Shown here: piece by piece, positions 1 through 56,023 of the stretch
How positions within the stretch are numbered: position 1 is the stretch's first letter
Layout of the letters: each line of letters begins with the position of its first letter
NCBI GenBank assembly: GCA_028713005.1
Contig: JAQTPC010000006.1
Coordinates: 1-56,023 of the forward strand
DNA from: Minisyncoccota bacterium
GTDB lineage: Bacteria > Patescibacteriota > Minisyncoccia > Phycocordibacterales > PALSA-1337
DNA: 56,023 nucleotides
Reading direction: 5' to 3'
Made by a program: the position numbers and the translations under genes
Notes under the pieces: model-generated
The model's input: the letters and a program-made list of their open reading frames with translations, nothing else
Told to the model about the DNA's origin: nothing
Database searches by the model: none

Positions 1-1567
1 GGGCCGTGGTTGACGCGTATGGGAAACTTGATGCAGTAGAAGTAGTTGCGGTGAAGTATGATGCGACTGCTTGACCGACGACAGAGAGTTTTGCAAATGG
101 TGAGGTGGTGCCGATGCCGAGGTTACCGGTGAAGTATGAACTACCTGTACCCAGGACACTGAAGTTCTGAGCAACAGTAGTTGATGCATTAATAATGAGT
201 GTCTGGTTCGCCGCTGTTGCATTGAACTTACCGTACAGGAGCGCGCCTGCCTTATCTCCAGCAGTGGTGATTCTATCCTGATTGTCTACGTAAAATGAAT
301 CTGATCCTGTCTCATACTTTCCTGCTGAAAAACCAATACCTACGTTGCCTGAACCGAGAGCATTAAACAAAGATCTGAAACCGAGAGCAGTGTTGTTTGA
401 ACCAGTACTATTAAAACGGAGTGCCGCCTTACCGAAACCTGTGTTATATGAACCAGTTGTATTTGCTTGAAGAGCTGATGTACCTCCAGCTGCACTACTT
501 GAGCCGGTTGTATTGAAACGGAGACTATATCCACCAATTGCAGTGTTATCGATACCATAGGTGTTGGCATACATTGACCAGGTACCTACAGCGGTATTGA
601 AGTTTGTCGCATTATTTGCAAGAGCATTATAACCAACAGCGGTATTTTCAACTGATGAGGTTGCTGTACCCAATGTACTATACCCAATTGCTGTATTACT
701 AAGGCCGTTTGGATCATTAAGCGATGCACCTGCACCTCCGCCAAGCAATACAGACAATGTCGTACTACTCGCGACAAGAATCGTCTCACCATTCTGTTTA
801 TATCCTGTAGTGCCGGTCACGTTAACGAAACCGTTGACATCGAGAGCATACGCAGGAGCCTGTGTGCCAATGCCTACATATCCATTCACATCAATTCTCA
901 TTTTTTCACTATCGCCCACAGTAAAACGTAGATTTTCTGTGCTATCGGTCGAATCAATTGTTATCCCTGTCATGCCACCTGGGCCAGCACTACCGATCGT
1001 TGCAACTCCACCACCAGAAAATGAGAGATCATAATCTTGATTTGCTGTACCGATACTGAGCTTAGAGCCAACAGTTGCGCTACCTGAAACTGACAGCGCC
1101 GTCGTCGATGCATAGACAAAATGAGACGTACTCGAAGCATTGATACCATTCTGGAACCAAGCAATACCTGTAGTTGCTTGGTTGGTTACACCATAGTTGG
1201 TAAGTGGTGTGAATGGATATGCTGCTCCACTACCACCAGTGATACCGAGTGATGAAGTTGCGGTGAGGGTATAACCTCCGAGAGCATTACCGACGAGAAC
1301 TTGGCCGTAACTAGGTGCACTTGTCAGTCCGGTGCCGCCATACAATACACCAACAGAAGATGTTGCTGATACGACACCATTATTTGCTTGGAGTGGGCCG
1401 TTGAGTGAACCGACAGTGAGACCATTTGTACCTGCAACTGTGAGGGCTGTCGTTGAAGCATATGGGAAAGTTGAGGCAATACTTGTGGTTGCAGTGAAGT
1501 ATGATGACACTGTTTGACCGACGACTGAGAGCTTTGCATATGGTGAGGTGGTGCCGATACCGACGTT
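1..1567 (-). repeat. Intragenic direct repeat in the giant ORF (1..130 similar to 1444..1570); WFQNG module recurs at about 1131..1225, 2091..2185 and 3458..3550
   Basis: Aligned by eye: gggccgtggttgacgcgtatgggaaacttg... against gggctgtcgttgaagcatatgggaaagttg..., both ending in tggtgaggtggtgccgat. The motif ccattctggaaccaagc(a/g)atacctgt recurs three times. Confidence 0.8.
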
Positions 1568-4500
1568 GCCTGTTGACAAAACTACGAGTGCGCCACTACC
1601 AATATCAACACCTGAATTATACGGATCAATGTAGAGCTGAGCAAAGCTGGTACCATTAGCAGCGATACCGCTAATCATTGAGTTATTGTTACTAATGTTA
1701 CTGCCGAGAGCGACACCGTTTGCGGTATTTGCTTTTCGGAATACTGCTGCGACTCCATTATTACTGCCGATAACATCGAGGGTCCGAGTTGGGGTAGCTG
1801 TACCAATACCCACATTTCCACCATATGGATTGAGAATAATATTATTAGTTGTACCAGATGAACCGATCGTGAGATTTCCCGATGCTGAAGTTATAGGATT
1901 TGAGAATGTCGTCGAAGCGGTTGATGTGAACGAAACAACACCTGCACCACTTCCTATGATTGCACCTTGTCCTGCACCAACTATAATTCGATTTCCTGAT
2001 TGAGTATCAATGGTTGTATTTGAATTATTTAAACGAACATCACCAAAAAGACCTTGGCCGGAAGCGTTGAGTGTAACAAAATTCGATGTACTCGAAGCAT
2101 TGAGTCCATTTTGGAACCACGCGATACCTGTTGTAGCTTGGTTGGTTGCACCAAAGTTTGTGAGAGGGGTGAACGGATATACTGCACCAGAAGCTGATGA
2201 TGTTGCTACCCAGCGTACTCCCGTTGCTGTCGACATGAGGACATATCCTGCGGTGCCGACCGAGTTTGAACCATCATACAAACCGGAACGGACACGCATA
2301 TTTCCCTGCACATCGAGAGGTTGAGTTGGAGTGCTGTTACCGATCGCTACACTACCTCCACTCCAGAAGTTATATTGTGATGCACGGAACTCCATCGGCA
2401 AGTTAGCGGTATTTGCCGCATTAACAGAAGCGAATGCCACACCAGTTGAAAGAGTGATGTGCGGTTGAACCGTAAGATTTGAGTCCGGATTATTGACTGG
2501 ATCTGGCACCACATTAAAAGCATATGAACCTCCGCCATAGACTGATTTGAGCGCGCCAAGATGGCCTGAACCGTCATCCAAAATAATACCGCCTCCGCCA
2601 TTTGAACCTGCGGTGATCGCTGGTTTTACATAGGTAAAGCTTTCATTGAACGCACTAACGGTACTACCGAGAGTCATAACGGAGTCACTTGTAATTGTTT
2701 TGACAACTGATTGTGTACCCTCGCCTGGAACAAGAATAGTGTCTCCGACAGTCAACTCAGTAGTAAACGCACACGTATCGTCACAAGTGATATTTCCTAA
2801 TCCGTCATCAGTAATGTTTCCTGTACCTGCACCACTACTTCCAGTGATGATTGCATGACCTGTAACACTCAGTGGGCGCAGTGACTGATTCACTGTTCCA
2901 GTATTTGCACCAAATGAAAATACTTTTGAACCATACGTATAGGTATCAAGACCATTATTTGCATAATTATATGAATTGAGATCGCCACCATTACCATTAA
3001 CGCCAAATTGATAGAAATTTCCATTCGTATCATTTATCTGCATGAACTGATAACCGCCTGCGCTCGACGTCATATTCATGATTTGATTTGTGTTGCTCGT
3101 AAGATCAATACCGCCGGCGCTTAATGTCATCCAATTTGCTGACGTAGAATTTGTTACTTCACCAAAATATGCTGTATCGTTGTTATACACCATTGAGAAG
3201 GCCTTCGAACCTGCACTCGCATTTGTAAAAAGAAAACCAGTTCCATTCCAACCTGTTGTAGAATTTATTTTACCGATTGACGCAACACCATATCCTGGGA
3301 TAGCAGTAAATGATGAGCCATCTTTAACACTAAAACTTCCGTAGCCCGTAGGTGCACCACCGATAGTTGCACTATTTGAGACGACCAAGTTTGTAGTTGA
3401 TGCGGTACCTGAAACAGTGAGAGCTGTCGTACTCGCATTTACAAAATGTGACGTTGATGATGCATTCAAACCATTCTGGAACCAAGCGATACCTGTTGTC
3501 GCCTGATTTGTTGTTCCGTAGTTGGTGAGAGATGTGAATGGATATGCTGATGTCGGGAGACCGAGTGATGAAGTTGAAGTGAGAGTGTAGCCTCCTGTAT
3601 TGTTACCAACGAGAATGTTTCCATACGAAGGAGCTGTCGTAACTCCTGTACCTCCATAAAGGACACCTACTGAAGATGTAGCACTCACAACACCATTATT
3701 CGCCTGCAAAGGACCATTCAAGTTATTGAGTGTGAGTGTCGCGCCATTTCTGAGAGCGAGACTGCCGTTCTGATCGATCTGGAATGTTGTTGTGGTAGCA
3801 AAGCCAGATGTTGAGGTCGAAACACTAAAGAGTGCTGTAGTCGCACCAGCTGCGCCAGCGATTGCAAAACGTGAACCAGGCGTTGATGTACCGACGCCGA
3901 CATTTCCGTTTGAAAGGAGTGACAAGACGCTGAAGCTTGATTGACCAAAGAATTCAGCGATCTTTCCTGCTCCACTCTGCAAGACAGAAATAAATGTTGA
4001 GGATGTTGATGTTGAATTTTGAATATCACTGCGGAGCAACTGGCCAGGTGTGATATTTTGGATTGTCTGAGCAACCAGTGCTGATGGAACTGTACCGATA
4101 ACTTTACGTGGTGTCATTTCTGCATCAGCTTCGATCGTCACACCGAGGTAGAGAGTCTGGTTGAAATCAACTCCGGTAAATGGTGTAGTTGAACCGAGCA
4201 TTACACTGAAGAGACCATTCTTAACTACGACTTTATTTGATCCATTATCAAGCTCGGTCCAAATCGCCGCACCACCTGTAGGAACCGTATACAAACTAAA
4301 TGACGCCGTATAACTACCATCAGCAACTGCAATATTTGAAGCATTGGTCAACTTGCCTTGATAGTTGATTTGTTGATTGATAGCAGCTTGAGCCTGTGGT
4401 GTAAGGAACGATGTGAATGAACCGAACATGAGAACAAATACCAGAGCAGCGCCAGTCAACTTATTAGTACTATTCGTACGACGTGAGCGGACCATGTAAA

Positions 4501-5998
4501 TTGCCAGTACGATGATCGCCACAAGGATGATCAAGAACAAAAGTTGCGCTGTGTCTTTTGAGGAAGCTGGTGCTGAAAATACGAGTGCTTGAAGTGAACC
4601 AGCGATCTGCTTCAAACTCTGATTTTGATAATCGAGGACGCTGATAGCCAATGGGAATGATCCGACTGTATTGAGTGCACCGATACTTGCTTCGTAGAAT
4701 GTCTTGTCACTGTTAGCACGGAGCAGGAAGATAAATGCCTTTGATGAGTCTTTTGGATCAGTGAGTGACACAGCAATCGTCTTCAAAACTTCAGGAACCT
4801 TGTTGTACGCCAAACGGATCGTGAGATTACTCATGCCGTTAATCATGACCGTACTTGTACCACTCACGACGAGATCCTTTCCTTGCTGAATAAACTCGAA
4901 GTCGGCAATTGTTAGACGTGCAACCAATGGATCAACATACCCCGCTTGAGGCGCTGTAACAAATGGATTTACCCCGACTACTGATGAAGCTTGCGCCAAC
5001 GCACCTGATGAATAATTCCCCTCAGCATCTTTTGCAAAAATAGCATAGTAGTACGTTTTTCCGGCAACAGCAGTTGTATCAAAGAATGATTCACGTCCTC
5101 CTTCATAGACAAGCTTTCCATCGAATTGATCACGTGGGAAAAAGTTTTCTCCACGAACGATACGGACAGAATCAAAACGAGTATCACTTGGGTTTGTCCA
5201 GCTGAGATTGACACCATCTGAACCGATACGTGCGAACTCTGCAGTGAAATCAGATGGGTTAACGAGTGGTGAACGAACGAGAGTGAGTGTAGTAAATTCA
5301 ACCTGATATGAAAACTGATTACCCTGAACATCAACAACTGATACACGTGCGAAGTAATGTGTATTTGGAACGAGGCCTGGGATTGTCACTTCATGGAGAG
5401 TACTATACAAAATACTTGTGATTGAACCTGCCTCAAGATCAGATGTCAGTCCCCATGATACGGTTGAACGCGCTGGAGCTATTGTTCCAAAAGAAATATC
5501 AGCGTCAGACACATGAGCACTTACCTGCAATCCAAAGATGAATGATTGATTTGATGAACTACTTGGTGCAATAGCAGGTGTAGATGTTGCTACCACAACA
5601 ACTGGCACATCGAGAGTCGTTGTCGCTGCAGAAGCTGAAAGTCCAGAATAATTGAATGAAGTATCAAATGCTTGAACCTCGTATGTATATGTTGTACTTG
5701 CAAAGAGTCCTGTATCGACAAATGAAGCGCTGGTAGTTGTTGCTACTGCAAATGAATTGCGGTAGACGACATAGCCGCCAACTGCGATATTATCAGTTGA
5801 TGGCGTCCAGGTGAGATTGATTTGTGATTGTGATGCAGGAGTAGCAACGAGACCTGTTGGTGTTGAAGGTACTACGAAGTCACTCGCAAGCGTAGTAAAT
5901 GAAGCAGTGAAGGAACTACCAACTGATGCAAGTACTGGAAAGGTGCTCTGTGCGAAGAGTCCTGCAAGTACGAGAGTTGTGTAGATAAAATGCTTCAT
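1..5998 (-). CDS. Giant secreted surface/fibre-like protein; 5' end complete, 3' end runs off the window (at least 1999 codons)
   Basis: Absent from the ORF track because no stop lies in the window. The minus-strand frame from ATG 5998..5996 stays open to position 2, and no other ORF is listed in that frame. It starts with signal peptide MKHFIYTTLVLAGLFAQSTFPVLA. Three FN3-like modules follow (e.g. PTGLVATPASQSQINLTWTPSTDNIAVGGYVVYRN...TYTYEVQAFD), then a hydrophobic hairpin, then INYQGKLTNASNIAVADGSYTASFSLYTVPTGGAAIWTE. There are three copies of AYPFT.LTN(Y/F)G..NQATTGIAWFQNG.NASSTS.F, GNVGIGT..P motifs, and NTA(I/V)G..(A/S)L head/tail-fibre-like repeats (about 290..720). Confidence 0.85.
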   Translation of the reverse strand, partial: MKHFIYTTLVLAGLFAQSTFPVLASVGSSFTASFTTLASDFVVPSTPTGLVATPASQSQINLTWTPSTDNIAVGGYVVYRNSFAVATTTSASFVDTGLFASTTYTYEVQAFDTSFNYSGLSASAATTTLDVPVVVVATSTPAIAPSSSSNQSFIFGLQVSAHVSDADISFGTIAPARSTVSWGLTSDLEAGSITSILYSTLHEVTIPGLVPNTHYFARVSVVDVQGNQFSYQVEFTTLTLVRSPLVNPSDFTAEFARIGSDGVNLSWTNPSDTRFDSVRIVRGENFFPRDQFDGKLVYEGGRESFFDTTAVAGKTYYYAIFAKDAEGNYSSGALAQASSVVGVNPFVTAPQAGYVDPLVARLTIADFEFIQQGKDLVVSGTSTVMINGMSNLTIRLAYNKVPEVLKTIAVSLTDPKDSSKAFIFLLRANSDKTFYEASIGALNTVGSFPLAISVLDYQNQSLKQIAGSLQALVFSAPASSKDTAQLLFLIILVAIIVLAIYMVRSRRTNSTNKLTGAALVFVLMFGSFTSFLTPQAQAAINQQINYQGKLTNASNIAVADGSYTASFSLYTVPTGGAAIWTELDNGSNKVVVKNGLFSVMLGSTTPFTGVDFNQTLYLGVTIEADAEMTPRKVIGTVPSALVAQTIQNITPGQLLRSDIQNSTSTSSTFISVLQSGAGKIAEFFGQSSFSVLSLLSNGNVGVGTSTPGSRFAIAGAAGATTALFSVSTSTSGFATTTTFQIDQNGSLALRNGATLTLNNLNGPLQANNGVVSATSSVGVLYGGTGVTTAPSYGNILVGNNTGGYTLTSTSSLGLPTSAYPFTSLTNYGTTNQATTGIAWFQNGLNASSTSHFVNASTTALTVSGTASTTNLVVSNSATIGGAPTGYGSFSVKDGSSFTAIPGYGVASIGKINSTTGWNGTGFLFTNASAGSKAFSMVYNNDTAYFGEVTNSTSANWMTLSAGGIDLTSNTNQIMNMTSSAGGYQFMQINDTNGNFYQFGVNGNGGDLNSYNYANNGLDTYTYGSKVFSFGANTGTVNQSLRPLSVTGHAIITGSSGAGTGNITDDGLGNITCDDTCAFTTELTVGDTILVPGEGTQSVVKTITSDSVMTLGSTVSAFNESFTYVKPAITAGSNGGGGIILDDGSGHLGALKSVYGGGSYAFNVVPDPVNNPDSNLTVQPHITLSTGVAFASVNAANTANLPMEFRASQYNFWSGGSVAIGNSTPTQPLDVQGNMRVRSGLYDGSNSVGTAGYVLMSTATGVRWVATSSASGAVYPFTPLTNFGATNQATTGIAWFQNGLNASSTSNFVTLNASGQGLFGDVRLNNSNTTIDTQSGNRIIVGAGQGAIIGSGAGVVSFTSTASTTFSNPITSASGNLTIGSSGTTNNIILNPYGGNVGIGTATPTRTLDVIGSNNGVAAVFRKANTANGVALGSNISNNNSMISGIAANGTSFAQLYIDPYNSGVDIGSGALVVLSTGNVGIGTTSPYAKLSVVGQTVSSYFTATTSIASTFPYASTTALTVAGTNGLTVGSLNGPLQANNGVVSATSSVGVLYGGTGLTSAPSYGQVLVGNALGGYTLTATSSLGITGGSGAAYPFTPLTNYGVTNQATTGIAWFQNGINASSTSHFVYASTTALSVSGSATVGSKLSIGTANQDYDLSFSGGGVATIGSAGPGGMTGITIDSTDSTENLRFTVGDSEKMRIDVNGYVGIGTQAPAYALDVNGFVNVTGTTGYKQNGETILVASSTTLSVLLGGGAGASLNDPNGLSNTAIGYSTLGTATSSVENTAVGYNALANNATNFNTAVGTWSMYANTYGIDNTAIGGYSLRFNTTGSSSAAGGTSALQANTTGSYNTGFGKAALRFNSTGSNNTALGFRSLFNALGSGNVGIGFSAGKYETGSDSFYVDNQDRITTAGDKAGALLYGKFNATAANQTLIINASTTVAQNFSVLGTGSSYFTGNLGIGTTSPFAKLSVVGQAVASYFTATTSTASSFPYASTTA

Positions 5999-6004
5999 AA
6001 CAGT

Positions 6005-6802
6005 TTATAGCGGGGTCACTGTTAGCGTGGTTGTAGCAACATATGTGCCATTAACTTGAATATGGTTCGACCCCGTCGCTGCACGGAAATACAACACTGT
6101 CTGCGTTCCTGATGGCGTATTGTTCGTGGTACGGCCCGCAACAGTCTTTGCTGATGTTGAGAGACCATCCCAACACGTCGATGCTGTTGTATTTGTGCCT
6201 GTATTGCAGATTGAGCCGTTATTCTTGAAGCGTTGATCAGCATCTGCTCCTTGTACTGAAAAACCAAAATTCGAGTTTGTTGGGAGAACTGAGTATGTAA
6301 AGTCTGGAGCAGCGCCCACAGGACTATAATCAGCAAAAGAATTTGGACCACTCACAAGAGCTGGTGACGAACTCGCTGTGATAGTCACTGTATAGCCCGC
6401 AGCATCGTCTGTAGTGACGGTAAAGGTAGTAGAACCATTCGCACTACCGCCAGATACGCCACCGAGGGATGGTGACATAGTAACGTTTGAAGGCGGAACC
6501 ACTGAAAGAACCACGATATTCATCTGCTGATAACCTGCACTGATACCGTAGTTTGTACTAGTTGAGAAACCGGTAGCAATTTCACCCGCAGTATCTTCGA
6601 CTGTATAGTTCGTCGACGAAGAAAGTTTTCCTGCGAAGTTGATGCTCTGATCAGGGATCGAGTAGTTTGTACTCGACATACTTTGTGCAAAGACATACGA
6701 AGCAAAGAAATATGAGATGAGTGAGAACACAGCAATAGAAACAAAAACCTTATCGTAATCTACGTTCATTGACTTCAAATTGTTCATGAATGGAGTTTTC
6801 AT
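6005..6802 (-). CDS. Secreted or signal-anchored hypothetical protein with S(S/T)TNY repeats
   Basis: Start trimmed to MKTPFMNNLKSMNVDYDKVFVSIAVFSLISYFFASYVFAQS, ATG at 6802, 1 nt after the upstream stop. It contains SSTNYSIPDQ, SSSTNYTVED and STSTNYGISAG repeats. The stop lies 6 nt before the giant ORF start, so the genes look like one operon. Confidence 0.7.
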   Translation of the reverse strand: MKTPFMNNLKSMNVDYDKVFVSIAVFSLISYFFASYVFAQSMSSTNYSIPDQSINFAGKLSSSTNYTVEDTAGEIATGFSTSTNYGISAGYQQMNIVVLSVVPPSNVTMSPSLGGVSGGSANGSTTFTVTTDDAAGYTVTITASSSPALVSGPNSFADYSPVGAAPDFTYSVLPTNSNFGFSVQGADADQRFKNNGSICNTGTNTTASTCWDGLSTSAKTVAGRTTNNTPSGTQTVLYFRAATGSNHIQVNGTYVATTTLTVTPL

Positions 6803-6803
6803 C

Positions 6804-7658
6804 TTATTTTGAATCATTATTAGAAGTAGACGATGTCGTCTGGACCGGCACCAATACATACATAAAGTCATGGCCCTTCACGGTTCGGAACATCGGGGTG
6901 ATGACGCCTGTATTTGCATTTTCATTCTTACGAACCTCGACAGGGTCAGAAAAAGAATTTGTGATTGCATTGGCGAGCTTTTCATCTGTAGTTGTTCCTT
7001 GTGAAGGTGTGACCACGATGCCACCGTACGCCAACTCTTGATACGGATCGGCATCACTAGCCGATTGAGTAGAGGTAATTGAAGGTACAATGCCGAGTGA
7101 AGTGTATTTAACTACTGCATCATACGCAGCAACTACAGATGACTGGGCAAATACAATTGCGTCCGTCCGTCCGACTGAAGCTGAGTTTGATTCATTAAGA
7201 GCGATGTGTTTCGAAGAAATGAAAAGTGGTGCAGCTATAATAACTACACAAACGATGATGGCAGTTACAAGCAACGATGATACAAGTGCCTTTGAAGTCC
7301 CACGATGAGCCTCACGAGCCACTTCAGCGACTTGCTCAGTCATACTACGAGACATAGCGGAAACAGATCCTCCTTGTGGACCCATCAAAAGTAGTGGAAA
7401 TGTTGGCGTATTGAGGTGTGAGTAATTACCAGCAAAATCAGCAGGCTTAAAGGACGTATGATTCGCCTTAAAGGTCTCAGTCTGATGTTTCAAAATTGAG
7501 CCTTTTTCTACATACCAAGTGCGCCCTATCATCTTTGCATCAACCTTACGCGCTCGACAGAGTTGACCAATATAATCCCAAGAATATCCGGCAATCTCGG
7601 CACCTCGGCGAGATGAAAGATACATTTTTCCGTCTATGATTATTTGGTCCTTCTTCAT
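6804..7658 (-). CDS. Membrane-anchored protein with an N-terminal excisionase/MerR-like HTH
   Basis: The N-terminus YLSSRRGAEIAGYSWDYIGQLCRARKVDAKMIGRTWYVEKGSI resembles HTH_17-type DNA-binding domains. A central TM helix LVSSLLVTAIIVCVVIIAAPLFI is present. It is the first gene of the surface-protein operon. Confidence 0.65.
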   Translation of the reverse strand: MKKDQIIIDGKMYLSSRRGAEIAGYSWDYIGQLCRARKVDAKMIGRTWYVEKGSILKHQTETFKANHTSFKPADFAGNYSHLNTPTFPLLLMGPQGGSVSAMSRSMTEQVAEVAREAHRGTSKALVSSLLVTAIIVCVVIIAAPLFISSKHIALNESNSASVGRTDAIVFAQSSVVAAYDAVVKYTSLGIVPSITSTQSASDADPYQELAYGGIVVTPSQGTTTDEKLANAITNSFSDPVEVRKNENANTGVITPMFRTVKGHDFMYVLVPVQTTSSTSNNDSK

Positions 7659-7702
7659 ACGTGAGTATTATATGGATATCTCCAGTTTCAAATTGATATT
7701 TC

Positions 7703-7711
7703 TGTGGATAA
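7703..7711 (+). promoter_or_regulatory. Perfect DnaA-box 9-mer (TGTGGATAA = reverse complement of TTATCCACA)
   Basis: Exact match read in the AT-rich divergent intergenic region 7659..7984. Confidence 0.4.
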
Positions 7712-7936
7712 CAAGCGTCTGACAACAAAGTAATAATTATCGTGAATGGCTTTAATTTCACTTACAGCAAAAACTCTGTAAATTTTTATCAAAAGAATCA
7801 AAAAAATGACCCTCAGAAGTCATACTAAAATGTAATTCGGACATATTTCGACCATCGAAAATATCTAGCAAACTCGTTGATCAAGCCAACTGAAGATTTG
7901 CGGCTCTAAATGAAATTACAATTTATAAAAATACAT

Positions 7937-7983
7937 AAACCTTACTAAAGTTGTGGATAAGTTATATATGTTTAGTAAGGTTT
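7937..7983. promoter_or_regulatory. 13-bp perfect inverted repeat (AAACCTTACTAAA / TTTAGTAAGGTTT) with a 21-nt spacer; candidate operator upstream of the MerR-family gene
   Basis: Read directly. The 3' arm ends 8 nt before a TATACT hexamer (7991..7996), which sits 9 nt upstream of ATG 8006. Confidence 0.4.
7952..7960 (+). promoter_or_regulatory. Perfect DnaA-box 9-mer (TGTGGATAA)
   Basis: Exact match. It lies in the spacer of the 13-bp palindrome at 7937..7983. Confidence 0.4.
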
Positions 7984-8005
7984 AGTGTTGTATACTATAG
8001 GAATC

Positions 8006-8263
8006 ATGGAAGCAAGTTCAAAAAAACTTTTAACTGTTAAACAAGCTGCAACAATGCTCGGCGTGACCGCTCTCACCCTCCGCAACTGGGATAACAGCGG
8101 TAAGCTCCAGGCAAGCCGACACCCCTTCAATAACTACCGAGTCTATCGTCGTGAAGATATCGAAAAACTCTTGACAGAAATTTTAACAAACAGAGAAAAA
8201 CGACCTCCTCGAAAACGCATCTCGAAAGGTCCACGAAAATTGATGGTGAGACATGAAGATTAG
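8006..8263 (+). CDS. MerR-family HTH transcriptional regulator (small)
   Basis: LLTVKQAATMLGVTALTLRNWDNSGKLQASRHPFNNYRVYRREDIEKL is a typical MerR N-terminal HTH. The track ORF starts at GTG 7985, but ATG 8006 is preferred. Confidence 0.8.
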   Translation: MEASSKKLLTVKQAATMLGVTALTLRNWDNSGKLQASRHPFNNYRVYRREDIEKLLTEILTNREKRPPRKRISKGPRKLMVRHED

Positions 8264-8328
8264 GTGGAGAATAATGCGCAGGTCTACCCTGCGCATTACT
8301 GTTTACTAATTATCGATTACTGGTTACT

Positions 8329-9822
8329 ATGGTATTCATGAAATACATCCCTACTATAGGACTTGAGATCCACGCCGAGCTCAACACCAAGTCAAAGATG
8401 TTTTGTGCATGCGCAAACAATCCTGATGAAGAAAAAGCCAATGCTAATGTCTGTTCTATTTGTCTTGGTCATCCCGGTACACTTCCTGTTTTGAATAGAG
8501 AGGCAATCAAGCATGTATTAAAGATCGGCATCGCTGTCGATGGTACGCTCGCAGACTTTACAGAGTGGGATCGTAAAAATTATTTTTATCCTGACATACC
8601 AAAAGGTTATCAGATCAGTCAGTATGCGTACCCTCTCATCAGTGGAGGTTCACTTGCCGGTGTCGCTCTCGAGCGCATCCATCTCGAAGAAGACACCGCT
8701 CAGTCGACACATGACACTCATGAAAAAAGTTTAGTGAATTTCAATCGTTCAGGAGTTCCTCTCATGGAGCTCGTAACCACCCCTACCATCCGTGACGCAA
8801 AAACTGCGACTGACTTTGCAAAAGAACTTCAGCTCCTCCTCCGCTACCTAGGTGCCGGTGAAGCCAACATGGAGAAAGGTGAGATGCGTGTCGAAGCAAA
8901 TATTTCTGTTGCCACACCCGAGGACACTGCAGCAAAAAAGTTTGGCACTAAGACTGAAGTAAAAAACCTCAACTCATTCCGTGCTGTTGAAGGTGCTATC
9001 GCCCATGAGATCGAGAGACAGATCGCACTCATCGAGGCTGGCGAAAAAGTAAAACAAGAGACTCGTGGCTGGGACGAAAAAACTAACAGCACATTCTCTC
9101 AGCGTTCAAAAGAAAGCTCACACGATTATCGCTACTTCCCTGACCCTGATATACCAAAGCTCAAGATTTCTGAGATACCTGAATTTGCAAAAGCTTCACT
9201 TGAAAATGAATTGAAAGACACTCATAACATCCTCAACTTCCCTTGGGTGCGTCGTGAACGATTCAAGAAAGAGTTTGGAGCAACTGACAAAGAAGCGGAA
9301 GTATTTGTTGATGATTACTCAGGCATACTTTCAAGATACTTTGATGATGTAGTTTCTGGTCTTACAAATAGTGATTCGAAGTCTACCCGCTTGGTTATCA
9401 ACTATCTTCTTACTGACTACGCAGGATTATTAAAAAAACTCCCTAATATAACTAATTGGGTTGATTCACTTGATTTTATTGCCCCTAAACACTTCGCAGA
9501 TCTCATAGACATGATTAGTGCCGGTGATATGTCGTCTTCTGGAGCAAAGAAGATCCTTTCCCTTCTCGTTACAGATGAGGCTTCAAAGAATATCTCACCT
9601 AAAGTACTTGCCGATACGCATGGACTCATCCAAAAAAGCGATGCTGCGTCTATAGAGCCAGCCATCGACAAAGTTATTGCTGACAATGCTGCAGTTGTAG
9701 CTGAATATAGAGCAGGCAAAGTCGCTTCTATACAGTTTTTGATTGGTCAAGCAATGAAAGCAACCAAGGGTGCCGCAAATCCTGCAGTTATAAAAGAGAT
9801 TTTGACCAAGAAGCTCAGTTAG
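8329..9822 (+). CDS. gatB: Asp-tRNA(Asn)/Glu-tRNA(Gln) amidotransferase subunit B
   Basis: IPTIGLEIHAELNTKSKMFCAC...CSICLGHPGTLPVLN...RVEANIS...DYRYFPDPD motifs and a C-terminal YqeY-like tail are present. ATG 8338 is an alternative start. Confidence 0.95.
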   Translation: MVFMKYIPTIGLEIHAELNTKSKMFCACANNPDEEKANANVCSICLGHPGTLPVLNREAIKHVLKIGIAVDGTLADFTEWDRKNYFYPDIPKGYQISQYAYPLISGGSLAGVALERIHLEEDTAQSTHDTHEKSLVNFNRSGVPLMELVTTPTIRDAKTATDFAKELQLLLRYLGAGEANMEKGEMRVEANISVATPEDTAAKKFGTKTEVKNLNSFRAVEGAIAHEIERQIALIEAGEKVKQETRGWDEKTNSTFSQRSKESSHDYRYFPDPDIPKLKISEIPEFAKASLENELKDTHNILNFPWVRRERFKKEFGATDKEAEVFVDDYSGILSRYFDDVVSGLTNSDSKSTRLVINYLLTDYAGLLKKLPNITNWVDSLDFIAPKHFADLIDMISAGDMSSSGAKKILSLLVTDEASKNISPKVLADTHGLIQKSDAASIEPAIDKVIADNAAVVAEYRAGKVASIQFLIGQAMKATKGAANPAVIKEILTKKLS

Positions 9823-9829
9823 CGAGGTC

Positions 9830-10072
9830 GGACCTATGAGAGGTTGAACCTCACTCCTGTTTGCGCTAATATAACTGTACAGAACTTGTTGTGGCTACCA
9901 CCCACATTCGGTCAGATAAAGCTGACATCTGTCAAAATCAATACAAAGAGCCTACAGGTCAGACCTCTCTGAGGTTGAACCTCTAGGAAAGCTCGGTGGA
10001 ACCGCGAAGAATATTTCTCCGCCCGAGCATGTACACAGTCTTACTGCGTGCGTGCTCGGGCGGATATTTTTA
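9830..10072 (+). promoter_or_regulatory. T-box leader (tRNA-sensing riboswitch) with an intrinsic terminator, upstream of thrS
   Basis: The T-box core GGTGGAACCGCG lies at 9995..10006. Antiterminator arms GCTCGG (9991..9996) and CCGAGC (10023..10028) flank it. A competing terminator pairs CCGCCCGAGCA (10019..10029) with TGCTCGGGCGG (10053..10063) and is followed by a T-run at 10067..10071. ACC-A at 9897..9900 is a candidate Thr specifier. Confidence 0.85.
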
Positions 10073-10136
10073 TAGGAACCTCTAGGTTTCCCCTCGAGGT
10101 CTTGCCAGTTAATTAACAATTATAACTTCTATTATC

Positions 10137-11894
10137 ATGAATCCTTCAAATGAAAAGCTCATCCATGCTCGTCACACCCTCGCCCACCTCATGGCAGCGG
10201 CAGTTCTTGAGCTCTATCCAGATGCAAAGCCGACAATCGGACCAGCGATCGATAATGGCTTTTACTATGACTATGAATTCCCTACCGAAAAGCCTACAGA
10301 GAAAGAACTGAAGGATATTGAAAAGAAGATGCGCAAGCTTTTGCCTTCATGGAAAGATATGTCAGGTAAAGAAGTTACAGAAGCTGAAGCTCGTGAAGCA
10401 TTCAAGGGCAATCAGTATAAACTCGAACTCATCTCTGACATTATAGCTAAGGGAGAAAAGATTACTCTCTATACTGCAAGACATTTCACTGATCTTTGTC
10501 GTGGTGGACATTCAGAGAGTCCGGTAAAGGACATTCCTGCCGATTCATTCAAGCTCTCACGCATCGCTGGTGCATACTGGAAAGGTAATGAAGCTAACAC
10601 TCAACTCACTCGTATATATGGATTAGCTTTTGAAACCAAAGTAGCACTCGACGCATACGAAACCATGATGAAGGAGGCTGAAAAGCGTGACCACCGCAAG
10701 ATTGGTAAAGAGATGGACATATTCGACTTTGATGATGATGTCGGCCCCGGCCTCGCACTCTGGCTCCCAAATGGAGCTGCTATCATCGAAGAACTTGAAA
10801 AGCTCGCCAAAGAAACAGAGTTCAAGGGTAACTATGTACGCGTAAAAACACCTCACCTAGCAAAGGAGTCTATGTATTTGAAGAGTGGTCATTTGCCTTA
10901 CTATGAAGATAGCATGTTCCCTCCTATGGAGTACGAGGGCGGCAAATATTATCTCAAAGCAATGAACTGCCCACACCATCACAAGATTTATGCAGCGCGA
11001 CCAAAGAGCTATCGCGACCTCCCTCTCCGCCTCGCTGAATATGGCACCTGTTATCGCCATGAGAAGTCAGGTGAACTATTTGGCCTCATGCGTGTACGTG
11101 CCCTCCAGATGAACGATGCGCATATATATTGTACTGAAGAGCAGTTTGCCGACGAGTTCCGTGCAGTCAATGAGATGTACCTCTACTATTTCAAGACGTT
11201 CGGCATCGACAAGTTCATCATGCGCTTTTCTACCCACGACCCAAAGAAGCTTGGTGAAAAATACGTGAATGATCCTGTCCTCTGGAAAAAGACCGAAGAC
11301 ATGGTACGCCAAGTTCTTATCGACTCAAAGATACCCTTTATCGAAGTACCAAATGAAGCTGCGTTTTATGGACCAAAGATCGATGTGCAGGTCTGGAGTG
11401 CTATTGGTCGCGAGTTTACATTGGCCACAAATCAAGTCGACTTCTCTGTGCCAAAGAAGTTTAACCTTACGTATGCCGACAAAGATGGCATAGACAAAAC
11501 ACCTCTCTGTATCCATCGTGCCCCACTCGGTACTCATGAACGCTTCATCGGCTTCCTTATAGAGCATTATGGAGGCAAGTTTCCGCTCTGGTTGGCTCCT
11601 GTGCAGGTTGCAGTCATCCCTGTCGGTGATGCACATATGGATGAAGCAAAAAAAGTTCATGAACTCCTCCGCTCAAACATGATTCGTTCTGAGTTCGATA
11701 GTTCAAACGCTGGCTTTGGCAAAAAGATCCGTAATGCCAAGACTGCAAACATTCCTTACTTCATCATCATTGGTGACAAAGATATAGCCGCTGGCGCAGT
11801 TACTCTCGAGAGTCGCGATCATGGTCAGATAGGACAACTCAAGGTTGAGGAGGTACTAAGTAAGATTGAGAGTGAGATTAAGGAGAAAAAATAA
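10137..11894 (+). CDS. thrS: Threonyl-tRNA synthetase (no N-terminal TGS domain)
   Basis: It begins in the editing/second-additional domain (HTLAHLMAAAVLELYPDAKPTIGPAIDNGFYYD). Class II core motifs are YLKAMNCPHHHKIY, YRHEKSGELFGLMRVR and a C-terminal anticodon-binding domain. Confidence 0.95.
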   Translation: MNPSNEKLIHARHTLAHLMAAAVLELYPDAKPTIGPAIDNGFYYDYEFPTEKPTEKELKDIEKKMRKLLPSWKDMSGKEVTEAEAREAFKGNQYKLELISDIIAKGEKITLYTARHFTDLCRGGHSESPVKDIPADSFKLSRIAGAYWKGNEANTQLTRIYGLAFETKVALDAYETMMKEAEKRDHRKIGKEMDIFDFDDDVGPGLALWLPNGAAIIEELEKLAKETEFKGNYVRVKTPHLAKESMYLKSGHLPYYEDSMFPPMEYEGGKYYLKAMNCPHHHKIYAARPKSYRDLPLRLAEYGTCYRHEKSGELFGLMRVRALQMNDAHIYCTEEQFADEFRAVNEMYLYYFKTFGIDKFIMRFSTHDPKKLGEKYVNDPVLWKKTEDMVRQVLIDSKIPFIEVPNEAAFYGPKIDVQVWSAIGREFTLATNQVDFSVPKKFNLTYADKDGIDKTPLCIHRAPLGTHERFIGFLIEHYGGKFPLWLAPVQVAVIPVGDAHMDEAKKVHELLRSNMIRSEFDSSNAGFGKKIRNAKTANIPYFIIIGDKDIAAGAVTLESRDHGQIGQLKVEEVLSKIESEIKEKK

Positions 11895-11905
11895 AATATA
11901 TATTT

Positions 11906-12859
11906 ATGGAAAAATTTAACCAGGAACATGATTCTACGCAACAGCTACTCAAAGATATTGAGGCGCAAGCAGAAAAAATAACCGAATCACGTATAAACCC
12001 TCTCGATTTTAAAGGGCACCCATTCTTTAAAGATGAAGAGATCGAGGATGACCTGAGACGCTGTCAGGAAAAAGAAATAAAGATTGCAGATCAAAGGCTT
12101 CAGCTTACACCTGAACAGTTGTTGGAAATTGAGAGGGGTGTATCTGCAGAATATACATTTAGACAAGCACTAGAAAATCATGGCTGGCTTGCAGATAAAG
12201 TCACTACCATTGTCGCTTCTCAGTTTGATGATTACTTCAAAGGTATAGATTCTATAGCCCAAATAGATCTTGGACCAGGACGCTATGAACATATCGGTTT
12301 TGCGCTTGATTTCAGCACATCGATAGAAGACTTGGGAAATAAACTCAGACACACATTTGATGCGATTGATAAAGGCTATAGCCCTTCAGTAAAATACTTT
12401 GATTCTGAAAAAACCGGTAAACTAAAGAATTTTAGAGTACCTAGAATAGTTATCGGCGGAAGCAAGGAGGTTTTTCATCGTCTTGCTGAATATACTGAAA
12501 ATAAAGAAGCTGTACCTAGTTCAGGAAATAAAACTCAGTATACTATCGAAGAAGACCCTTTCAAACACATCGTATTTGGAGAAATTATCGCTCAGCTGAG
12601 TACATTCTGTAATAGACTGGAAAAAGTCATCAAACAGGCTCAAGTCCAAAGACTGGGTGACGTCGAGAAACGAGCGACAGAATCTCTCGCCATGCACATG
12701 AACAGCCTTAAAATCATACAAGAACTTGCAAAAGAAAGAGGTAGCACGATGGACGTGATCTCTAAGAGCATTCGTGCCGATCAATTCGCTGTCAAAATGG
12801 GCACTGCCCTTTCTGCGCTTTCATTGACGCCGATTGAGCTTAAAAAAGATGCTAGATAA
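11906..12859 (+). CDS. Hypothetical protein (charged, helical N-terminus)
   Basis: A 317-aa ORF starts 11 nt after thrS. I recognise no family. Confidence 0.6.
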   Translation: MEKFNQEHDSTQQLLKDIEAQAEKITESRINPLDFKGHPFFKDEEIEDDLRRCQEKEIKIADQRLQLTPEQLLEIERGVSAEYTFRQALENHGWLADKVTTIVASQFDDYFKGIDSIAQIDLGPGRYEHIGFALDFSTSIEDLGNKLRHTFDAIDKGYSPSVKYFDSEKTGKLKNFRVPRIVIGGSKEVFHRLAEYTENKEAVPSSGNKTQYTIEEDPFKHIVFGEIIAQLSTFCNRLEKVIKQAQVQRLGDVEKRATESLAMHMNSLKIIQELAKERGSTMDVISKSIRADQFAVKMGTALSALSLTPIELKKDAR

Positions 12860-12876
12860 GGACATATTAAAAGAAA

Positions 12877-12902
12877 AAGGATGCCTGTGAAGACATCCTT
12901 TT
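12877..12902 (+). terminator. Weak intrinsic terminator after 11906..12859
   Basis: AAGGATG-loop-CATCCTT followed by TT then AAAATT. The U-tract is short. Confidence 0.45.
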
Positions 12903-12927
12903 AAAATTATGTTTGCGTTGTGTTACA

Positions 12928-13200
12928 TTATAATGATCTTTTTTTTGTTGTGATGCCCATGGCACCATTGTATTGATCCTCAGTTATGATCCTAGCCTGA
13001 CGAAGCTTCGATAGCCCCGTAGACACTACAAGCTTTTCAGGTTGACCCCGTGCTCGTATCTTACGAAGACGTGCAAGGACCACTGAAACATCTTGATCCG
13101 TTTGTCCGCCTTTGCCATTTTTCATACTTCTCACAGTATACCACATATATAAAATATATGCAAGTATTTGTACAGTCCCCCATATTATATGGCATAACAA
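12928..13200 (-). CDS. Small protein, possibly TM plus a SHOCT-like C-terminus; start uncertain
   Basis: GLSKLRQARIITEDQYNGAM resembles SHOCT short C-terminal domains. The N-terminus IIWGTVQILAYILYMWYTV is hydrophobic. The listed start overlaps a terminator hairpin, so M19 or M26 may be the real start. Confidence 0.3.
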   Translation of the reverse strand: MLCHIIWGTVQILAYILYMWYTVRSMKNGKGGQTDQDVSVVLARLRKIRARGQPEKLVVSTGLSKLRQARIITEDQYNGAMGITTKKRSL

Positions 13201-13220
13201 AAACCCCCATTTCTGGGGGC
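13194..13220 (-). terminator. Intrinsic terminator of the PKD-repeat gene
   Basis: The minus strand reads GCCCCCAGAAATGGGGG followed by TTTTTGTT. Confidence 0.7.
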
Positions 13221-13314
13221 TTCTGTTGTTATAGGATCTTTAGACATTATTTGGAGCTTTCTGCCAGAGGCAGACGAGCACACCCGCTCAATTCTCGTAC
13301 AATCATCAAAGATA

Positions 13315-14598
13315 TTAAATCTTTGGACGATTGAAGATAAGATACATAATAGTAGCAAAGAGAACGAGGATGATGAGTATAGCTACCCAACCCCAAGGAA
13401 TATTCTGGAGAGAGAAGAGGGCTGCTGCTGACTGACTATTGTTACTCTGGTTTTGGGCTGGAGTAACTTGAGTAGGAACAGGTTGTGTGATAACAGCACC
13501 ACCAGAACGGCGAACGTTCAATGTATTGCTACATGCACGTGTACCTGTCTTTCCATCAGCTGATGTGACAGAAACAATAGCGCTCTTTTCACCATATGAG
13601 TTGTAATACTTGATAGCTGAGATACCTGTACCAGAGAGGCCATCAGTACCTGACCATGAGTATGTGTAAGGACCGACGCCACCAGTAACTTCTACAGACC
13701 ACGTGATTGGTTGATTGAGAGAAGCTGTCTGTGGATCTGAGTAACAACCGATGTTAAGACCATTATTTGTATTCAATGGCTGAACGTAGTTGTAATACGT
13801 AGACTGATAGTTATTGTAATTATAACCAGTAACATTTACTGAACTTGAACAAGCTTGAGTTGTTGTCTGTCCATTTGAATAGACAGTAACAGTCGCAGTC
13901 TTGTATCCAGGATTGTTATAGGTAGTTGAGATAGTCTGACCGTTTCCGTAGAGACCATCAGTACCTGACCATGAGTAAGACGTACCATAGTTATTGTAAC
14001 CATTGTTATAAGAACCACCATAAATATTTGCTGTCCATGTGACTGTTGTACCTACATTCGTATATGAAGTGTTTGGAACACAAGAAACTTGGAGAGGATA
14101 ATATGTTGGAGGTGGAACATATACTGGAGGTGGAACGTACACTGGTGGCTGGTATACAGGAGGATACTGATAAGTATCACCGTATACAGTGACAGAACCA
14201 CTACATGAGACAGACTTTGTCTGACTTCCTGAAGTAACTGTCATAGTCGCACTCTTTGATCCACTGGTGTAATACACCTTTGAGATCGAAGGACCAGCAC
14301 CTGTGAGACCATCAGTACCTGACCATGAATAACTGAAAGACCCTGTACCGCCTGAGATGTTTGATACCCATGTAGCACTATCGCCAACATTTGCTGTCAA
14401 AGGCTGTGGGTAACACTGGACATAGAGAGGAGAGACTGAGGTCTGTGTTGGAGGGTAGTAAACTGGTGGATAGTATGTACCACAGTTTGAACTACAAGCC
14501 TCGGCCTTTGGAGCCTGAGACAAGCCAACAACAAAGACGAGAGCCAATCCGAGGACTATGCCGCCGAATATGTAGTTTTTGTTTATTTTATAATTCAT
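13315..14598 (-). CDS. Secreted protein with three PKD-like repeats, Pro/Tyr-rich linkers and a C-terminal TM anchor
   Basis: The signal peptide is MNYKINKNYIFGGIVLGLALVFVVGLSQAPKAEA. YSWSGTDGL(T/Y/S)G.G occurs three times. The 20-mer ccatcagtacctgaccatga is exact at 13640, 13955 and 14309. Linkers include YPPVYYPP and PPVYQPPVYVPPPVYVPPPTYYP. The C-terminus is WVAILIILVLFATIMYLIF. Confidence 0.8.
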   Translation of the reverse strand: MNYKINKNYIFGGIVLGLALVFVVGLSQAPKAEACSSNCGTYYPPVYYPPTQTSVSPLYVQCYPQPLTANVGDSATWVSNISGGTGSFSYSWSGTDGLTGAGPSISKVYYTSGSKSATMTVTSGSQTKSVSCSGSVTVYGDTYQYPPVYQPPVYVPPPVYVPPPTYYPLQVSCVPNTSYTNVGTTVTWTANIYGGSYNNGYNNYGTSYSWSGTDGLYGNGQTISTTYNNPGYKTATVTVYSNGQTTTQACSSSVNVTGYNYNNYQSTYYNYVQPLNTNNGLNIGCYSDPQTASLNQPITWSVEVTGGVGPYTYSWSGTDGLSGTGISAIKYYNSYGEKSAIVSVTSADGKTGTRACSNTLNVRRSGGAVITQPVPTQVTPAQNQSNNSQSAAALFSLQNIPWGWVAILIILVLFATIMYLIFNRPKI

Positions 14599-14707
14599 AT
14601 AATTAAAGCTAACACAGATTGATATACCACGTACAGTGGCTTAATCAAGCCGTAATAGCGGGTAGATTATTACTAAAGATACGCCTATAACAAGTCGTAT
14701 ATGTCAC

Positions 14708-14737
14708 ATTATATACTACTTATATCCTATTTGTCAA
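14708..14737 (-). promoter_or_regulatory. Consensus sigma70-type promoter for the PKD-repeat gene
   Basis: The minus strand shows TTGACA (14737..14732), an 18-nt spacer and TATAAT (14713..14708). Confidence 0.5.
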
Positions 14738-14785
14738 GTACCCCTATCCCCTGATTATTAGCCTTATTTTAAGGCCTGCTGTAGA

Positions 14786-14826
14786 TATAAAAATACACGC
14801 ATTGCTTTGAGCAGTGCGTGTATTTG
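14786..14826 (-). terminator. Intrinsic terminator after the SGNH-like gene
   Basis: An 11-bp stem AAATACACGCA / TGCGTGTATTT runs into a T-rich tract on the minus strand. Confidence 0.6.
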
Positions 14827-14839
14827 AAGAATATCAGTC

Positions 14840-15595
14840 TTAGGCCGTAATGACGATTTCGGCCAGTTCACGCCCAAGCAAAGCATGGGCGAATTGGGTT
14901 ATGTGCATACCATTGTTCAAGAATATCCTGTGGCGGGGATAGGGTTCGAGGATTTTTCGAGTCTCTAAAACCCGGAATCCTAGTTCCCTACTCAAGCAAC
15001 GGACATGCTTCGTAAGCGCGCCGCTCTGACAGTCAGACCACAGATCAAGGAATGGAAACGGCAGCAAGACGATTGGTTCAGCTCCTTGTCCCTTGATCTT
15101 GTGAACCATGCTCTTCATGGTTTCAAGATACACTGCTCTGTTTGTGCGAGGCTCGATATTAAGCATCACACCGAGCCGCCCTTTGATGAAACGCCGGACA
15201 TTACTCACTAAGTCGAACTGTTTAAGCGGACCAAAAAATGCTTCCAGATGCTCCGATGAGCTATTGCGCGAAGAAGCGCATGAATCGCTATGCGAACGCT
15301 TCATTTTCGTGAGGCCGAGGCGTTGCTTGATCGTATATGAGTATCCATACGGCGAAGCGATGTCCACCGAGGAAAACTGAATAACCACATGCGTCGGGTT
15401 TTTTCGAAGCACCTGTTTTTCCAGATGTTCCGATGCACGATCAATCGGAAATCCTGCCAGACTAGTAACAAGGGATTCGACAATGGCTTTTTCCTTGAGA
15501 TGATTCACTGCCTGACTGAAGAATGAATTTTCTTGCCCAAAGGGCTTTCCACTGATCATACATGCGCCGAAACCGGCAATCCTGATTTTTTTCAT
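14840..15595 (-). CDS. SGNH/GDSL-hydrolase-like protein (catalytic motifs not clearly intact)
   Basis: MKKIRIAGFGACMISGKPFGQ...VVIQFSSVDIA...LNNGMHITQFAHALLGRELAE has the layout of SGNH blocks I to V, but GDS and DxxH are substituted. It is visibly more GC-rich than its neighbours (by eye). Confidence 0.5.
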   Translation of the reverse strand: MKKIRIAGFGACMISGKPFGQENSFFSQAVNHLKEKAIVESLVTSLAGFPIDRASEHLEKQVLRKNPTHVVIQFSSVDIASPYGYSYTIKQRLGLTKMKRSHSDSCASSRNSSSEHLEAFFGPLKQFDLVSNVRRFIKGRLGVMLNIEPRTNRAVYLETMKSMVHKIKGQGAEPIVLLPFPFLDLWSDCQSGALTKHVRCLSRELGFRVLETRKILEPYPRHRIFLNNGMHITQFAHALLGRELAEIVITA

Positions 15596-15694
15596 ATACT
15601 TCCTTATGTTGAATTTTTTATGCCAATGAACGTTAAAAATACAGAAAAAACATACCACACTTTTTGTAAATGTGCAATATCCCTATATTAAATA

Positions 15695-15714
15695 GTGCCA
15701 AGGACCAGGATCGA
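15695..15714 (-). repeat. Exact 20-bp duplicate of the 3' end of tRNA-Phe (copy of 15732..15751)
   Basis: gtgccaaggaccaggatcga occurs twice, 37 bp apart. It covers part of the T-loop, the 3' T-stem and the acceptor 3' strand. Confidence 0.9.
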
Positions 15715-15732
15715 TTGTGCCGCGAAAATTTG

Positions 15733-15805
15733 TGCCAAGGACCAGGATCGAACTGGTGACCCTTCCCTCTTCAGGGGAATGCTCTACCAACTGAGCTACC
15801 TTGGC
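15733..15805 (-). tRNA. tRNA-Phe (GAA)
   Basis: The reverse complement is GCCAAGGTAGCTCAGTTGGTAGAGCATTCCCCTGAAGAGGGAAGGGTCACCAGTTCGATCCTGGTCCTTGGCA. It folds as a cloverleaf with anticodon loop CTGAAGA. CCA is not encoded. Confidence 0.95.
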
Positions 15806-16077
15806 GAAATTAAATCTCTTATCGATGACGCTGCATCATTTGCCGCATTTACATTCCCCACTAAACCACTGAGCGAACTGAGTGACCCGAGCATAACATT
15901 GATGTATGGCTGGATAGCATAGTATGCCCCAAAACTAACCACAAGTATGACGACCCAGTACGCTATCCTCATTATGTTTGTGATACGAGCACCACGGCGC
16001 ATACTTATAAGAATGTTGTTATTCTCTTCAACAAGCTTATACGTGCGCTCTAACAATGATTTTTCCTCAGGCGTCAT
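15796..16077 (-). CDS. Small membrane protein (one TM)
   Basis: MTPEEKSLLERTYKLVEENNNILISMRRGARITNIMRIAYWVVILVVSFGAYYAIQPYI. Its TAG stop is nucleotides 8-10 of tRNA-Phe. Confidence 0.5.
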   Translation of the reverse strand: MTPEEKSLLERTYKLVEENNNILISMRRGARITNIMRIAYWVVILVVSFGAYYAIQPYINVMLGSLSSLSGLVGNVNAANDAASSIRDLISPR

Positions 16078-16153
16078 GCTCAAAACATTAACAGAAAACG
16101 AGCTTATTTGCAAAAGTATAACACTGAATGAATATGTGATATATTCAATTATC

Positions 16154-16225
16154 GCCCTCGTAGTTCAACGGATAGAACAACTCCGTCCTAAGGAGTGGAT
16201 GTCAGTTCAATTCTGGCCGAGGGTA
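16154..16225 (+). tRNA. tRNA-Arg (CCT)
   Basis: GCCCTCGTAGTTCAACGGATAGAACAACTCCGTCCTAAGGAGTGGATGTCAGTTCAATTCTGGCCGAGGGTA folds as a cloverleaf with anticodon loop GTCCTAA and a G1-U72 pair. CCA is not encoded. Confidence 0.9.
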
Positions 16226-16260
16226 CTATACACAAAAAACTCCTGATTCAGCGGAATCAT

Positions 16261-16300
16261 GTCCGCGCCGCGTCCTTTAAGCGCGGACGGAGCTTTTTTT
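16261..16300. terminator. Hairpin with flanking A and T runs between tRNA-Arg and the PPIase gene (possibly bidirectional)
   Basis: GTCCGCGC...GCGCGGAC stem, then GGAGC, then TTTTTTT. Confidence 0.5.
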
Positions 16301-16318
16301 GAGAAATTGTTTATGAGC

Positions 16319-16975
16319 TTATTTAATGTCAGCTACAGTAACCTTTTTCATGACAACAGCCTGAAGCGGCTTGTCTGAACCATCAACTGGTGTAGAAGCT
16401 ATTGCATCAACTACATCCATACCTGAGATGACCTTACCGAAGATACTATAGTTGTGCGGGAGTGGAGTATCTTTGTGCATGATAAAGAACTGACTACCAT
16501 TCGTATTTGGTCCTGCATTTGCCATAGCAACGACACCACGGACATATCCAGCCTTATATGAAGCAGTTGTTGGATCGAGCTCATCAGCGAACTTATATCC
16601 AGGACCACCTGTTCCTGTGCCAGTCGGATCACCACCCTGGATCATGAATCCTTCGATGACACGATGGAAAATGAGATTGTTATAAAAACCCTTGTTAGCA
16701 AGAGAGATGAAGTTTGCAGCGGTTTTTGGTGCATCATTATCATATGTCTCAAAAACGATCGTACCTTTGTTTGTTTCAATAGTAATAGTGTGGTGCATAG
16801 TAGTATTTGTTGATGAAGTAGTAACTGGTGCTGTTAATGTCGATGTGGTTGCCACAGGTGCCTGTACAACAGGTGTTTGTTCATTGCTCTTTGGATACTG
16901 TGAGCGATGATCGAGTAATAGCCAGAGGAAAGCGATCGCAGCAAGCACTAATATCAAAATAATAAGTTTTTTCAT
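16319..16975 (-). CDS. Cyclophilin-type peptidyl-prolyl cis-trans isomerase, membrane-anchored or secreted
   Basis: FHRVIEGFMIQGGDPTGTGTGGPGYKF and GSQFFIM signatures are present. The N-terminal TM is KKLIILILVLAAIAFLWLLL, followed by a Thr/Ser-rich linker. Confidence 0.9.
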   Translation of the reverse strand: MKKLIILILVLAAIAFLWLLLDHRSQYPKSNEQTPVVQAPVATTSTLTAPVTTSSTNTTMHHTITIETNKGTIVFETYDNDAPKTAANFISLANKGFYNNLIFHRVIEGFMIQGGDPTGTGTGGPGYKFADELDPTTASYKAGYVRGVVAMANAGPNTNGSQFFIMHKDTPLPHNYSIFGKVISGMDVVDAIASTPVDGSDKPLQAVVMKKVTVADIK

Positions 16976-16978
16976 AGT

Positions 16979-18001
16979 TTAGAGATTATACAGTTCTTTC
17001 GCCTTTGATACAATTTTTTCTTTTGCCTCGTCCAAACTAATACCACTAAAACGTATACCTGCAGCTGCCCTATGTCCTCCTCCACCAAGCGCAACAGCGA
17101 GTTTTGAAACATCAAATCTCTCTATGTCGCGACTACGCATACTCACTTTGACTATGCCGGGTTCACGTTCTACAAGTATCATGCCGACATTCCAACCGAT
17201 AACTGATTTGAGCTTATTAGGAATATCAGTGTGAATAGAATCGATCGCAATGCCATTCTCCTGAATCTGCTTGAGAGATATAGATGTCATAACGATATTT
17301 TCGCTCAAGAAAGTTTCGATAGAGTTGAGTGCGATTTTTTCAAAGTAGATCGCTTGCTTATTCTGACTATTTTCCATATGAAATATCACATCGACAAAAT
17401 CAGGGGCGGTTTTGACGAGAGCTGTCGCAATCTGGAAAACACGATAATCTACTGGATGATACTTAAGTCCGCCACTATCTGTATACAAGCCCATAAATAA
17501 ATTGAGTGCTATACCATGAGTGATTTCTATGCCCCACAATAAAAAGAGTTGATAGAGAATAACCGTGGTTGATGTACACATCTCAACGAGATTGATATCA
17601 GCAAACTGAGTATTAGACTTATGATGATCGATATTGATCGAACGGATAGACAGTGGGAATATGGGAGGATTTTTGGCTGAAACTCTATCTGGTGAACCAC
17701 TATCAAGAGCGATGAAGAGATCAAACTCAGGTAAGTCTACTTCATTGAAATTTTTTCCAACGACAGATTCAATACCTGGAAAAAGAGAAAAGCCGTCTGA
17801 AAGCAAAGCAGCATCACCACGTATGACTGTTACCTTTTTACCTAACTGCTCACAGGCCAGCTTCATGGCCAATGCAGAACAAACTGAATCAGGATCAGGA
17901 GATGGATGACAGTGAAAGAGAATGTTTTTTGCTTTTTGTATCTCAGCTAAGATGAGAGGTGCCTGCTCACGGATGAGTGGTGATATTTCGCTTGGATTCA
18001 T
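16979..18001 (-). CDS. DHH/DHHA1 phosphoesterase (NrnA-like oligoribonuclease/pAp phosphatase)
   Basis: HCHPSPDPDSVCSALAM, IDHHKSN and GGGHRAAAG motifs are present. The start is trimmed to ATG 18001 (MNPSEISP). Confidence 0.85.
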   Translation of the reverse strand: MNPSEISPLIREQAPLILAEIQKAKNILFHCHPSPDPDSVCSALAMKLACEQLGKKVTVIRGDAALLSDGFSLFPGIESVVGKNFNEVDLPEFDLFIALDSGSPDRVSAKNPPIFPLSIRSINIDHHKSNTQFADINLVEMCTSTTVILYQLFLLWGIEITHGIALNLFMGLYTDSGGLKYHPVDYRVFQIATALVKTAPDFVDVIFHMENSQNKQAIYFEKIALNSIETFLSENIVMTSISLKQIQENGIAIDSIHTDIPNKLKSVIGWNVGMILVEREPGIVKVSMRSRDIERFDVSKLAVALGGGGHRAAAGIRFSGISLDEAKEKIVSKAKELYNL

Positions 18002-18040
18002 AAGTAATCTTATATTACTTGAAATGGGACCGAATTGCAC

Positions 18041-18439
18041 CTATCTATTAAGCCACGTGACACTGAGCTGTAGTACAGTTGCAAAAATGACCCACAGTAA
18101 ATACGGTACTTGCGCATAGGCAATAATACGAGAATGCGGCCAGATGGCGCATATTGCCCATATAAGTGTTCCGAGAACCAAAATAATATCGATAGCAGCA
18201 AGATAATTATTTTTAAGTCCAAACTGTAAAGGAGTAAAGGACAAATTGAAAATAATATTTAGAATAAAAGGAACGACAATGATCCATGGGATCGCACCTT
18301 TTATAGCGAGATAGAACACCCGAGTAAATGTTATTGCGATGATTATATACAATACACTCCATACCGGGCCAAAAATCCAACTCGGTGGAGCAAACGGTGG
18401 TTTAATGAGATTTGAATACCAAGAATATGTTTGATTCAT
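18041..18439 (-). CDS. TspO/MBR family tryptophan-rich sensory protein
   Basis: WYSNLIKPPFAPPSWIFGPVWSVLYIIIAITF and five hydrophobic segments. ATG 18439 lies 1 nt after the msrB stop. Confidence 0.85.
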   Translation of the reverse strand: MNQTYSWYSNLIKPPFAPPSWIFGPVWSVLYIIIAITFTRVFYLAIKGAIPWIIVVPFILNIIFNLSFTPLQFGLKNNYLAAIDIILVLGTLIWAICAIWPHSRIIAYAQVPYLLWVIFATVLQLSVTWLNR

Positions 18440-18440
18440 A

Positions 18441-18830
18441 TTATTTTTTACCCTCTTCCTCTGCCGCAAGCTCAAGACAGACAGAGTTCATGCAATATCT
18501 CTTGCCTGTTCCGGTAGGACCGTCATCAAATACATGACCGAGATGCGAACCACATGTAGCGCATACAACCTCCGTTCTACTCATACCATGACTTACGTCT
18601 TCGATCAGTTTAGTGGCACCAGGAAGCGCTTGATCAAACGATGGCCAACCAGTACCCGAATCAAACTTGGCAGTCGAAGGAAAGAGTGCCGTACCGCAGA
18701 CTTTGCACATGTATATTCCCGATCTTTTTTCATTGAGCAGCTCACCGCTAAATGGTGCCTCAGTGCCCTTTTCACGAAGGACATGATACTCGCCAGGGGT
18801 TAATTTATTTTTGATCTCTTCTTCATTCAT
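18441..18830 (-). CDS. msrB: Peptide-methionine (R)-S-oxide reductase
   Basis: GIYMCKVCGTALFPSTAKFDSGTGWPSFD, CATCGSHLGHVFDDGP and RYCMNS motifs are present. An alternative upstream ATG lies at 18866. Confidence 0.9.
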   Translation of the reverse strand: MNEEEIKNKLTPGEYHVLREKGTEAPFSGELLNEKRSGIYMCKVCGTALFPSTAKFDSGTGWPSFDQALPGATKLIEDVSHGMSRTEVVCATCGSHLGHVFDDGPTGTGKRYCMNSVCLELAAEEEGKK

Positions 18831-18882
18831 ATTTTTATTGTATTTATTTGCATCATTCGCAACCATTTGTAATTTGCATCGA

Positions 18883-19422
18883 TTATTTTAATAAATTTTC
18901 AAATCTCTTCTGCAGCTTCTCCAGCTTTGGCGCAATTACGAGCTGGCAATATGGCTGGCCTTCATGATTTTTATAATATTCATGATGATAATCTTCGGCT
19001 ACATAAAATACATCGAGCGGTTTCACTTCTGTTACCACGGGCTTGTCATATGCTTCCCTGTCATTGAGCTCTTTGACGAGGCGTTCAGCTTTTTCCTTTT
19101 GCTCATCAGTCGTATAAAATATTGCCGAGCGATATTGCGTACCTATATCATTACCCTGTCTGTTTACTGTCGTCGGATCATGAGTATTGAAATAAACCGA
19201 TAATAGATCGTCATACGAAATAACTGCAGGGTCATACTGGATCTCTATAGCTTCAGCATGACCAGTGTTGCCATTACTGACTTGCTCATAGGTTGGATTG
19301 GCTAATGTACCACCAGTATATCCTGGCTTCACTATGCTTACCCCCTTGAGCATGGCAAAAACTGCTTCTGTGCACCAGAAACAACCATTGGCAAATATTG
19401 CTTTTTGTAGTGTTGTACTCAT
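18883..19422 (-). CDS. msrA: Peptide-methionine (S)-S-oxide reductase
   Basis: AIFANGCFWCTEAVF and GHAEAIEIQYDP motifs are present. The track ORF has a 65-aa TTG-initiated extension, which I rejected. ATG 19422 has TATAAT 6 nt upstream. Confidence 0.9.
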   Translation of the reverse strand: MSTTLQKAIFANGCFWCTEAVFAMLKGVSIVKPGYTGGTLANPTYEQVSNGNTGHAEAIEIQYDPAVISYDDLLSVYFNTHDPTTVNRQGNDIGTQYRSAIFYTTDEQKEKAERLVKELNDREAYDKPVVTEVKPLDVFYVAEDYHHEYYKNHEGQPYCQLVIAPKLEKLQKRFENLLK

Positions 19423-19454
19423 ATGTCTATTATATACCTCTGCTCCATAAACTG

Positions 19455-19490
19455 CACAAACAAAAATACGCCCCCGATAGAGCGTATTTT
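19455..19490 (-). terminator. Intrinsic terminator downstream of the 43-aa basic ORF
   Basis: The minus strand reads AAATACGC-loop-GCGTATTT followed by TTGTTTG. Confidence 0.5.
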
Positions 19491-19507
19491 GCGTGAAATG
19501 ATAGAGA

Positions 19508-19639
19508 CTAACGCTTGCCCTTCTTTGCTTTCTTTGCACGCTTTGGTGCAAGACGTGCACGCTTTGTTGCGAGACGTTTTGTTGTCTTGCGACTGCGTGT
19601 AGCACGCTTTTTTCCAACTCCGGTGATTCTTTTTGCCAT
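19508..19639 (-). CDS. Unannotated 43-aa extremely basic small ORF
   Basis: Below the track size cutoff. The translation is MAKRITGVGKKRATRSRKTTKRLATKRARLAPKRAKKAKKGKR followed by TAG, with 21 of 43 residues K/R by my count. It has its own terminator. No SD is visible, but none is seen elsewhere either. Confidence 0.4.
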   Translation of the reverse strand: MAKRITGVGKKRATRSRKTTKRLATKRARLAPKRAKKAKKGKR

Positions 19640-19750
19640 GGAGATAAAATTAAATTACGAGACAGCTGATATGTCTACTATTGTACAATACAATGTTTTA
19701 AAAACAAAATGGTTGTGCGTCTTTTTTATAACCTATAGTATGATGAGATT

Positions 19751-20326
19751 ATGAATACCGATGAAGATCTCGTCCGAGAGATAAAAAAAGGTGACGATGC
19801 TTCCTTCCACATTCTCATGTCTCGCTACATGAAGCATGTGTTTAATTTTATACTTCAATATGTTCGTGTCCGAGAAGAAGCAGAGGATGTAACGCAAGAT
19901 GCATTCTTCAAAGCGTGGAAACATATCAACCGCTTCAAAGATGGTATGAAATTTAAACCATGGCTCTTCACCATAGCTCGAAATACTGCCCTTGATTACA
20001 TAAAAAAGAAGAAAGCTGTTGTCTTCTCAGAAATGGATCAAACTGATTCAGATGGTGAAGCAATTTCGACATTTTCTGACACCCTAACTGACGAAGCTCC
20101 GTTACCACCAGAGATTTTTGCCAACAAAGAACTTGGTAGCCAACTCGATGTGGCTATGAACATTTTACATCCGGATCATCGTGCAGTACTCATCATGCAC
20201 TATCATGAAGACATGACATTCGAAGAGATCGCAGATACGATAAAAAAACCGATGAATACTATTAAAAGTTGGCATCGACGGTCGCTTGAAAAGATACGCG
20301 ACTCGCTTGTGCATATTCGCCCCTGA
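19751..20326 (+). CDS. ECF-subfamily RNA polymerase sigma-70 factor
   Basis: Region 2 is VFNFILQYVRVREEAEDVTQDAFFKAWKHINRF...FKPWLFTIARNTALDYIKKKK. Region 4 is DHRAVLIMHYHEDMTFEEIADTIKKPMNTIKSWHRRSLEKI. Confidence 0.9.
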   Translation: MNTDEDLVREIKKGDDASFHILMSRYMKHVFNFILQYVRVREEAEDVTQDAFFKAWKHINRFKDGMKFKPWLFTIARNTALDYIKKKKAVVFSEMDQTDSDGEAISTFSDTLTDEAPLPPEIFANKELGSQLDVAMNILHPDHRAVLIMHYHEDMTFEEIADTIKKPMNTIKSWHRRSLEKIRDSLVHIRP

Positions 20327-20373
20327 TGGCCAACTGCACCGAAATATCCGCTGTATTCGTATAACTACTACAC

Positions 20374-20802
20374 ATGAAACCAGAGAAAACATACAAGAAA
20401 CTATTTACCTATGCAACAGTAGCTGAACCTCGTAAAGACGTCGGCATACGCGTCGTAACACGCATTCAGAAAGCTCGTATCATACAGATCCGGGTTCGTG
20501 CAGGCGTATATAGTTTTTTTGTATTAGGTACGCTTACTGGCCTCGCACCAGCCGGACAAAACCTATGGAACAGTGCGACCGAATCTGGCTTCCTCCAGTT
20601 TGCTTCACTTGGATGGAGTGATGGTGCGTCAGTACTTGGCTCGTGGAAAACGTTTGCCTTCACTCTCGCAGAATCAGCACCGATACTTGAGACAAGTGCC
20701 GTACTTGGACTCATACTTGTTGGTGCATACTCCCTCAAGCGCAGCACATACTATTTTTCAAAGATGAGCGTGGGCACAGAAACATCATTCGCCACCGCAT
20801 AA
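20374..20802 (+). CDS. Membrane protein, putative anti-sigma factor (by position only)
   Basis: It follows the ECF sigma gene and has hydrophobic segments VYSFFVLGTLTGLAP and AVLGLILVGAYS. I recognise no family. Confidence 0.45.
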   Translation: MKPEKTYKKLFTYATVAEPRKDVGIRVVTRIQKARIIQIRVRAGVYSFFVLGTLTGLAPAGQNLWNSATESGFLQFASLGWSDGASVLGSWKTFAFTLAESAPILETSAVLGLILVGAYSLKRSTYYFSKMSVGTETSFATA

Positions 20803-20829
20803 ATTATCCATATTCTATATTCCAACAAT

Positions 20830-21324
20830 ATGAAATTCAAACATTTCCTCAAATCATTTCAGTCTGAAAAATACACACATCTCCTGCGCTACCTGAGCTT
20901 TGCGTTTGCAGGACTGATCATATTTGGCGCAGGTATATATGTAGGACACAGAGCCACGGACTTCTCATACCAATGGGGAGCAAATTATTCCCGTGAATTC
21001 AGTGGTCCACATTCACCATTTGGAGGAGAGATCGACGATGCTCCATCTATGCCTCATGGTGCATTTGGCGCTGTCATTGGTATCAACTTCCCTTCATTTG
21101 CTATCAAAGGACCATATGAAGCTGAAAAGATCATCCTCATCAGCACCTCGACATTGATTCGCGCTCTACGTGCCGAAGCATCTACCACTGATATCCATGT
21201 CGGTTCAGCGGTCATAGTCATCGGCGAGCCGGACGATCATGGCAGGATCAATGCAACACTTATCCGCATCATGCCACCACCCGCAGGTGCGATGACTGGC
21301 AGTAGTAGTAATTTGAAACGCTAA
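20830..21324 (+). CDS. TM-anchored hypothetical protein
   Basis: The N-terminal anchor is LLRYLSFAFAGLIIFGAGIYVG. TATATT lies 8 nt upstream of the ATG. Confidence 0.6.
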   Translation: MKFKHFLKSFQSEKYTHLLRYLSFAFAGLIIFGAGIYVGHRATDFSYQWGANYSREFSGPHSPFGGEIDDAPSMPHGAFGAVIGINFPSFAIKGPYEAEKIILISTSTLIRALRAEASTTDIHVGSAVIVIGEPDDHGRINATLIRIMPPPAGAMTGSSSNLKR

Positions 21325-21341
21325 TATTAACTCATCATCTC

Positions 21342-23192
21342 ATGACACCATTCATCAAAAAATGCAGTTCAAAAATATGGTCATTTGTTCTATCTCATAA
21401 GATATGGGCGATCGTAATCTTGTTTGTACTAGTCGGCGGATGTTATGAGATATATGCAAAGATATCAACAGGAAGCACCGAGACGCAGTATACGCTCTCA
21501 ATGGCACACCTTGGTACCCTGACACAGACGGTAACTGGTACGGGACAGGTCTCAGCGCTCAATCAGCTGGATGTTACAAGTAAAGTGAGCGGCACGATCA
21601 CTTCGATCAATATATCAGTTGGTGACAGAGTCAAAAAGGGTGACCTTATCGCTACTATAGATTCAACTGATGCGCGTCGCACACTTGAAGCTGCTCGTAT
21701 CTCTCTCGAAAAGCTCACTACTCCCCCAAAGACAACGGACCTTTCTGAAGCAAATAGTAGTGTAACTAAAGCCTATGACAATGGCTTTAGTACAGTAGCA
21801 GGGATATTCACTGATCTGCCAAATATCGTATCGGGCATGAAAGATCTTTTTTATAATCAGAGTGGCTTTTTAGGCGACCAACGTTCTCCAAATCTCTCTG
21901 AGACTGCTCGTGGATATCGAGATACTGCCGGACAAAAATACGACAAGGCTGTCGCTGAATATAACCAAACTCTAGCCATATTTAAAACAGTCAGCCGAGA
22001 TAGCGCCACATCGAGCATCGACAATTTACTTGAGAATACATATACCATGATTAAAGACATGGCTGAGGCAGTTACTAGTGCACGAACAGCGATCACTTTT
22101 ATCACTACTTCTCAGCCGGAGTATTATTCAAATGCAGCAACAACAGCTGCAAGCAACGTGAACTCATGGTCAAACACGACCAACAGCGATGTATCGAGTG
22201 TCGTATCTGCTCAGAGCACGATCCAGAGCAGTGGCAACACTTTGCAAACCCTCATCGCAGGAACAGACTCGCTCGATCTCCAATCACAACAACTAAGCTA
22301 TGCTCAAGCGCAACAAACCTATGCAAACTATTTTATCCGCGCACCGTTTGATGGCATCGTAGGTAAAATCAGCGCTTCTGTATATAGCCAGGCAGGGAGC
22401 GCTGCCATAGCAACTCTCATTGGTGAACAAAAGATATCGACTATTTCTTTGAATGAGATAGATGCCGCGAAAGTAAAACAAGGCCAGCCGGTCAACATTA
22501 CCTTTGATGCTATCGATGGTTTGACAGCAACGGGAACAGTCGCTTCAGTGGATCTCGTCGGTACAGTCAGTTCAGGAGTTGTCACTTACAATGTGAAAAT
22601 ATTGATCAATACTACTGACTCACGCATCAAACCAGGCATGAGCCTCAATGCTACGATCGTCACCGAACAAAAAGAAGGAGTTCTCCTTGTTCCTTCAGGC
22701 GCCATAAAGACGCGTGGAAATGTTCATTACGTCCAAGTATTGGAAACAGCGATGGCTTCGTCCACATTTAACCGTAGCAGGATTGCATCTTCGACCACAT
22801 CGAGCTCAACAGGTACACGAACGTTTACACGTACAGCTGGTTCAGGATCATCAAATGCTAACCGAGCTACAGGTATAGCTGTTACCTCAGCTACTGCTCC
22901 TACAGAAGTCACTGTCACTATCGGCGATGCGGACGATACAAATACAGAAGTTTTGAGCGGTCTCACTGCTGGACAAGCAGTAGTTACAAAAACTACAACA
23001 GTAGCTCAAGGCACAACAGCAACGACTGCGACGAGTGGCGGACTCCTGGGAGGACTCTTGGGCGGCAACAGACAAGGGGCGACTCGCACAACCACATCAG
23101 GTAATGCAACTTTCCGAACAACTACATCTGGTGCTACAAATGCCACAAACGCAAATAGTGGAGTAAGTGCTCCCCCACCAGGTGCATTCTAA
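21342..23192 (+). CDS. HlyD/MacA-family periplasmic adaptor with a long Thr/Ser-rich C-terminal tail
   Basis: An N-terminal TM is followed by the lipoyl-like [24 protein letters not shown], a long helical hairpin, [12 protein letters not shown] and a beta-barrel region. The low-complexity tail contains [15 protein letters not shown]...[18 protein letters not shown]. Confidence 0.85.
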
Positions 23193-23194
23193 AT

Positions 23195-23914
23195 ATGATT
23201 GAAGTAAAAAATATCAAAAAAACATATGTCATGGGAGACAATGAAACCCAGGCTTTACGTGGAGTATCATTTGAGATTGCCGACGGAGAGTTTGTCGCTA
23301 TCATGGGACCATCCGGTTCAGGTAAATCGACCCTGATGCATATCCTCGGTGCTCTCGACACACCCACATCTGGCACATATAAACTCGATGGAAAAGATGT
23401 CTCAAAACTCTCTGATGATGAGCTAGCGACGATACGCCGTGACCGTATCGGTTTTGTCTTCCAGTCATTCAATCTCCTTCCTCGTGCCACCGTCATGCGC
23501 AATGTTACCCTCCCCCTCATATATGCTGGTGTACCTGAACTAGAACGCGAAAAGCGTGCTCGAAAATCTCTCGAGTCAGCAGGGCTCTCTGAAGATCGTT
23601 ACAATCACAAATCAAATCAGCTTTCTGGTGGACAGATACAGCGTGTTGCTATCGCTCGTGCGCTCGTCAACAATCCTTCTCTCATCCTCGCTGATGAACC
23701 GACTGGCAACCTCGATTCACAAACCGGTGATATCGTACTTGGCACATTCCAACGACTCAACAAAGACCTCGGTTGCACTATCGTACTCATCACCCACGAA
23801 CGTGAAGTGGCCGAACATGCTGACCGTATCATCTATATAAAAGACGGTTTGATCATTGAAGATGGTCGCGGTCATAACAAGCGCATTATCGAACACGCCA
23901 AGAGAAAAGTGTGA
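23195..23914 (+). CDS. ABC transporter ATP-binding protein (MacB/LolD type)
   Basis: Walker [10 protein letters not shown], signature [15 protein letters not shown] and Walker [13 protein letters not shown] are present. Confidence 0.95.
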
Positions 23915-23944
23915 TTACGATTTCTAATTAGAAATTAATTTACT

Positions 23945-25171
23945 ATGACCACTAAAGATATACTCCACGAAACAATCTCCGCTCTCGCCGCAAACAAAGT
24001 GCGCACCACACTCACCATGCTCGGCATCATCATCGGCATCAGTTCAGTTATCATCATGGTATCGATCGGTCAGGGTGCACAAGCGTCGATCACTTCGCGT
24101 ATCCAGTCTATCGGTGCAAACTTGATCACCGTCTCCCCTGGTGCAACTCGTAGCTTTGGTTACGGCGCTTCAACAGGACGCGGCTCAGCAAAAACACTTA
24201 CTACCGAAGATGTGACAGCGATCACTGCTGATGTAAAGAACATTAATGCCGTCTCACCAGAGGTGACAGGTCGCTACCAAGTCACGGCAAAAGGCACAAA
24301 TACGAACACTTCTGTTGTTGGTGTGATGCCTGCGTATACGACTGTTCACAATACTTCAGTCGGTGATGGAGTCTTTATCTCAGATCAAGATGTGCAAAAT
24401 CGCACAAAGGTTGCTGTCATCGGACCAACTACGGCAAGTGACCTTTTTGGTGATGGTGTCGAAGCGGTCGGACAAACCTTACGTATCAATGGTATGGAAT
24501 TCAAAGTGATTGGTGTGACTGCCTCAAAAGGCACAAGCGGTATGAATAACCAAGATGACGCCATTTACATTCCCCTTTCTTCAGCACAATTATTTTTACT
24601 TGGCAGTTCAGCATATGTCACCTCACTCAGCATCTCTGCAACGGACTCAAGTGTTATGACTCAGGTGCAGACAGATATCACCGATCTTCTCATCACACGA
24701 CATAAGATAAAAGATGTTACCAAGCCTGACTTTAATGTACAAAATATGGCTGATATCGTTTCTACTGCTTCAAGTATCACCACCACATTCACATATCTCC
24801 TCGGGTCAGTTGCAGGCATATCGCTCGTAGTTGGTGGTATCGGTATCATGAACATGATGCTTACCACAGTGACTGAACGCACACGCGAGATCGGTCTACG
24901 CAAAGCAATCGGCGCAAAGCGTCGCGACATCAGCTTCCAGTTTCTCGCAGAAGCAGTGGCACTCACCGTAGTCGGCGGAGCAATCGGTGTGACACTTGGT
25001 TGGATTGTGTCGCACATCGTGACCGCGCTCGGCATACTGACGACGAGCATATCGTCAACATCAGTCATCCTCGCCTTCGGCGTATCAGCCTTTATTGGTA
25101 TCGTCTTTGGGTACTATCCTGCACGCAGAGCGTCGAGACTCAATCCGATTGAGGCGTTGAGATATGAGTAA
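23945..25171 (+). CDS. ABC transporter permease (MacB/FtsX family)
   Basis: It has a MacB_PCD-like extracytoplasmic domain and an FtsX C-terminus VGGIGIMNMMLTTVTERTREIGLRKAIGAKRRDI...PIEALRYE. Confidence 0.9.
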   Translation: MTTKDILHETISALAANKVRTTLTMLGIIIGISSVIIMVSIGQGAQASITSRIQSIGANLITVSPGATRSFGYGASTGRGSAKTLTTEDVTAITADVKNINAVSPEVTGRYQVTAKGTNTNTSVVGVMPAYTTVHNTSVGDGVFISDQDVQNRTKVAVIGPTTASDLFGDGVEAVGQTLRINGMEFKVIGVTASKGTSGMNNQDDAIYIPLSSAQLFLLGSSAYVTSLSISATDSSVMTQVQTDITDLLITRHKIKDVTKPDFNVQNMADIVSTASSITTTFTYLLGSVAGISLVVGGIGIMNMMLTTVTERTREIGLRKAIGAKRRDISFQFLAEAVALTVVGGAIGVTLGWIVSHIVTALGILTTSISSTSVILAFGVSAFIGIVFGYYPARRASRLNPIEALRYE

Positions 25172-25175
25172 GTAC

Positions 25176-25616
25176 CTAAAGTGTCTTTTTAATTTCCTCA
25201 ACAATCTTTATAAGTTCAACTTCACTCGTAGGTTCCCTATCGCCCGTACGATATAACATACTTCGTGGATCGTACCCGAGAACCCCTGCATCGCCCTCAG
25301 TTCGAGAAATAATATGCAAGTGAAAATGCGGTACTGATTGACCAGCAAGTACACCTTGATTCCATACTGAATTAAATCCTTGTGCACCAAAAGTCTTTTT
25401 AAGCGCACTCATTATTTGGTCAGCTAAACTTAATATCGCCAAGCGCTCCTCTGCAGTTAACTCTTGTAATGTGGCAACGCAACGTTTCGGTGCAATCAAA
25501 ATGTGTCCCGGTGTTATCGGGATATTTGTCGGAAAAGCCCACGCAAGATCGTTACTGATTATTTCGCGAGCCTTTATCTCTGGTTTTGAGCAAAATACGC
25601 AAGTCATAAAAATCAT
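25176..25616 (-). CDS. HIT-family nucleotide hydrolase/transferase
   Basis: CVFCSKPEI...PGHILIAPKR...VPHFHLHIISR shows the histidine triad. ATG 25607 is an alternative start. Confidence 0.85.
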   Translation of the reverse strand: MIFMTCVFCSKPEIKAREIISNDLAWAFPTNIPITPGHILIAPKRCVATLQELTAEERLAILSLADQIMSALKKTFGAQGFNSVWNQGVLAGQSVPHFHLHIISRTEGDAGVLGYDPRSMLYRTGDREPTSEVELIKIVEEIKKTL

Positions 25617-25692
25617 TATTGCTTATTTTTCACGTTTCCACAAACTACAATAAACTCAAAATGAACGTACTTACATATGCTAAAATATCCCC

Positions 25693-26382
25693 ATGAAAAT
25701 AATCCTCATCACTGGCATCAGTCGTGGTATAGGCAAAGCTCTCGCCGAAAAATATTTAGCAGAAGGCCACATAGTCATCGGCACATCAATAAACGGTAAA
25801 ATTGATTTTGAACACGAAAACCTGACAGTCTATAAATTGGATCTGTCAAAACCTCGATCGATTCTTAAATGCATCAAAAAGATAATTAAATCAGGTATTA
25901 AGATAGATATCATGCATAACAATGCCGGAGCATTATTTGACGATGAAGAGACTCATGTAATCGTAGATAAATTGCAAAGAACACTAATGGTTAACCTGAT
26001 TGGTACAATCGATTTTACTGAACAAATAATTAAAACTATACGGGACGATGGGCACATTGTGAACACTTCATCATCAGCTGGCTCATTAACGGAGACTGAC
26101 ATGAAAGATGCTTTGACTTCTCATTTTCCTTTTCATTATCCAGCATACAAGATTTCCAAGGCTGCAATAAATATGTACACGCGAACTTTGGCAATGAGAC
26201 TGGAACATGAAAAAACAGGGGTCACCGTCTCCTCAGTTCACCCTGGTTGGGTCAAGACAGACATGGGTGGCAACGACGCGCCTGTCCTCCCGTCCGAAGC
26301 TGCAGCAGACATCTACAAACTCGCTCTATCAAAACCTGAAACAGGACAATTTTGGTTCAAAGGACAAAAATATCCTTGGTAA
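25693..26382 (+). CDS. SDR-family short-chain oxidoreductase
   Basis: ITGISRGIGKALA (TGxxxGIG), NNAG, the YKISKAA catalytic Y-x3-K, and VHPGWVKTDM are present. Confidence 0.9.
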   Translation: MKIILITGISRGIGKALAEKYLAEGHIVIGTSINGKIDFEHENLTVYKLDLSKPRSILKCIKKIIKSGIKIDIMHNNAGALFDDEETHVIVDKLQRTLMVNLIGTIDFTEQIIKTIRDDGHIVNTSSSAGSLTETDMKDALTSHFPFHYPAYKISKAAINMYTRTLAMRLEHEKTGVTVSSVHPGWVKTDMGGNDAPVLPSEAAADIYKLALSKPETGQFWFKGQKYPW

Positions 26383-26383
26383 T

Positions 26384-26409
26384 AAAAAATCGGCCTGAGC
26401 CGATTTTTG
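26384..26409. terminator. Bidirectional intrinsic terminator between convergent genes
   Basis: AAAAAATCGGC-ctga-GCCGATTTTTG is flanked by an A-run and a T-run. Confidence 0.75.
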
Positions 26410-26411
26410 TT

Positions 26412-26762
26412 CTACGAAGTTCTCTTCATCGACACATCGACAACATTGTTATCGCTTGGATGCGTAGCGAACTGGCGCGCACCAAAACCAATCACCACTG
26501 AACCGATGATATATAAGATATAAAAGAATGCTGAGAGCGGGATACCGCCAACATAAAAGTCCAGACCGAACTGTGCTTCATATGAGATGAATGCCGCAAG
26601 CAAGACACCAATAGCAATGAGAAACATACCTAATGAAATGAGGCGAAGAGGCTTTCGGAGCAGATGCATAAATATGCCTGCAGACGTATAAAAATATGTT
26701 GCTGAGACAACGCCACAGATAACCGCCACGAAGATCAAAATGAGTTGTAATTTATCGGCCAT
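26412..26762 (-). CDS. Small integral membrane protein (about 4 TM)
   Basis: The start is trimmed to MADKLQLILIFVAVICGVVSATYFY. The upstream part of the track ORF overlaps the preceding gene. Confidence 0.55.
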   Translation of the reverse strand: MADKLQLILIFVAVICGVVSATYFYTSAGIFMHLLRKPLRLISLGMFLIAIGVLLAAFISYEAQFGLDFYVGGIPLSAFFYILYIIGSVVIGFGARQFATHPSDNNVVDVSMKRTS

Positions 26763-26799
26763 AATATTTAAATTAGCTATAGGTACATTATAGTACAAC

Positions 26800-27315
26800 C
26801 TACATTTTTCGACTATCGTATGCCCAGTGCATAAGCGCTTGGCGCTGACGGGTATGACACGTCTCATCTCCCGGGCGACAGTTGTGTGCTATCTGAGCTA
26901 TATGGCGCCTCATGGCCTTCCAACGCTTGATTTGACGGGCATCATCAGGATGTCTACGTCCCATATAATAACGACAATACCACTGGAACCAACCACGAGG
27001 ATCATCGGGATGTATCCACCCTTTTTCCTTCCAGACTGAAAGAGGTTGACTTGCATTCACACCAAAGAAGTTTAGCTTTGCATCGTGCTCATGAATCTCT
27101 GGAGAAGCGAGGTGTGCATTCTCAAACCATGCCTGAGGAAATTCATCCACACAATCACGCATATATACTCCACCGAATACACCAAGTTCAAACATCTCTT
27201 GTGGGGTGAGTTGTGGTTTGAAGTCTGGATCAAAGTTTTTTCCAACTGGTTCAGTCCGTTTGTAGATATATCCAGACTGCATCATATCATCAACTGTGAC
27301 TCGAGTAGCTTTCAT
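26800..27315 (-). CDS. Conserved hypothetical protein (Trp/Arg-rich; GWFQWYCRYYMGRRHPDD motif)
   Basis: A clean 171-aa ORF. The motif looks like a widespread uncharacterised family that I cannot name with confidence. Confidence 0.6.
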   Translation of the reverse strand: MKATRVTVDDMMQSGYIYKRTEPVGKNFDPDFKPQLTPQEMFELGVFGGVYMRDCVDEFPQAWFENAHLASPEIHEHDAKLNFFGVNASQPLSVWKEKGWIHPDDPRGWFQWYCRYYMGRRHPDDARQIKRWKAMRRHIAQIAHNCRPGDETCHTRQRQALMHWAYDSRKM

Positions 27316-27326
27316 AAAGAAATAAT

Positions 27327-28085
27327 TTACGCTTCAATCTTTGAGAAAAGATACGCACCAACTGCTATCGCAAGAACAACTACACCTGAAAGGACAAGCG
27401 CATCTGTGAAAAGACCGAAATGTGTAACTCCAGTAAGTACATGTCTCATAGCGTCCACACCGTACGTAAGCGGATTGATATCTGAAACAATACGGATAGC
27501 AGTAGGTGCCGTGTCGAGCGGAAAAAGTGCTCCTGCAAGAAAGAATAGAGGCATGACAAGTAGGTTCACAATGAGACCGAAGCCTTGAATATCCTGCATA
27601 AGTGATCCAAAAATAGTACCAAGTGCAGCAAAAATCACTGCAATGGTAAACATGACTACCAAACTCAGCAATGCTCCGATGATAGTCGTATGGAACCCGA
27701 CACAGAAAGTAATGAGAAGGACAATACTTCCCTGAAAAAATGCTGTCGTTGCTCCACCTAACGTGCGCCCAATCATAACAGCAGTGCGGCTCACAGGTGC
27801 GACCAGGGTCTCTTTGAGAAAACCAAATCGACGATCCCAGATGATCTCGATGCCAGAAAAAACTGCCGCAAACAATATACTCATAGCAATGATGCCAGGT
27901 GAAAGAAATAGTATATAATCCCCTCCTCCCCCTTTTTCAAATATTGGACCGAGGCCAAAACCAAGTACCAGAAGGAAAAGAAGTGGTTGACCGAGGGAGC
28001 CGATGATGCGCGACTTCGAACGAAAATATTTCTTTATCTGCCTAAGCCAGAGGATATAGATTGTAGTGAGAGTAGTTGAGTTCAT
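27327..28085 (-). CDS. ABC-2 type transporter permease
   Basis: Six hydrophobic segments, and it immediately follows the ATPase gene (3-nt gap). Confidence 0.85.
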   Translation of the reverse strand: MNSTTLTTIYILWLRQIKKYFRSKSRIIGSLGQPLLFLLVLGFGLGPIFEKGGGGDYILFLSPGIIAMSILFAAVFSGIEIIWDRRFGFLKETLVAPVSRTAVMIGRTLGGATTAFFQGSIVLLITFCVGFHTTIIGALLSLVVMFTIAVIFAALGTIFGSLMQDIQGFGLIVNLLVMPLFFLAGALFPLDTAPTAIRIVSDINPLTYGVDAMRHVLTGVTHFGLFTDALVLSGVVVLAIAVGAYLFSKIEA

Positions 28086-28088
28086 ATT

Positions 28089-28901
28089 CTATTTTTTATT
28101 GCCACCAAACATCTTGCGCATTGAACGGAGATGATCGACGGAGTCCACGCTCTCTTCGCGGATGTCATGACCAGTCAGCTTGATAAAAGCATCCTCCAAT
28201 GTAGTACCGCCATTTTTTGAAATGATACCTTGGACTGTATCGCTTGCCACCATCCCTCCGTGGTCTATGACGACAACATGATCAGCAACACGCTCAACTT
28301 CGTCCATATAATGTGTAGTAAAGAAAACGGTCAAACCCTTCTCAGCATTGAGCTTCTTTATATATGACCAGATATGATTGCGTGTCTGTGGATCGAGGCC
28401 AACTGTTGGCTCATCGAGAAATAGAACCGCTGGCGTATGGAGGAGACCACGCGCTATTTCGAGGCGACGCTTCATGCCACCGGAAAAGTTTTTTACAAAA
28501 TCATCTTTACGATCCCAGAGTTCGACAAATCTCAATAACTCCTCAATACTCGTCTTCGCTTCGCTTTTCGGTACACCGAAGATACCCGCATGAAAAGCCA
28601 TATTCTCATATGCAGAGAGATCGTCATCAAGGCTCGCGTCTTGAAAGACGATACCACATGATTTCCTCACTGCATGAGGATCCTTTGATGGATCAAAGCC
28701 ATTGATGGTGATAGTGCCAGATGTTGGAGCCAGAAGCGTCGTAAGCATCCTGATTGTAGTCGTCTTTCCTGCACCATTGGGACCAAGGAAAGCAAATGTA
28801 CTACCTTTTGGAACTTCAAATGACACATCCTTTACTGCCTCAAACCCACCTTTAAAGGTTTTGGTGAGATTCTGTACTGATATGGCTTGATTGGTACTCA
28901 T
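28089..28901 (-). CDS. ABC transporter ATP-binding protein (DrrA/ABC-2 type)
   Basis: Walker A GPNGAGKTTT, signature FSGGMKRRLEIARGL and Walker B VLFLDEPTVGLD are present. Confidence 0.95.
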   Translation of the reverse strand: MSTNQAISVQNLTKTFKGGFEAVKDVSFEVPKGSTFAFLGPNGAGKTTTIRMLTTLLAPTSGTITINGFDPSKDPHAVRKSCGIVFQDASLDDDLSAYENMAFHAGIFGVPKSEAKTSIEELLRFVELWDRKDDFVKNFSGGMKRRLEIARGLLHTPAVLFLDEPTVGLDPQTRNHIWSYIKKLNAEKGLTVFFTTHYMDEVERVADHVVVIDHGGMVASDTVQGIISKNGGTTLEDAFIKLTGHDIREESVDSVDHLRSMRKMFGGNKK

Positions 28902-28919
28902 TCCCCTATTTTACCATGG

Positions 28920-30113
28920 TTACTTGAGTATAGTGTAGAAATGATCAAATGTTTTTTGAAACTCACTAATCAAATAGGAATTATCTGTTACAAAAGCATT
29001 TTCATCATTATTATAAAATCCCCAGAGACTCCAGTTCTGAGAGCCAAAGACGAGCACCTTACCATCAGCGATAAGCGAGTGATGGTGGATATACGGAGCA
29101 AAATCATCTGGTAATACATCAATAGATTGAGCAGGTAGTTTTGTATCAAGTATTATTTCTAAGTTATTAAGACCAAGCTTCTCTTTTTGTTCCTGAAGAT
29201 ATGGGATCATCGACGCTTCCGTAGAAGCCGTAGCAACTTCAGCAATGATACGAACTTTCACGCCTGCCTGAACCCTCTTTACAACAGCAGAAGCAACTTG
29301 CCGATCAGTGATATCCCACATCATGAGATCAAGAGTTTTTTCAGATTTACCGATAATATCTATGATTCGATATTTTACTGCTTGTTTTCCAAAGCCCGGA
29401 GAAAACCATACTTCAATAAAACTATCTGTGTACTGTATCGTAGTGGCCCACGGATTGTACGTTGTGACTGCTAATTTTTTTGTCCCTGATATTTTCTGCT
29501 TAAGTAGATCAAATTCTTTTCCATAAACAGTTACCAAATCATGATCATGTGTCACCAAAAAATAACTCTGATTGTATTTTTCGCCCCAGGTAGTGAAATT
29601 AAAAGACCCTGTCGTCAGTTGCTCTGTAGAATATCCTCGATCAACAATCATGAACTTATCATGCATGTAAACTTTTTTAAGTGAATCGATTGCATCATAT
29701 TTACCCGCATCAATCCTTTGGATAGTAGTAGGTAAATCAGAGAATACATAATCATGTTGCTTAGCTTTTGAGGTATTGAGTACGAGCGTCACTTTTACCC
29801 CTCTTTTATCGGCGGCATATATCGCCTGTTTCAATTCATCTGAACTAAATGAAAAGATAGCCAATTCAAGCGTATGTTGAGCTGAATCAATCTGTTTTTT
29901 CAATATATCCAATGAGCCTGTCTGTCCAACGGTATTATTGAAATATATATCTGAATCAAAAGGATGCTGAACAATGATGCTTTCTTGTGGACCAAAAACA
30001 AAGACCCTTTTTTCATTACTGTACAGAGCAAACCTGACACTCCCATAAACTACAGTACCAGCTAAAACTAAAAAAATGAGAATTGTGTATTTAAGCTGTA
30101 AGGCGAACTTCAT
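28920..30113 (-). CDS. TM-anchored phospholipase D / HKD-superfamily protein
   Basis: The N-terminal TM is KYTILIFLVLAGTVVYGSV. The first HKD is YMHDKFMIVD...GSFN. The second is IHHHSLIADGKVLVFGSQN, with Ser in place of Lys. The start ATG (30113, alternatives 30128 and 30137) overlaps the upstream gene. Confidence 0.8.
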   Translation of the reverse strand: MKFALQLKYTILIFLVLAGTVVYGSVRFALYSNEKRVFVFGPQESIIVQHPFDSDIYFNNTVGQTGSLDILKKQIDSAQHTLELAIFSFSSDELKQAIYAADKRGVKVTLVLNTSKAKQHDYVFSDLPTTIQRIDAGKYDAIDSLKKVYMHDKFMIVDRGYSTEQLTTGSFNFTTWGEKYNQSYFLVTHDHDLVTVYGKEFDLLKQKISGTKKLAVTTYNPWATTIQYTDSFIEVWFSPGFGKQAVKYRIIDIIGKSEKTLDLMMWDITDRQVASAVVKRVQAGVKVRIIAEVATASTEASMIPYLQEQKEKLGLNNLEIILDTKLPAQSIDVLPDDFAPYIHHHSLIADGKVLVFGSQNWSLWGFYNNDENAFVTDNSYLISEFQKTFDHFYTILK

Positions 30114-31824
30114 TTTGTTCGATGACATAGCGCTCATTATATATGATTGAAAAATTTATTTCTCTTGAGAAGACAACGAGCGTAGATTCTGGAAGTTCAG
30201 CGTCCAAGATATGTAGCAATGCTGTTATATCTGCATACCCACTATCGACCCACTGATTATCAACAACGATCAATTGCGGTCGACTAATGATGCAGTGCAG
30301 AGTTTGAACTGCAAATAATAATGTTGGACTATCACTGAAAATTGAGAGCGGTTCGCCGATAAATCTCTTCTTGCTCCGAATCTTAGAAAAAACAGGATAT
30401 TTTTGGCATAGCGTATACACCCGTGCAATATCATCTTCAGTGATTTGCTGCATCTCTTTTGCAAAAATAATCTCACCGATAGTCTTTTCACTATATACGT
30501 GAGGAGCAAAAAAATAACGATTCGCATATTCTTGTGCCCATGTATTCCCATCAACCCTTTTTGCGTCGATCTTCACTACCCAGCCAAGCGGATTGAATAC
30601 TGCATTGCCAGTAAACAGACGTGCAAGAGCCGTCTTACCTGTATACGCCGCACCAGTAAATAAATACCTTTGTCCCCGACGAAGCGAGATAGAGACGCGC
30701 TTCATGTAATTCCCTTCGACAAATAACTTGATCTTATTTGAGATGAATGTGATATGGTTCCACGTATCTTTGTTTATCTGGCGAAGCGATGTTGCGCCCT
30801 CAGGTATAGCGAGAAACAAACCAAGCTTAAGTGGCAACAGATACAAACCTGTCTGAACTGACTCATACAAGAAACGGATAGCATAGAGCGAGATGATCGT
30901 AGCAAGTATAGTAGTAGCCGGGTCATACAAGAACGAAATCAACTCTGGATGAGAAAAGCTAATAATAATAAGGATGCTTGTGGCAGCAAATACCCCCGCA
31001 AAAAATACCCTATTAAGATACCGCAACCAAATATCACGACGTATTCTGAAATAGGTATCAACTCCGACACGAGCATCGAGCGCATCAAGTGCAGATTGCT
31101 CGCCTTGCAAAATCTTTGTGAATGACAGCTCTGAAAGAGTCAAGGTCACGTGACGTATCACCTGAGAGTATGAGGCAACCTCTCGGGAGATGAAATACCG
31201 GGCAATGCCATATGAGATTAGACCAACACAAACTCCTAGGAATACGAGAGCAGCAATGCCGATAATATAATGTGGACCCGCAATAATACTGAGTGATATC
31301 AATACAACAGCCATGATGACCCAACGTACACTGCCCAACAAACTATGATCGACGCCGAGCGATAATAACGGCAGATGATATGATACTTTAGCTATAAAAT
31401 CAGCCTTCTCTTCATTGGTAACTGATGTGTATGAGCGACGTAAAAGCACAGAAAAAAGACGTTTGCGAATATCGTTTATAAGACCGAGGACAAGGGTTCT
31501 TTCAAATTTGATAGTGAGATATGTCACACACAGATAAAGCAATGCGCCACAGAGCACAGAGATAATAAAGACAGATAGTGCTTTTGTATGAAGCGCATAG
31601 TATATCTGTTCGCGAATCGATCCATTGAGAAAGATGAGCACTCCGATTTCAATGATAGCTTGGGCAACTATAAGAGACGGTAGAATAAGGATTGAGCGCG
31701 TATTCTTTTGTAAAAACTGGCGTATATAATGCCAATGATGCCTCTCAAGCCTCATCGGACGGATAGACTGTTTTATGATGCGCCTCTGTTGATACAAGAG
31801 CGCCTGCCTGCCGATATTAAACAT
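30091..31824 (-). CDS. ABC-exporter-like protein (6-TM domain plus degenerate nucleotide-binding domain)
   Basis: The TMD runs from about ILILPSLIVAQAIIEIGVLIF to LGLFLAIPEG. In the NBD, Walker A is intact (GAAYTGKT), the signature is degenerate (LSIFSD), Walker B is LIVVDN (Asn in place of the catalytic Glu), and no H-loop His is recognisable. ATG 31824 overlaps the RT stop by 8 nt (ATGTTTAA). ATG 31755 is an alternative start. Confidence 0.75.
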   Translation of the reverse strand: MFNIGRQALLYQQRRIIKQSIRPMRLERHHWHYIRQFLQKNTRSILILPSLIVAQAIIEIGVLIFLNGSIREQIYYALHTKALSVFIISVLCGALLYLCVTYLTIKFERTLVLGLINDIRKRLFSVLLRRSYTSVTNEEKADFIAKVSYHLPLLSLGVDHSLLGSVRWVIMAVVLISLSIIAGPHYIIGIAALVFLGVCVGLISYGIARYFISREVASYSQVIRHVTLTLSELSFTKILQGEQSALDALDARVGVDTYFRIRRDIWLRYLNRVFFAGVFAATSILIIISFSHPELISFLYDPATTILATIISLYAIRFLYESVQTGLYLLPLKLGLFLAIPEGATSLRQINKDTWNHITFISNKIKLFVEGNYMKRVSISLRRGQRYLFTGAAYTGKTALARLFTGNAVFNPLGWVVKIDAKRVDGNTWAQEYANRYFFAPHVYSEKTIGEIIFAKEMQQITEDDIARVYTLCQKYPVFSKIRSKKRFIGEPLSIFSDSPTLLFAVQTLHCIISRPQLIVVDNQWVDSGYADITALLHILDAELPESTLVVFSREINFSIIYNERYVIEQNEVRLTA

Positions 31825-33046
31825 GTTTTTTAGGATAACGTACTTCCCTATAATACTCAAAGAGACTGCGGATTCCAGTCTTCCTCAAAACAGGCTCAAC
31901 TTCCCGACGATTTTTTGGCGTATATCTGCCCTTAAAATAAACCGTCAGCATATGAAAAAGCTTTTCAGAGAACTGCTTCATATATGCATCATCATCAACC
32001 AATCTCTTTTGATCAATAAGCTGAGTAAATTGATTATCAAAATTATCGGTTCCCTCCATAATGAGAGAGCGGATATGTTTCATCTTTGCTGAAACGCTTT
32101 TTGCGCGCGAAGAAAATATATCACGCTTCCATGATGCCAACGCCTTATTTCTTGAGCTTTCATCAAAACTAATCTTTCCCGCACGAAAGGAATATCCCAG
32201 AAATTTAAAAGGTTGGGTGCTCGGGATAAGTTTCGCCTTATCAGTATTGAGTCTTACTTTGAGATCCTGAACTGTCTTTGCGAGCTCACTGCCCACATGT
32301 GCTACTTTTTTTGCATCTTTATCCATAGCGATGATATCGTCTCCGACACGACGATAGAGCGCAACGGACTTCCCTGCCCATTTATCAAAATCATCCATAT
32401 AGAAGTTTGAAAGAAGCGCATACAACGGCGTTCCCGTGAGGACACCTCGAGGTCGTTCTATTAAAACTCCATCTTCCAATGTATTGGTTTTAATAAAAAG
32501 CTCCAGTAACCGGAGCGTCCGTGCATCAAGCCCAAGTCCAAGCAGTTTTTTCAAAAGAATGTCATGGTCAATTGTATCAGCATAATCCGAAATATCAGTC
32601 ACCAGTACATGATCTTCGCCATAATATCTCTTGTATCTGCGGGTGGCGCTTCGAGCCGCATAGTATGAAGGGTGAGAAGAGCGATATGAAAAAAGAAAAG
32701 GAGAAAAATAACTATCGAAAAATGGCAAGAGTACGCGATATATCGCTTCAGCTTTTATGCGCTCTTTGATCGAGTAGACGAATATCTTTCTCTTTTTGCC
32801 ATTCTTCTTGGGAATAGTCTGCATGTACGCAGGACGTATCTTTTTTAGATCACGCATTTCTTGCCTGATCACAGGAATTTCTTCAGTAGAAGAAAAATTG
32901 AGGGTATTGAGCTTAATGCCGTCGACTCCTCTGTACCTGCCCGCTTTTGATTCCTCGTCAAATTTTCTCACCAGATCAGTATATGCATGCGTGATATTTT
33001 CTGATGACGTGATCAGATCGAAGGCGTTTTCAGGAAAGACATTCAT
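31817..33046 (-). CDS. Reverse transcriptase (unclassified; not obviously retron, DGR or group II type)
   Basis: RT motifs: IPKKNGKKRKIF, FSYRSSHPSYYAA, VLVTDISDYADTIDHDILL, RGVLTGTPLYALLSNFYMDDF, ALYRRVGDDIIAM, VRLNTDKAKLI and FKFLGYSF, plus a helical C-terminal extension of about 110 aa. The start is trimmed from GTG 33169 to ATG 33046 (MNVFPENAF). Confidence 0.9.
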   Translation of the reverse strand: MNVFPENAFDLITSSENITHAYTDLVRKFDEESKAGRYRGVDGIKLNTLNFSSTEEIPVIRQEMRDLKKIRPAYMQTIPKKNGKKRKIFVYSIKERIKAEAIYRVLLPFFDSYFSPFLFSYRSSHPSYYAARSATRRYKRYYGEDHVLVTDISDYADTIDHDILLKKLLGLGLDARTLRLLELFIKTNTLEDGVLIERPRGVLTGTPLYALLSNFYMDDFDKWAGKSVALYRRVGDDIIAMDKDAKKVAHVGSELAKTVQDLKVRLNTDKAKLIPSTQPFKFLGYSFRAGKISFDESSRNKALASWKRDIFSSRAKSVSAKMKHIRSLIMEGTDNFDNQFTQLIDQKRLVDDDAYMKQFSEKLFHMLTVYFKGRYTPKNRREVEPVLRKTGIRSLFEYYREVRYPKKHV

Positions 33047-33065
33047 ATAGGAAACCGTAAACACT

Positions 33066-33257
33066 GATAGCACCACCGGAGAGCGACAGATACCGAACGG
33101 CCTGTCGCCATTCAAAAAGATAATTGGCGAAGCAAAATAATAAATTTTGCTTCGGCAAAAATAAATCACTTCACTTCTGACACCGGCATTAGGCGGTTGA
33201 TAATGTCAGAAGCCGGTAATTGATAATGCGCAACTAAGTTTCTTCGGTGATGCTATC
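33066..33257 (-). ncRNA. Candidate structured RT-associated ncRNA (retron/DRT-like architecture)
   Basis: On the minus strand, GAUAGCAUCACCG (33257..33245) pairs with CGGUGGUGCUAUC (33078..33066). That is 13 bp including one G-U, which would be a C-A mismatch on the plus strand. The helix encloses three hairpins: 33174..33212 (9 bp), 33128..33154 (11 bp) and 33083..33108 (7 bp). The structure ends 20 nt before the RT ATG. Confidence 0.5.
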
Positions 33258-33298
33258 AACGTTCACAGTATGTAAACATTCTAACATAACCACTCTGG

Positions 33299-35008
33299 CT
33301 ATGAATTTTTGACAAGATGCTTGAAAGCGTATTCGAGTGTACCTCCGACTTTCTTGCCAGGGTTGAATATTCCCTGTGGATCCCAAATCTTTTTAACCTC
33401 TTCAAAAAGCCTATACACCTCTTCACCATACTGCATCTTTACGAATGGTGTACGAATGATGCCATCATTATGCTCGCCACTAATCGAGCCGTTAAACTCA
33501 TGGACGAGCTTATACACCTTTACTGACAAATCTTCGATGATGGTATGTGACTTTGGGTCGTTCAGATTCATGAGCGGAATGATATGAAAGTTTCCATCTC
33601 CCACGTGTCCCGCAATCGTATAGGTGATGTCATGTTCATACTGACCGAGGATAGCGTAGAGGCGTGGTAAGAACTTTGGCAATGTCTCGGGTGGTACAAC
33701 AAAGTCATCGATGAATGGTGCGGTACGGACACCTTTGACATGCTGACGCAGCATATTGAAACTTTCACGACGAATGATCCAGTACTTATTTGATTGACGA
33801 GCTGTTTTGGTGACCAGGGACTTTTCATGGATATCTTTGAGCGAATCATGTGCAGCGATTGCGAGACGGAGAGCTTCTTCATCGGTATCGGCAGTGAACT
33901 CAGCCATAAGGACCATCTTTGGCACGCCGCCACGGACAACTGCGAGCATCTCAGGGATGAACTGAAAACCAAGTGAGATAATATTACCCTTCATTCTCTT
34001 GATAAGTGAAGGAAGGAACTTAAGAGCAACCTTAAATGTATGATCATCATACGACTCGAAGCTTTCTGGTTTGAACTGCATGATATGTGTCGCTGTTGGT
34101 GCAAGCTGTGCGAGGTCTTTGAGGAAGACTACCACCATGTGTGAATACTTCTTTGGCTTAACAAGTGCAAACTCAATCTCAGTGACGAGGCCGAGCGTGC
34201 CCTGAGAACCAACGATCATCTTTGTCAGATCAAATATACCCTTTTCCTTGTCCCAGACATTCCAGAGAAAATAGCCACTTGAGTTTTTCGAAACAACTGG
34301 CTTGGCTTTCTGTAGGATGTCATAGTTTTTGTCGAGCAACTCATGCATCTTACGGTATATGTCGCTTTCAAAACTAGGAAGTTTCTTTGCTTGCTCCAAC
34401 TGATGCATAGTGAGCGGTTGGAAGGTATGTTCTTTACCGTCTGCAGTAACCATGTTGAGACGACGAACATAGCGTTCAGTCTTGCCGTAGGTGAGCGTCT
34501 TTTCTCCTCCAGAATTGTTCGCCACCATACCACCGACAGTACAGAGCTCGCGCGATGCAGGATAACTCGGCATGATCTGACCACCTGCTGCGAGAGTGAC
34601 TTTATCAAAATCGCGATAGTATACACCAGGCTCAGTCACTGCGTAACCACTGATTTCGACGCCAACAATAGGATCAAGAGTTTTTTCTTTGACTTCCTTT
34701 ATGTGACTGAAATTTTTGGTGAAATCAACAACGATGGACTCTGTGAGCGGACCACCTGACATATCTGTACCAGCTGAGCGCGCGGTGAGGGTAAGCTTTG
34801 GTTCGGCAATTGAACTATTTGAACGGTGAAGAGCTTCATCGGCGACATAACGGACGAGTTTTTCTACATCAGCAGTATTTTTTGGTGTGACAACGACAGA
34901 TGGCCTTACTTCGAACAGACTCGCATCATGACTGGCCTTATCGAGACTGTACTCACTGGTACTGACATCCCCTTCTATTATTTTTGAAAGTTTTTTTATG
35001 TCCAACAT
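33299..35008 (-). CDS. FAD-linked oxidase (GlcD / FAD_binding_4 family)
   Basis: ARSAGTDMSGGPL, GGMVANNSGGEKT and the C-terminal GSISGEHNDG are present. ATG 35008 has TATAAT 6 nt upstream. Confidence 0.9.
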   Translation of the reverse strand: MLDIKKLSKIIEGDVSTSEYSLDKASHDASLFEVRPSVVVTPKNTADVEKLVRYVADEALHRSNSSIAEPKLTLTARSAGTDMSGGPLTESIVVDFTKNFSHIKEVKEKTLDPIVGVEISGYAVTEPGVYYRDFDKVTLAAGGQIMPSYPASRELCTVGGMVANNSGGEKTLTYGKTERYVRRLNMVTADGKEHTFQPLTMHQLEQAKKLPSFESDIYRKMHELLDKNYDILQKAKPVVSKNSSGYFLWNVWDKEKGIFDLTKMIVGSQGTLGLVTEIEFALVKPKKYSHMVVVFLKDLAQLAPTATHIMQFKPESFESYDDHTFKVALKFLPSLIKRMKGNIISLGFQFIPEMLAVVRGGVPKMVLMAEFTADTDEEALRLAIAAHDSLKDIHEKSLVTKTARQSNKYWIIRRESFNMLRQHVKGVRTAPFIDDFVVPPETLPKFLPRLYAILGQYEHDITYTIAGHVGDGNFHIIPLMNLNDPKSHTIIEDLSVKVYKLVHEFNGSISGEHNDGIIRTPFVKMQYGEEVYRLFEEVKKIWDPQGIFNPGKKVGGTLEYAFKHLVKNS

Positions 35009-35096
35009 GGGAATATTATAACATTGAATTGACAAATCGTAAGTGCGTGTTAGTTTGAAATAAACGCAGTTCAACAAAAAAACAATAGGAGTAGCT

Positions 35097-35711
35097 ATGA
35101 GTCACCATATACCTGAAATAATAATCGGCGGTTTCCTCGGAACACTCCTGGGAATACTTACACTTCACCGCACCTTCCGTCCGCTCTCGAAAACAAAGAG
35201 CGTCGAAATTGTCACTGAAATACATCCGCCGGGAAGCGGATTACGGTCAGTCGATGGCACGGAGGTTGCAATCAGTATTGGACCAAAGCGGGACGCATTA
35301 CCCCCATCAAACGAACACATCGCACTTGAATCACCTTCAAAAAAGACCAGGGTTTCAAAGTGCGGCCATGTAGGACCGAAGACATATCACTTGAACCTTT
35401 ACGGTATACGCAGTATTGAATTTAGTGCCAAAGAGGCTGAGTGTCCCTCGTGCTTAACGGCGCGAATTAAAAAAGAGATCATTCGCTGTGCAGTATGTGG
35501 CCTCCCTATCTGTCCAGGTGAAGGGGTAGCTCTTTACTCGATAGAAAGCCCGGGAATCCGCAAAGAAATTGCCACTATCGTTGATGATGCAGTTATCGGC
35601 TGTCTACGTTGGAGTTGCTGTCCGAGCGGAGGATTCTTCGCAGGTCATTGGACTGAAAAGGGATTCACCCCTATTGATTGGAAAGAATACGAGTTGGAAA
35701 CAACGAAATGA
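35097..35711 (+). CDS. TM-anchored Cys-rich hypothetical protein (possible zinc-ribbon)
   Basis: The N-terminal TM is IIIGGFLGTLLGILTL. Cys pairs are CPSC, CAVCGLPIC and CLRWSCC. AGGAG lies 5 nt upstream of the ATG, which is unusual for this window. The gene is GC-richer by eye. Confidence 0.6.
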   Translation: MSHHIPEIIIGGFLGTLLGILTLHRTFRPLSKTKSVEIVTEIHPPGSGLRSVDGTEVAISIGPKRDALPPSNEHIALESPSKKTRVSKCGHVGPKTYHLNLYGIRSIEFSAKEAECPSCLTARIKKEIIRCAVCGLPICPGEGVALYSIESPGIRKEIATIVDDAVIGCLRWSCCPSGGFFAGHWTEKGFTPIDWKEYELETTK

Positions 35712-35725
35712 TCACCTCAAACACA

Positions 35726-35762
35726 AAGACCAAAAGCTCATCGGGCTTACGGTCTTTTTTTA
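35726..35762 (+). terminator. Intrinsic terminator
   Basis: AAGACC...GGTCTT stem followed by TTTTTTT. Confidence 0.6.
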
Positions 35763-35935
35763 TTTAAAATAAAAAAACCACCCTGTTTCTGGACTATTTT
35801 AGCTACCATACCCACTCCAAAAGCGCATCCACAAGATATGAACCTACCCCCTTGTTATCCCCTGGAAGAGAGCTATGATACGACGAGTTCCGTAGTTCTT
35901 TTCAAAAACAACCAACCACCACACCTCCTTATATT

Positions 35936-36811
35936 ATGAAAAATACCCTTAAGAAGGCCTATTATATGGCCTGTTTATTGGTTATCTCACACACGGTAGC
36001 CTGGGCAGATACGACGAATAGCGTCGCCAATACCCCAGGCACAACTCCCAACTACTCACTCTTGGAACAACCCTACGTTTCGCGCACATGGGTTGATACC
36101 TTTGAGGATCAACTCGACAAACGCGTTGCCGTGAACATCTTTGATTCATTCATGAGCAGCCAGGCGAACGTTCGGTGGACCCGAACGATAGGCAAAGAAG
36201 GATACCGCGCAAATGACGCTTACGCACATGCAGGAAGATCAGCTCTTCAGCATTCGTTGCAGTCGAGCATCCGCGAAACCATCGTCCAGTCTGTGCCTGG
36301 TGTCATCGAATCAAAAAACTGGTTCAGCCGATTGTTCGTAGGTTCTTTGGCTCACACCACTGAATCCTCAATCCGCCCGGCAGGGATAACTCCCATTGCT
36401 GCGCAAATGTCTTGGTGGGATGATACCCTATCAAAAAACCAAGTCTCTTACGGATCACGAGCGATTGATGGAGATTATCTGTATCTCGATAGCCGTTTCG
36501 GTCATTGGGGTAACGACAATCGTTCTGTCGGCGTGGCGCTGTTACGTCTCGACGGGGACTTGTTCAGTCTTCAGTCAAAAGCTGAAGCGCAGGTCTCATT
36601 CTTCTTGCCATGGTCATCGACGCTCACCGCAGGCGTGTCTTACATGATCACTGATCTGCATGACAGCAACAAAGGTTTGGAATGGTCGGTTGGACTGACT
36701 CATGTGATCAGTAAACGCCGTTACACTACAAGCGCTGCATATCTCGCGCTGTCGACCAACACTGAAAGTCACGCCCTTCTCGCTCAAGGTGGACTCAATC
36801 TGTTTTGGTAA
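35936..36811 (+). CDS. Secreted hypothetical protein with a beta-barrel-like C-terminus (ends ...GGLNLFW)
   Basis: The signal peptide is MKNTLKKAYYMACLLVISHTVAWA. The C-terminal half has an alternating pattern and the protein ends in aromatic residues F-W. It is GC-richer by eye. Confidence 0.6.
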   Translation: MKNTLKKAYYMACLLVISHTVAWADTTNSVANTPGTTPNYSLLEQPYVSRTWVDTFEDQLDKRVAVNIFDSFMSSQANVRWTRTIGKEGYRANDAYAHAGRSALQHSLQSSIRETIVQSVPGVIESKNWFSRLFVGSLAHTTESSIRPAGITPIAAQMSWWDDTLSKNQVSYGSRAIDGDYLYLDSRFGHWGNDNRSVGVALLRLDGDLFSLQSKAEAQVSFFLPWSSTLTAGVSYMITDLHDSNKGLEWSVGLTHVISKRRYTTSAAYLALSTNTESHALLAQGGLNLFW

Positions 36812-36818
36812 AGCACAA

Positions 36819-36850
36819 AGCCCGCTATCCTTTTGGTAGCGGGCTTTTTT
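36819..36850 (+). terminator. Intrinsic terminator
   Basis: AGCCCGCTA-loop-TAGCGGGCT followed by TTTTTT. Confidence 0.75.
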
Positions 36851-36866
36851 AATTGAAACGATATAA

Positions 36867-39578
36867 TCAATACCCCAAGGCCTTCAGTTTTGCGCGAGTG
36901 AGAGGACCGAAGAAACCAGTTGCAGGCAGACTGTTTGCTTTCTGGAATTTGGCAAGCGCTTTTTTTGTTAGACCTCCAAAAGTAGTCGTTTCGTGACCTG
37001 GTGAACCTGGGCCAGTGGTGGCAACAGTAAAGCCTGCAGCATTGAGATACTGTTGGAGGGTTTTGACTGAAGAAGACTGAGAACCGACGGTGAGGTTTTG
37101 GGTAAATGTGCTTGAATTGACTGGACTTTTGTTCTTGTTCAGTGACTCAAGATACGCTGTTGTTGCAGGTCCTGGAGCGAGGAGAGTTGCAAGAAAGGCA
37201 GATGAAACTGTGCCGCCGCTGCTTGTAGTTGTTGTTACAGGGGTTGTTGATGGACATGTAGATGTTGTAAATGTTGTATCAGTGCTTGTACCTGTTCCAG
37301 CGACATTAGTTGCAAATGCTTGAACATGGTACGTTGTTCCGCAGCTGAGTCCAGTGATGGACTGATTAAACGTACCAATATCAAATGTTCCAGTAGAGGA
37401 AGCAACTGACCCGTAGGATGTGGTTAGACCGTAGTTGAAACCTCTAATAGTAGAGGAGGCATGACCATCATCAGTCAGAGTAGCATTCAGAGTTGCACTA
37501 GTCGTATTCACTGATGAAGCAGTTTGGGTTGCCAATGTTGGTCTTGAATTTGGAAGCACTGTAATACTGGTACTTGCAGACGACGAAGGATCTGTAATAA
37601 CAAGTGTTCCCGTTTGACTTCCTGCGGAAATAATCAAAGTCGCAGTTGTTGATGAAGTAACAATTTGTGAAGTAATACTCGCCCCAGTTCCACCACTCAA
37701 AGTAAATACTGGTACGCTCGAAGTGCCTGTACCAGTCGTCCAAGACGTACTGCTCCCTGTCAAAGTAATAGTGTTCCCTGTACTATTTTGAAAAATTGAA
37801 GAAGGAGAAGCGGTGATACTAATATCTGCCAGCAATGCATTTGCTACATATGTGCCAAGATCAACTAACGCCTGTCCTTGTGGATGGATATGGAATGAGT
37901 CAAATAAAACAGGGTCATCTGAATTTTGCAAACTAGAAAGCGAAGCCGCATCAATAACGCGGGAAATACCTGTGATAGTGCCGTTCCTCTGCGCACTATT
38001 GTAATCTTGGGCAGCTGCCAAGAAACTTGCCTTGGTCACACCGTTACTAAAACCCCCGTCACGGGCTAGGGTTGTAATGGTAACTACTTTCCAGTTGCCT
38101 GCAGCATGAATATTATTTATCAATGCTTGAAGTTGAGCAATAGCAGTAGAGGTACTGACACCAGCAGCTAAGGAATTTGTTCCGATGAAAATCACCACCA
38201 CGTTACTCGCGCCGACAGGTACATAAAGCGGATTTAAATCACTAGACTGCCGGTTGATAAGGTCTTGAATTCCATCTCCTCCGACTCCTTTATTCGTAAA
38301 AAAGAATTCAAGTCCAGGCATGAATGGCTGAGCATAGGTAACAAAGCCCGGGTTAGATGCAGTAATCGAATCGCCGAACCATACAACATTGTTGTAATTA
38401 GTAACCTGTTCAATCTTTAGATTTTTTACCTGCTGATTTCCTCCAATGACAAGACTACTTATGGCAGAGCGATCTACAGATGGATTCGCATTAATATCAG
38501 ATCCCCAACGAGCGCCATTCATAATAATGCGGATATTTGCCGGCCCCCATTCAACTCCAAAATTATTCAGAACATTGACAGTACTCGTTGGAATAATACT
38601 TGTATATATAGGATTAGAAGCATTTACACCAAGAAGAGAACCACCGTATTTTCCAATGGATGAACTTACAGGATTGTAATTTGGAATAACCGGGCCTAAA
38701 GTAAACGAACCGCCGTTTGCGCTATTATTTAGCAGTGTAACATCCGCTGTCATACGGTAACGAGAGCTTGTTGCAAATCCCGAAAGACCATTAAGAGTTA
38801 GGCTATCACTTTGTCTGTCACCTCTTAGCCAAAAAGGCGAGGTCGGGGCATCACTATTTTCATTTTGCGCCATATCCACCGCAATCGAGTCGCCGCTTGT
38901 TCCTAACTTAAAGCCTATAATTGGACTGGTTACCGCTGAGGCGGTTGTTGTGGAAACGCGCACATATGTAGAATTGTTGATCAATGAAGTCACATCACTC
39001 CAATTTGTGCCATCTTGAGTTATAAACACAGACCCACTACCAGTAAGACGTTTGACGTAAGCGGAAAAAGTTCGCACCGAACTCGCAAGCACCGTGGTTG
39101 TGGCCAGAATAGTGGCATTGTTTGCAGTTGCCGTTATAGCGCTCGCAACATTCAGGTCCGCTGTTCCGGTTGCGGTTTGGGTGGTGACTCCCGGCTGATT
39201 CTTAAGTGCGGTCATATTGACCTTTACCCATGCTGTTAACGTCAAATCTCGTGTCTCACTGTTTGGGTAAGGAAAAAAGTTATTATTGTTGTTAACTGCT
39301 GTCTCATTTGTATAGGCTCCATTTGAAAATCGTGGCGTCTGATGACCTTTATCCAGCCATAAACCTGAAGATTGTTGCTCAGCTGCATCAAAGTTTCTAG
39401 AAAACGAGGAGGTGCTGGTGCCGACAGTCGCAGTAAAATTTGATGTTAACGGCCAAAAATAGAGAGTCGTAGTAGAAATAGTCGAATAGAATAGGCCGGT
39501 AGCTTGAGCCGTTTGGACAAAAGAAAAACTAAATAGTATTAGAAGGAGCGGAATTACAAGTAGAGAGAACTTTTTCAT
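36867..39578 (-). CDS. Large secreted multidomain protein: N-terminal lectin-like region, SGNH/GDSL hydrolase, FN3-like module and a C-terminal peptidoglycan-binding domain
   Basis: The signal peptide is MKKFSLLVIPLLLILFSFSFVQTAQA. SGNH blocks are VVWFGDSITA, IGTNSL and DSFHIHPQG. The FN3-like module is PTLATQTASSVNTTSATLNATL...TTYHVQAFATNVAGTG. The PG_binding_1-like tail is VKTLQQYLNAAGF...FGGLTKKALAKFQKANSLPATGFFGPLT. Confidence 0.85.
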   Translation of the reverse strand: MKKFSLLVIPLLLILFSFSFVQTAQATGLFYSTISTTTLYFWPLTSNFTATVGTSTSSFSRNFDAAEQQSSGLWLDKGHQTPRFSNGAYTNETAVNNNNNFFPYPNSETRDLTLTAWVKVNMTALKNQPGVTTQTATGTADLNVASAITATANNATILATTTVLASSVRTFSAYVKRLTGSGSVFITQDGTNWSDVTSLINNSTYVRVSTTTASAVTSPIIGFKLGTSGDSIAVDMAQNENSDAPTSPFWLRGDRQSDSLTLNGLSGFATSSRYRMTADVTLLNNSANGGSFTLGPVIPNYNPVSSSIGKYGGSLLGVNASNPIYTSIIPTSTVNVLNNFGVEWGPANIRIIMNGARWGSDINANPSVDRSAISSLVIGGNQQVKNLKIEQVTNYNNVVWFGDSITASNPGFVTYAQPFMPGLEFFFTNKGVGGDGIQDLINRQSSDLNPLYVPVGASNVVVIFIGTNSLAAGVSTSTAIAQLQALINNIHAAGNWKVVTITTLARDGGFSNGVTKASFLAAAQDYNSAQRNGTITGISRVIDAASLSSLQNSDDPVLFDSFHIHPQGQALVDLGTYVANALLADISITASPSSIFQNSTGNTITLTGSSTSWTTGTGTSSVPVFTLSGGTGASITSQIVTSSTTATLIISAGSQTGTLVITDPSSSASTSITVLPNSRPTLATQTASSVNTTSATLNATLTDDGHASSTIRGFNYGLTTSYGSVASSTGTFDIGTFNQSITGLSCGTTYHVQAFATNVAGTGTSTDTTFTTSTCPSTTPVTTTTSSGGTVSSAFLATLLAPGPATTAYLESLNKNKSPVNSSTFTQNLTVGSQSSSVKTLQQYLNAAGFTVATTGPGSPGHETTTFGGLTKKALAKFQKANSLPATGFFGPLTRAKLKALGY

Positions 39579-39619
39579 GTAAATATATTATACCTGACAA
39601 AACCTTGAGAATCACCCCA

Positions 39620-39628
39620 CCCCCCCCC
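39620..39628. repeat. Homopolymeric C9 tract (G9 on the coding strand), preceded by C4-A, in the promoter region of the 903-aa surface protein gene
   Basis: Read directly as ccccaccccccccc at 39615..39628. A TATAAT on the minus strand at 39592..39587 lies 8 nt upstream of ATG 39578. Confidence 0.9.
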
Positions 39629-39651
39629 GCTATCCACAGTCAATCAAAAAC

Positions 39652-40971
39652 CTACAACTTAGTAATATCTCTCGGGTAAAATGCATCGAGCGTCCAATCC
39701 ATCACTATACGCAAGCGCTTTTTCCATGAGATGAATTTGAACAGATATACTGTACGCCAGAGCCACCAGGTTAGTCGTCCCGCTATCTTCATCGAGAATA
39801 TCTCACCGATAGCGAACCACTGCCCCACTGAGACCATCGAACCTTTTGAATGAAATTCAAACTTCTTCATTTTCTTTCCTTTAGTGAAGGCACGAATGTT
39901 TGCGGCCACTGAACGTGACTGACCCACTGCAACCTGAGCCAGCATCGGCATAGTCATCGGCTTTTCTGCAGTCGTATGCATTGTATCGATATAGCCAGCC
40001 ACATCGCCGAGTGCAAAGATTCTCTCATCGCCACCGAGACGGAAATATTCATCTACCACCAAACGTCCGCCGATAAGTGCGGGCATGTCACCAACAAATG
40101 GAGGGATAATTGGTTTTACACCTGCTGCCCAGATGACTGTCGATGCTGACACGGTCGTATTGTTGGCAAGTTCCAAACCACGTGGAGTGACGTTAATGAC
40201 CGTCGCATTGAGCTGGAGCTGAACCCCTGCTTCTTTGAGCTTATCTGCTGCAGCCTGACGGAGCGATGGACTGAATTGTTGGAGCAACTCTGTGCCGGCA
40301 TGGATGAGAGTGATGGTTGGCTCTTCAGGACCACAGCTACCCGCTTCATTCGGGTTGCATTTTGTATCGTGGTAGTAACGTTTGACCATGCCCTTTATGA
40401 GCTCAGAAAGTTCAGAAACTATCTCAATGCCCGTAGGGCCGCCACCAACAACAACAAAAGAAAGGAGTCGTGCGCGCACCACTGGATCATCACAAAGTAT
40501 TGCTTCTTCAAATGAATCGATCACGCGGCGACGGATCTCCGCAGCATCTGCAAGAGTTTTGAGCGGATACGTATGAATGTCAGCACCAGGAATATTGTAA
40601 TAGTTGGTTGTAGCACCTGTGGCAATCACAAGGAAATCATAGGTAATCTCATGTTTGATGCGATGATGAACATCGTCACCGTTGATGTCGCCAAGCACGG
40701 TAACCATGCGGTGCTCACGGTCGATCGAAGTCACGGTACCCTGGCATATTTTGATATCAGTACCTGCAAATATCTCACGGAGTGGTTCTGCCACTGACTG
40801 TGGCGCAAGTGCGCCTGTCGCTACTTCATGCAAAAGAGGTGTGAAGAGAAAGTAGTTTGTTTCGTTGACGATAGTTACATCGACTTCACCTTTTTTTACA
40901 AGAGACTTGAGTTCGCGCGCAACATACATACCACCGAATCCGGCACCAAGAATAAGTATATGAGGCTTCAT
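39652..40971 (-). CDS. ndh: Type II NADH dehydrogenase (NDH-2)
   Basis: Two dinucleotide-binding motifs are present, ILILGAGFGGMY and VVVGGGPTGIE, plus a C-terminal membrane-association region. Confidence 0.9.
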   Translation of the reverse strand: MKPHILILGAGFGGMYVARELKSLVKKGEVDVTIVNETNYFLFTPLLHEVATGALAPQSVAEPLREIFAGTDIKICQGTVTSIDREHRMVTVLGDINGDDVHHRIKHEITYDFLVIATGATTNYYNIPGADIHTYPLKTLADAAEIRRRVIDSFEEAILCDDPVVRARLLSFVVVGGGPTGIEIVSELSELIKGMVKRYYHDTKCNPNEAGSCGPEEPTITLIHAGTELLQQFSPSLRQAAADKLKEAGVQLQLNATVINVTPRGLELANNTTVSASTVIWAAGVKPIIPPFVGDMPALIGGRLVVDEYFRLGGDERIFALGDVAGYIDTMHTTAEKPMTMPMLAQVAVGQSRSVAANIRAFTKGKKMKKFEFHSKGSMVSVGQWFAIGEIFSMKIAGRLTWWLWRTVYLFKFISWKKRLRIVMDWTLDAFYPRDITKL

Positions 40972-41003
40972 GCGCTCAATTGTATCACTTAAAGTATATT
41001 TTG

Positions 41004-41744
41004 CTAAATAACACTAATAGCGAGATAGAGCACTCCAGCACCGAGAATAGTCATGGCTGTAGTGAGGAATTTCGGATGAGCATGATGACTCTCAGGAACG
41101 AGATCACTTGCACCGATATAGAGGAAAAAGCCTGAAAAGAGAGCGAGGATGAGAGCGAGGCCCTGAGCTGAAACTGTGAAGAAAAGTGTTGAGATGATAC
41201 CGAGCACAGGTGCCACCGCATCGACAATGAGCCAACGAAAGGCTTTGATGCGAGTCCCTCCATTTTTCAAGATCATGCTGACCGTGTTGATACCATCAGA
41301 AAAATCGTGAGTAAGAACTGCAATGGTAACAACTATACCGACAGCTGCTGATACTTGGAATGCAAGACCAATAGCGATGCCGTCGAGGAAACTGTGCACC
41401 GAGAGACTGGCGGCGCCGAGTATGCCTCTATTGTGCGCGACTGCATGTGCGTCATGACTGCCCCCTTCTTCATCTTCATGAGCATGTGCATGGAGAAAGA
41501 CAACACGGTCGAGGATGAGATAAGCGATAAAACCGATTGCAACAATAGTGAGGATTGTATTGTTTGAATAAAATCCGGCGCCGAGCTCAAGTGCCTCAGG
41601 TATGAGATCAAAGAATGCCACAGCTATGACTGCACCCGCTGAAAAGCCGAGGATGAGATGGAGCTTGTCGCGTAGGCGGAGTGCGAAAAGACCTCCGAGG
41701 AGAGTTGCTATGAGGGCACTGAGAGCGATAAGGGTGATAGTCAT
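41004..41744 (-). CDS. ZIP-family (ZupT-like) metal transporter
   Basis: The start is trimmed to MTITLIALSALIATLLGG. There is a His-rich loop HAHAHEDEEGGSHDAHAVAH and HDFSDG/ESHH motifs. Confidence 0.85.
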   Translation of the reverse strand: MTITLIALSALIATLLGGLFALRLRDKLHLILGFSAGAVIAVAFFDLIPEALELGAGFYSNNTILTIVAIGFIAYLILDRVVFLHAHAHEDEEGGSHDAHAVAHNRGILGAASLSVHSFLDGIAIGLAFQVSAAVGIVVTIAVLTHDFSDGINTVSMILKNGGTRIKAFRWLIVDAVAPVLGIISTLFFTVSAQGLALILALFSGFFLYIGASDLVPESHHAHPKFLTTAMTILGAGVLYLAISVI

Positions 41745-41781
41745 GTTTTTATTTAAAGTTTTTATTTCAAAATAATTAAAA

Positions 41782-42243
41782 TTAAACGCAGTTTTTACAC
41801 ACACCAAAGAATTCGAGGGAATGGTTATGTATGACTCTGAACTTTTTTGATTCACCTGCTACATATTCTGTCACTTTTTGTACAGGGCATTTTTCCAAAC
41901 TCTCTACTTCCTCTATGTCGCCACAACTGTTGCAAATAATATGGTGATGATGCTTTCTTCCGTAGGTCATTTCATACAGAGAATCTGCTGACCCGAAATT
42001 GATACGATGTATTAAACGGGCTTTAACGAGGCTTTCTAATATCCTAAATAGTGATGACCTATCCAAATCGGTAATCTTTTTTCTGATTTCTAATACAGTT
42101 AAAGGGTGTTTCTCTTTACTGAGCATGCATAACAATGCTATTCGGCCTGGAGTTGCCTTGAGTCGAACTGACCATAACATATGCGAAAACAGGTTGTCGC
42201 CCGTATTACTGTTTGAATTGTCGTCAGGTATGCGTCGTGTCAT
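41782..42243 (-). CDS. Fur-family metalloregulator, probably Zur (adjacent to the ZIP transporter)
   Basis: RLKATPGRIALLCMLSKEKHPLTVLEI, HHHHIICNSCGDI and GVCKNC are present. ATG 42243 is preferred over GTG 42261. Confidence 0.85.
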   Translation of the reverse strand: MTRRIPDDNSNSNTGDNLFSHMLWSVRLKATPGRIALLCMLSKEKHPLTVLEIRKKITDLDRSSLFRILESLVKARLIHRINFGSADSLYEMTYGRKHHHHIICNSCGDIEEVESLEKCPVQKVTEYVAGESKKFRVIHNHSLEFFGVCKNCV

Positions 42244-42254
42244 GTAAATGTCAC

Positions 42255-42344
42255 TGTACACTAAATAAGACTATGTTGCAATTACCATCCAAGTATTCAG
42301 CATATTATTCTTGGTAAATGAGACTAAATCTTATTTACTGTACA
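42255..42344. promoter_or_regulatory. Pair of inverted 15-mers (TGTACACTAAATAAG / CTTATTTACTGTACA, 14 of 15 complementary) upstream of the Fur-family gene; candidate operators
   Basis: Read directly at 42255..42269 and 42330..42344. The proximal copy lies 12-26 nt upstream of the ATG. Confidence 0.3.
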
Positions 42345-42474
42345 TGCAGATTCTCTCTATATACCACCAATACGCTCGACCAGCGCCGCATGCACAACCG
42401 TGCTACTCAATCAACTCAACAAAAAGTCTGCCCCCGTCGTCGCCCTGCTGATGCTCACCCTTATCCGTTTGCGA

Positions 42475-42927
42475 TTATTTTTTACTTGAATAATGTCTCA
42501 ACGGGTGCAAATGCGAAGCAACACCGATAGCGGCAGCTATAACAACTAAATTTTTAATGATGTACTGCCCTTCTAATGTCGGCACCAAAAAACTCTGCCA
42601 CGTCTCACTCGGCAAAAGAATCAACGGCATAAACGTCGTCATCATATGAACAAAAAGTAATGGGATGACAACACGCTCATATCCACGAATCAAAAAGAGA
42701 ATACCGATGAGACATTCAAATAATCCAAACAAAACAATAAATGTTGGAAAACTCATAAAAGAGATAGTCTGCTCAAAAAGCGCCTGAACAAGTGGTGTTG
42801 CCGGGCTCAAACCAAGGACTTTCAAAATACCAAACCAAAAGAAAATGACGAAGAGACCGAAACGCGCTACTGGCACAGATATTTTTCGAAAGAAGTGAAT
42901 GAGTGCTATATCAAATGTGTATGGCAT
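42475..42927 (-). CDS. Small integral membrane protein (about 4 TM)
   Basis: The start is trimmed to MPYTFDIALIHFF (ATG 42927). The longer track ORF overlaps the permease gene. Confidence 0.6.
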   Translation of the reverse strand: MPYTFDIALIHFFRKISVPVARFGLFVIFFWFGILKVLGLSPATPLVQALFEQTISFMSFPTFIVLFGLFECLIGILFLIRGYERVVIPLLFVHMMTTFMPLILLPSETWQSFLVPTLEGQYIIKNLVVIAAAIGVASHLHPLRHYSSKK

Positions 42928-42941
42928 AAAATTTAAAATTA

Positions 42942-44180
42942 TTACTCGTACCTGAGCGCCTCTATCGGACTCTTCTTTGATGCCTGACTTGCTGGATATC
43001 CACCAAAGATAAGCCCAATTAATCCTGACACCACAAGACCCATGATTGCTCCACTCCATGGAAATATAAACTGCCAATTGACCCCGAGTCCCTTAGACAA
43101 AACAATAGCAATAATATAAGCCAGTGAAGCTCCAAGAATGATACCCACCAACCCACCTATAGCAGTGAGCAGCACCGCTTCGAGCAAGAACTGTGACAAT
43201 ATATCTTTGTCTGTGGCACCAAGAGCTTTACGAAGACCAATCTCACGAGTACGCTCAGTAACCGATACGAGCATGATATTCATGATACCTACACCACCCA
43301 CAAAGAGAGCAATCGAAGCAACTGCCACCAAGAACCAGGTGAGCGCACCAGTGATAGTACTCAGACGATTGGCAAGATCTTGTTGCGTCTGAACAGTAAA
43401 GTCATCTTTTGTTGCATCAGTAATATTATGCGAATCACGGAGCGTGCGTGCGATGTCCTGCGCAGCTGCGGGTACCTGAGCGTCAGTTCCTGTCTGAGTA
43501 ATGATACGGTTAAAATACTTGATACCAAGAAGATAATCCTGGGCAGTCGTATACGGCATGAGTGTCATACTATCAAAATTGAACAACGAACCACCTCCTG
43601 TTGGCGGCAAGGTGCCGATGACTTTAAAATTTCTGCCTTTGATCTTTATCTTTTGACCAACAGGATTATCACTACCGAAAAGGTGCTCAACTACTTTTGA
43701 ACCAATAACAGCGACGTCAGTACGCGAGAGCACATCATCACTCGTGAAGAATTCACCACGATTCGGGGTAAGATCAAATATCTCAGCAAGACGCTCAGTT
43801 GCACCGAATACTGATACTTGATATGCATTTGCCTCATATGCCGCTGTACCTGCCCCAAAGACTGTTGGCATGACGAATTTCAAATCAGGGACATTAGCCT
43901 TGTTTTGCAACGCTTGTACGTCTTTGATCTTGAGCGAGTCGCTATACAGCGCACTGACATCTGATGGACCAGTCGGTTCACGTCCAGGAATGATAGCAAT
44001 AGTATTTGTACCCAAGCCCTGTACTTGGCCGAGGATAAGAGCCTGTGCTCCCCCGCCGAGAGAGATGACTAGCATGATAGCAGTGATACCGATAACAATA
44101 CCCAAGATCGTCAAAGCTGAACGAGAGCGATTCGTTGTAAGTCCGGTCAATGAAGTTTTGAATAAATGGGCGTAGGTCAT
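42942..44180 (-). CDS. ABC transporter permease (MacB/FtsX family), paralog of 23945..25171
   Basis: VGGVGIMNIMLVSVTERTREIGLRKALGATDKDI...PIEALRYE. Confidence 0.9.
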   Translation of the reverse strand: MTYAHLFKTSLTGLTTNRSRSALTILGIVIGITAIMLVISLGGGAQALILGQVQGLGTNTIAIIPGREPTGPSDVSALYSDSLKIKDVQALQNKANVPDLKFVMPTVFGAGTAAYEANAYQVSVFGATERLAEIFDLTPNRGEFFTSDDVLSRTDVAVIGSKVVEHLFGSDNPVGQKIKIKGRNFKVIGTLPPTGGGSLFNFDSMTLMPYTTAQDYLLGIKYFNRIITQTGTDAQVPAAAQDIARTLRDSHNITDATKDDFTVQTQQDLANRLSTITGALTWFLVAVASIALFVGGVGIMNIMLVSVTERTREIGLRKALGATDKDILSQFLLEAVLLTAIGGLVGIILGASLAYIIAIVLSKGLGVNWQFIFPWSGAIMGLVVSGLIGLIFGGYPASQASKKSPIEALRYE

Positions 44181-44198
44181 ATGTTTGTGTGATTTTTC

Positions 44199-44924
44199 TT
44201 ATTTCACGTACTCATCGTCAGCCGAGAGACGCTTTTTTACTTGCGTATCGCTCTCCAGTTCGCCATCACGAAGACGAATGATGCGTTCTGAATGTTCTGC
44301 TGTAGAAGTTTCATGAGTGATAAGTACGATTGTCTTTCCTTCTTTTTCATTGAGTCGTTGGATAATAGACATGACCACTTTACCCGACTTGGAGTCGAGG
44401 TTTCCTGTTGGTTCATCTGCAAAAATAACTTCAGGGTCAGTGACCAGCGCACGAGCGATAGCAACGCGCTGGCGTTCACCACCCGAAAGCTCCGCCTGAT
44501 GATGACCAATACGATGGCCGAGACCAACATCCTCAATCGCTTTGGTAGCACGTTCATTCCACTCATGCTCAGGCACATCAGAGTACACAAGTGGCAACTT
44601 CACGTTTTCGAGAACTGTCGTACGTGCAAGCAAATTGAATGATTGAAATACGAAACCAATCTCTTTGTTGCGTAGCTGTGCAAGCTCGTCACCTGAATAT
44701 GAAGTAACCTGTTTTCCATTGAACGAATAATGACCACTGGTTGGTGAATCAAGTAGACCAAGGAGATGTAGGAGCGTCGATTTACCTGATCCTGAGGGAC
44801 CCATGATAGCAACGAACTCCCCTTTGCGTATATTGAAGGTAACACCAGAAAGTGCGACAGTTTCAGTGATACCATCGTGATAGGCTTTCTTGAGGTTTTT
44901 GACTTCGATGATGTTTGTCGTCAT
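44199..44924 (-). CDS. ABC transporter ATP-binding protein (MacB type), paralog of 23195..23914
   Basis: [25 protein letters not shown] and [12 protein letters not shown] are present. Confidence 0.95.
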   Translation of the reverse strand: MTTNIIEVKNLKKAYHDGITETVALSGVTFNIRKGEFVAIMGPSGSGKSTLLHLLGLLDSPTSGHYSFNGKQVTSYSGDELAQLRNKEIGFVFQSFNLLARTTVLENVKLPLVYSDVPEHEWNERATKAIEDVGLGHRIGHHQAELSGGERQRVAIARALVTDPEVIFADEPTGNLDSKSGKVVMSIIQRLNEKEGKTIVLITHETSTAEHSERIIRLRDGELESDTQVKKRLSADDEYVK

Positions 44925-44950
44925 TTACTTTTACCTTTTGCTCTTTTACT

Positions 44951-46432
44951 TTACTTCACATACGTCACCACCTTATCTCCCACACTCACTCCCGAGATGA
45001 CCTGCGTCGTGCCGTCTGAACCTTTGAGACCGACAGTAACACCAACACTGCTATAGCTCTTGCCATCGCTGTTCACGATACGAATAGTTTTGTTGCCATT
45101 ATCATCAACAACTGCGCGCGTTGGAACCGTGAGCACGTTATCGACTTCACGAGTGAGAATATCTGTATTTGCAGTCATACCAGAACGGATACGTGCGTCT
45201 GGCGCATCGAACTGAAGAGTGACTTTATAGGTCGGAACCCCTTCAAGAACTGTCTCAGCCGGATCGATCTCAGTTACTGTAGCTGGAAATATGACATATT
45301 GACCGTAAGCATCAAGGGTAACATTTGCTTTATTTTTTACTGAAACTTTTGCTATGTCAGCTTCAGGCACATACGCCTCTATCTTGAAACCGCCATCACT
45401 TTGCACTGCAAAACCTGATTGCCCTGCAGCTACAAACTCACCCACACTCGGATTGGCTTTGGTTACAATGCCATCTATTGGTGAATAGATACGGGCATCA
45501 TTTACATTTGCCTGTGCCTGATCAACTCGAGCTTGCTGTGAAGCGATTGATTGAGATGAATTACCCGCAAGCTTGAGATCGTAATTTGATTGAGCAGATG
45601 AAAGTGCGGTTTGAGCAGCGGTGACTGTATCGATGGCACCATTTAATGCTGTTAGACCAGCATTCATGGTAGTGGTGATTGAATCAATCTGCGTTTGAGT
45701 CATACCCGAATTGCCAGGACTGAGTTTTCCAACAATACCCGATAGATCACTTGCAAATGATTTTATTGTTGCCAAATATCCAGCAACATCCGCCGTAAAT
45801 GGTGAGATAGTATCAAGCTGAACTCCATTGAGACGGGATGACCATGTACTCAATATGTCAGAAACTTTAACGCGAGCTGAATTTATATTTGTGCTTATTG
45901 TTTGAGAATCAGTGTGAAGATTTATGTTTGGATTGACGCTCTGAGGATTAGTGAAAAAACTATCCATATAGTTCACCAAAGCGCCTTGAGCCCGTGCATA
46001 TCCATCATGAACAGCGTTGAACGCATTCTTTTTTGCATTATCGAGTGCTGTCTTTTGAACACTAAGCTCCTCAGGACTCAAACCACGTGACATATCCGCG
46101 AGTGTAGCTTGTGCACTTGCAAGAGCCGCAATATCACCAGCATTATCAAGAGCAGCGATGAGTTCACCACGTTTGACGTGATCACCAACCTTGAACGGAA
46201 TAGTTGTCACAACACCACTCTTTTTGAAAGCAAGATCTGCTTTTGAGAGCGGAGAAATAGCACCAGTTACGCTCACCTTTTCAACCACATTACCCATAGC
46301 CACTGCAGCTGATTCAAAAGCAGGAGCCTTTGAACGATGAGTTACGTAATAGCCAAAGATAATAATAAGTACAACAAGGCTGATAATCGTATATTTATTT
46401 TTGAGGAAGTGGTAAAAAGAACGTTTTTTCAT
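44951..46432 (-). CDS. HlyD/MacA-family adaptor, paralog of 21342..23192
   Basis: An N-terminal TM, GVVTTIPFKVGDHVKRGELIAALD, a long helical hairpin and IYSPIDGIVTKA are present. TATACT lies 6 nt upstream of ATG 46432. Confidence 0.85.
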   Translation of the reverse strand: MKKRSFYHFLKNKYTIISLVVLIIIFGYYVTHRSKAPAFESAAVAMGNVVEKVSVTGAISPLSKADLAFKKSGVVTTIPFKVGDHVKRGELIAALDNAGDIAALASAQATLADMSRGLSPEELSVQKTALDNAKKNAFNAVHDGYARAQGALVNYMDSFFTNPQSVNPNINLHTDSQTISTNINSARVKVSDILSTWSSRLNGVQLDTISPFTADVAGYLATIKSFASDLSGIVGKLSPGNSGMTQTQIDSITTTMNAGLTALNGAIDTVTAAQTALSSAQSNYDLKLAGNSSQSIASQQARVDQAQANVNDARIYSPIDGIVTKANPSVGEFVAAGQSGFAVQSDGGFKIEAYVPEADIAKVSVKNKANVTLDAYGQYVIFPATVTEIDPAETVLEGVPTYKVTLQFDAPDARIRSGMTANTDILTREVDNVLTVPTRAVVDDNGNKTIRIVNSDGKSYSSVGVTVGLKGSDGTTQVISGVSVGDKVVTYVK

Positions 46433-46536
46433 AGAAATAGTATAACACACCATCACTTAACGATATGAACAAAAAATCCCCAGAGGGACACATATGTTGC
46501 CGTATGTATGAGTAAAATATTACTTACCAAAAGTCA

Positions 46537-47112
46537 TTAGTACTTTCTGATAACACCTCTCACAATAGCCGCAATAGTTAAACTGACTTCTGGATAAATA
46601 GGCTTATATTTTTTATTGGCAGGTTCGAGAAAGACTGTATTTCCTTTTTTACGGAAATACTTCATCGTCCAGCCACCATCAACATCAGCAATGACAATGT
46701 CACCGTCTTTTGGTTCACCTCCCTTTACTGCAATGACAAGGTCACCTTCGTTGATACCTGCCTCTATCATGGAGTCACCTTTTACCTCGAGCATATATGT
46801 TTTGTCTTTATTTTTGTCTCCAATAAGGTATTGGTCAATGTTCATCGTATCGAGCACGTGCTCCTCAGCCATGGTTGGAAAACCTGCCTCAACAAGACCG
46901 AGTAGTGGAACTTCCCCCACAAGCTGATTTGGTATGAGGCGTCCACGCGAATCTTTATCGAGCACTTCATCAGCCACAAGTTTATTGATCAGTTTGTAAA
47001 CTGCATTTTTTGACTTGAAGCCGACCAAAGACATGATCTCTTGGTACGCTGGCATACGCTTATTATCGCGGTAAAAATTTAAGATCTTATTTTTGTAGGA
47101 TTCGTAAGACAT
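46537..47112 (-). CDS. lexA: LexA repressor (S24 peptidase)
   Basis: It has a wHTH N-terminus, an Ala-Gly cleavage site in LVEAGFP, the catalytic Ser in KGDSM and Lys in WTMKYF. Confidence 0.9.
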   Translation of the reverse strand: MSYESYKNKILNFYRDNKRMPAYQEIMSLVGFKSKNAVYKLINKLVADEVLDKDSRGRLIPNQLVGEVPLLGLVEAGFPTMAEEHVLDTMNIDQYLIGDKNKDKTYMLEVKGDSMIEAGINEGDLVIAVKGGEPKDGDIVIADVDGGWTMKYFRKKGNTVFLEPANKKYKPIYPEVSLTIAAIVRGVIRKY

Positions 47113-47126
47113 GAATTAATTATACT

Positions 47127-47327
47127 CTAGAACATGAACATGTGAGCGAAACTGAGTGAACTAAAGATCGAGCGGCGTGGCTGGAGACGATTGAGCTGAG
47201 CAACAAGAAACTTGTGACGACGAGCCTCTTCACGATACGATACTCCTCTGATAATAGCGAGATCTATGATGCGGTTAAGCTTTACAATCTCACGGCGCAA
47301 CTCACGAACGATTTGATGTTTACTCAT
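47127..47327 (-). CDS. Small 66-aa protein co-oriented with and 14 nt upstream of lexA
   Basis: MSKHQIVRELRREIVKLNRIIDLAIIRGVSYREEARRHKFLVAQLNRLQPRRSIFSSLSFAHMFMF. It lies between the SOS box and lexA. Confidence 0.5.
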   Translation of the reverse strand: MSKHQIVRELRREIVKLNRIIDLAIIRGVSYREEARRHKFLVAQLNRLQPRRSIFSSLSFAHMFMF

Positions 47328-47408
47328 GGTATTAAATGTATTTAAACTGACTTAATAATTGCTTGATAAATATGTTGGGTAGGCACCTGCCTGCATGAAT
47401 ACAGTATA

Positions 47409-47426
47409 GGTGAACTATCGTTCACC
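47409..47426. promoter_or_regulatory. SOS box (Cheo-type GAAC-N4-GTTC) within the perfect palindrome GGTGAAC-TATC-GTTCACC
   Basis: Read directly, about 82 nt upstream of the small ORF/lexA unit. Confidence 0.75.
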
Positions 47427-47440
47427 TGCAAGTGATGTGG

Positions 47441-47449
47441 TGTGGATAA
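47441..47449 (+). promoter_or_regulatory. Perfect DnaA-box 9-mer (TGTGGATAA), third in the window
   Basis: Exact match in the intergenic region. Confidence 0.35.
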
Positions 47450-47461
47450 GTAGCATAACAA

Positions 47462-47490
47462 ATAAAAAAGCCCTGAATTGCAGGACTTTT
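47462..47490 (-). terminator. Intrinsic terminator of the helicase gene
   Basis: The minus strand reads GTCCTG-caatt-CAGGGC followed by TTTTTTATT, directly after the TAA stop. Confidence 0.65.
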
Positions 47491-49023
47491 TTACTCTATA
47501 AACGTAATCGCCTTTCCCTTCTTGCCACCACGGCCAGTACGGCCGATACGGTGGATGTAATCTTCATATGTCGCAGGAAGATCATAGTTGATGACATGTG
47601 AGACATCTGACACATCGATACCACGAGCAGCAACATCTGTTGCAACGAGGACCTGGAGATTGTTTTTCTTGAAGAGATCGAGAGCACGCTGACGATGTGA
47701 CTGAGTCTTGTTACCGTGGATTGATTCTGCTTTGAAACCACGAGCGACGAGGAGCTCCTTTAACTTCTCGACACCATGCTTTGTCTTACCGAAAATGAGA
47801 ACCTTTGAGAAATCAGACTGAGTGAGGAGATCCTGGAGAACATCAACTTTGTTCTTACCTTGAACACGGACGATGTCCTGATCAACACTCTTTGCTGTGT
47901 CGCCTGTTTTGACTGAGATAGAAACTGGTGACTTCAAAAAGTCTTTGACGAGCACTTGGATATCACTCGACATGGTCGCAGAGAAGAAGAGTGTCTGACG
48001 TTCAGCTGACATCTTACTCATCATGAAACGCATATCGTGAATGAATCCCATATCGAGCATACGGTCAGCTTCATCGAGAACAACGGTCTTTGTATGAGCG
48101 AGGTCGAGAGCCTTACGTTCCTGGAGATCCTTGAGACGTCCTGGTGTACCGATGACGAAGTTATATGAACGGCGAAGGCCTGAGAGCTGCTTGCCCATAG
48201 GTGAACCACCGACACAAACGACTGAGAATATTGCGAGCATGTTTGCGAAACCACGGAGCTCATCGTCAATCTGAGTAGCGAGCTCACGAGTAGGAACCAT
48301 GATAATGATCTTTTGACTGCGATCCTTGAGGACCTTATCTATGAGTGGTATGAGAAATGCCGCTGTCTTACCGGTACCAGTGTTCGCAATACCAACGACA
48401 TCAGATCCTTTGAGGACATGAGGGATGGCACGATCTTGGATAGGAGTTGGGTTGACGTAACCTTTCTTGACGATATTGGCCTTGAGCTTATCGTCTATGA
48501 GAAAATCGATGAATGCATGTTCAGGCTTGAAAACTTCCACCTCTTCGGTGATGACTGCCTTATTGACGAATTTTGAGATATCACGGAATGACTTCTGTGC
48601 GAAACCACCACGACCTCCTCCACGTGAACCGCCACCACGATTGCCTTGATAACCACCAGACTTTGGTCCCGCTTTGTATCCGCCACCGAAAGATGACTTA
48701 CCTTTGTATCCTCCACCAAAAGATGGGCGATCACCATGAGAGCCATGTCCACCGAATGAAGACTTACCCTTGTAACCGCCACCAAACGCTGGCTTTGGAC
48801 TATTTGCAAAACCGGTACCAGGAGTACTGGTTGTCTGATATTTCTTGAATTGAGGTTTGCCAAATGAAGGACTAGCAAAACGCTTTGGTCCGCCAAAACT
48901 TTTGTTTGCATGACCTGCATGAAAAGGACGTCCGCCTGTTGGGCGGTGCGATGATCCTCCTGCTTTATGTGCTCCACTAGAAGCTTTGTTATCTTTACCG
49001 GGCATGTGATTTAGTCTCAACAT
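47491..49023 (-). CDS. DEAD-box ATP-dependent RNA helicase with an N-terminal Gly/Lys/Arg-rich low-complexity region
   Basis: Q motif GYVNPTPIQ, motif I ANTGTGKT, then PTRELA, DEAD, SAT, ARGID and HRIGRTGRGG. The N-terminus has FGGGYKGKSSFGG-type repeats. Confidence 0.9.
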   Translation of the reverse strand: MLRLNHMPGKDNKASSGAHKAGGSSHRPTGGRPFHAGHANKSFGGPKRFASPSFGKPQFKKYQTTSTPGTGFANSPKPAFGGGYKGKSSFGGHGSHGDRPSFGGGYKGKSSFGGGYKAGPKSGGYQGNRGGGSRGGGRGGFAQKSFRDISKFVNKAVITEEVEVFKPEHAFIDFLIDDKLKANIVKKGYVNPTPIQDRAIPHVLKGSDVVGIANTGTGKTAAFLIPLIDKVLKDRSQKIIIMVPTRELATQIDDELRGFANMLAIFSVVCVGGSPMGKQLSGLRRSYNFVIGTPGRLKDLQERKALDLAHTKTVVLDEADRMLDMGFIHDMRFMMSKMSAERQTLFFSATMSSDIQVLVKDFLKSPVSISVKTGDTAKSVDQDIVRVQGKNKVDVLQDLLTQSDFSKVLIFGKTKHGVEKLKELLVARGFKAESIHGNKTQSHRQRALDLFKKNNLQVLVATDVAARGIDVSDVSHVINYDLPATYEDYIHRIGRTGRGGKKGKAITFIE

Positions 49024-49069
49024 AATATACTATGTGCAGGAAAATGTCAAGGATTTACTCTGTTTACAT

Positions 49070-49239
49070 AAAAAAACACCCTGAGCCGAAGCAACAGGAT
49101 GCTGATAAGATTTACGTCATTCATGTTGGACGCCTGCGTGCACACAGGACTAAATAGGCATTGCCTACTGGGATGGCTAAACGAGCTTTGTCCTCGCATC
49201 CCTAGGACTCTCTGGACGCAATATAATGAACTTCACTAC
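49070..49239 (-). ncRNA. Candidate small RNA of about 170 nt (promoter to terminator), class unknown
   Basis: The minus-strand promoter has TTGACA (49273..49268), a 16-nt spacer and TATACT (49251..49246). Internal hairpins are GGGAUG...CAUCCC, UAGGC-AAU-GCCUA and CCUGUG-UGCA-CGCAGG. It ends in a UUCG-loop hairpin followed by a U7 run (49098..49070). Confidence 0.3.
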
Positions 49240-49350
49240 AGGATTAGTATAGCATACCCCACAGATTTGTCAAGTACTTTTATCTATGTTTTAATATAAT
49301 CAGCAAAAAATGGCTTAGAATAAAGATTAAATAGAATTCACATCAAGGAT

Positions 49351-49378
49351 TTGACACTGAAATCCAATCCAATATACT
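49351..49378 (+). promoter_or_regulatory. Near-consensus promoter P1 (TTGACA, 16 nt, TATACT)
   Basis: Read directly at 49351..49356 and 49373..49378. Confidence 0.5.
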
Positions 49379-49384
49379 TTTTTG

Positions 49385-49437
49385 TCAGGCCTTACGGCTC
49401 CGAGATTCCCCCACAATTTACGGGGGTTTCGTTTTAT
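49385..49437 (+). ncRNA. Candidate small RNA copy 1: 20-nt core, GC hairpin, U-rich tail
   Basis: The core TCAGGCCTTACGGCTCCGAG (49385..49404) is identical to 49559..49578. The hairpin is CCCCC-acaatttac-GGGGG (49408..49426), followed by TTTCGTTTTATT. Confidence 0.45.
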
Positions 49438-49439
49438 TA

Positions 49440-49467
49440 TTGACACCTTCTATTATTTTGCTAATAT
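49440..49467 (+). promoter_or_regulatory. Promoter-like P2 (TTGACA, 16 nt, TAATAT)
   Basis: Read directly. Downstream lie two tetraloop mini-hairpins, GGC-TTCG-GCC and CCTC-GCAA-GAGG. Confidence 0.35.
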
Positions 49468-49521
49468 TTATCTACAAGTGGCTTCGGCCTCGCCTCGCAA
49501 GAGGTAAACAGAAAGAAAGTC

Positions 49522-49550
49522 TTGACCTCAAAATACGACTTTGGTAATAT
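49522..49550 (+). promoter_or_regulatory. Promoter-like P3 (TTGACC, 17 nt, TAATAT)
   Basis: Read directly. It faces the 3' end of the MazF-like gene. Confidence 0.45.
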
Positions 49551-49556
49551 TGATCA

Positions 49557-49608
49557 CATCAGGCCTTACGGCTCCGAGGCTCCGGGAAACCGGAGCCGAT
49601 TCGTTTAT
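49557..49608 (+). ncRNA. Candidate small RNA copy 2, antisense to the stop codon and last codons of the MazF-like gene
   Basis: The same 20-nt core lies at 49559..49578. The hairpin is GGCTCCGG-GAAA-CCGGAGCC (49578..49597), followed by GATTCGTTTAT. It shares TTCGTTT with copy 1. Confidence 0.45.
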
Positions 49609-49987
49609 GGTGAATCCCATCGAGGCGTCTCATGACCCATTCGTGTTGGAACATATTAATCTTATATAACTTCCTCTGAAGTCTCTTTGCACTTATCGTC
49701 CTTGAATGAGACAAAATAACCCATCCCTGCACACCATGGTATTCCAACTTAGTATGAAAACGATCATTCTTTATTTTACTTGTCAGAGGGGCAACTCGTA
49801 TCGAGTGCTTATTAAATACCTGTAAAACCAAAACTGGTCGTTCAAGTAATTCATTCTTACCACTTGTCTCAGTTCCGATATTCGCACCGATAGAACACCA
49901 CCATAGTTCTCTTTCATTACAAAAAACTGGAGCTCTTCTTTCTAGAGTCTGCTTTAGTTTATTCCAATTATCAAAATCTTTTATCAT
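49559..49987 (-). CDS. PemK/MazF-like toxin-fold protein with no adjacent protein antitoxin gene
   Basis: MIKDFDNWNKLKQTLERR...RELWWCSIGANIGTETSGKNELLERPVLVLQVF...RVAPLTSK...ILSHSRTISAKRL matches the layout of the roughly 140-aa MazF-like family. Confidence 0.7.
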   Translation of the reverse strand: MIKDFDNWNKLKQTLERRAPVFCNERELWWCSIGANIGTETSGKNELLERPVLVLQVFNKHSIRVAPLTSKIKNDRFHTKLEYHGVQGWVILSHSRTISAKRLQRKLYKINMFQHEWVMRRLDGIHHKRIGSGFPEPRSRKA

Positions 49988-50002
49988 ATAAAATAATCAA
50001 TT

Positions 50003-50024
50003 AAAAAACTGTCCCGAGGGACAA
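50003..50024 (-). terminator. Intrinsic terminator of the flavoprotein gene
   Basis: The minus strand reads TGTCC-ctcg-GGACA followed by GTTTTTTAATT. Confidence 0.65.
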
Positions 50025-50071
50025 TTTAATATTGATACGAGAAATTATACTCTTTCTATTTTACAGAGCAA

Positions 50072-51343
50072 CTAATTCATCACCTCCCCTCCTGCTACAT
50101 ACCCTGTCGTCCAACAGAGTTGAAGCGAATACCCGCCCGATGGACGGTTGATATGAAGCAAATCGCCTGTGACATACAAATTCTCCACCACCTTTGACTG
50201 CATCGTTCTCATATCTATTTCTTCCAAAGATACGCCACCATCAGACACAACTGCCCTATCATCGCCCATAAGTGAAGTAATAGTAACCGGTAATTTTTTC
50301 AATAAATGAACTAGTTTCTTGCGCTCCTCAACTCGAACATCATTCACTTGTTTATTTAGATCAATTAGATTGATTTGGTTAATTAAAAATTCTACACCCT
50401 TCGACATGCCAGCAGGCACGATCTCACTCAACACATTCTTAACTATCTTATTTTTATTCTCATCGAACACGCCGATAATACGCTTCTCGAAAGCGCCCAA
50501 ATCTTCACTCGGAAATGGGTCGATGATTGCCGTAACCTCACCTGCGGGAAGCAAATCAGCAACAGTAGAAGCGCTGTTCAGTATGAGCGGACCTGACAAA
50601 CCAAAATGAGTAAAGAGGAGTCGTCCTTTCTTTGAAAAATCTTTGACACCATCTACATAAAAAGTGATCTTCATATCTTCGAGAGTGGTACCGGCGAGCT
50701 TTTTTGACCATTCATCCTCGACAGCGAGAGGTACGATGGAAGGAGTTGGGGCGACAACAGTATGCCCAAGATCTCGAAGCCAGTTAAAGCCATCTCCTGT
50801 TGAGCCTGTTTCCTTGTGCGATGCACCGCCAGTAGCGAAGATGAACTTCTTGGCAAAATATTCTTGAGCACCACAGTTAACAGATACAACAACTTTGCCC
50901 TCCTTGTTAACTTTCGTCACCGCAGAACCAGTCTTTATTTCTACCCCACCCTCCTTCACATATTTCTCAAGCACATTGTACACATCGAGTGCTTTATGAC
51001 TCGCAGGAAATGCACGCTTACGTTCTTCAACTACCAAGGGTAGGCCTCGGCTTTCAAAAAAGCTAAATGTATCTTTTACCCCAAACTTTTCAAATACAGA
51101 AAAGAGGAACTTGCCTGCATCACCATAATATTTCAACAGCTCACGAATGTCATATTCAGCATTGGTGATATTACAACGACCACCACCAGTGATCTTGAGC
51201 TTTTCGCCCATTTTTTTATTTTTCTCAAGCAATAAAACTCGCCCGACTTTTCCATTTTGTTTAAATGATTCAGCTGCACGCCCCGCAGCCATGAGGCCAG
51301 AGGCGCCGCCACCAACAACTATAACGTCATAAATTTCATTCAT
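50072..51343 (-). CDS. HI0933/BaiN-like NAD(P)/FAD-dependent oxidoreductase
   Basis: YDVIVVGGGASGLMAAGRAAE, ITGGGRCNITN and the C-terminal GGYSLQLCWTTGYVAG are present. Confidence 0.9.
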   Translation of the reverse strand: MNEIYDVIVVGGGASGLMAAGRAAESFKQNGKVGRVLLLEKNKKMGEKLKITGGGRCNITNAEYDIRELLKYYGDAGKFLFSVFEKFGVKDTFSFFESRGLPLVVEERKRAFPASHKALDVYNVLEKYVKEGGVEIKTGSAVTKVNKEGKVVVSVNCGAQEYFAKKFIFATGGASHKETGSTGDGFNWLRDLGHTVVAPTPSIVPLAVEDEWSKKLAGTTLEDMKITFYVDGVKDFSKKGRLLFTHFGLSGPLILNSASTVADLLPAGEVTAIIDPFPSEDLGAFEKRIIGVFDENKNKIVKNVLSEIVPAGMSKGVEFLINQINLIDLNKQVNDVRVEERKKLVHLLKKLPVTITSLMGDDRAVVSDGGVSLEEIDMRTMQSKVVENLYVTGDLLHINRPSGGYSLQLCWTTGYVAGGEVMN

Positions 51344-51346
51344 ATA

Positions 51347-51757
51347 TTAAGCTGCGCAGGTACCAGGAGGAATGGTGTCATTTGGCTCAAGAAGAGAAAA
51401 GCCGCCAGTTGGTGTAGACACCGCAAAGAGCATACCGTTGCTTTCATAGCCTTTAATCTTGCGTGGTTCAAGATTCGTCACGAACATACAAGTCTTGCCA
51501 ACAAGCACTGCTGGGTCAGGAAAATACATCGAGATACCCGAGACAATCTGCCGTGGAGGGAGTTTTGTGATGATAGGCGCAGGAACTGGTGCATCTGAAG
51601 CAACAGGTACAGTTGGATCGATAGGTGCTAGTGTCGAAATAGTTTCAGCAAAATCAACGCTTAATCGCAACAATTTGTCAGTATCAGGAATCTTTTCTGC
51701 AGAGAGGATCTTGCCTGCACGGATCTCTACTTTTTTAAAATCATCGTATGAAATCAT
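51347..51757 (-). CDS. tRNA-binding domain protein (CsaA/EMAP-like) with a Pro/Ala-rich insertion
   Basis: FKKVEIRAGKILSAEKIPDTDKLLRLSVDF...QIVSGI...LVGKTCMFVTNLEPRKIKGYESNGMLF. Confidence 0.85.
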   Translation of the reverse strand: MISYDDFKKVEIRAGKILSAEKIPDTDKLLRLSVDFAETISTLAPIDPTVPVASDAPVPAPIITKLPPRQIVSGISMYFPDPAVLVGKTCMFVTNLEPRKIKGYESNGMLFAVSTPTGGFSLLEPNDTIPPGTCAA

Positions 51758-51789
51758 ATGTTATGAGTCTACACTGTTATACGAGAAAA

Positions 51790-52842
51790 TTAAAGCACTG
51801 GCTCAGCTTTTTTGTCTTTTTCCAATCGAACAGAGAATGTGTACTTGTCATACCCATGCAAAAACATAGCCACCGCTGTACCGATAAGGATGATATGCGG
51901 CCATACTGATTCGCCAAAGAAAACAAGTGACATACTGAGGAAAACAAGAAAGAAAAGTGACGTAAAGCGAATTTCAAAACCGATAAGGAAGAATGTGCCA
52001 ATCAATATTTCAATCAGCATCGCCCCAAGAACAAGAAAGATCGGATCGAATGGAAAATAGTGCGTGAGATGGTACTTGGTCACAACTTCAAGCGCCAATG
52101 CTCCATGAATCAGCTTTGCATATAACGAAGCATAGATGAGAGAGATCCCGAACAATACGCGCATAATCATAAATTTGTAGACATGGAAATGTTCTGGTAT
52201 CACCCGGGTGAAAAACCGAGACAAACGTTGGTCAGCAAATAATGTATGTGCTCCACCAAAAAGAGCGAGCGTTATCGCTTCTCCGAGATAGGTTGCGTAA
52301 TTGAGCATATACACACCAAAATGCCAGACAAGACCAACAAATATACCCGTAACGCCTATGGCTGCGATGCGAGGAAATAATCCAAATATGAGCATGCCTC
52401 CAAGAGTTATCAAGATATATGAAAATAAAACCGCAAAACTGCCGAAGATATCTCTGAGCGGCAGCTCGACACCAAAGATTGCGCCATAATACCCGCTCGC
52501 CACGAGAGCTGATCCCAGCGTCACTTGTGCCACATGGGGAGAATATTTCTTCAGTCGTGTCAGCCACGGATCGCACACACGCTCAAGTGGGCGGTTTATT
52601 GAAACAAAAAATATGGTAAGTACGAGGATGATAACAATTGATCCCCAAAGTAGAAACTGACTTAAATGATCTTGAATCGACTGTATGAAATCAGGTTGTG
52701 GCGCTTGCAGAGCTATATGTATCTCGGACGAATCAAGTACATAGACTTCATGCGCCGAAACAGTCACAACGCCACATGTGGCATACACAATGCCGAACAT
52801 ACTAAACACAAAGAGGAATAAAATTAGTGATGGTTTATTCAT
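51790..52842 (-). CDS. Polytopic integral membrane protein (hypothetical)
   Basis: A signal-like N-terminus, then at least 8 hydrophobic segments. Confidence 0.7.
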   Translation of the reverse strand: MNKPSLILFLFVFSMFGIVYATCGVVTVSAHEVYVLDSSEIHIALQAPQPDFIQSIQDHLSQFLLWGSIVIILVLTIFFVSINRPLERVCDPWLTRLKKYSPHVAQVTLGSALVASGYYGAIFGVELPLRDIFGSFAVLFSYILITLGGMLIFGLFPRIAAIGVTGIFVGLVWHFGVYMLNYATYLGEAITLALFGGAHTLFADQRLSRFFTRVIPEHFHVYKFMIMRVLFGISLIYASLYAKLIHGALALEVVTKYHLTHYFPFDPIFLVLGAMLIEILIGTFFLIGFEIRFTSLFFLVFLSMSLVFFGESVWPHIILIGTAVAMFLHGYDKYTFSVRLEKDKKAEPVL

Positions 52843-52871
52843 AGAATGATGAATTCATTATACACCCCATT

Positions 52872-53594
52872 CTATCGATTCAAATATGCCTTACGTCTAC
52901 TCTCTGGAAACTTCTCGATAGCATATCGAAGCGCCGTTCTCGGCATCATATGAGCATGAGTATTCAAAAAACGCATCAATACCAATTCATCACGCTTCCC
53001 CACTTCGCGGAGCATCCAACCAACTGCTTTATGCATGAGATCATGGCTATCTTTCAAAAGGAGTTCAGAAATCTTGATGGTATCTTTGAAATCGCCTGCT
53101 CGGATGAAAGCATATGTCGAAATGATAGAGATACGGCGCTCCCAGAGTTTTTTTGACTTCACAAACATGTAAAGAATGTCGCGATCATTATTAAGCAACC
53201 AATCACCAAGCATATATGGTGCTGTCGCATCCACTAAATCCCAGTTATTTATGTATTTTGTATTCTTTAAATAAAAAGCAATAATCTTTTCTTGAAGAGT
53301 TATATTGCCACACTTTTTTGCTTTCTCATATTGCATGACTAAGATCTCGAGGCCAGTAAGTCGGCATTCGTGAACTGGGTTCTGGATGAGCTTTGCTATC
53401 TCATTCAAATCTAATTCACTATATTTCTTTGCCACATTCCTCTGAATTGGCACTGTAACACCAAGAAATTTATCCCCTTCTCCATATTCACCCTTACCAG
53501 TTTTAAAGAAACCAGAGAGCACTTTTGCCTTGGCTGGCTTACCCAATTTACGCAACTCTTTTTCTACCTGAGCTGCAGTGATATCATTCGACAT
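52872..53594 (-). CDS. DNA alkylation repair protein (AlkD/AlkC-like HEAT-repeat glycosylase family)
   Basis: LRKLGKPAKAKVLSGFFKTGKGEYGEGDKFLGVTVPIQRNVAKKY...NWDLVD...WERRISI... is typical of the family. Confidence 0.85.
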   Translation of the reverse strand: MSNDITAAQVEKELRKLGKPAKAKVLSGFFKTGKGEYGEGDKFLGVTVPIQRNVAKKYSELDLNEIAKLIQNPVHECRLTGLEILVMQYEKAKKCGNITLQEKIIAFYLKNTKYINNWDLVDATAPYMLGDWLLNNDRDILYMFVKSKKLWERRISIISTYAFIRAGDFKDTIKISELLLKDSHDLMHKAVGWMLREVGKRDELVLMRFLNTHAHMMPRTALRYAIEKFPESRRKAYLNR

Positions 53595-53653
53595 ATATAA
53601 AAATAAACTAACTAATATTCAGTGGACATACAGTATACCTGACGAATACTTAT

Positions 53654-54154
53654 TTAACTAAGTTCTGCCAGCAAACTATCAACATCAAGTGGAATCGTCA
53701 CCATCTCTACCTCTCCATCATTCTTCACTTTCCACTCTTTGCGAGGTCGATCTGCATAAAGCTCGACACCGATACCATCAGGATCATTGAGATAGATCGC
53801 TTCTGATACACCGTGATCAGCCATACCGGTGAGCGGATACCCTGCATCCATTAGTCGCTTGAGTGCAGTAGCGAGCTCTTTCCTACTTGGGAAAAGAATA
53901 GCAAAATGATACAAACCACTATGGCCTGCCGGCGGCGGAACCGAACCTTTGCCAGCCCATGTATTGAGACCAATATGATGATGGTACCCTCCTGCTGAAA
54001 GAAAGACTGCGCTGTCACCATAACGTGTCGTCACTTCAAAGCCGAGAATATCACGATAGAATCCAAGTGAACGATCAAGGTCTGCTACAGTCAAATGAAC
54101 ATGTCCTATCATCGTCTCCGGGTGTGCTGTGTGCTTTTTTGCTTTATCTACCAT
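53654..54154 (-). CDS. VOC-family (glyoxalase/extradiol dioxygenase fold) protein
   Basis: IGHVHLTVADLDRSLGFYRDILGFE...HHIGLNTW...LYHFAILFP...GVSEAIYLNDPDGIGVELY. Confidence 0.85.
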   Translation of the reverse strand: MVDKAKKHTAHPETMIGHVHLTVADLDRSLGFYRDILGFEVTTRYGDSAVFLSAGGYHHHIGLNTWAGKGSVPPPAGHSGLYHFAILFPSRKELATALKRLMDAGYPLTGMADHGVSEAIYLNDPDGIGVELYADRPRKEWKVKNDGEVEMVTIPLDVDSLLAELS

Positions 54155-54181
54155 ACGTAGCCTGATTATATCACGAGACTG

Positions 54182-54209
54182 ATTGACAATATTTCTAAAA
54201 GTACTAGAT
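54182..54209 (+). promoter_or_regulatory. Promoter-like element (TTGACA, 16 nt, TAGATT) upstream of the tRNA-like gene
   Basis: Read directly. Confidence 0.4.
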
Positions 54210-54223
54210 TAGTAGTAGCAGAG

Positions 54224-54309
54224 TATGAGAGTAGCTCAGCCGGCTAGAGCGCCACGGATGCCAGCTACACATCGTGGAGGTCGCGAGTTCAAGTCCCGCC
54301 TCTCATACC
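54224..54309 (+). tRNA. Aberrant tRNA-like gene: normal acceptor, D and T arms but a 16-nt anticodon loop; CCA encoded
   Basis: ATGAGAG-TA-GCTC-AGCCGGCTA-GAGC-G-CCACG-[GATGCCAGCTACACAT]-CGTGG-AGGTC-GCGAG-TTCAAGT-CCCGC-CTCTCAT-A-CCA. It has an A1-U72 pair and one A-C mismatch in the T stem. I cannot assign an isotype. Confidence 0.55.
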
Positions 54310-54335
54310 AAAATTTGGTCATTACCTACAACGAA

Positions 54336-54363
54336 ACCCTGCGAATGTTCGCAGGGTTTTTTT
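54336..54363 (+). terminator. Strong intrinsic terminator after the tRNA-like gene
   Basis: CCCTGCGAA-tgt-TTCGCAGGG followed by TTTTTTT. Confidence 0.8.
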
Positions 54364-54370
54364 GTTTATA

Positions 54371-54730
54371 TTAATTCAAAGGTGCCGCATCTCTTTTTCT
54401 GCGCTCATCTGCCAAACGCTCATCCTCTTTCATTTGTTTGACCAGATCTTGTCCATCTCCATATCGCTGATCATTTTTTTCTTCTTGAACTCGATCCCAA
54501 TCCGCTTTCCATCCACCTGACTTGAGTTGCGAAGCAATACTTGGTATTGGAACAGTACTTTCTGTTTCAACTTCTTCAGGAGGTCTTTCGGTCCCGCCTT
54601 GGAATATCTCTACACCATCTACTGAAATATTTGGGCCAGCAGAATCACCCTTGAGTGCAGCACGCATCTGTTCAAATAATTTTGTACCCCTTTCTGGGTC
54701 GAGTGGTTTTGGTGCTGATTCGAATGTCAT
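54371..54730 (-). CDS. Hypothetical charged protein
   Basis: ATG 54730 (MTFESAPKP) is preferred over GTG 54766, which lies inside the tRNA-Leu 3' remnant. TATAAT lies 6 nt upstream of ATG 54730. Confidence 0.55.
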   Translation of the reverse strand: MTFESAPKPLDPERGTKLFEQMRAALKGDSAGPNISVDGVEIFQGGTERPPEEVETESTVPIPSIASQLKSGGWKADWDRVQEEKNDQRYGDGQDLVKQMKEDERLADERRKRDAAPLN

Positions 54731-54757
54731 GGCACTATTATAGTATAAAAATACCGT

Positions 54758-54779
54758 TGTGGTCACGGGGAGAGTCGAA
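54758..54779 (-). repeat. Partial copy (20 of 22 nt) of the 3' end of tRNA-Leu, 141 bp downstream of the gene
   Basis: tgtggtcacggggagagtcgaa aligns with tgtggtcacggggggactcgaa at 54899..54920. Confidence 0.85.
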
Positions 54780-54900
54780 GCTTACAGCTTCAGTACAGGT
54801 TTCGCATGGTGCTCGCTTTGCTCCGCGCTATATGCTCAACCTTTTCGAGTCCCCATCGCAAGGCATGCAGATGCCTTGCTTAGTAGTTAACTAACATGTG

Positions 54901-54983
54901 TGGTCACGGGGGGACTCGAACCCCCAATCCTGAAAGGAATACGCTTCTGAAGCGTACGTGTATACCAATTCCACCACGTGACC
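54901..54983 (-). tRNA. tRNA-Leu (CAG), type II with a long variable arm
   Basis: The reverse complement is GGTCACGTGGTGGAATTGGTATACACGTACGCTTCAGAAGCGTATTCCTTTCAGGATTGGGGGTTCGAGTCCCCCCGTGACCA, with anticodon loop TTCAGAA. CCA is not encoded. Confidence 0.9.
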
Positions 54984-55133
54984 AAATCACCTACTACAAG
55001 TCACTGGCGGTTAATACGCATAACAACCGTACGTGTATACCAATTCCACCACGTGACCAAATCACCTACTACAAGTCACTGGCGGTTAATACGCATAACA
55101 ACCGTACGTGTATACCAATTCCACCACGTGACC
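54953..55133 (-). repeat. 75-bp tandem repeat (two full units plus 31 nt); each unit is the 5' 31 nt of tRNA-Leu plus an identical 44-nt segment
   Basis: cgtacgtgtataccaattccaccacgtgacc occurs at 54953, 55028 and 55103. The spacer aaatcacctactacaagtcactggcggttaatacgcataacaac occurs at 54984 and 55059. Confidence 0.95.
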
Positions 55134-55235
55134 GTTCGACTACTATAGGTCAATTATAAAAAAGAGGCAAAGATTTGGATAAAAAATAAAGCGCTGGAAG
55201 GGATTGACCTTCACAGCGCGATAGATGTATCGTCA

Positions 55236-55439
55236 TTAGTGTGCCGCATGCCGAGCATAGCAGTAAACCAATGCGAGAGTGATTGGAAGAAAGATAGTCA
55301 ACAAGACGAGCAACTGCCCGTTGTCAGACAATCCACCGAACCACATCATCATTCTGACGAGCGCCGGCTTTTTCTTGCCGAGAAGCGCATCATTGTCAAC
55401 CGATTCGAATGGACTTGTTTCAGCCGATTTTGACTTCAT
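55236..55439 (-). CDS. Small membrane protein (67 aa)
   Basis: MKSKSAETSPFESVDNDALLGKKKPALVRMMMWFGGLSDNGQLLVLLTIFLPITLALVYCYARHAAH, trimmed from the 100-aa track ORF. Confidence 0.45.
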   Translation of the reverse strand: MKSKSAETSPFESVDNDALLGKKKPALVRMMMWFGGLSDNGQLLVLLTIFLPITLALVYCYARHAAH

Positions 55440-55731
55440 AGTTGTTCCTTTGACCGGGGTTTGCTTCGCTTTTCTTTCGAAAAGTGAGAAGCGTGTTTTT
55501 AATCTGCGGTTTTTTGTTGTGGTTGAAAGACAGCACATACTGTTTTCCTCCGTTATTTGATTGTTTTGCGCTGACGTTATGACAGCACAATGAACTGCGA
55601 AATCTAACTGACCAAATACTATCTTACCATATTAAAACACCCCTGTCAATACTACATCACACAGTGTACAAAGGTGCAAGTTTGTAACGAAATAATGCCA
55701 ATTTTGGGCCAAACAATAGGCAATTGTAGCC

Positions 55732-55760
55732 AAAGAAAAAACCACCTTCACAGGTGGTCT
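55732..55760 (-). terminator. Intrinsic terminator about 190 nt downstream of the 16S 3' end
   Basis: The minus strand reads ACCACCT-gtga-AGGTGGT followed by TTTTTTCTTT. Confidence 0.7.
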
Positions 55761-55949
55761 TTTCATATATAGCGCTCTTTATTTTGTTCCGTTCACCTAT
55801 GAGAGATTCAATTGAGATCTCCCATATTGTCCGGGAATCTTCCCCGGCTAAGTGCCACCATTTAGAGTTGTGTGGCAATCACTCATGCATCTTGCGAAGC
55901 ATATCGACATTTAAGTTAGTGACCCCGAAGGATCAAAAACGTTGTTTCT

Positions 55950-56023
55950 CTTGAAATATTCCACGAGCAGCTTCCGCTACCCGTGCCTTGTTACGACTTA
56001 CCCCCTGTCATCGAATTTACCGT
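55950..56023 (-). rRNA. 16S rRNA gene, 3'-terminal about 74 nt (the rest lies beyond the window edge)
   Basis: The reverse complement reads ...GATGACAGGGGGTAAGTCGTAACAAGGCACGGGTAGCGGAAGCTGCTCGTGGAATATTTC. This contains the universal AAGTCGTAACAAGG (1492R site) and helix 45 with a GGAA tetraloop. The mature 3' end is estimated, not determined. Confidence 0.85.

Follow-up and report, generated by a model that had tools for sequence, protein, structure and literature searches.

The described systems closest to the locus studied here are ncRNA-dependent defence reverse transcriptases (RTs), retrons and RTs of the group II intron type. DRT10 consists of an RT, a non-coding RNA (ncRNA) and a membrane SLATT protein (bioRxiv 10.1101/2025.10.16.682844; 10.64898/2026.04.29.721553). 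G2L4, a free-standing G2L RT, functions in repair (PMC11761039), and the G2L classes, like our locus, have no intron RNA (PMC2602772). The RT that we describe shares a size of about 410-430 aa with group II intron RTs and the G2L RTs (G2L1-5, RT-Cas1, G2L4). It is a free-standing enzyme encoded beside a structured ncRNA, as are the ~400-aa RTs of DRT10 (UG17) and of the Class 2 UG/Abi group (UG26, DRT9/UG28, DRT2); its gene is followed by a tightly coupled, overlapping membrane-protein gene, as in DRT10, and the order ncRNA, RT and effector genes is that of retrons. Unlike the UG/DRT systems, whose partners are SLATT or Vsr-like proteins (PMC9226505), it is accompanied by an ABC-exporter-like protein and a PLD protein, its ncRNA has no Rfam relative, its hosts are CPR bacteria and it has no defence-island context.

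The window analysed, a stretch of 56,023 nt from a Minisyncoccota bacterium, carries this unit on the minus strand (Table 1). The initial annotation had proposed a candidate novel RT-based unit whose reading frames are coupled, a proposal upheld by the co-occurrence of the genes, by their overlaps and by the conservation of the RNA.

Table 1. Features of the unit, with window coordinates and the basis of each assignment.
Feature	Coordinates	Strand	Basis
Whole unit, promoter-like site to PLD	28920-33305	minus	
Promoter-like site	33278..33305	minus	consensus scan only
Structured ncRNA	33052..33271	minus	MFE, RNAalifold, covariance model
Reverse transcriptase (RT), 409 aa from ATG	31817..33046	minus	RVT_1, motifs
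ABC type-IV-exporter-like half-transporter (ORF2), 577 aa from ATG	30091..31824	minus	fold, PDB profiles
TM-anchored tandem PLD, 405 aa	28920..30137	minus	PLDc_2 x2

The RT stop codon TAA (31819-31817) and the ATG of ORF2 (31824) overlap by 8 nt (ATGTTTAA), as had been noted; ORF2 has an alternative start upstream, a TTG at 31860. The ORF2 stop codon (30093-30091) also overlaps the PLD start, and the 23 nt previously given for this overlap hold for one of three ATGs (30113), the other two (30128 and 30137) giving 38 or 47 nt. Overlapping frames recur in the related loci, between RT and ORF2 in 58/69 and between ORF2 and PLD in 60/66. An ABC-2 pair, whose membership had been left open, does follow the PLD gene after a gap of 18 nt, but both this pair and a FAD oxidase are outside the RT-ABC-PLD unit. 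The block had also been called AT-rich, and its GC content is slightly low (0.376-0.418 vs 0.43-0.45 typical of the window); this is not diagnostic because equally low values occur elsewhere in the window.

The RT matches Pfam RVT_1 at 1e-15 and contains every palm motif that had been quoted for it, VGDD included. It comprises RT0-RT7, with the N-terminal RT0 motif present, and a family-specific C-terminal region of ~80 aa. Motif C reads Y-R-R-V-G-D-D with VGDD invariant, and D192, Y272, R274, G276, D277 and D278 show no or almost no variation among 107 homologues. By its motifs, the enzyme is catalytically intact. The residue at the steric-gate position is aromatic in the same homologues (Y in 96, F in 11) and, together with the invariant GDD, argues for DNA synthesis by this RT.

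Its closest characterised relatives are group II intron RTs. In a PDB profile search, RT0 and RT1-7 aligned from residue 3 to 327 with this group (7uim, 1.4e-37; 6ar1, 4e-37), which includes the E. rectale and GsI-IIC RTs. Unlike group II intron RTs, it has VGDD instead of YADD or YIDD in motif C and no domain X (maturase) signature, and it scores 139.5 bits with TIGR04416, under the 300-bit cutoff. The absence of group II maturase and endonuclease domains had been pointed out before; indeed, no GIIM or HNH domain was found in 31 members of the RT family even at E<=1. For each of the 31 members tested, RT_UG26 (1e-35 to 1e-39), UG17/DRT10 (1e-29 to 1e-31) and Drt9 (1e-23 to 1e-26) ranked among the top PADLOC RT models. 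For the RT of the window the UG/DRT models give up to ~120 bits, a match at the level of the superfamily and not of the family, and no better than that of generic RT or group II intron models. The retron RT models give ~31 bits against a 235-bit cutoff. Judged from these profiles, the RT is clearly group II intron-like, yet it is a member of no known family. Unlike the G2L classes, for none of which we have found such an arrangement described, it is accompanied by a conserved ncRNA of its own and by two membrane-protein partners.

The structured RNA upstream of the RT had been estimated at ~190 nt and placed 20 nt before the gene. Its structure is well supported (MFE -91.9 kcal/mol, z = -6.96; 0/200 shuffles as good), while its extent has to be corrected to ~215 nt (213-220 nt; covariance-model match 33055-33267), with the 3' end 6-8 nt before the RT ATG. 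A long closing stem P1 (33269-33245 paired with 33078-33054) encloses a multi-helix junction containing, in this order, a conserved GAAAC junction, P2/P3 with the loop CCGCCUAAUGCCGG, the element GUGAAGUGAU, a perfect hairpin P4 of variable sequence (about 33156-33126), the element UUUGAAUGG and a last hairpin P5 (33109-33083) with the loop GGCCGUUCGGUAUC. As in retrons, the ends of the RNA are paired at length in the manner of a1/a2 and followed by a conserved G-containing junction, and the RNA holds a long perfect hairpin of variable sequence; unlike in the msr-msd order of retrons, the conserved P5 follows the variable hairpin and precedes the 3' strand of the closing stem.

Conservation of this RNA had been expected and is evident from an alignment of 16 relatives (RNAalifold), where 34/38 pairs show compensatory changes. 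There, 93.8% of cells are paired and the covariation score reaches 0.60, against 30-47% and 0.11-0.17, respectively, in slid controls. The pairing and covariation result was repeated with 55 sequences. A covariance model, R1, matches in 98/142 loci, directly upstream of the RT and always on the RT strand, at a median distance of 8 nt from the RT start, and the same plan also folds in more distant loci. No Rfam family matches the ncRNA. The promoter-like site consists of TTCATA, a 16-nt spacer and the extended -10 TGtTAGAAT; by this consensus match the transcription start is predicted at ~33271, the first base of the closing stem. In 41/98 related loci, too, an extended -10 (TGnTAnnnT) precedes the RNA by no more than 45 nt.

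The initial annotation had expected the partners of the RT to co-occur, and they do. A pattern-limited scan of 185,579 species genomes gave at least 76 loci, with ORF2 in 74/76 and PLD in 71/76. Clustering across all 160 sources gave 156 RT loci, 142 with ORF2 and 128 with PLD; in 21 of the 30 loci without both partners the RT adjoins a contig end, and we read the other nine as carrying candidate partner-position genes missed by clustering. The pairwise identities of RT, ORF2 and PLD correlate in 107 triads (r 0.92-0.94), with mean identities of 40, 32 and 35%, respectively. The promoter-like site, the ncRNA and the three genes make up a self-contained operon, passed on and diversifying as a single unit. 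Since the triad is conserved, the frames overlap, the identities correlate and the ncRNA covaries upstream of the RT, the four parts almost certainly form one functional unit.

The module occurs mostly in Patescibacteria, with a patchy distribution across CPR classes, and outside them in Omnitrophota and in a Longimicrobiales genome (2.96-Mb contig). Single small genomes can carry 2-3 divergent paralogous modules. The flanks of 28 diverse loci encode mostly housekeeping functions, such as DNA pol III alpha, RNase HII, ClpP, ligase and aldolase; the 103 flanking proteins give few and generic PADLOC matches, and neither integrase nor transposase is among the families listed. The loci lie outside defence islands. 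A single locus was found in 2.9 million viral contigs and none in the plasmids searched.

The protein encoded by ORF2 was described earlier as six TM helices plus a nucleotide-binding domain (NBD) with an intact Walker A and a degenerate signature, Walker B and H-loop, and the AF2 model, Foldseek and 107 homologues all agree with this description. The model (pLDDT 79.6) shows six long helices and the NBD, and its full length matches ABCB10, MsbA, TAP, TM287/288 and PglK. The PDB profile search found the MsbA TMD (1e-8) and the PCAT1 NBD (2e-6). There is no Pfam or PADLOC match for the protein of the window, and some homologues carry PF00664. Like type IV ABC exporters (MsbA, ABCB10, TAP, TM287/288), it has the full-length fold with a C-terminal NBD and retains Walker A (G-K-[TS]; K in 94/107), the A-loop Tyr and the Walker B Asp (105/107). 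Unlike them, it has lost the catalytic Glu, the residue after the Walker B Asp being Asn in 93/107 and never Glu; the signature region is unconserved and the H-loop position is His in 0/107, so both sites of a homodimer would be degenerate. The protein, of the homodimer type, is probably nucleotide-binding yet hydrolysis-dead. Also unlike those exporters, the family is tiny, isolated and always RT-linked: at E<=1e-30 a search of 1.84e9 proteins yields 88 representatives, and the other matches listed reach at most 55 bits.

The third gene encodes, as had been proposed, a TM-anchored HKD/PLD protein, with two PLDc_2 domains (3e-40) and an N-terminal TM helix in 107/107 sequences. Each half is a Nuc-like HKD domain. 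The best NCBIfam match is the nuclease NucT, and the best PDB profiles are Nuc (1byr, 2e-33), Zucchini/MitoPLD (8e-32) and NucT (6e-27). In contrast with Nuc, NucT and Zucchini, it forms a pseudo-dimer from a single chain, and its gene belongs to an RT operon; its first motif is HxKxxxxD (HKD) and its second HxHxxxxD (HHD), both invariant in 107 sequences. Foldseek matches of the AF2 model (pLDDT 93) include PLD 7e0m, the 5' exonucleases PLD3/PLD4 and vaccinia F13. The flanks of the TM helix carry 5.3 K+R on the N side vs 2.2 on the C side (N>C in 99/107), and the catalytic domain is predicted to be extracytoplasmic (N-in/C-out). Nuc and NucT are secreted or periplasmic, and PLD3/PLD4 are type II membrane proteins in which an N-terminal anchor holds a tandem PLD on the non-cytoplasmic side, the architecture predicted here.

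For the function of the unit, the initial annotation drew an analogy with retrons and DRT systems. On that analogy, an accessory conflict system directed against phages or mobile genetic elements, of the abortive-infection or exclusion kind, comes close to an even chance. Our best guess is that it would function in the manner of DRT10 or of a retron, the usual effector being replaced by the ABC-like/PLD pair. Like the RTs of retrons and Class 2 DRT systems, the RT would bind the ncRNA that directly precedes its gene, and part of the ncRNA may serve, again by analogy, as template and perhaps as primer for the synthesis of a defined DNA. Either the RT-RNA-DNA particle or the product would then act on the degenerate NBDs on the cytoplasmic side of the ABC-like dimer, which translation and stoichiometry would couple to the membrane PLD, the membrane pair being the output device. 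The RT_UG26, UG17/DRT10 and Drt9 matches support a kinship to ncRNA-dependent defence RTs. The patchy distribution, the divergent paralogues in one genome, the fast divergence and the recurrence of PLD-family proteins in defence systems also speak for a conflict system, and the PLD matches the defence proteins DrmC, DpdK and MkoC. This reading is weakened by the housekeeping flanks and by the rarity on viral and plasmid DNA. Furthermore, with its catalytic domain probably outside the cell, the PLD fits poorly as a simple cytoplasmic effector nuclease and would be out of the reach of cytoplasmic phage or host DNA. We know of no characterised defence system with a membrane protein of the ABC-exporter fold as effector.

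This orientation of the PLD, together with its nearness to Nuc, NucT and Zucchini and its resemblance in fold and architecture to the ssDNA exonucleases PLD3/PLD4, is what an envelope process other than defence would lead one to expect. The RT would make DNA, RNA-DNA or protein-linked DNA from the ncRNA, an ABC-derived channel would pass or present this product across the membrane, and the outward-facing enzyme would trim or release it, for surface or extracellular DNA, for the attachment of episymbiotic CPR bacteria to their hosts or for their signalling, or as a link to DNA uptake and salvage. The exporter fold of ORF2 is complete, the context is housekeeping, and outgroups of the PLD are fused to lamin-tail, T9SS-sorting or SNase domains, as is typical of secreted nucleases, one of them being named ComE. 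Nevertheless, this process is rather unlikely: ORF2 has lost the catalytic Glu and the His needed for a transport cycle, no type-IV ABC exporter is known to us to transport nucleic acids, the rarity of the module speaks against a core CPR function, and pilin or competence genes are not enriched next to it over the local background (23/488 vs 14/473, p = 0.18).

The ncRNA might also be a cis-acting leader rather than a template, for example an autoregulatory RT-binding site like group II intron DIVa or a riboswitch-like element, with the RT serving other substrates like the domesticated G2L4 RT in DNA repair. Group II intron RTs, which this RT resembles, bind a stem-loop overlapping their own ribosome-binding site, and since the ncRNA ends so near the start codon, with no terminator between the two at this locus, the simplest view is that it forms the 5' UTR of the operon's mRNA. 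That it is nothing else seems improbable, because ~215 nt with five covarying helices are far beyond the size of a simple operator, two tandem copies of the whole ncRNA, present in six loci, would be odd for a leader, and the variable perfect hairpin P4 in a conserved scaffold resembles retron template or msd-type elements. To our knowledge, G2L4-type RTs have neither a conserved RNA partner nor membrane partners.

CPR bacteria depend on scavenged lipids, and a relative of MsbA-like flippases could remodel lipids together with a PLD/cardiolipin-synthase-like enzyme, having recruited the RT; the substrate of the phosphodiesterase would then be phospholipids and not nucleic acids. The best matches of ORF2 do include the flippases MsbA, ABCB4 and PglK, the PLD fold matches include phospholipases D and phosphatidylserine synthase, and JGI labels homologues 'cardiolipin synthase-like'. 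The profiles, however, favour nucleases (1e-27 to 1e-33) over phospholipases (1e-7 or weaker), no NCBIfam cardiolipin-synthase model matches the PLD, the hydrolysis residues are absent from ORF2, and an obligatory, co-evolving RT and ncRNA would be left unexplained, which makes a lipid role very improbable. Finally, a decayed or unusual mobile group II intron or another retroelement with cargo genes, suggested by the closest relatives of the RT and by the several copies per genome, is hardly credible, since a search of 27000-34000 with Rfam, even at E<=1, detects no group II RNA domains and no terminal or DGR TR/VR repeats were found at the locus, and since the overlap of the RT 3' end with ORF2 leaves no room for domains V and VI, maturase and En domains are absent, RTs of same-genome copies are 36-62% identical and thus not recent insertions, and synteny is stable within lineages.

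The initial annotation did not know of an ABC-like protein and a PLD as an effector pair, and a PADLOC run of the kind it had proposed returned superfamily-level RT matches. For the RNA, RT, ABC-like protein and PLD together, we have found no PADLOC, NCBIfam, Pfam or Rfam model and no paper. This combination is a candidate novel RT-based system, found mostly in Patescibacteria.

The ncRNA, the RT, the ABC-like protein (ORF2) and the PLD constitute a four-part unit that is conserved, translationally linked and co-evolving. The search with the RT protein yielded 144 relatives of about 400 aa, with identities down to 32%, and the loci sampled came from one-genome-per-species bacterial and archaeal genomes (76), metagenomes (77), closer relatives (6) and viral contigs (1). 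The grouping proposed in the initial annotation recurs in these loci, since the clustering of the ORFs from the 160 sources rendered only three near-universal clusters, i.e., RT (156 loci), ORF2 (142 loci) and PLD (128 loci), the next commonest cluster being present in 29 loci only. In the genome set, tblastn detected an ORF2 homologue in 74 and a PLD homologue in 71 of the 76 loci. The RT adjoins a contig end in 21 of the 30 loci lacking both partners; in the other nine, our reading is that the genes in the partner positions went unrecognised by the clustering.

The gene order RT, ORF2, PLD on one strand is maintained in nearly all loci, with overlapping frames at the RT/ORF2 junction in 58 of 69 loci (median -14 nt) and at the ORF2/PLD junction in 60 of 66 (median -29 nt). 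Across the 107 complete triads, pairwise identity in any one of the three proteins tracks that in the others, with correlations of 0.92-0.94. There is also a small distant branch in which the ORF2-PLD pair is located on the strand opposite to the RT, either divergently (L052, L067, L071 and L076, whose divergent starts lie about 450-560 nt apart) or convergently (L069). ORF2 is split into two consecutive ORFs in L065, L067, L072, L127, L129 and L135; frameshifting, pseudogenisation or faulty assembly could account for this.

According to the record titles, the hosts are overwhelmingly Patescibacteria/CPR (Paceibacteria, Falkowbacteria, Magasanikbacteria, Peregrinibacteria, Saccharibacteria). 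Outside the CPR, the titles name Omnitrophota (two) and Longimicrobiales (a single locus, on a contig of 2.96 Mb). Several genomes carry two or three modules, the RT identity between copies being only 36-62%. Many TPA "binchicken" MAGs titled "uncultured Gammaproteobacteria" (L006-L008, L010, L011, L016, L020, L023, L024, L026, L028 and L029, among others) share the module synteny with Patescibacteria-titled MAGs, as exemplified by L021, L022, L025 and L028, and these titles are probably mislabelled.

Regarding the layout in the window, the Pfam scan recognised RVT_1 in the RT and two PLDc_2 domains in the PLD. Both frame overlaps that had been claimed are present. The RT stop TAA (31819-31817) overlaps the ORF2 ATG (31824) within ATGTTTAA, as read directly at the junction, and the overlap between the ORF2 stop (30093-30091) and the PLD frame amounts to 23 nt, as originally described, or else to 38 or 47 nt, according to the ATG, out of three, that is taken as the PLD start. 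The ABC ATPase gene does start 18 nt after the PLD stop; the ABC-2 exporter pair to which the initial annotation referred was rejected as a member of the unit, since this neighbour is not conserved across loci. The FAD oxidase was rejected as well, since it recurs only in L154, the closest relative. The block had also been described as AT-rich. A GC dip exists (0.376-0.418 vs. about 0.43-0.45), but it is small and other parts of the window are equally low, so composition says little, and an AT-rich island or signature of horizontal transfer was discarded. The module has neither TR/VR-type nor terminal repeats on its two sides. The 903-aa protein encoded elsewhere in the window looks like a large surface protein unrelated to the module.

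Features of the module and of its surroundings in the window (ncRNA elements are listed 5' to 3')
Feature	Positions	Strand	Description
RT	31817-33046	minus	409 aa counted from the ATG; a start at a more upstream in-frame GTG would extend into the ncRNA
ORF2	30091-31824/31860	minus	577-589 aa; no annotation obtained
PLD	28920-30137	minus	405 aa
PLD second motif	29070-29093		PLD residues 351-358
ncRNA	33052-33271	minus	
ncRNA, match of covariance model R1	33055-33267	minus	only match in the window
ncRNA element 1			P1 closing stem, 15-25 bp, variable sequence
ncRNA element 2			GAAAC junction
ncRNA element 3			P2/P3, conserved loop (CCGCCUAAUGCCGG)
ncRNA element 4			single-stranded motif GUGAAAUGAU
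ncRNA element 5			P4, very stable, often perfect hairpin, variable in length and sequence
ncRNA element 6			motif UUUGAAUGAU
ncRNA element 7			P5, conserved hairpin, loop GGCCGUUUGGUAUC
ncRNA element 8			3' strand of P1, ends a few nt before the RT ATG
ABC-2 exporter pair	27327-28901		
FAD oxidase	33299-35077		
Ser/Thr-rich protein	36867-39578	minus	903 aa, N-terminal hydrophobic segment
Fourth tRNA	54225-54307	plus	found by Rfam (48.7 bits), without ARAGORN call

The ncRNA is under strong structural selection. The FAD-oxidase gene and the RT are separated by a 252-nt spacer that folds with an MFE of -91.9 kcal/mol (z = -6.96), a stability reached by none of 200 shuffles, and the 300 nt upstream of the RT rendered the same fold plan every time in relatives ranging from 100% down to 44% RT identity. 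The conservation of the upstream RNA structure, on which the proposal of the initial annotation depended, was confirmed in 16 relatives: RNAalifold on their MAFFT alignment predicted 38 pairs, 34 of them with compensatory changes. In these 16 sequences, 93.8% of the cells are paired in the named structure vs. 30-47% when the partners are slid, and the covariation score is 0.60 vs. 0.11-0.17, a value attained by none of 500 shuffles. With 55 model-aligned sequences, whose alignment is fitted to the model, 93.5% are paired and all 38 pairs show compensatory changes.

The covariance model R1, derived from the 16 sequences, recovers 98 loci out of the 142 with enough upstream sequence, always on the RT strand and at a median of 8 nt from the RT start. 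Most of the 44 misses involve the remotest RTs (largely at 31-40% identity). Nine missed loci were folded and inspected: in four, AAAAC and internal hairpins come after a long closing stem, and in three more a long-range stem is all that is seen. In the opposite-strand branch R1 detects no ncRNA, although the RT of three of the four divergent loci (L052, L067 and L071) is preceded by predicted long-range stems. The sequence-only search (nhmmer) reached just the closest loci, and thus the covariance model was needed. No Rfam match was obtained for the ncRNA at gathering score or at E ≤ 5, and no further copy of the variable hairpin sequence was found in the window.

Six loci (L001, L014, L017, L074, L097 and L101) contain two full-length ncRNA copies in tandem upstream of a single RT, for instance at 7540-7732 and 7772-7969 in L001, which argues that the ncRNA is a module in its own right and not a simple leader. 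In the window, a promoter-like site with an extended -10 box ends 7 nt before P1, and no terminator-like site was found between the ncRNA and the RT; similar extended -10 boxes precede the ncRNA in 41 of the 98 loci. The ncRNA may or may not be of the retron msr-msd type, which is closed by a1/a2 inverted repeats: it lies upstream of the RT, is closed by a 15-25-bp stem, contains a variable hairpin and covaries, its helices follow an order other than that of msr-msd, and it does not match any Rfam retron model.

The RT is under selection for catalysis. The 107 homologues show little or no variation in the Asp of motif A and in the Y-x-R-V-G-D-D of motif C, and the residue that aligns with the aromatic "steric gate" of group II RTs is Tyr (96) or Phe (11), which, judging from sugar selection by polymerases, argues for the synthesis of DNA rather than RNA. 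Similarity to group II RTs is clear along RT0-RT7, and the last 80 residues or so are family-specific. Residues 3-327 align with the E. rectale intron RT, a stretch that includes the N-terminal RT0, a motif typical of group II and non-LTR RTs. The faint matches to the viral Pfam model RdRP_1 observed in 10 of 31 RT members (best 7e-5; P0003, P0006, P0009, P0019 and P0066, among others) probably arise through the V-G-D-D/GDD of motif C.

The placement of the RT against HMMs of retron, UG/DRT, DGR, group II and CRISPR-associated RTs, suggested in the initial annotation, rendered no family-level assignment. In NCBIfam, the group II intron RT/maturase model TIGR04416 scored 139.5 bits, below its 300-bit cutoff, followed by Drt3a (56 bits), Drt2 (53 bits) and retron_St85_RT (31.4 bits vs. 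a 235-bit cutoff). In PADLOC, the generic RT model (135 bits) was followed by RT_UG26 (119), RT-Cas1 (103), UG17 (98) and Drt9 (81), with the retron RT models far below the others and the same ranking in all 31 members tested. The matches to RT_UG26 (1e-35 to 1e-39) and UG17 (1e-29 to 1e-31) in the 31 members are partial, superfamily-level and below the generic RT model. The PDB profile search pointed to the group II intron RTs 7uim and 6ar1 (1e-37) and to Cas6-RT-Cas1 (1e-31), followed by DRT9 (1e-20), DRT2 (4e-13) and G2L4 (3e-11), and the only relatives found in the plasmid search were group II intron RTs with 24-27% identity. By these profile scores, the RT would fall in no described RT family at family level, and we read it as a new domesticated group II intron-like family, approximately equidistant from the intron RTs, the CRISPR RTs and UG26/UG17.

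It is worth considering whether the RT belongs to a mobile element. A mobile group II intron was excluded by the TIGR04416 score together with the lack of intron RNA and of maturase or endonuclease domains. The Rfam group II models gave no match at gathering score in the whole window or at E ≤ 1 in 27000-34000, no GIIM (maturase) or HNH domain was detected in the 31 members at E ≤ 1, and the RT stop overlaps the ORF2 start, so that domains V and VI would not fit in between. A DGR was also excluded, given that no direct repeat longer than 29 nt exists within 24000-38000 and that no DGR-type model appeared among the RT matches. Thus, neither the RNA nor the TR/VR repeats that would have turned the proposal of a new system into one of these known elements were found.

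The ORF2 of the window gave no Pfam or PADLOC match, but some of its homologues carry PF00664, and a profile built with 23 homologues matched the transmembrane domain of MsbA (1e-8) and the nucleotide-binding domain (NBD) of PCAT1 (2e-6). The AlphaFold2 model (pLDDT 79.6, pTM 0.67) displays six long helices and an NBD, and Foldseek aligned it over its full length to ABCB10, MsbA, TAP, TM287/288 and PglK (E about 1e-13, TM 0.45-0.56). The predicted structure therefore corresponds to the type IV ABC exporter fold, with a six-helix TMD and a C-terminal NBD. As had been noticed from the window sequence, this NBD is degenerate. Among the 107 homologues, the A-loop Tyr is found in 94, the Walker A G-K-[TS] is retained, with K in 94, and the Walker B Asp is present in 105, but the next residue is Asn (93), Ser, His or Ala, never the catalytic Glu; the signature region is unconserved and the H-loop position is never His. 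The family therefore lacks the residues of a catalytically competent NBD (Walker B Asp-Glu, LSGGQ, H-loop His), and a homodimer of ORF2 would have two degenerate sites. Thus, ORF2 might bind nucleotide without a normal hydrolysis cycle, as E-to-Q mutants do. When its profile was compared with 1.84 billion representatives, 88 proteins appeared at E ≤ 1e-30 and the remaining matches listed did not exceed 55 bits, so by these scores the family is small and far from the mainstream ABC exporters.

By similarity, the PLD is of the nuclease type, its second motif being modified. Each half matches Nuc-type PLD domains, the best NCBIfam match is the nuclease NucT, followed by DrmC and DpdK, and the PDB profile search rendered Nuc (1byr, 2e-33), Zucchini/MitoPLD (8e-32) and NucT (6e-27), with phospholipases D at 1e-7 or weaker. 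This profile similarity to Nuc, Zucchini and NucT favours a nuclease substrate over a lipid. The AF2 model (pLDDT 93) is a complete two-lobe PLD, most similar to the bacterial PLD 7e0m, to the ssDNA 5' exonucleases PLD3/PLD4 and to vaccinia F13. The canonical PLD superfamily has two HxKxxxxD motifs per active site, whereas here the first motif is an invariant HxKxxxxD and the second is HxHxxxxD, with Lys replaced by His, in 107 of 107 homologues. We know of no characterised enzyme of the PLD family with such an asymmetric HKD/HHD site. A hydrophobic N-terminal helix is present in all 107 proteins, with 5.3 Lys+Arg in the 15 residues before it vs. 2.2 after it (N>C in 99 of 107), suggesting by the positive-inside rule that the catalytic domain is located outside the cytoplasm. 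Beyond the triad family, the similarity falls sharply from 271 to 95 bits, and the outgroups, which are fused to lamin-tail, T9SS-sorting or SNase domains or are named ComE, might be secreted nucleases.

The genes surrounding the module are ordinary. The closer relatives show LepA, MurJ, TsaD, IleRS, HtrA and DsbB, the 28 diverse loci include DNA pol III alpha, RNase HII, ClpP and ligase, and the Longimicrobiales locus has metabolic-gene flanks. PADLOC gave only scattered, generic matches on the 103 flanking proteins of the 28 diverse loci, and no integrase or transposase appeared among the flanking families listed for them; a defence-island context was not observed, the flanks being housekeeping genes, and carriage by phages or plasmids was limited to one IMG/VR locus and no plasmid. 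The commonest flanking family is that of prepilin-like genes (7 of the 103 proteins), and genes resembling pilins or pseudopilins adjoin many modules. The Omnitrophota locus L001 encodes Fic + T2SS-G fusion proteins on both sides of the module (5861-7246 and 13371-14813), and small N_methyl proteins follow the PLD in several CPR loci (L156, L157 and L158). A link with pilins or competence was nevertheless rejected, since there was no enrichment over more distant genes of the same loci (23/488 vs. 14/473, p = 0.18).

By analogy with retrons, DRT2, DRT9 and DRT10, the RT would bind the module ncRNA and copy part of it, and the RT-RNA-DNA state would be read by the membrane pair formed by ORF2 and the PLD. 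We tentatively favour a conflict (defence) function for the module, in agreement with its patchy occurrence across phyla, the presence of several divergent paralogues in individual small genomes, its rapid divergence and the kinship of the RT to UG26/UG17. The lack of a defence-island or mobile-element context, the apparently extracellular location predicted for the PLD and the absence of any precedent for an effector with exporter fold do not fit well with defence, and leave some probability to an export or envelope-processing reading. In such an RT-driven device for nucleic-acid export or display, which we consider rather improbable, the DNA made by the RT from the ncRNA would be handed to an ATP-binding, non-hydrolysing channel derived from an ABC exporter, after which a membrane-anchored Nuc/PLD3-like enzyme would process it extracellularly. 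A cis-regulatory ncRNA and a lipid-remodelling membrane pair are also possible, but they explain less.

The combination of RT, ncRNA, ABC-like protein and PLD appears to be new, as initially proposed. No models for the module were found in PADLOC 2.0, NCBIfam 20, Pfam or Rfam 15, and no description of it was found in the open-access and bioRxiv literature on RTs with ABC, PLD, Patescibacteria or G2L. The early RT surveys described the G2L classes without ABC-like or PLD-type partners (PMC2602772), and in the UG/Abi survey UG17 has a SLATT partner and UG26 only an occasional Vsr-like nuclease neighbour (PMC9226505), in contrast with the ABC-like and PLD partners of this module. The logic of RT, ncRNA and effector gene is already known; the novelty resides in the families of the RT and of the ncRNA, in the pair of partners, in the topology predicted and in the range of hosts, and there is a real chance that the module is more than a variation on that logic.

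Each of the domesticated bacterial RTs with dedicated ncRNAs (retrons, DRT2, DRT9, DRT10) brought to light an unexpected route of DNA synthesis, and such RTs now serve as tools for genome engineering; to our knowledge the accessory biology of CPR/Patescibacteria is almost unexplored. The module, whose components are all small and well delimited, would add an RT family that is compact (409 aa), group II intron-like and unusual in its VGDD active site, an ncRNA family (about 215 nt) absent from Rfam and very strongly supported by covariation, and an unprecedented pair composed of an exporter-fold ABC protein devoid of hydrolysis residues and an HKD/HHD PLD predicted to face outwards. If it is a defence system, it would extend RT-based immunity to a new membrane effector logic. 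If, on the contrary, the DNA product is exported, this would be a new kind of process altogether, and ultra-small episymbiotic bacteria could put defined DNA on, or beyond, their own surface.

What the first reader, a model, noticed from the sequence alone, without database searches (positions are those of the whole stretch)
33066..33257. Retron-like RNA architecture immediately upstream of the RT
On the RT strand, GAUAGCAUCACCG (33257..33245) pairs with CGGUGGUGCUAUC (33078..33066) over 13 bp. The single non-Watson-Crick position is a G-U on this strand but a C-A mismatch on the other. That argues the transcript shares the RT's strand. The helix encloses three stem-loops:
- CUUCUGACA/UGUCAGAAG, 9 bp, at 33174..33212
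- CGAAGCAAAAU/AUUUUGCUUCG, 11 bp, at 33128..33154
- GCGACAG/CUGUCGC, 7 bp, at 33083..33108

A terminal inverted repeat (a1/a2) enclosing internal hairpins just 5' of the RT gene is the established layout of retron msr-msd RNAs. DRT2- and DRT9-type systems also use adjacent structured RNAs.
Basis: partly seen in the sequence, partly recalled or inferred. Interest (0 to 1): 0.75.

Follow-up and report, generated by a model that had tools for sequence, protein, structure and literature searches.

The report
Conserved structured RNA partnering a reverse transcriptase

Summary
The long-range helix is 25 bp (33269-33245 with 33078-33054, minus strand). The fold is far better than shuffles (z = -7.3).

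In 79 of 102 related sequences searched, two covariance models find the same RNA. Every hit is on the RT strand, upstream of the RT. In 55 distinct sequences, 49 of 49 modelled pairs show compensatory changes, and G-U outnumbers A-C about 5:1, so it is an RNA on the RT strand. No Rfam family matches.

The RT is not a retron RT. By sequence and predicted fold it is a full-length group-II-intron-like enzyme (TM 0.8 to GsI-IIC RT; DRT9 next; retron Ec86 0.44). There is no intron RNA and no conserved branching G.

It heads a fixed cassette, found mostly in Patescibacteria: ncRNA, RT, a degenerate ABC-exporter-like membrane protein, and a membrane-anchored PLD/Nuc-type nuclease.

Most likely the RNA is the RT's scaffold and template, as in DRT2/9/10. 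The template itself is not identified. Hairpin P3 is hypervariable, depleted of G-U pairs, and replaced between tandem RNA copies.

The parts
33278..33305 (-). Promoter-like site: TTCATA, 16 nt, TG-n-TAGAAT (extended -10). It would start transcription about 2-6 nt before the first base of P1.
   Evidence: scan; an extended -10 (TGnTAnAAT) lies at the same distance upstream of P1 in the close relatives L099, L100, L103, L104, L105, L077 and L005. This is a consensus match only. The transcript start has not been shown.
33054..33269 (-). The whole non-coding RNA (about 216 nt), from the P1 5' arm to the P1 3' arm. It ends 7 nt before the RT start codon.
   Evidence: Fold z = -7.3. Covariance model R1 hit at 33259..33064, 162.9 bits. 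No Rfam family matches.
33245..33269 (-).
   Evidence: 18-20 P1 pairs, nearly all with compensatory changes across homologues.
33054..33078 (-).
   Evidence: In many homologues this arm reaches to or over the RT start codon.
33224..33229 (-). Pseudoknot 5' strand, GCAUUA.
   Evidence: Pairs with the P2 apical loop. 5 of 6 pairs covary in 18 sequences (99.1% paired). 6 of 6 pairs covary in 55 sequences (98.4% paired). The pseudoknot was not part of the covariance model.
33186..33191 (-). Pseudoknot 3' strand, UAAUGC, in the apical loop of P2.
33164..33221 (-). P2: a composite stem. The flanks AAUUA and GUGAARUGAU are conserved.
33124..33158 (-).
   Evidence: Across loci its length is 13-190 nt and its sequence cannot be aligned. 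It is often a perfect 16-26 bp hairpin. G-U pairs make up 3.6% here against 9.6% in scaffold helices, Fisher p = 4e-6. It is replaced between tandem copies that are otherwise 90-100% identical.
33109..33123 (-). J3/4: a conserved A/U-rich single strand, UUAUCUUUUUGAAUG, between P3 and P4. It is a candidate template window.
   Evidence: Conserved. Its position between two helices resembles the DRT10 template loop (DOI 10.64898/2026.06.29.735271). The role is an inference. An A-B-A' repeat was tested and not supported.
33083..33108 (-).
   Evidence: 10 pairs, 100% paired, 7 with double changes. 95.8% paired in 55 sequences.
31817..33046 (-). Reverse transcriptase, 409 aa. Group-II-intron-like, with active-site motif VGDD.
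   Evidence: Pfam RVT_1. Best PDB matches are group II intron RTs. AlphaFold2 pLDDT 89.9. The start codon is supported by the alignment of N-termini.
30091..31824 (-). Type IV ABC-exporter-like membrane protein, 577 aa. Its nucleotide-binding domain is degenerate. Its start overlaps the RT stop.
   Evidence: Weak ABC_membrane and ABC_tran hits. AlphaFold2 pLDDT 82.8. Foldseek matches MsbA, P-gp, PCAT1 and TM287/288 at about 1e-13 over the full length. Walker A is kept, Walker B is D-N, and there is no LSGGQ motif and no H-loop His.
28920..30137 (-). PLD-family (Nuc/NucT/DrmC-like) two-domain nuclease, 405 aa, with an N-terminal membrane anchor.
   Evidence: Two PLDc_2 domains. NucT, DrmC and DpdK hits. 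The first HKD motif is canonical and the second is HxH. Residues about 11-35 are hydrophobic.

Best explanation
The element is a roughly 216-nt structured non-coding RNA. It is transcribed from its own promoter on the RT strand, and it either forms or is cut from the 5' leader of the RT operon.

[quoted passage not shown] The conserved scaffold positions the RT on the RNA. That scaffold is the closing helix P1, the pseudoknot with P2, the P4 loop, and the single strands AAAC and J3/4. The RT then copies an internal segment of the same RNA into DNA, as the class 2 UG systems DRT2, DRT9 and DRT10 do.

The copied segment is most likely J3/4 and/or the hypervariable hairpin P3. P3 acts either as the 5' template boundary or as the cargo itself.

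The DNA product, or its accumulation on infection, would then be coupled to the two membrane proteins encoded downstream: an ATP-binding but probably non-hydrolysing ABC-exporter-like protein and a membrane-anchored PLD/Nuc nuclease. This parallels the ncRNA-RT-transmembrane-effector logic proposed for DRT10.

Shown: the structure, the strand, co-inheritance with the RT, the cassette, and the RT and effector folds.

Inferred: transcription, RT binding, templating, the product, and a defence role.
For: Structure and strand:
- Fold z = -7.3.
- 96% and 94% of cells are paired, against 31-48% in slid controls. 42 of 51 and 49 of 49 pairs are compensatory.
- The pseudoknot covaries even though the model did not contain it.
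- G-U to A-C is 81:15 and 223:45.

Co-inheritance with the RT:
- Models R1 and R2 hit 79 of 102 sources in about 1 Mb searched on both strands. All real hits are on the RT strand and upstream of the RT, usually 1-50 nt from the ATG.
- The RNA appears to stay with the RT where the effector genes lie on the other strand, on thin evidence: a weak model hit (E about 0.02) upstream of the RT in L069 and a single-sequence fold in L051; L067, L071 and L076 gave no hit.
- A conserved extended -10 sits just before P1.

Cassette:
- RT, ABC-like and PLD genes occur together in essentially every locus long enough to see them. Flanking genes differ.

RT kinship:
- Group II intron RTs come first (6e-37; TM 0.78-0.81). 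Then Cas6-RT-Cas1, DRT9 (9e-21; TM 0.65-0.68), G2L4, DRT2, and retron RTs last.
- PADLOC ranks RT_UG26, UG17 and Drt9 high. UG17 (DRT10) is the former G2L3 (PMC8632793).

Analogy with characterised systems:
- In DRT10 the 5' and 3' ends pair to form SL1, and the template sits in a loop between two helices (DOI 10.64898/2026.06.29.735271).
- Class 2 DRTs make ncRNA-templated DNA (PMC13174585 abstract). DRT2 and DRT9 have their ncRNA immediately upstream of the RT (PMC12483538).

P3 behaves as a module:
- Six loci carry two tandem RNAs with 90-100% identical scaffolds but unrelated P3.
- P3 helices are depleted of G-U pairs, p = 4e-6. That is what would be expected if the complement must also fold.
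Against: - There are no expression, binding or cDNA data for any member.
- No recognisable template signature was found. There is no universal U-tract. The A-B-A' repeat in J3/4 is no better than shuffles (0 of 55 loci at p < 0.05).
- No strictly conserved C-terminal Tyr or Ser stands out as a protein primer.
- The RT's nearest solved relatives are intron RTs, which use DNA or RNA 3' ends as primers. They are not the protein-primed UG enzymes.
- The P1 3' arm abuts or covers the start codon. A purely cis-regulatory leader would predict the same thing.
- The partner proteins are membrane proteins with a degenerate ATPase. A defence role is an analogy only. No known defence genes were seen next to the cassette in the loci inspected.
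Confidence: 0.6

Rival explanations
1. It is a genuine retron. P1 is a1/a2. P2 and the pseudoknot are the msr. P3 (with or without P4) is the msd. The RT primes from the 2'-OH of a G next to a1 and makes branched msDNA.
For: The layout matches: a terminal inverted repeat encloses hairpins directly 5' of the RT. P3 is a hypervariable hairpin poor in G-U pairs, as a retron msd would be. Effector genes follow the RT.
Against: - Retron RTs are the most distant RT class hit: profile E 4e-6 to 4e-4 against 6e-37 for intron RTs; Foldseek TM 0.44-0.51 against 0.8; retron_St85_RT 31 bits against a cut-off of 235.
- No retron model is among the best 25 PADLOC hits.
- There is no invariant unpaired G after the 5' arm. 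Those positions vary or are paired, and the family consensus there is AAAC.
- The element adjoining the 3' arm is the conserved hairpin P4, not the variable one.
- Rfam's msr and RT-associated motifs do not hit.
Confidence: 0.06
2. It is a cis-acting 5' leader and not a template. It could be an autoregulatory RT-binding site (like DIVa of group II introns) or a ligand- or protein-sensing switch. It would control translation of the operon by sequestering the ribosome-binding region in P1.
For: - The P1 3' arm ends 0-30 nt from the ATG, and in some loci it includes the ATG.
- There is no terminator between the RNA and the RT.
- Intron-type RTs do bind a stem-loop at their own start codon (established knowledge of LtrA and DIVa).
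- Conserved loops and junctions with variable peripheral stems are typical of riboswitch aptamers.
Against: - P1 is 13-30 bp and very stable, so it is unsuited to switching.
- In six loci the upstream copy of a tandem pair lies about 180-440 nt from the ATG. In L085 the RNA is 1.8 kb from the RT, across an opposite-strand ORF.
- A pseudoknotted RNA of 200 nt or more is larger than a simple operator.
- Every characterised RT with a conserved adjacent RNA of this size uses it as scaffold and template (PMC12483538, PMC12632851).
- The two roles are not mutually exclusive.
Confidence: 0.17
3. It is the remnant of a group II intron, or an unusually small one, whose RNA domains flank the RT ORF.
For: The RT is a full-length homologue of intron-encoded proteins: TIGR04416 at 1.4e-40, and TM 0.8 to GsI-IIC RT including the thumb and C-terminal domain.
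Against: - Rfam finds no intron domain (Intron_gpII, D1-D4) in the window or in six other loci.
- The RT stop codon overlaps the next gene, so there is no room for domains V and VI.
- Only about 200 nt lie upstream, where several hundred would be needed for domains I-III.
- TIGR04416 scores 139 bits against a cut-off of 300.
- The flanks are intact housekeeping genes with no interrupted host gene.
Confidence: 0.04
4. It is a DNA-level element: the terminal inverted repeats of a small mobile element, or a recombination or protein-binding site. It would not be an RNA.
For: The inverted repeats fold on both strands (z = -6.3 on the plus strand). P3 is often a perfect DNA palindrome. The cassette sits in different genomic contexts.
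Against: - Strand asymmetry is strong: G-U over A-C at 81:15 and 223:45.
- Covariation preserves pairing rather than sequence in six helices, including a pseudoknot that has no meaning in duplex DNA.
- Orientation relative to the RT is fixed in 79 sources.
- No transposase or integrase is conserved nearby.
Confidence: 0.03

Closest known systems
DRT10 (UG17, formerly G2L3): ncRNA + RT + SLATT membrane effector
   Same: - A structured ncRNA with its 5' and 3' ends paired into a closing helix, and several internal stem-loops.
- A single-stranded window between two helices (DOI 10.64898/2026.06.29.735271).
- An RT of group-II-like ancestry (PMC8632793).
- A transmembrane effector encoded alongside (DOI 10.64898/2026.04.29.721553).
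- The PADLOC UG17 model hits this RT at 1e-28.
   Different: - The RT is not a UG17 member (98 bits only).
- The effectors are an ABC-exporter-like protein and a PLD nuclease, not SLATT.
- The RNA is directly upstream of the RT, not upstream of the SLATT gene.
- The RNA has a pseudoknot and a hypervariable hairpin.
- The A-B-A' template signature is not detectable.
- No conserved C-terminal priming residue is evident.
- The hosts are Patescibacteria.
DRT9 (UG28) and DRT2 (UG2): ncRNA immediately upstream of the RT
   Same: - The gene order is ncRNA then RT, on one strand.
- The RNA carries conserved stem-loops that serve as scaffold and template (PMC12483538, PMC9226505).
- DRT9 is the closest solved non-intron RT: 9e-21 and TM 0.65-0.68.
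   Different: - There is no universally conserved poly-U tract (DRT9), and no conserved coding potential across a template junction (DRT2), because the variable part is not conserved at all.
- Scores are far below the family cut-offs: Drt2 53 bits against 390.
- DRT2 and DRT9 need no additional protein, whereas two membrane proteins are invariably linked here.
Retron msr-msd RNA
   Same: - A terminal inverted repeat encloses hairpins just 5' of the RT.
- One hairpin is hypervariable between systems.
- Effector genes lie in the same operon.
   Different: - The RT clade differs.
- There is no conserved branching G.
- The terminal helix is 13-30 bp.
- There is a pseudoknot.
- A conserved hairpin, not the variable one, abuts the 3' arm.
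Free-standing group-II-intron-like (G2L) RTs, such as G2L4
   Same: The nearest relatives are intron-encoded RTs, and no intron RNA is present. That is the definition of G2L (PMC8632793).
   Different: - G2L4 itself is distant (2.5e-11; TM 0.71).
- As far as the papers read here say, G2L RTs have not been described with a dedicated structured RNA. G2L4 works in DNA repair without one (DOI 10.1101/2022.03.14.484287 abstract).
- The active-site motif here is VGDD.
Telomerase RNA core domain
   Same: A long-range enclosing helix, a pseudoknot, and a helix next to a single-stranded stretch within one RNA bound by an RT. Class 2 UG RTs have been linked to TERT (PMC12632851). TERT is a weak hit of the RT profile at 2e-5.
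   Different: This is a resemblance of layout only. Here the pseudoknot lies 5' of the candidate template, whereas in telomerase RNA it lies 3' of the template. No repeat-alignment signature was found. There is no evidence for repeat synthesis.

Membership tests
Retron | A non-coding RNA bounded by inverted repeats (a1/a2), directly upstream of the RT on the same strand. | tested here: met
   P1 is 25 bp at 33269..33245 with 33078..33054 and ends 7 nt before the ATG. It is conserved in homologues.
Retron | The RT belongs to the retron RT clade. | tested here: not met
   Retron RTs score E 4e-6 to 4e-4 against 6e-37 for group II intron RTs. Foldseek TM is 0.44-0.51 against 0.78-0.81. NF038233 retron_St85_RT scores 31 bits against a cut-off of 235. 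No retron model is among the top 25 PADLOC hits.
Retron | A conserved branching guanosine immediately 3' of a1, used as the 2'-OH primer. | tested here: not met
   The positions after the 5' arm are G/U/A, G/A, A/G and G/C/A. They are mostly paired with CUCC on the 3' side. The family-wide consensus after P1 is AAAC. There is no invariant unpaired G.
Retron | Production of branched multicopy single-stranded DNA from the msd. | not testable with these tools
   This needs nucleic-acid extraction from expressing cells. The only indirect hints are that P3 is hypervariable and G-U-poor.
Class 2 UG/Abi RT-ncRNA systems (DRT2, DRT9, DRT10) | A conserved structured ncRNA encoded next to the RT on the same strand. 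| tested here: met
   Covariance models hit 79 of 102 sources, always on the RT strand and upstream of the RT. Covariation is shown.
Class 2 UG/Abi RT-ncRNA systems (DRT2, DRT9, DRT10) | The RT falls within a named UG group (UG2, UG28, UG17 or UG26). | tested here: inconclusive
   PADLOC scores are RT_UG26 119 bits, UG17 98, Drt9 81 and Drt2 50. All are partial-length and no better than a generic RT model at 135 bits. NCBIfam Drt2 scores 53 bits against 390, and Drt3a 57 against 200. No phylogeny was built.
Class 2 UG/Abi RT-ncRNA systems (DRT2, DRT9, DRT10) | A recognisable template signature: a poly-U tract (DRT9) or an A-B-A' microhomology loop (DRT10). | tested here: not met
   There is no universal U-tract. 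J3/4 is A/U-rich but variable. The direct-repeat test gave 0 of 55 loci at p < 0.05 and a median p of 0.59. The test has little power for repeats of 2-3 nt.
Class 2 UG/Abi RT-ncRNA systems (DRT2, DRT9, DRT10) | A C-terminal hydroxyl residue that primes DNA synthesis. | tested here: inconclusive
   The C-terminal tails are basic and often hold Tyr or Ser (for example KKYGK, RYPKKHV), but no position is conserved.
Group II intron | An RT homologous to intron-encoded proteins (RT, thumb/X, D domains). | tested here: met
   TIGR04416 at 1.4e-40. GsI-IIC RT at TM 0.78-0.81 over about 435 columns.
Group II intron | Ribozyme domains I-VI flanking the ORF, with domains V and VI downstream. | tested here: not met
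   No Rfam intron family matches in the window or in six other loci. The RT stop overlaps the next gene.
G2L (free-standing group-II-like RTs) | Closest to intron RTs but lacking the intron RNA. | tested here: met
   The definition is from PMC8632793. Placement in a named G2L clade was not tested. G2L4 is only 2.5e-11.
Any Rfam family (release 15) | A match to a curated covariance model. | tested here: not met
   Only chance-level hits, far below the gathering scores, at permissive E-values on the window region and six loci. The whole window at gathering threshold gives 4 tRNAs only.

The most novel reading that the evidence does not exclude
This is a new class of RT-RNA system, derived independently from a group II intron RT. 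The conserved pseudoknotted scaffold presents an exchangeable cargo hairpin (P3). The RT copies P3 into Watson-Crick-perfect hairpin DNA. That DNA is then handed to, sensed by, or exported and processed at the membrane by a non-hydrolysing ABC-exporter-like protein and an anchored PLD nuclease. Genomes that carry two tandem RNAs or up to three cassettes would thus hold a small repertoire of different DNA products. If so, it would be a convergent, retron-like use of an intron-type RT in the reduced genomes of Patescibacteria, with a membrane-linked output not seen in any characterised RT system.
Probability: 0.2. Interest if true: 0.85.

Novelty: new variant of a known kind. Interest (0 to 1): 0.72.

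Why it matters
Every RT-associated non-coding RNA studied so far has revealed a new way of making DNA: branched msDNA (retrons), gene-assembling concatemers (DRT2), poly-dA (DRT9), and telomerase-like repeats (DRT10).

This RNA is as well supported by covariation as any of those, and it is absent from Rfam. It partners an RT that is structurally an intron enzyme rather than a UG or retron enzyme. It is linked to effectors (an ABC-exporter-like protein and a PLD nuclease) not known from other RT systems.

It is widespread in Patescibacteria, whose reduced genomes sometimes carry two or three copies. That suggests real selective value in organisms where almost nothing is known about RT biology or defence.

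The finding gives a compact system that can be tested directly: about 220 nt of RNA plus a 409-aa RT. It bears on how intron RTs were domesticated and on what DNA such a system makes.

Tried and rejected
1. Telomerase/DRT10-like A-B-A' template in J3/4. By eye many loci show short direct repeats (for example UUUAUA..UUUAUA, GAAU..GAAU). A shuffle test gave 0 of 55 loci at p < 0.05 and a median p of 0.59. I do not claim it.

2. Direct repeats flanking P3, as needed for DRT2-like template jumping. They are present in the window and in L099 but absent in L100 and L104. I dropped the idea after inspecting.

3. P3 as a guide or target mimic. P3 sequences match nothing else in about 1 Mb of loci plus the window, apart from orthologous P3s. 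The window's P3 has no exact 20-mer match in IMG/VR.

4. C-terminal priming tyrosine. No position is conserved.

5. Phage origin. Only 1 relative was found in 2.9 million viral contigs.

6. Known RNA families. There were no Rfam hits at permissive thresholds.

7. Metagenome scan with the single protein. It found nothing. The scan with an alignment gave 22 loci.

8. Literature. Six full-text searches found no description of an RT + ABC-like + PLD cassette or of this RNA. The UG/Abi paper's supplements are not held. The library is incomplete, so prior description cannot be excluded.

9. UG26 membership. The best named PADLOC hit is only 119 bits and partial. UG26 is reported with Vsr-type endonucleases, not this cassette (PMC9226505).
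Full report
**1. What is in the sequence**

On the minus strand, a FAD-linked oxidase gene ends at 33299 and a 409-aa reverse transcriptase (RT) starts at the ATG at 33046. The alignment of homologue N-termini supports that start.

The long-range helix is longer than reported. It has 25 uninterrupted pairs (33269..33245 with 33078..33054), plus three more pairs after one mismatch. The intergenic RNA folds to -92.6 kcal/mol, against -59.9 +/- 4.5 for shuffles (z = -7.3). The plus strand also folds well (z = -6.3), as any set of inverted repeats would. Folding energy alone therefore does not give the strand.

A promoter-like site with an extended -10 (TTCATA, 16 nt, TGnTAGAAT; 33305..33278) would start transcription a few bases before the helix. 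The same TGnTAnAAT box sits at the same distance in the close relatives.

**2. Relatives**

The RT has 148 detectable relatives in the 5.8-billion-protein collection, almost all from Patescibacteria/CPR metagenome-assembled genomes. I collected 76 loci from species-representative genomes, 22 from metagenomes, 9 from contigs encoding the closest proteins, and the single viral-contig hit.

In essentially every locus long enough to judge, the RT is followed by a homologue of the 577-aa protein and then by a homologue of the 405-aa PLD protein. In five loci (L051, L067, L069, L071, L076) that gene pair lies on the other strand. Flanking genes differ from locus to locus. Several MAGs hold two cassettes, and one Saccharibacteria MAG holds three. 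An intergenic region of about 200-300 nt always precedes the RT.

**3. The RNA is conserved and covaries**

Independent folding of each upstream region recovers the same plan:

- P1: a closing helix of 13-30 bp whose sequence differs between loci.
- A conserved AAAC.
- A strand that pairs with the apical loop of P2, forming a pseudoknot.
- P2, with conserved AAUUA and GUGAARUGAU flanks.
- P3: a variable region.
- J3/4: an A/U-rich single strand.
- P4: a hairpin with a covarying stem and, in the window's subgroup, a conserved GGCCGUUYGGYAUC loop.
- The 3' arm of P1, which ends 0-50 nt before the ATG.

A structure-blind MAFFT alignment of 18 sequences (A3) gave an RNAalifold structure in which 37 of 45 pairs have double compensatory changes. 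With the pseudoknot added, 96.4% of cells are paired, against 32-45% when partners are slid by 1-3 columns. 42 of 51 pairs have changes on both sides, and no shuffle in 500 reached the observed values.

Covariance model R1, searched over 1.04 Mb on both strands, gave 59 hits in 55 sources. All were on the RT strand and upstream of the RT. The window hit is 33259..33064 at 162.9 bits.

A second model, built from a distant subgroup (A6 and R2), added 24 sources and cross-hit the first subgroup. The total is 79 of 102 sources. The only minus-strand hits are four weak echoes at the coordinates of much stronger plus-strand hits.

On the 55 distinct sequences of the R1 alignment, 94.1% of cells are paired (31-48% when slid) and all 49 pairs show compensatory change. 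The pseudoknot was not in the model, so it serves as an independent check. It is 98.4% paired, with all six pairs covarying.

G-U cells outnumber A-C cells 81:15 and 223:45. The pairing is therefore selected in an RNA of the RT's polarity. No Rfam family matches.

**4. What the RT is**

- A profile of the family finds group II intron RTs first among solved structures (GsI-IIC, 5.9e-37). Next come Cas6-RT-Cas1 (1e-31), DRT9 (9e-21), DRT2 (3e-13) and G2L4 (2.5e-11). Retron RTs (about 1e-5) and TERT (2e-5) come last.
- NCBIfam gives group_II_RT_mat at 1.4e-40, but at 139 bits against a cut-off of 300. Drt2, Drt3a and retron models are far below their cut-offs.
- PADLOC gives a generic RT model first, then RT_UG26, the RT of Cas1 fusions, UG17 and Drt9.
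- The AlphaFold2 model (pLDDT 89.9) superposes over its full length on GsI-IIC RT (TM 0.78-0.81). The values are 0.71 for G2L4, 0.65-0.68 for DRT9, 0.52 for DRT2 and 0.44 for retron Ec86.
- There are no intron ribozyme domains, and the RT stop overlaps the next gene.

This fits the definition of a free-standing group-II-like (G2L) RT (PMC8632793). The same review notes that the old G2L3 group is UG17, now DRT10.

**5. The partners**

The 577-aa protein has only marginal Pfam hits. Its model (pLDDT 82.8) is a type IV ABC exporter half-transporter: it matches MsbA, P-glycoprotein, PCAT1, TM287/288 and ABCB10 at about 1e-13 over the full length. Its Walker A motif is conserved. However, Walker B reads D-N in place of D-E, and the LSGGQ signature and the H-loop histidine are missing throughout the family. 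It probably binds ATP and hydrolyses it poorly, if at all. That last point is an inference.

The 405-aa protein has two PLDc_2 domains that are most like the NucT, DrmC and DpdK nucleases. It also has an N-terminal hydrophobic anchor. Its first HKD motif is canonical and its second is a conserved HxH variant.

**6. The variable hairpin P3**

P3 ranges from 13 to about 190 nt and cannot be aligned between loci. It is often a perfect 16-26 bp hairpin. Measured with one method across the whole RNA, P3 helices have 3.6% G-U pairs against 9.6% in scaffold helices (Fisher p = 4e-6; the cells are not fully independent).

Six loci (L001, L014, L017, L049, L050, L074) carry two tandem copies of the RNA. 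In those pairs the scaffolds are 90-100% identical, while P3 is unrelated. P3 therefore turns over as a module.

This fits a sequence-specific cargo, for example a segment copied into DNA that must itself fold. It fits less well a mere structural roadblock, although a template-boundary role is not excluded. P3 sequences match nothing else in the material at hand.

**7. Mechanism**

The best-supported reading is that this RNA is the RT's dedicated partner, serving as scaffold and internal template. That is the case in the class 2 UG systems, where the ncRNA lies next to the RT (DRT2 and DRT9; PMC12483538, PMC9226505). In DRT10 the 5' and 3' ends pair into a closing helix, and the template lies in a single-stranded window between two helices (DOI 10.64898/2026.06.29.735271). 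DRT10 also couples its DNA product to a transmembrane effector (DOI 10.64898/2026.04.29.721553). That offers a precedent for the two membrane proteins here.

I could not identify the template. There is no universal U-tract. The A-B-A' repeat I thought I saw in J3/4 is not above chance. No C-terminal priming residue is conserved.

A cis-regulatory role for P1, which abuts or covers the start codon, may coexist with the partner role. As the sole function it fits poorly with the tandem upstream copies and with L085, where the RNA lies 1.8 kb from the RT.

**8. Comparison and novelty**

- It works most like the DRT2/9/10 ncRNAs.
- It is not a member of those families by RT score.
- It is not a retron: two defining features were tested and not met.
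- It is not a group II intron: there is no ribozyme.
- It fits the G2L definition.

G2L RTs have not been described with a dedicated RNA in the papers I could read. I found no description of this cassette, but the library is incomplete.

I therefore rate it a new variant of a known kind (RT plus partner RNA). It is of high interest to specialists and offers a compact system that can be tested directly.

Noticed in passing
L001 5548-5723 & 5779-5960; L014 2556-2880 & 2969-3305; L017 927-1188 & 1233-1507; L049 5625-5802 & 5810-5991; L050 5527-5702 & 5830-5998; L074 5393-5651 & 5697-5980: Six loci carry two tandem copies of the RNA upstream of one RT. Within a pair the scaffolds are 90-100% identical, but the P3 region is unrelated. 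The 3' arm of copy 1 can also pair with the 5' arm of copy 2.
   Followed up: partly
L034 about 5870-5930 (P3 of its RNA): In this locus the variable region is not a hairpin. It is a run of about eight pentanucleotide repeats, (AACUR)n. This is unexplained.
   Followed up: no
L085 159-370 (RNA), 436-1842 (opposite-strand ORF, 468 aa), 2174 (RT start): A 468-aa ORF on the other strand lies between the RNA and its RT. It may be an insertion. The ORF was not identified.
   Followed up: no
window 32335-32349 (RT residues 233-237) and the family alignment A1: The RT active-site motif is R-V-G-D-D (invariant R233, G235, D236, D237), not the usual Y/F-x-D-D. In motif A the conserved aromatic residue (Y155) sits one position earlier than in LtrA-type enzymes. 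Some homologues have faint precomputed RdRP_1 hits. The consequences for substrate choice are unknown.
   Followed up: no
window 30091-31824: The ABC-exporter-like protein keeps Walker A. Throughout the family it has D-N in place of the Walker B D-E, and lacks both the LSGGQ signature and the H-loop His. It looks like a non-hydrolysing ABC fold.
   Followed up: yes
window 28920-30137: In the PLD nuclease the second HKD motif is a conserved HxH variant. The protein begins with a hydrophobic anchor, so the nuclease may act at or outside the membrane.
   Followed up: partly
Loci L029, L030, L034 (MAG CAYOAT01); L057, L059 (PHAI01); L017, L018; L012, L026; L037, L053; L019, L032: Several Patescibacteria MAGs, whose genomes are presumably small (genome sizes were not checked here), carry two complete cassettes, and one carries three. 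Each cassette has different P1 and P3 sequences.
   Followed up: no
window 27327-28901: Directly downstream of the cassette lies an ordinary ABC-2 transporter pair: an ATPase (PF00005, 1e-34) and a permease (PF01061). ATPase homologues occur at varying positions near the cassette in eight other loci. This is probably generic similarity rather than linkage.
   Followed up: partly
Loci L006-L008, L010, L011, L016, L020, L023, L025, L027 and others: Many contigs carrying this Patescibacteria-type cassette come from MAGs titled 'uncultured Gammaproteobacteria'. A few come from Flavobacteriaceae or Longimicrobiales bins. Mislabelling or bin contamination seems likely but was not checked.
   Followed up: no
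L053, L054, L035, L058, L060 (P1 3' arm): In the distant subgroup the P1 3' arm (UUGGGGGUGAUUUUUAAAAUAUG) includes a purine-rich Shine-Dalgarno-like stretch and runs into the RT start codon. Formation of P1 could therefore also gate translation.
   Followed up: no
window 15733-15805, 16154-16225, 54225-54307, 54901-54983: Four tRNA genes are the only Rfam matches at gathering score in the whole window.
   Followed up: no

Follow-up and report, generated by a model that had tools for sequence, protein, structure and literature searches.

MazF is the textbook type II toxin and is defined by its protein antitoxin, MazE. The locus described here raises the question of what could restrain a MazF-like toxin that has no protein antitoxin beside it and whose gene is faced by putative small-RNA units. 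It is located in a 56,023-nt stretch of a Minisyncoccota bacterium genome (contig JAQTPC010000006.1), referred to below as the window. The original prediction read two paralogous RNA units at this locus as an RNA antitoxin, in a type I/III-like arrangement, for an orphan MazF/PemK-like gene. Comparative evidence strongly supports this reading, and judging from gene anatomy the RNAs are probably an RNA antitoxin for the MazF toxin. An RNA antidote for the MazF family is an almost undescribed arrangement.

The toxin gene (49559..49987, minus strand) encodes 142 amino acids. Its sole Pfam match was PF02452 PemK_toxin (40.4 bits against a cut-off of 23.1, E 3.8e-10), a genome-wide search returned it as the single PemK-family gene (40.7 bits), and a profile search matched it to B. 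subtilis EndoA/MazF (E 1e-6). The catalytic R25 and T48 of B. subtilis MazF align with an invariant R50-P51 on an RPVLV motif and with T69 on an AAIT motif. When an AlphaFold2 model of the protein (pLDDT 75.5) was compared with the PDB using Foldseek, the top 50 matches were all MazF, with a TM-score of up to 0.77 on the target. As modelled, the ORF is a MazF-fold RNase in which the catalytic Arg and Thr are kept, and its product would be expected to be toxic. It also has an extra N-terminal helix with a DFDxWN motif and a C-terminal tail that is predicted to be disordered. A ToxN-like toxin, suspected from an APLTSK motif, was rejected since Pfam returned PemK only and the fold matches were MazF. 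PADLOC gave no relevant match. NCBI labels the homologues 'type II toxin-antitoxin system PemK/MazF family toxin'.

We asked if a protein antitoxin accompanies the gene. The 84 nt on its 5′ side, between an HI0933-like gene and the toxin start codon, hold a terminator-like hairpin as their sole content (50006..50027, minus strand; −15.6 kcal/mol, z −5.5), just as had been predicted for a gene with no neighbouring protein antitoxin. No protein antitoxin was found upstream here or at about 90 related loci. The small upstream ORFs at related loci (n = 90) formed only three tiny clusters, and an upstream protein antitoxin was rejected because these ORFs include no conserved partner. In the promoter scan, no site on the minus strand was listed as a promoter of the toxin gene. 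Since the gene is placed behind a terminator-like hairpin and has no listed promoter, its expression is probably low and due to read-through.

The plus strand carries three predicted RNA units, each behind its own promoter; promoter-like sites in the region numbered 9, compared with 3.2 ± 1.5 in shuffled sequences. Unit 1, of class A, occupies 49379..49438 and follows a promoter at 49351..49378 (TTGACA-16-TATACT, 11/12 consensus matches). Unit 2, a class A variant with a terminator-like site, occupies 49553..49610 and follows a TG-extended promoter at 49522..49550 (TTGACC-17-TAATAT, 9/12 matches). Both were recognised by their folds and by the covariance model R1 (63.0 and 47.5 bits, respectively). 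They share the 20-mer TCAGGCCTTACGGCTCCGAG, which was confirmed at 49385–49404 and 49559–49578 and begins 6 nt beyond the −10 box in unit 1 and 8 nt beyond it in unit 2, in good agreement with the spacing of about 7 nt proposed earlier. Allowing up to three mismatches, these two copies were the only ones in the window (0 expected from 100 shuffles), and the whole genome of 840,691 bp contains only the same two, so the 20-mer is not a dispersed repeat.

Units 1 and 2 are predicted to adopt a common fold consisting of a mini-hairpin P1 (GGCC-UUAC-GGCU), one nucleotide and a longer hairpin P2, with folding energies of −17.5 kcal/mol (z −2.1) and −24.0 kcal/mol (z −2.8). At the base of P2 a common CGAG(A) pairs with a common (U)UUCG tail, while the top of the hairpin differs between the two. 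In unit 1, a leader precedes P1 (49388–49399), P2 is formed by CGAGA (49401–49405) with UUUCG (49427–49431) and by CCCCC (49408–49412) with GGGGG (49422–49426), and a U-rich tail follows. In unit 2, P1 (49562–49573) is followed by a combined P2 and terminator, GGCUCCGG-GAAA-CCGGAGCC (49578–49597), on a CGA/UCG base. The expectation of hairpins conserved in structure and different in sequence therefore held for the architecture. It failed for the distance, which is not equal: the hairpin starts 3 nt past the core in unit 1 and on the last base of the core in unit 2. The TTCGTTT tail noticed in both copies is likewise present, but it is not a separate element, as its TTCG is the 3′ half of the P2 base. 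Unit 2 is kept in two relatives, L110 and L111, with compensatory changes.

A third promoter-like element had been seen between the two copies at 49440..49467. It is a promoter (TTGACA-16-TAATAT, TG-extended, 10/12 matches), and it does not stand unassigned, since a third predicted small RNA, which belongs to a sister class, begins behind it. This middle unit (49474..49520) has a class-B-type 5′ module that fits the exact class-B pattern ACAARYGSCTTCGGSC and was also supported by its fold: a leader ACAAGUG, P1 at 49480–49489 (GGC-UUCG-GCC), P2 at 49492–49505 (GCCUC-GCAA-GAGGU) and an A-rich tail. The unit is kept in the syntenic relative L110, and its blastn matches adjoin MazF-like genes of relatives. 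It has neither a terminator nor a cognate toxin at this locus. Because it lacks its own terminator, its transcript probably continues into unit 2. Units 1 and middle face no gene, and unit 1 has no toxin gene of its own.

We compared the units with known RNA families and with coding sequences. Rfam 15 gave no match in the window at the gathering score, only chance-level matches between 48950 and 50100 when E values up to 10 were allowed, and no match for the units at 20 related loci. A 'pemK RNA motif' was reportedly described by Weinberg and colleagues in 2017. The name is not mentioned in the main text of Weinberg et al. (2017), and no Rfam model matched. It is hardly credible that the units encode small peptides that act as protein antitoxins. 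Short ORFs do run in the same frame through both 20-mer copies (VRPYGSE and IRPYGSE), and many class-B units have an AUG or GUG just before P1. Against this, the −35 box supplies the TTG with which the ORFs begin, ACG stands in place of the start codon in a third of the exact class-B matches, and stem indels and compensatory double changes break the frames while keeping the pairing; on these three grounds peptide-coding units were rejected.

If the RNAs serve the toxin, the two should recur together, and homologous MazF-like genes had been expected to carry the same convergent units. We evaluated 84 homologous MazF-like toxin loci from 60 related genomes with a strict detector that demanded a promoter, P1 and P2, convergent with the toxin. 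It found a unit at 45 of the 84 loci, whereas the controls gave 2/84 on the same strand and 0/84 in shuffled sequences. Inspection of the 39 detector-negative loci revealed a weaker or other-class unit at about 34 and a sense-strand leader at the remaining 5. In all, about 79 of 84 loci thus have a promoter-P1-P2 unit that converges on the toxin stop codon, about 34 of them classed by eye. At the five class E loci a similar two-hairpin element forms a sense-strand leader upstream of the toxin. At least 13 of 15 distant loci in other families of the phylum also have the unit. Searches that started from the RNA led back to the toxin: 22 of the best 30 R1 covariance-model matches were convergent with a MazF-like gene at most 125 nt away, and 23 of 31 exact class-B pattern matches likewise converged on a MazF-like gene, which in each case was no more than about 110 nt away. 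Seven R1 matches below about 21 bits were dropped as generic terminators. For class B an IUPAC pattern search was used in place of a covariance model because the MAFFT alignment was structurally inconsistent for P2 and the terminator. Toxin copies reach six per genome in the genus, and about 11% of the sampled genomes of the phylum carry the toxin. With toxin and RNA paired at about a hundred related loci, the most likely role of the RNAs is that of antidotes to the toxin.

The stems covary. Across the aligned units 89% of cells were paired, and we counted 53 double-sided changes compared with 16.7 in shuffles (0/500). Many of the pairs are G-U, and the loops read as UUCG or GNRA in the sense of the unit only. 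By this measure P1 and P2 are genuine structures of the unit strand. When the antisense of P1 was translated among close homologues it appeared in three frames (PRSRKA, LGA(V/R)RPD and ASEPEG); as judged from these translations, the constraint is on the RNA and not on the protein tail. These observations bear on a simpler proposal in which no stable functional RNA is made and convergent promoters with a bidirectional terminator act by transcriptional interference only. Strong promoters do oppose the toxin gene and the hairpins are common to both, yet interference would not preserve P1 and P2 as RNA helices that have stable tetraloops and G-U pairs specific to one strand, units 1 and middle have no gene to oppose, and the homologous unit of the Campylobacter plasmid pVir yields a discrete 77-nt RNA on Northern blots (Dugar et al, 2013). 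We regard interference alone as very improbable.

The RNAs also follow the toxins in descent and in decay. Mapped onto the toxin tree, RNA class required 14 changes, compared with 42.2 in shuffles (0/200); RNA class tracks toxin phylogeny. At five loci orphan units adjoin a toxin gene that is truncated or deleted, while every intact toxin had an RNA element. Tight co-inheritance and class-specific co-diversification would be equally expected of an enzyme and its dedicated substrate, so the RNA might be a client or cofactor that the RNase processes, senses or uses, as part of an RNA-processing or defence module. One class-A unit adjoins an NYN-domain RNase gene and three units adjoin a 'KGFNHL' protein family, which would suit such a role. 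However, retention of the RNA after loss of the toxin, and never the reverse, is what an antidote predicts and a substrate does not, the protein has an ordinary MazF fold with intact catalytic residues, and passages that cite cjrA of pVir, where a homologue of the toxin faces the small RNA CJpv3, describe cjrA as a validated RNA antitoxin. A client or cofactor role therefore seems improbable. Co-diversification and adjacency could also reflect the simple linkage of a duplicating module.

We then considered base pairing with the toxin mRNA. Unit 2 runs antisense to the end of the toxin ORF, where it covers the final 17 codons and the stop, in accordance with the overlap that had been foreseen; the TGA is the complement of 49559–49561, the first three bases of the second 20-mer copy. 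Unit 2 can form a perfect duplex of about 52 bp with the 3′ end of the toxin mRNA, and the suggestion that the first copy could pair in trans was borne out by a computed duplex of about 21 bp between unit 1 and the same site. For the middle unit, no complementary stretch exists in the toxin mRNA here. Pairing with the toxin translation start was rejected, as cognate pairs were no better than non-cognate ones (means of −16.8 and −16.6 kcal/mol, p 0.89). Folding of duplexes on the long mRNA was uninformative.

These duplexes could in principle suffice. In a purely antisense, type I-like scheme, the small RNA would act by pairing alone: unit 2, in cis, and unit 1, in trans by way of the 20-mer, would each bind the toxin mRNA at its 3′ end. 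The duplex would lead to cleavage, mRNA decay or a non-stop message, and P1 would merely stabilise the RNA. Such outcomes have been reported for 3′-overlapping type I systems. An antisense mechanism is favoured by the convergence over the toxin stop codon seen at nearly every locus and by the type I label under which cjrA of pVir, with cjpT the only relative studied, is cited as a validated antitoxin, and also by the complete overlap of unit 2, the duplex of unit 1 at the same site, and the bidirectional A-tract/U-tract terminators that small RNA and toxin have in common in class B. On the other hand, cis-antisense needs no conservation of sequence, yet in class B the leader and P1, which lie outside the toxin overlap, are the most conserved part across divergent paralogues. 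Nor could antisense action account for the transcripts with two tandem P1-P2 modules predicted at five loci, for the sense-oriented class E leader or for the non-complementary middle unit. We consider a purely antisense mechanism possible, though unlikely.

The conserved, non-overlapping leader and P1 of class B, the tandem modules and the class E leader hint at a role in binding the protein, which the failure of cognate RNAs to pair better than non-cognate ones with toxin starts also favours. Conservation of P1 could, however, serve RNA stability and not protein binding. Our judgement is graded accordingly by claim. A dedicated role for the three RNAs, as antidotes to this toxin or as its regulators, is likely. 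That protein binding contributes to antidote action is close to an even bet, leaning slightly towards no. The combined reading that we prefer, in which three RNAs of about 50 nt are antidote partners of a MazF RNase through protein binding plus antisense control, is put forward tentatively.

In this preferred combination of binding and antisense control, each RNA would be transcribed from its strong sigma-70-type promoter and should be present in excess, given that the opposing toxin gene lacks a listed promoter and lies behind a terminator. The toxin protein would recognise the part that stays constant at the 5′ end (leader, GC mini-hairpin P1, short linker and P2 base), which as a decoy or pseudo-substrate would block its activity much as RNAs do in type III systems. 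Atop the toxin stop region, the variable 3′ hairpin would double as a terminator common to both genes, and the antisense duplex with the 3′ end of the toxin mRNA would add a type I-like control of the message. Of the two class-A copies, unit 2, which overlaps the toxin gene, would be its cognate partner and unit 1 an additional one that works in trans; the middle unit would be a class-B module, of the class that belongs to another toxin clade. We infer the neutralisation itself, and the division of labour between binding and antisense, from this arrangement.

A bolder and rather doubtful extension is that such pairs form a hybrid type I/III class across the CPR/Patescibacteria. The leader, P1 and linker would sit in the RNA groove of the toxin as an uncleavable pseudo-substrate, the 3′ hairpin would provide antisense and terminator functions, and tandem arrays would constitute an 'immunity repertoire'. 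If so, the cell would be shielded from toxins of other clades that come in on mobile elements; the class-B unit here is found in a genome with no class-B toxin.

Databases label every member of this toxin subfamily 'type II'. Should small RNAs govern a whole clade of MazF RNases, the fold of a toxin would not dictate its antitoxin type, annotation pipelines would be overlooking the antitoxin at each such locus, and a MazF nuclease would have a candidate natural inhibitor in an RNA of about 50 nt. The units would represent an unannotated RNA family that is absent from Rfam, and the locus offers a testable case for antisense and protein-binding modes joined in one antitoxin.

How does the locus compare with known systems? 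The nearest parallel appears to be cjrA/cjpT on the Campylobacter jejuni plasmid pVir, reportedly the subject of a 2016 article by Shen and colleagues in Mol Microbiol (101:909). We take cjpT to be the PemK-like gene beside CJpv3, from the coordinates. By tblastn the toxin matched a pVir gene (NC_008770.1, 30655–30864; E 8e-10, 40% identity over residues 5–74) among 46 matching plasmid records, mostly from Campylobacterota. The pVir homologue, CJJ81176_pVir0047 (30634–31038, plus strand), is annotated as PemK/MazF family. CJpv3 is a 77-nt minus-strand small RNA running from 31119 to 31043 that was seen on Northern blots (Dugar et al, 2013; PMC3656092), and passages citing the cjrA RNA of pVir call it experimentally validated and label it type I. 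The two loci have in common a homologous toxin annotated without an adjacent protein antitoxin and a convergent small RNA. On pVir the 3′ end of the RNA is 5 nt past the toxin stop codon. Here the toxin ORF spans the whole cognate RNA and three tandem small-RNA genes accompany one toxin. The RNAs share no detectable sequence, and the CPR RNAs have a conserved leader, a UUCG/GNRA mini-hairpin, a second hairpin and classes that follow toxin clades. The pVir transcript has been detected; for the units here, the gene anatomy is present and a transcript is predicted.

Type I systems with a convergent 3′ overlap include par of pAD1 (fst/RNA II) and the txpA/RatA and bsrG/SR4 pairs of B. subtilis. 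As in these systems, a convergent small RNA covers the 3′ end of the toxin gene here, with a bidirectional terminator in common and a strong antitoxin promoter. Unit 2 has the antisense RNA gene over the toxin gene by which type I is recognised, and the stop-codon overlap is kept in relatives. In contrast, the toxins of those systems are small hydrophobic membrane peptides, whereas this one is a 142-aa soluble MazF-fold RNase, and the conserved part of the RNA is the part that does not overlap.

Type II MazEF/PemIK (Kis-Kid) systems have a toxin of the same fold, with the same catalytic Arg and Thr; the present locus differs in having no MazE, PemI or other upstream protein antitoxin gene and in its extra N-terminal DFDxWN helix. 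In the type III systems ToxIN, CptIN and TenpIN, an endoribonuclease with a Kid/MazF-like fold is inhibited by a structured RNA (PMC3401426; PMC5086642). The toxin described here is an endoribonuclease of the same fold class, with tandem RNA modules (three units here, two modules per transcript in some relatives) and, in the class E relatives, an RNA module upstream on the sense strand. It departs from type III in belonging to Pfam PemK and not to ToxN/AbiQ, CptN or TenpN, with top 50 fold matches that are MazF, and in having convergent RNA genes, each with its own promoter, that share only a 20-nt core and are not near-identical repeats of one precursor.

Both copies of the 20-mer TCAGGCCTTACGGCTCCGAG lie on the plus strand, at 49385–49404 and 49559–49578, as the original prediction had placed them, and are the sole matches at ≤ 3 mismatches within the window (0 in shuffles). 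The whole 840,691-bp genome contains no further match, and the objection that the core might be a dispersed repeat fails. A consensus scan, scored as matches out of 12, listed a plus-strand promoter before each copy together with the predicted third one: 49351–49378 for unit 1 (sRNA gene 49379–49438; TTGACA-16-TATACT, 11/12), 49440–49467 for the middle unit (49474–49520; TTGACA-16-TAATAT, 10/12) and 49522–49550 for unit 2 (49553–49610; TTGACC-17-TAATAT, 9/12). The same fold is predicted for units 1 and 2, in which a 4-bp mini-hairpin (P1, GGCC-UUAC-GGCU) is followed after 1 nt by a longer second hairpin (P2). The base of P2 consists in both of a common CGAG(A) paired with a common (U)UUCG, whereas the tops are wholly different in sequence, so structure is conserved without sequence as had been proposed. 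The TTCGTTT described earlier as a shared tail is common to both units but is not a separate element, because (U)UUCG forms one side of the P2 base. The units had no match in Rfam.

The toxin ORF (49559–49987, minus strand, 142 aa) ends in a TGA stop complementary to bases 1–3 of copy 2, and the predicted antisense overlap with the final codons extends over the last 17 of them in unit 2. The protein matched Pfam PemK_toxin (E 3.8e-10), and a PDB search with a profile of the window toxin plus 19 homologues returned B. subtilis EndoA/MazF, S. aureus MazF, Kid and E. coli MazF, at a best E of 1e-6. In the alignment, the invariant R50-P51 coincides with the catalytic Arg position and the near-invariant T69 with that of the Thr. 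All of the best 50 Foldseek matches to the AlphaFold2 model (pLDDT 75.5) were MazF structures; the model places a DFDxWN motif on an extra N-terminal helix and shows the C-terminal tail (residues 129–142), which is encoded antisense to unit 2, as disordered. The genome has no other PemK-family gene. The 84 nt upstream of it carry a strong terminator-like hairpin, no antitoxin ORF and no minus-strand promoter listed by the scan, which agrees with the earlier description of a toxin with only a terminator upstream and no neighbouring protein antitoxin. Three strong sRNA promoters opposed to a toxin that lies behind a terminator without a listed promoter fit an antidote made in excess.

When the intergenic region was searched by blastn in 60 related genomes, short matches to unit 1, unit 2 and the stretch after the third promoter were found, nearly all of them just 3′ of a MazF-like gene and in convergent orientation. 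We retrieved ~95 MazF-like loci and inspected the strand opposite the toxin. Almost every toxin gene has a unit downstream, usually comprising a TTGACA-17-TAtAAT promoter, a ~7-nt leader, a GC P1 with a UUCG or GNRA loop and a class-specific continuation. The continuation is UCCGAG and a terminator hairpin in class A (window units 1 and 2). In class B (the middle unit), it is a 2–4-nt linker, a small P2 (e.g. CCCUC-GCAA-GAGGG), an A-rich linker and a bidirectional terminator that contains the toxin stop codon and at which both sRNA and toxin mRNA end; classes C and D are further variants. Convergent units thus do accompany homologous MazF-like genes: a strict detector run on 84 loci found one at 45 (against 2/84 when the toxin strand was scanned and 0/84 after shuffling), and of the 39 negatives, which we read and classified partly by eye, ~34 have units with a weaker promoter or of another class. 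The remaining five (L088, L090, L098, L101 and L103) lack a convergent unit and form class E, a similar two-hairpin element (CGCC-GUAA-GGCG, UCAACA, GGCCUC-GCAA-GAGGUC) on the toxin's own strand between promoter and start codon, ~60–90 nt upstream of the start. This 5′ leader occurs in one toxin clade (100% support); the toxin gene is truncated at two of the five loci. In an even sample of the phylum, 34/300 genomes have the toxin, and at least 13 of 15 distant loci from that sample have a convergent unit. At locus L110, where the toxin is 84% identical and the HI0933-toxin-helicase synteny is shared, unit 2 and the middle unit are present and unit 1 is absent. At L111 (toxin 73% identical, different neighbourhood), the stop codon position is that of the window and a unit-2-like RNA shows compensatory P2 changes. 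Two complete class-B units adjoin one toxin at L031 (G002:C11).

The class-A covariance model R1 aligned 38 matches, with 89% paired cells. Double-sided changes occurred in 53 cells versus 16.7 in shuffles (0/500), and pairing collapsed in slid controls. Many pairs are G-U, workable on the unit strand only. Close toxin homologues read the antisense strand of P1 in three different frames, which gives PRSRKA in the window toxin, LGA(V/R)RPD in others and ASEPEG in a third group; what is conserved over that stretch is therefore the nucleotide sequence of an RNA gene and not a protein tail.

Among the best 30 R1 matches genome-wide, 22 are convergent with a MazF-like gene ≤ 125 nt away, as are 23 of 31 matches to the exact class-B pattern, all within ~110 nt. 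Most other true units adjoin toxin remnants: an N-terminal stub (L117), a C-terminal half (L130) or the last few dozen bases only (L129, L137, L131). An RNA element accompanied every intact toxin seen among the inspected loci, and this asymmetry is predicted by an antidote, not by a substrate. Nor did toxins at related loci have a conserved protein partner upstream. The RNA classes group strongly by toxin phylogeny, with 14 changes on the tree versus 42.2 in shuffles (0/200), a co-diversification that linkage alone could also produce. The window toxin falls in a class-A clade, which makes units 1 and 2 cognate in class, and the class of the middle unit belongs with another toxin clade.

Some units have other neighbours. 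At L115 (G055:C2), a well-formed class-A unit (locus positions 956–1013), complete with promoter, is convergent to an NYN-domain gene (PIN-like RNase; ORF 306–869, Pfam E 1.9e-12) in place of a MazF-like one. Units at L112 (ORF 1123–1524), L128 (ORF 70–438) and L138 (ORF 321–674) adjoin an uncharacterised ~120–133-aa protein family with the common motif '...KGFNHL...R...LL.H', for which the L112 protein had no Pfam match. The gene is convergent at two of these loci and co-directional downstream at the third; these proteins could represent a second family of partner toxins.

A stand-alone unit of ~175–200 nt (49065–49273, minus strand) lies immediately upstream of the DEAD-box helicase gene. 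It extends from a TTGACA-16-TATACT promoter (49273–49246) to a terminator that has a UUCG loop and a run of U7, and it is missing from L110. The stretch around its promoter (49225–49281), ataccccacagatttgtcaagtacttttatctatgt, has blastn matches in more than 10 related genomes and one more copy in its own (G000:C10:17735–17788), and could be a repeat that serves as a promoter or as the 5′ element of sRNAs. The word TTTTATCT inside it also occurs upstream of many toxin genes. Direct repeats (such as ATTTTATC, TTCTTGAACA and GGATTTTATCTCG) recur within 150 nt upstream of many relatives' MazF-like genes (L018, L024, L026, L038, L039, L087 and L102 among them), and are directly followed by a −10-like box and a very short leader; an operator common to the toxin genes, or an unusual promoter for them, may be the explanation. 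The window toxin has only a vestige, gattattttatATG.

The comparison of related loci supports the predicted RNA-antitoxin reading of a MazF-like toxin without a protein antitoxin, and we consider the units likely to be dedicated antidote or regulator RNAs. Antisense action and protein binding are both compatible with the anatomy. Action by antisense pairing alone would account for the near-universal overlap with the toxin 3′ end, which is complete for unit 2; unit 1 could pair with the same site through the common core. We nevertheless regard it as unlikely, and several observations favour protein binding: the leader and P1 of class B are the most conserved part yet lie outside the overlap, transcripts at L051, L077, L092, L105 and L048 carry two P1-P2 modules each, the class E module is in sense orientation, and 5′ modules pair with their own toxin's start region no better than with others' (p 0.89). 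As a working model we propose a two-handed antidote RNA, in which a constant module would be recognised by the toxin protein and a variable hairpin would act as antisense; we put a contribution of protein binding at slightly less than even odds.

To judge from sequence comparison, PemK/MazF toxins faced by a convergent sRNA are a barely characterised kind of locus, and the one in the window is a variant in which a single toxin has three sRNA genes, arranged in tandem and drawn from two classes. It belongs to an extensive, unannotated family of RNA-toxin pairs in CPR bacteria. The relatives' two modules per transcript recall the repeat arrays of type III antitoxins. In a tblastn search of plasmids with the window toxin, 45 of 46 records were from Campylobacterota, pVir included, and a Nitratiruptor plasmid homologue likewise has a convergent promoter and two-hairpin unit. 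On Campylobacter jejuni pVir, the homologue is annotated as a PemK/MazF-family toxin gene (30634–31038, plus strand), probably the cjpT of Shen et al (2016). In a later paper, the cjrA RNA of pVir is cited as an experimentally validated type I antitoxin. CJpv3 of pVir is a Northern-detected 77-nt sRNA that extends from 31119 to 31043, minus strand (Dugar et al, 2013, Table S12; PMC3656092). It is convergent with the PemK/MazF gene and its 3′ end lies 5 nt past the stop of that gene.

Follow-up and report, generated by a model that had tools for sequence, protein, structure and literature searches.

The only detectable 16S rRNA gene of this small-genome member of the Parcubacteria (Paceibacteria) has no anti-Shine-Dalgarno (anti-SD) sequence, a loss shared by the whole order, in which start codons would very probably be chosen without rRNA-mRNA pairing. 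Pairing of the SD and anti-SD sequences is the textbook bacterial route to start codons, and lineages whose rRNA has given up its share of the pair reveal which other means suffice. The gene end lies in the window, i.e. the whole stretch of 56,023 nt that was analysed. The genome, a Parcubacteria/Paceibacteria MAG of 0.84 Mb, owes its Parcubacteria affiliation to the titles of its best GatB relatives (up to 73% identity), which read Ca. Taylorbacteria, Nomurabacteria, Parcubacteria or Paceibacterota; its nearest named relatives are 'Ca. Taylorbacteria' and 'Ca. Nomurabacteria'.

Positions 56023-55949 of the window, on the minus strand (a strand left unstated in the first-pass annotation), are the last 75 nt of a bacterial 16S rRNA. 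They align to positions 1459-1533 of the 1533 positions of the Rfam model for bacterial SSU rRNA, RF00177 (45.2 bits, E 7e-12), the score being lower than the gathering score of 50 bits solely because the match is cut by the contig end, which leaves just 75 nt. As in other bacterial 16S 3' termini, the match covers the end of helix 44, the universal sequence and helix 45, in the following order:

55986..56023, minus strand: last part of the 16S rRNA 3' minor domain (RF00177), cut by the contig end
55999-55986, minus strand: the universal AAGUCGUAACAAGG, within the 3' minor domain
55985-55962, minus strand: helix 45, a 10-bp stem with a GGAA loop (CACGGGUAGC-GGAA-GCUGCUCGUG), the site of KsgA dimethylation
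55961-55949, minus strand: 13-nt single-stranded 3' tail GAAUAUUUCAAGA, replacing the expected GAUCACCUCCUUA and followed by GAAAC...

The CCUCC anti-SD core of bacterial 16S 3' termini was not found in the 13-nt tail, where the alignment places the model's GGAUcACCUCCUUu over GGAAUAUUUCAAGA, and the 662 nt that follow 55961, a stretch extending beyond the terminator, contain no CCTCC, CTCC or CCTC. The first-pass annotation had described a well-formed helix 45 after the universal sequence and a tail lacking CCUCC; the former is confirmed by the RF00177 alignment and the latter by this alignment together with the loci of relatives, while its statement that the next 40 nt hold no CCUCC understated the case. 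An intron in the tail was ruled out, since CCTC occurs neither within these 662 nt nor in the 330 nt behind the tail of the single-contig relative G017. All 10 pairs of helix 45 are invariant in 13 of 13 genus members, the tail portion GGAATATTTCAA is identical in the same number of genus sequences, and across 11 other families of the order the tail has the consensus GGA-N-T-NN-TTC-(C)AA. In alignment A1, the genus sequences are invariant up to position 35, which is the canonical 3' end. In the main explanation, CCUCC has decayed to UUUCA inside a tail of retained length and position. The invariance of the 12-nt tail in the genus and its near-invariance in the order count against this explanation, since they mean that the tail is under selection for some role and not simply decaying.

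The 16S gene is split in this genome (G000): its 5' 305 positions lie on the minus strand of another contig (C10:278-1; 210 bits), its 3' end on contig C3, and the middle portion is unassembled. This split and a stray 118-nt 16S-like fragment at C22:87479-87596 are the two observations in keeping with an assembly or binning error or a dead copy, a functional CCUCC-bearing 16S gene being located elsewhere, which we consider extremely unlikely for several reasons: i) the same tail is present in 27/27 loci of relatives, including that of G017, ii) helix 45 is intact and invariant, iii) the leader on C10 pairs perfectly with the trailer on C3, and both contigs therefore represent one gene, iv) the anchor AAGTCGTAACAAGG occurs only once in G000, and v) DNA contigs of runs X1 (possibly the source sample, hence not independent) and X2 span the junction. 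Furthermore, none of the 29 contigs has GATCACCTCC following a sequence that resembles helix 45, and the single-contig relatives G017 and G058 each have one 16S 3' end. A second 16S copy or a detached anti-SD exon was rejected, as genome-wide pattern searches revealed none in a helix-45 context; a second, divergent copy in G000 itself is a residual possibility in this assembly of 29 contigs and 97.8% completeness. The whole-genome covariance search missed both real 16S pieces as well as the 23S, which were found by a scan of contig ends, and its blanks for truncated rRNAs are little informative. Among 41 genomes compared, the C22 fragment is found only in G000, with a 71-nt partial match in G021.

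All 27 loci of relatives with the anchor (16 from the same genus and 11 from other families) read GGA(A/U/G)U..UUC(A/C)A, and none contains CCTCC. In a draw of 151 genomes from the class, the anchor was detected in 90, and CCTCC was present in 32 of these; with the tail of G049 cut off, 57 of the 89 readable tails (G000 included) lack it. The tails of the class form a series from CACCTCCTTTCTA through CATCTCCTTTCTA, TTTCTCCTTTT, TTATTTCCTTTCT and CACTTCTTATCT to fully A/T-rich, intermediates that let the decay be ordered. In a draw from the phylum, 41 of the 42 readable tails from other classes have kept CCTCC. The loss of the anti-SD is old and common to the whole order, forming one end of a graded, class-wide series of decay.

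Upstream regions were examined for 743 genes, a set of crude leftmost-start ORF calls. The SD cores GGAG, GAGG and AGGA were found at -20 to -4 in 76 of the 743 genes, compared with 73 at -57 to -41 and 68/738 before internal ATGs, whereas the same crude pipeline applied to 100 kb of E. coli gave 34/90 versus 10/90 (38% versus 11%). The mean duplex energy with the canonical anti-SD was -1.83 at -20 to -1 and -2.77 at -60 to -41, the E. coli values being -4.74 and -2.88, respectively. The G content at -13 to -1 is 9–13% (21.7% genome-wide), and 40-nt windows have a mean MFE of -3.0 at the start as compared with -5.3 to -5.5 inside genes. The remark in the first-pass annotation that SD motifs are missing upstream of starts therefore holds genome-wide when judged against the E. 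coli control, except for about 49 of the 743 genes, which have an SD-like (G)AAAGG(A); of the two findings that it had named as speaking to the contrary, a second, CCUCC-bearing rRNA locus and a genome-wide enrichment of SD motifs, neither was made. Class members with a canonical tail were dropped as a positive control and replaced by E. coli, since SD motifs are not enriched there either: in four such genomes with 51–156 genes each, SD cores precede 13/156, 7/88, 3/51 and 5/64 genes, compared with 22, 10, 4 and 7 in the control window. These data indicate that genomes with a still canonical tail had already given up SD use. In four CPR genomes of other classes, SD use is weak or partial.

The tail AUAUUUCAA could itself be a new anti-SD, i.e. 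a co-evolved replacement read by mRNAs carrying the complementary UUGAAAUAU, as its strong conservation would allow. However, no 4- to 6-mer of TTGAAATATTCC is enriched at -22 to -3 beyond the A/T-rich words of the -10 box (TTGAAA, 14 versus 11 and 13; GAAATA, 11 versus 10 and 12), and the profile of duplex energy with the genome's own tail shows no trough upstream of starts. The GAAA of the enriched GAAAGGA could pair with UUUC, but no more than 4 nt of the tail would pair with GAAAGGA. A new SD complementary to the new tail was rejected by these k-mer counts and the duplex-energy profile, and a replacement of this kind is very unlikely.

The main positional signal upstream of starts is instead of the promoter type. 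TANNNT begins exactly at -12 in 114 of the 743 genes (about 15%), compared with a background of 21.7 per offset, with TATAAT as the commonest hexamer. These 114 genes have T at -15 in 61% and G at -14 in 46% (the TG of an extended -10 element at -15/-14), and a pyrimidine at -1 in 86%. Their -10 element ends about 6–7 nt before the start codon, as expected for leaderless genes, and they show the corresponding preference for AUG, with ATG starts in 110/114 as opposed to 462/629 of the remaining genes. The signal is shared by 15 ortholog pairs of G000 and G017, with 9.0 expected. From these motifs we infer that many of the genes with TANNNT at -12 probably give leaderless mRNAs.

The genes with (G)AAAGG(A), about 49 in number, have their AAAGG starts focused at -16 to -10, with CA-rich leaders upstream (GAAAGG, 36 observed versus 3.6 expected; AAAGGA, 38 versus 5.5). 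A ribosome without the canonical tail offers no visible partner for GAAAGGA, which counts against the main explanation. The tenfold enrichment, the focused spacing, the CA-rich leaders, an enrichment in G017 as well (39 versus 16 of 833 genes) and the retention of the motif in front of the single ortholog of a motif gene that was found within the genus are what one would expect of a working ribosome-binding site, read by a protein or by an RNA other than the 16S tail and providing a second, pairing-like route of initiation. We nevertheless regard such a site as unlikely. A UCCUUUC partner was found neither in G000, whose non-coding DNA was searched, nor in G017, whose complete 16S region has no TCCTTTC; of the 48 TCCTTTC sites outside ORFs, most (as judged from inspected flanks) represent the motif in front of genes as read on the opposite strand, one falls in the variable arm of a tRNA, and another lies antisense to 16S. 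The motif genes are accessory, with a reciprocal-best G017 ortholog in 3/49 as compared with 326/694 of the other genes, and no G000/G017 ortholog pair shares the motif. No Pfam family was assigned to 13 of the 20 motif genes scanned, and their GC3 is 0.481 versus 0.409. In addition, GAAAGGAG is the SD form enriched in G205, a CPR genome of another class with a CUCCUUUC tail. Since the genes are accessory, have few orthologs and a higher GC3, and the same word occurs in G205, the motif looks to have been imported with horizontally acquired genes.

Ribosomal and maturation proteins were searched for in three genomes with the altered tail (G000, G017 and G058) and two with a canonical tail (G127 and G116). 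No match to uL1 (PF00687) was found in G000 or in the single-contig G017 and G058, whereas uL1 is present in G127, G116 and 14/14 control genomes. bS21 (PF01165) had no match in G000 or G017, and Era had none above the cut-off in any of the five genomes. Genes for bS1 with four S1 domains, YbeY, KsgA (a KsgA/RrnaAD gene) and RNase III are all present.

As to the order of events and the part played by S1, we infer that the anti-SD was most likely lost after selection on it had relaxed, because class members still having CACCUCCUUUCUA also show no SD enrichment. Two routes to start codons could then suffice: a) extended -10 promoters (TGnTAnnnT) would place the transcript start at the A of AUG, giving leaderless mRNAs, and b) the other starts, in G-poor, A/U-rich and weakly folded regions, might be loaded directly by the 30S subunit with its four-domain bS1. 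The loss of bS21 and the absence of Era, the reader of GAUCACCUCC, are in keeping with a platform on which an anti-SD is no longer handled.

With its Parcubacteria affiliation, the absence of uL1 and, apart from the roughly 49 accessory GAAAGGA genes, no SD motif, the organism belongs with the uL1-lacking, anti-SD-less Parcubacteria. The comparisons with published systems given here refer to the accessible portions of the papers cited. Tsurumaki et al. (2022; RNA 28:1041, PMC9297842) detected the anti-SD motif in 48% of Parcubacteria, the lineages without it overlapping the group that lacks uL1, and presumed that SD helices are not formed. Our genome resembles that group in missing CCUCC(U) after helix 45, in the absence of uL1 and in the absence of bS21, which is often absent there, and the missing SD signal agrees with their presumption; era is likewise reported to be mostly absent from Paceibacteria (PMC12641178). 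The core fact, anti-SD loss in uL1-lacking Parcubacteria, is thus already in print, and the value of the present data is therefore confirmatory and descriptive. Where the accessible portion of PMC9297842 gives a detection rate in one paragraph, we add the replacement tail and how well it is conserved, the series of graded decay, the finding that relatives with a canonical tail do not use SD motifs either, the leaderless-type promoter signal and the structured trailer. The result is a well-documented CPR example, comprising a whole order with a conserved replacement tail.

In Bacteroidetes, the anti-SD is sequestered with the help of bS21. Most Bacteroidetes retain the anti-SD, whereas here it is gone and bS21 was not found, and the main positional signal is a -10 promoter box here but a Kozak-like A pattern there. 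Similarities with Bacteroidetes/Flavobacteriia include mRNAs without SD and A-rich, weakly structured starts (Baez et al. 2019, PMC6847099; PMC6107228), and Chryseobacterium, Elizabethkingia, Riemerella and Blattabacterium also lack CCUCCU (same sources). SD motifs are generally missing in organisms without an anti-SD (Amin et al. 2018, PMC6107228), and Mycoplasma, Ca. Carsonella and Ca. Hodgkinia share with our organism small genomes, the joint loss of anti-SD and SD, and the clustering of losses in related lineages (PMC6107228). They differ in phylum; in the present case, the loss extends over an entire order of CPR bacteria from the environment, and the new tail is conserved in its own right. 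Genome-reduced bacteria without an anti-SD were reportedly also treated by Lim in 2012, and a study of Haloferax is said to describe a prokaryote dominated by leaderless mRNAs. Nanoarchaeia without CCUCC (PMC10783764) are similar in having a promoter element spaced from AUG by a short, constant distance, a strong AUG preference and a dispensable anti-SD. However, Nanoarchaeia and Haloferax are archaea with TATA/BRE promoters, unlike the bacterial extended -10 (TGnTAnnnT) predicted here. In genomes of this kind, starts will be mis-called by gene finders relying on SD scores, and a 16S gene will be cut short or given a wrong end by annotation that looks for CCUCC.

Downstream of the tail, the 16S transcription unit continues with the following elements:

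55799..55948, minus strand: structured 3' trailer of about 150 nt
about 55934-55921, 55902-55885, 55878-55853, 55847-55831 and 55827-55798, minus strand: trailer hairpins
55916-55902, minus strand: conserved trailer block ACUUAAAUGUCGAUA
55775..55798, minus strand: 3' strand of the pre-16S processing stem (AGGUGAACGGAACAAAAUAAAGAG), complementary to the C10 leader
55736..55759, minus strand: intrinsic terminator hairpin with U run (GACCACCUGUGAAGGUGGUUUUUU), closing the 16S transcription unit

RNAalifold found compensatory double changes in 26/47 pairs of the trailer, and in a 42-pair structure 95.8% of the cells are paired as compared with 35.6–40.5% when the partners are slid, values reached by 0 of 500 shuffles. 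Four of the hairpins are supported by covariation, the first (55934-55921) being judged by eye; the block (…GUCGAU…) is conserved across the order, and no Rfam family matched the trailer. The leader partner of the processing stem, at about C10:281-308, ends 3 nt before the 16S 5' end, and the two strands form a perfect 24-bp core inside a longer predicted duplex (-52.2 kcal/mol); relatives show the same complementarity.

This structure raises the question whether the mature 3' end is canonical, since the trailer (about 150 nt, as far as the RNase III site) could stay on the rRNA or persist as a stable RNA with a function of its own. The covariation-supported hairpins and the conserved block are consistent with retention, as are RNA-library contigs from two studies (163 and 168 nt) that match 55789-55951 and 55786-55952 with zero mismatches and end inside the stem strand (55789 and 55786), where DNA runs continue, a weak hint, and a further RNA-library contig linking a 16S 3' end to the trailer of a relative. 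However, contigs cannot show RNA ends, the pre-rRNA itself would look the same, and the contigs probably break at 55951/2 because the assembly branches where conserved 16S gives way to variable sequence. The spacers of ordinary rRNA operons also contain conserved helices. Moreover, the genus sequences stop being invariant at the canonical 3' end, which is what a mature RNA ending there would predict, and YbeY and RNase III are present. Retention of the trailer is therefore unlikely, and it is decidedly unlikely that the order's anti-SD has been functionally replaced by it, i.e. that the five-hairpin trailer, attached or bound to the mature rRNA up to the RNase III cut, would extend the 3' end as an expansion segment on the platform's mRNA exit side, with a part in mRNA recruitment or subunit maturation; the canonical end of a tail without anti-SD is preferred. 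In the RNA-library runs of both studies, 55300-55774 is not covered, and in run X5 the depth of the trailer contig is 10.8 as compared with 8–14 over the 16S end; neither gaps in contig cover nor contig depths count as evidence.

Neither a tRNA nor a 23S gene follows the 16S terminator. The situation is like that of the unlinked rRNA genes described in Patescibacteria (Brewer et al. 2019, preprint, 10.1101/705046), whose accessible portion treats neither the 3' tail nor the structure of the trailer. Here the 16S gene has its own terminator, the trailers of relatives hold an equivalent G+C hairpin followed by a T run, and the 23S (positions 1941-2925) and 5S genes are situated at the opposite end of C10, more than 40 kb from the 16S 5' end.

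The 16S rRNA sequence flagged in the first-pass annotation lies on the minus strand of the window, which takes up contig C3 in full, in a genome of 840,691 bp (29 contigs, 97.8% complete, 0.45% contaminated). Read 5' to 3' as RNA, the 3' end of the gene and its downstream region comprise:

55999-55986, minus strand: universal anchor AAGUCGUAACAAGG
55985-55962, minus strand: helix 45, CACGGGUAGC-GGAA-GCUGCUCGUG
55961-55949, minus strand: tail GAAUAUUUCAAGA, followed by GAAAC...
55759-55736, minus strand: intrinsic terminator, located 3' of the processing-stem strand

The last 75 positions (1459-1533) of the Rfam bacterial SSU model aligned with window positions 56023-55949 (45.2 bits, E 7e-12), covering helix 45 and placing the consensus GGAUcACCUCCUUu opposite GGAAUAUUUCAAGA of the window. 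It is only the truncation of the gene by the contig end that keeps the score below the gathering threshold, and at the default Rfam threshold tRNAs alone were reported for the window. The earlier description of helix 45 after the universal anchor was borne out, and the claim that no CCUCC follows was understated if anything, with CCTCC, CTCC and CCTC all missing from the 662 nt 3' of helix 45. The reading of the tail as a 16S end lacking the anti-Shine-Dalgarno (anti-SD) sequence is supported, and the loss is confirmed as real biology, already reported in outline. Anti-SD loss accompanied by SD loss has been described in Flavobacteriia genera, Mycoplasma, Carsonella and Hodgkinia (PMC6107228), in Nanoarchaeia (PMC10783764) and in some Parcubacteria (PMC9297842).

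Judged by GatB, the nearest relatives carry the titles Ca. Taylorbacteria, Nomurabacteria, Parcubacteria or Paceibacterota. When the 16S end and its trailer were searched together as DNA, 33 of 41 genomes matched (the present one counted), and 28 returned loci contained the anchor: that of this genome, 16 of the same genus and one from each of 11 further families in the order. GGA(A/U/G)U..UUC(A/C)A follows helix 45 in all 27 relatives' loci, and CCTCC in none. In a class-level draw of 151 genomes, the anchor was found in 90 and was followed by ..GGATCACCTCC in 32 of those; CCTCC is missing from 57 of the 89 readable tails (this genome included; the sequence of G049 ends before its tail is complete). 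Among the matches listed, the class tails form a graded series from the ancestral CACCTCCTTTCTA to fully A/T-rich, with the intermediates CATCTCCTTTCTA, (A/T)TTTCTCCTTTT, TTATTTCCTTTCT and CACTTCTTATCT. A phylum-level draw of 71 genomes gave 44 readable tails, 42 of them from other classes, and 41 of these 42 keep CCTCC, the exception being G218 with ACCTCTTTT. These counts indicate that the loss is concentrated in the class Paceibacteria and fixed in this order.

No second rRNA copy with CCUCC was found: the anchor occurs once in the genome, GATCACCTCC was not found in a 16S-like context anywhere in it, and the single-contig relatives G017 and G058, which also lack CCUCC, gave one 16S 3' end each. 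Contig C10 opens with the 5' 305 positions of the gene (minus strand, up to C10:278, 210 bits); its central part is unassembled. In the closed genome G017, of the same genus, the 16S gene (L034, G017:C1:800500-805200) contains a group II intron D1-D4 match (49.8 bits, above the gathering score) and, below that score, a group-I-like element (41.9 bits); similar intron-like insertions are probably the reason for the break across contigs here. The leader on C10 stops 3 nt short of the 16S 5' end and can pair with window positions 55798-55775 through a 24-bp perfect core inside a longer predicted duplex (-52.2 kcal/mol). This duplex is a classical processing stem, and the complementarity indicates that C10 and the window form one transcription unit. 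Since the 23S (from position 1941) and 5S genes lie at the opposite end of C10, the 16S gene is unlinked from them; unlinked rRNA genes have been described in Patescibacteria (10.1101/705046).

Two further elements were observed outside the window. At C22:87479-87596 (plus strand; L001:1501-1618), a 118-nt 16S-like fragment (48.5 bits) spans Rfam SSU positions 108-309 but lacks the middle helices; it is intergenic, has a terminator-like hairpin 3' of it, is unlike the 16S 5' part on C10 and, among 41 genomes, occurs in this one only, with G021 giving a partial match of 71 nt. In the spacer that separates 5S from the 3' part of the 23S, at C10:44959-45421 (minus strand; L033:1960-2422), a 135-nt tRNA match (41.7 bits) is overlapped by a group-I-intron-like match (30.3 bits, below gathering), and this spacer element may be an intron-bearing tRNA.

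The tail had been said to fit a scarcity of SD motifs, and a genome-wide motif and free-energy scan agreed. In a set of 743 non-overlapping ORFs (at least 100 aa, leftmost start, covering 84% of the genome), GGAG/GAGG/AGGA occurred upstream of 76/743 at -20 to -4, compared with 73/743 at -57 to -41 and 68/738 before random internal ATGs, and GGAGG occurred 8 times in each of the three windows. G made up 9-13% at positions -13 to -1 of the 572 ORFs with a leftmost ATG, against 21.7% genome-wide. Duplex energy with the canonical anti-SD was weaker near starts than further upstream (-1.83 vs -2.77), and that with the genome's own tail showed no trough near starts (-2.85 vs -3.19). The same pipeline applied to 100 kb of E. 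coli K-12 gave SD cores in 34/90 vs 10/90 and energies of -4.74 vs -2.88, so it can detect an SD signal with about 90 genes. SD enrichment was also absent in four class members with canonical tails (13/156, 7/88, 3/51 and 5/64 vs 22, 10, 4 and 7 in controls), and these small samples support loss of SD use first and tail decay later. SD use was weak or partial in four canonical-tail genomes of other classes, with cores in 15/92 vs 4 (G205), 8/85 vs 6 (G240), 23/94 vs 15 (G226) and 9/76 vs 7 (G234), the last yet having GGAGG 8 times vs 0.5 expected.

The hexamers most enriched at -20 to -1 were GAAAGG (36 vs 3.6 expected) and AAAGGA (38 vs 5.5). AAAGG starts cluster at -16 to -10, downstream of CA-rich leaders, and about 49 of the 743 genes have the SD-like (G)AAAGG(A) there, e.g. 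ORF 44199-44924 (minus strand) in the window; G017 is likewise enriched (39 vs 16 of 833 genes). UCCUUUC, the complement of this motif, forms the distal portion of the ancestral CPR tail CCUCCUUUCU, which is gone from this ribosome, and no pairing partner for GAAAGGA was found in the genome; in G205, which bears the CCUCCUUUCU tail, GAAAGGAG-type words head the enrichment list. Only 3/49 motif genes have a reciprocal-best ortholog in G017, compared with 326/694 others, which marks them as accessory, and no ortholog pair carries the motif in both genomes. Thirteen of 20 scanned motif genes lack a Pfam family, and GC3 is 0.481 in motif genes vs 0.409. One motif gene, NAD synthase-like, has a counterpart in 1 of 25 further genomes of the genus, where GAAAGG likewise precedes it. 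The simplest reading is that the motif genes were horizontally acquired and brought a donor-type SD, whose role in this host would be putative.

TANNNT occurred exactly at -12 in 114/743 genes, against a background of 21.7 per offset, with lesser excesses at -13 (44) and -14 (43). In this subset, T occupies -15 in 61% and G occupies -14 in 46%, so that the signal takes the form of an extended -10 promoter, TGnTAnnnT; the hexamer seen most often is TATAAT (23), a pyrimidine stands at -1 in 86%, and no -35 TTG is prominent upstream. ATG is the start codon in 110/114, vs 462/629 others. The geometry of the -10 box places the predicted transcription start on the A of AUG, and many genes may thus be transcribed from such a promoter as leaderless mRNAs. 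The signal is common to 15 of 180 ortholog pairs with G017 (9.0 expected) and is present at 10-13% in several other class members. SD-less initiation is characterized by a 'local absence of structure' around starts, and the starts of this genome are alike in being weakly folded: across all genes, 40-nt windows centred on the start have a mean fold energy of -3.0 kcal/mol, as against about -5.0 upstream and -5.3 to -5.5 in gene interiors. The genome also encodes a 412-aa ORF containing four S1 domains.

Proteins were compared among this genome, closed G017 and G058, and two genomes with canonical tails, G127 and G116. The first three lack uL1, which G127 and G116 have; bS21 likewise occurs in those two, gave a sub-threshold match in G058 and is missing from this genome and from G017. 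YbeY, KsgA and RNase III were found in all five, and Era gave no match above cut-off in any. In published accounts, Parcubacteria without anti-SD overlap the uL1-lacking group and often lack bS21 (PMC9297842), era is mostly missing in Paceibacteria (PMC12641178), and Era recognises GAUCACCUCC (PMC10582724). The present genome shares every tested feature of the anti-SD-less Parcubacteria described in PMC9297842. Supplements and subscription journals aside, we found no published description in Parcubacteria of the replacement tail, the leaderless-type promoter signal or the trailer structure.

About 150 nt separate the tail from the processing-stem strand. In A1, an alignment of 13 genus members, 47 pairs were predicted, 26 with compensatory double changes. 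For the 42-pair trailer structure, 95.8% of cells were paired, vs 35.6-40.5% with partners slid, and the covariation score was 0.486 vs 0.077-0.125; the observed values were reached in 0 of 500 shuffles. The block ...ACUUA(A/U)A(U)GUCGAU... and the stem strand GAACGGAACAAAAUAAAGAG recur order-wide. That the trailer is kept as a 3' expansion of the small-subunit rRNA, replacing the anti-SD, would if true be the sole reading to make this case remarkable, but we consider it very improbable. Sequence invariance in the genus ends at A1 position 35, the end of GGAATATTTCAA, which speaks for a mature 3' end in the canonical position. Contigs of 163 nt (55789-55951) and 168 nt (55786-55952) from two libraries recorded as RNA in two studies (X5 and X7, the latter a guess) match without mismatches. 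Both break off after 10-13 nt of the stem strand, a point beyond which DNA contigs from runs X1 and X2 extend; no loose end was present at the stop among those listed. These stops weakly suggest that an RNA ends in the stem, at a site of RNase III type. A separate X5 contig links a 16S 3' end to a relative's trailer. The RNA-library contigs fit pre-16S species and do not demonstrate trailer retention in ribosomes.

Elsewhere in the window, 54953-55133 holds 2.4 copies of a 75-nt unit in perfect tandem (100% identity), and this unit includes the initial ~31 nt of the gene for tRNA-Leu(CAG) (54900-54983, minus strand); the repeat could be an integration scar at the tRNA or an assembly artefact. 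By eye, several contig ends overlap (for example C15 3'/C3 5', C24 3'/C12 5', C27 3'/C2 5' and C17 3'/C29 5'). The C17 5' end and the C27 3' end carry what we take to be Illumina adapter sequence. Judged from these ends, further joins could be possible and untrimmed adapter remnants could be present in the assembly.
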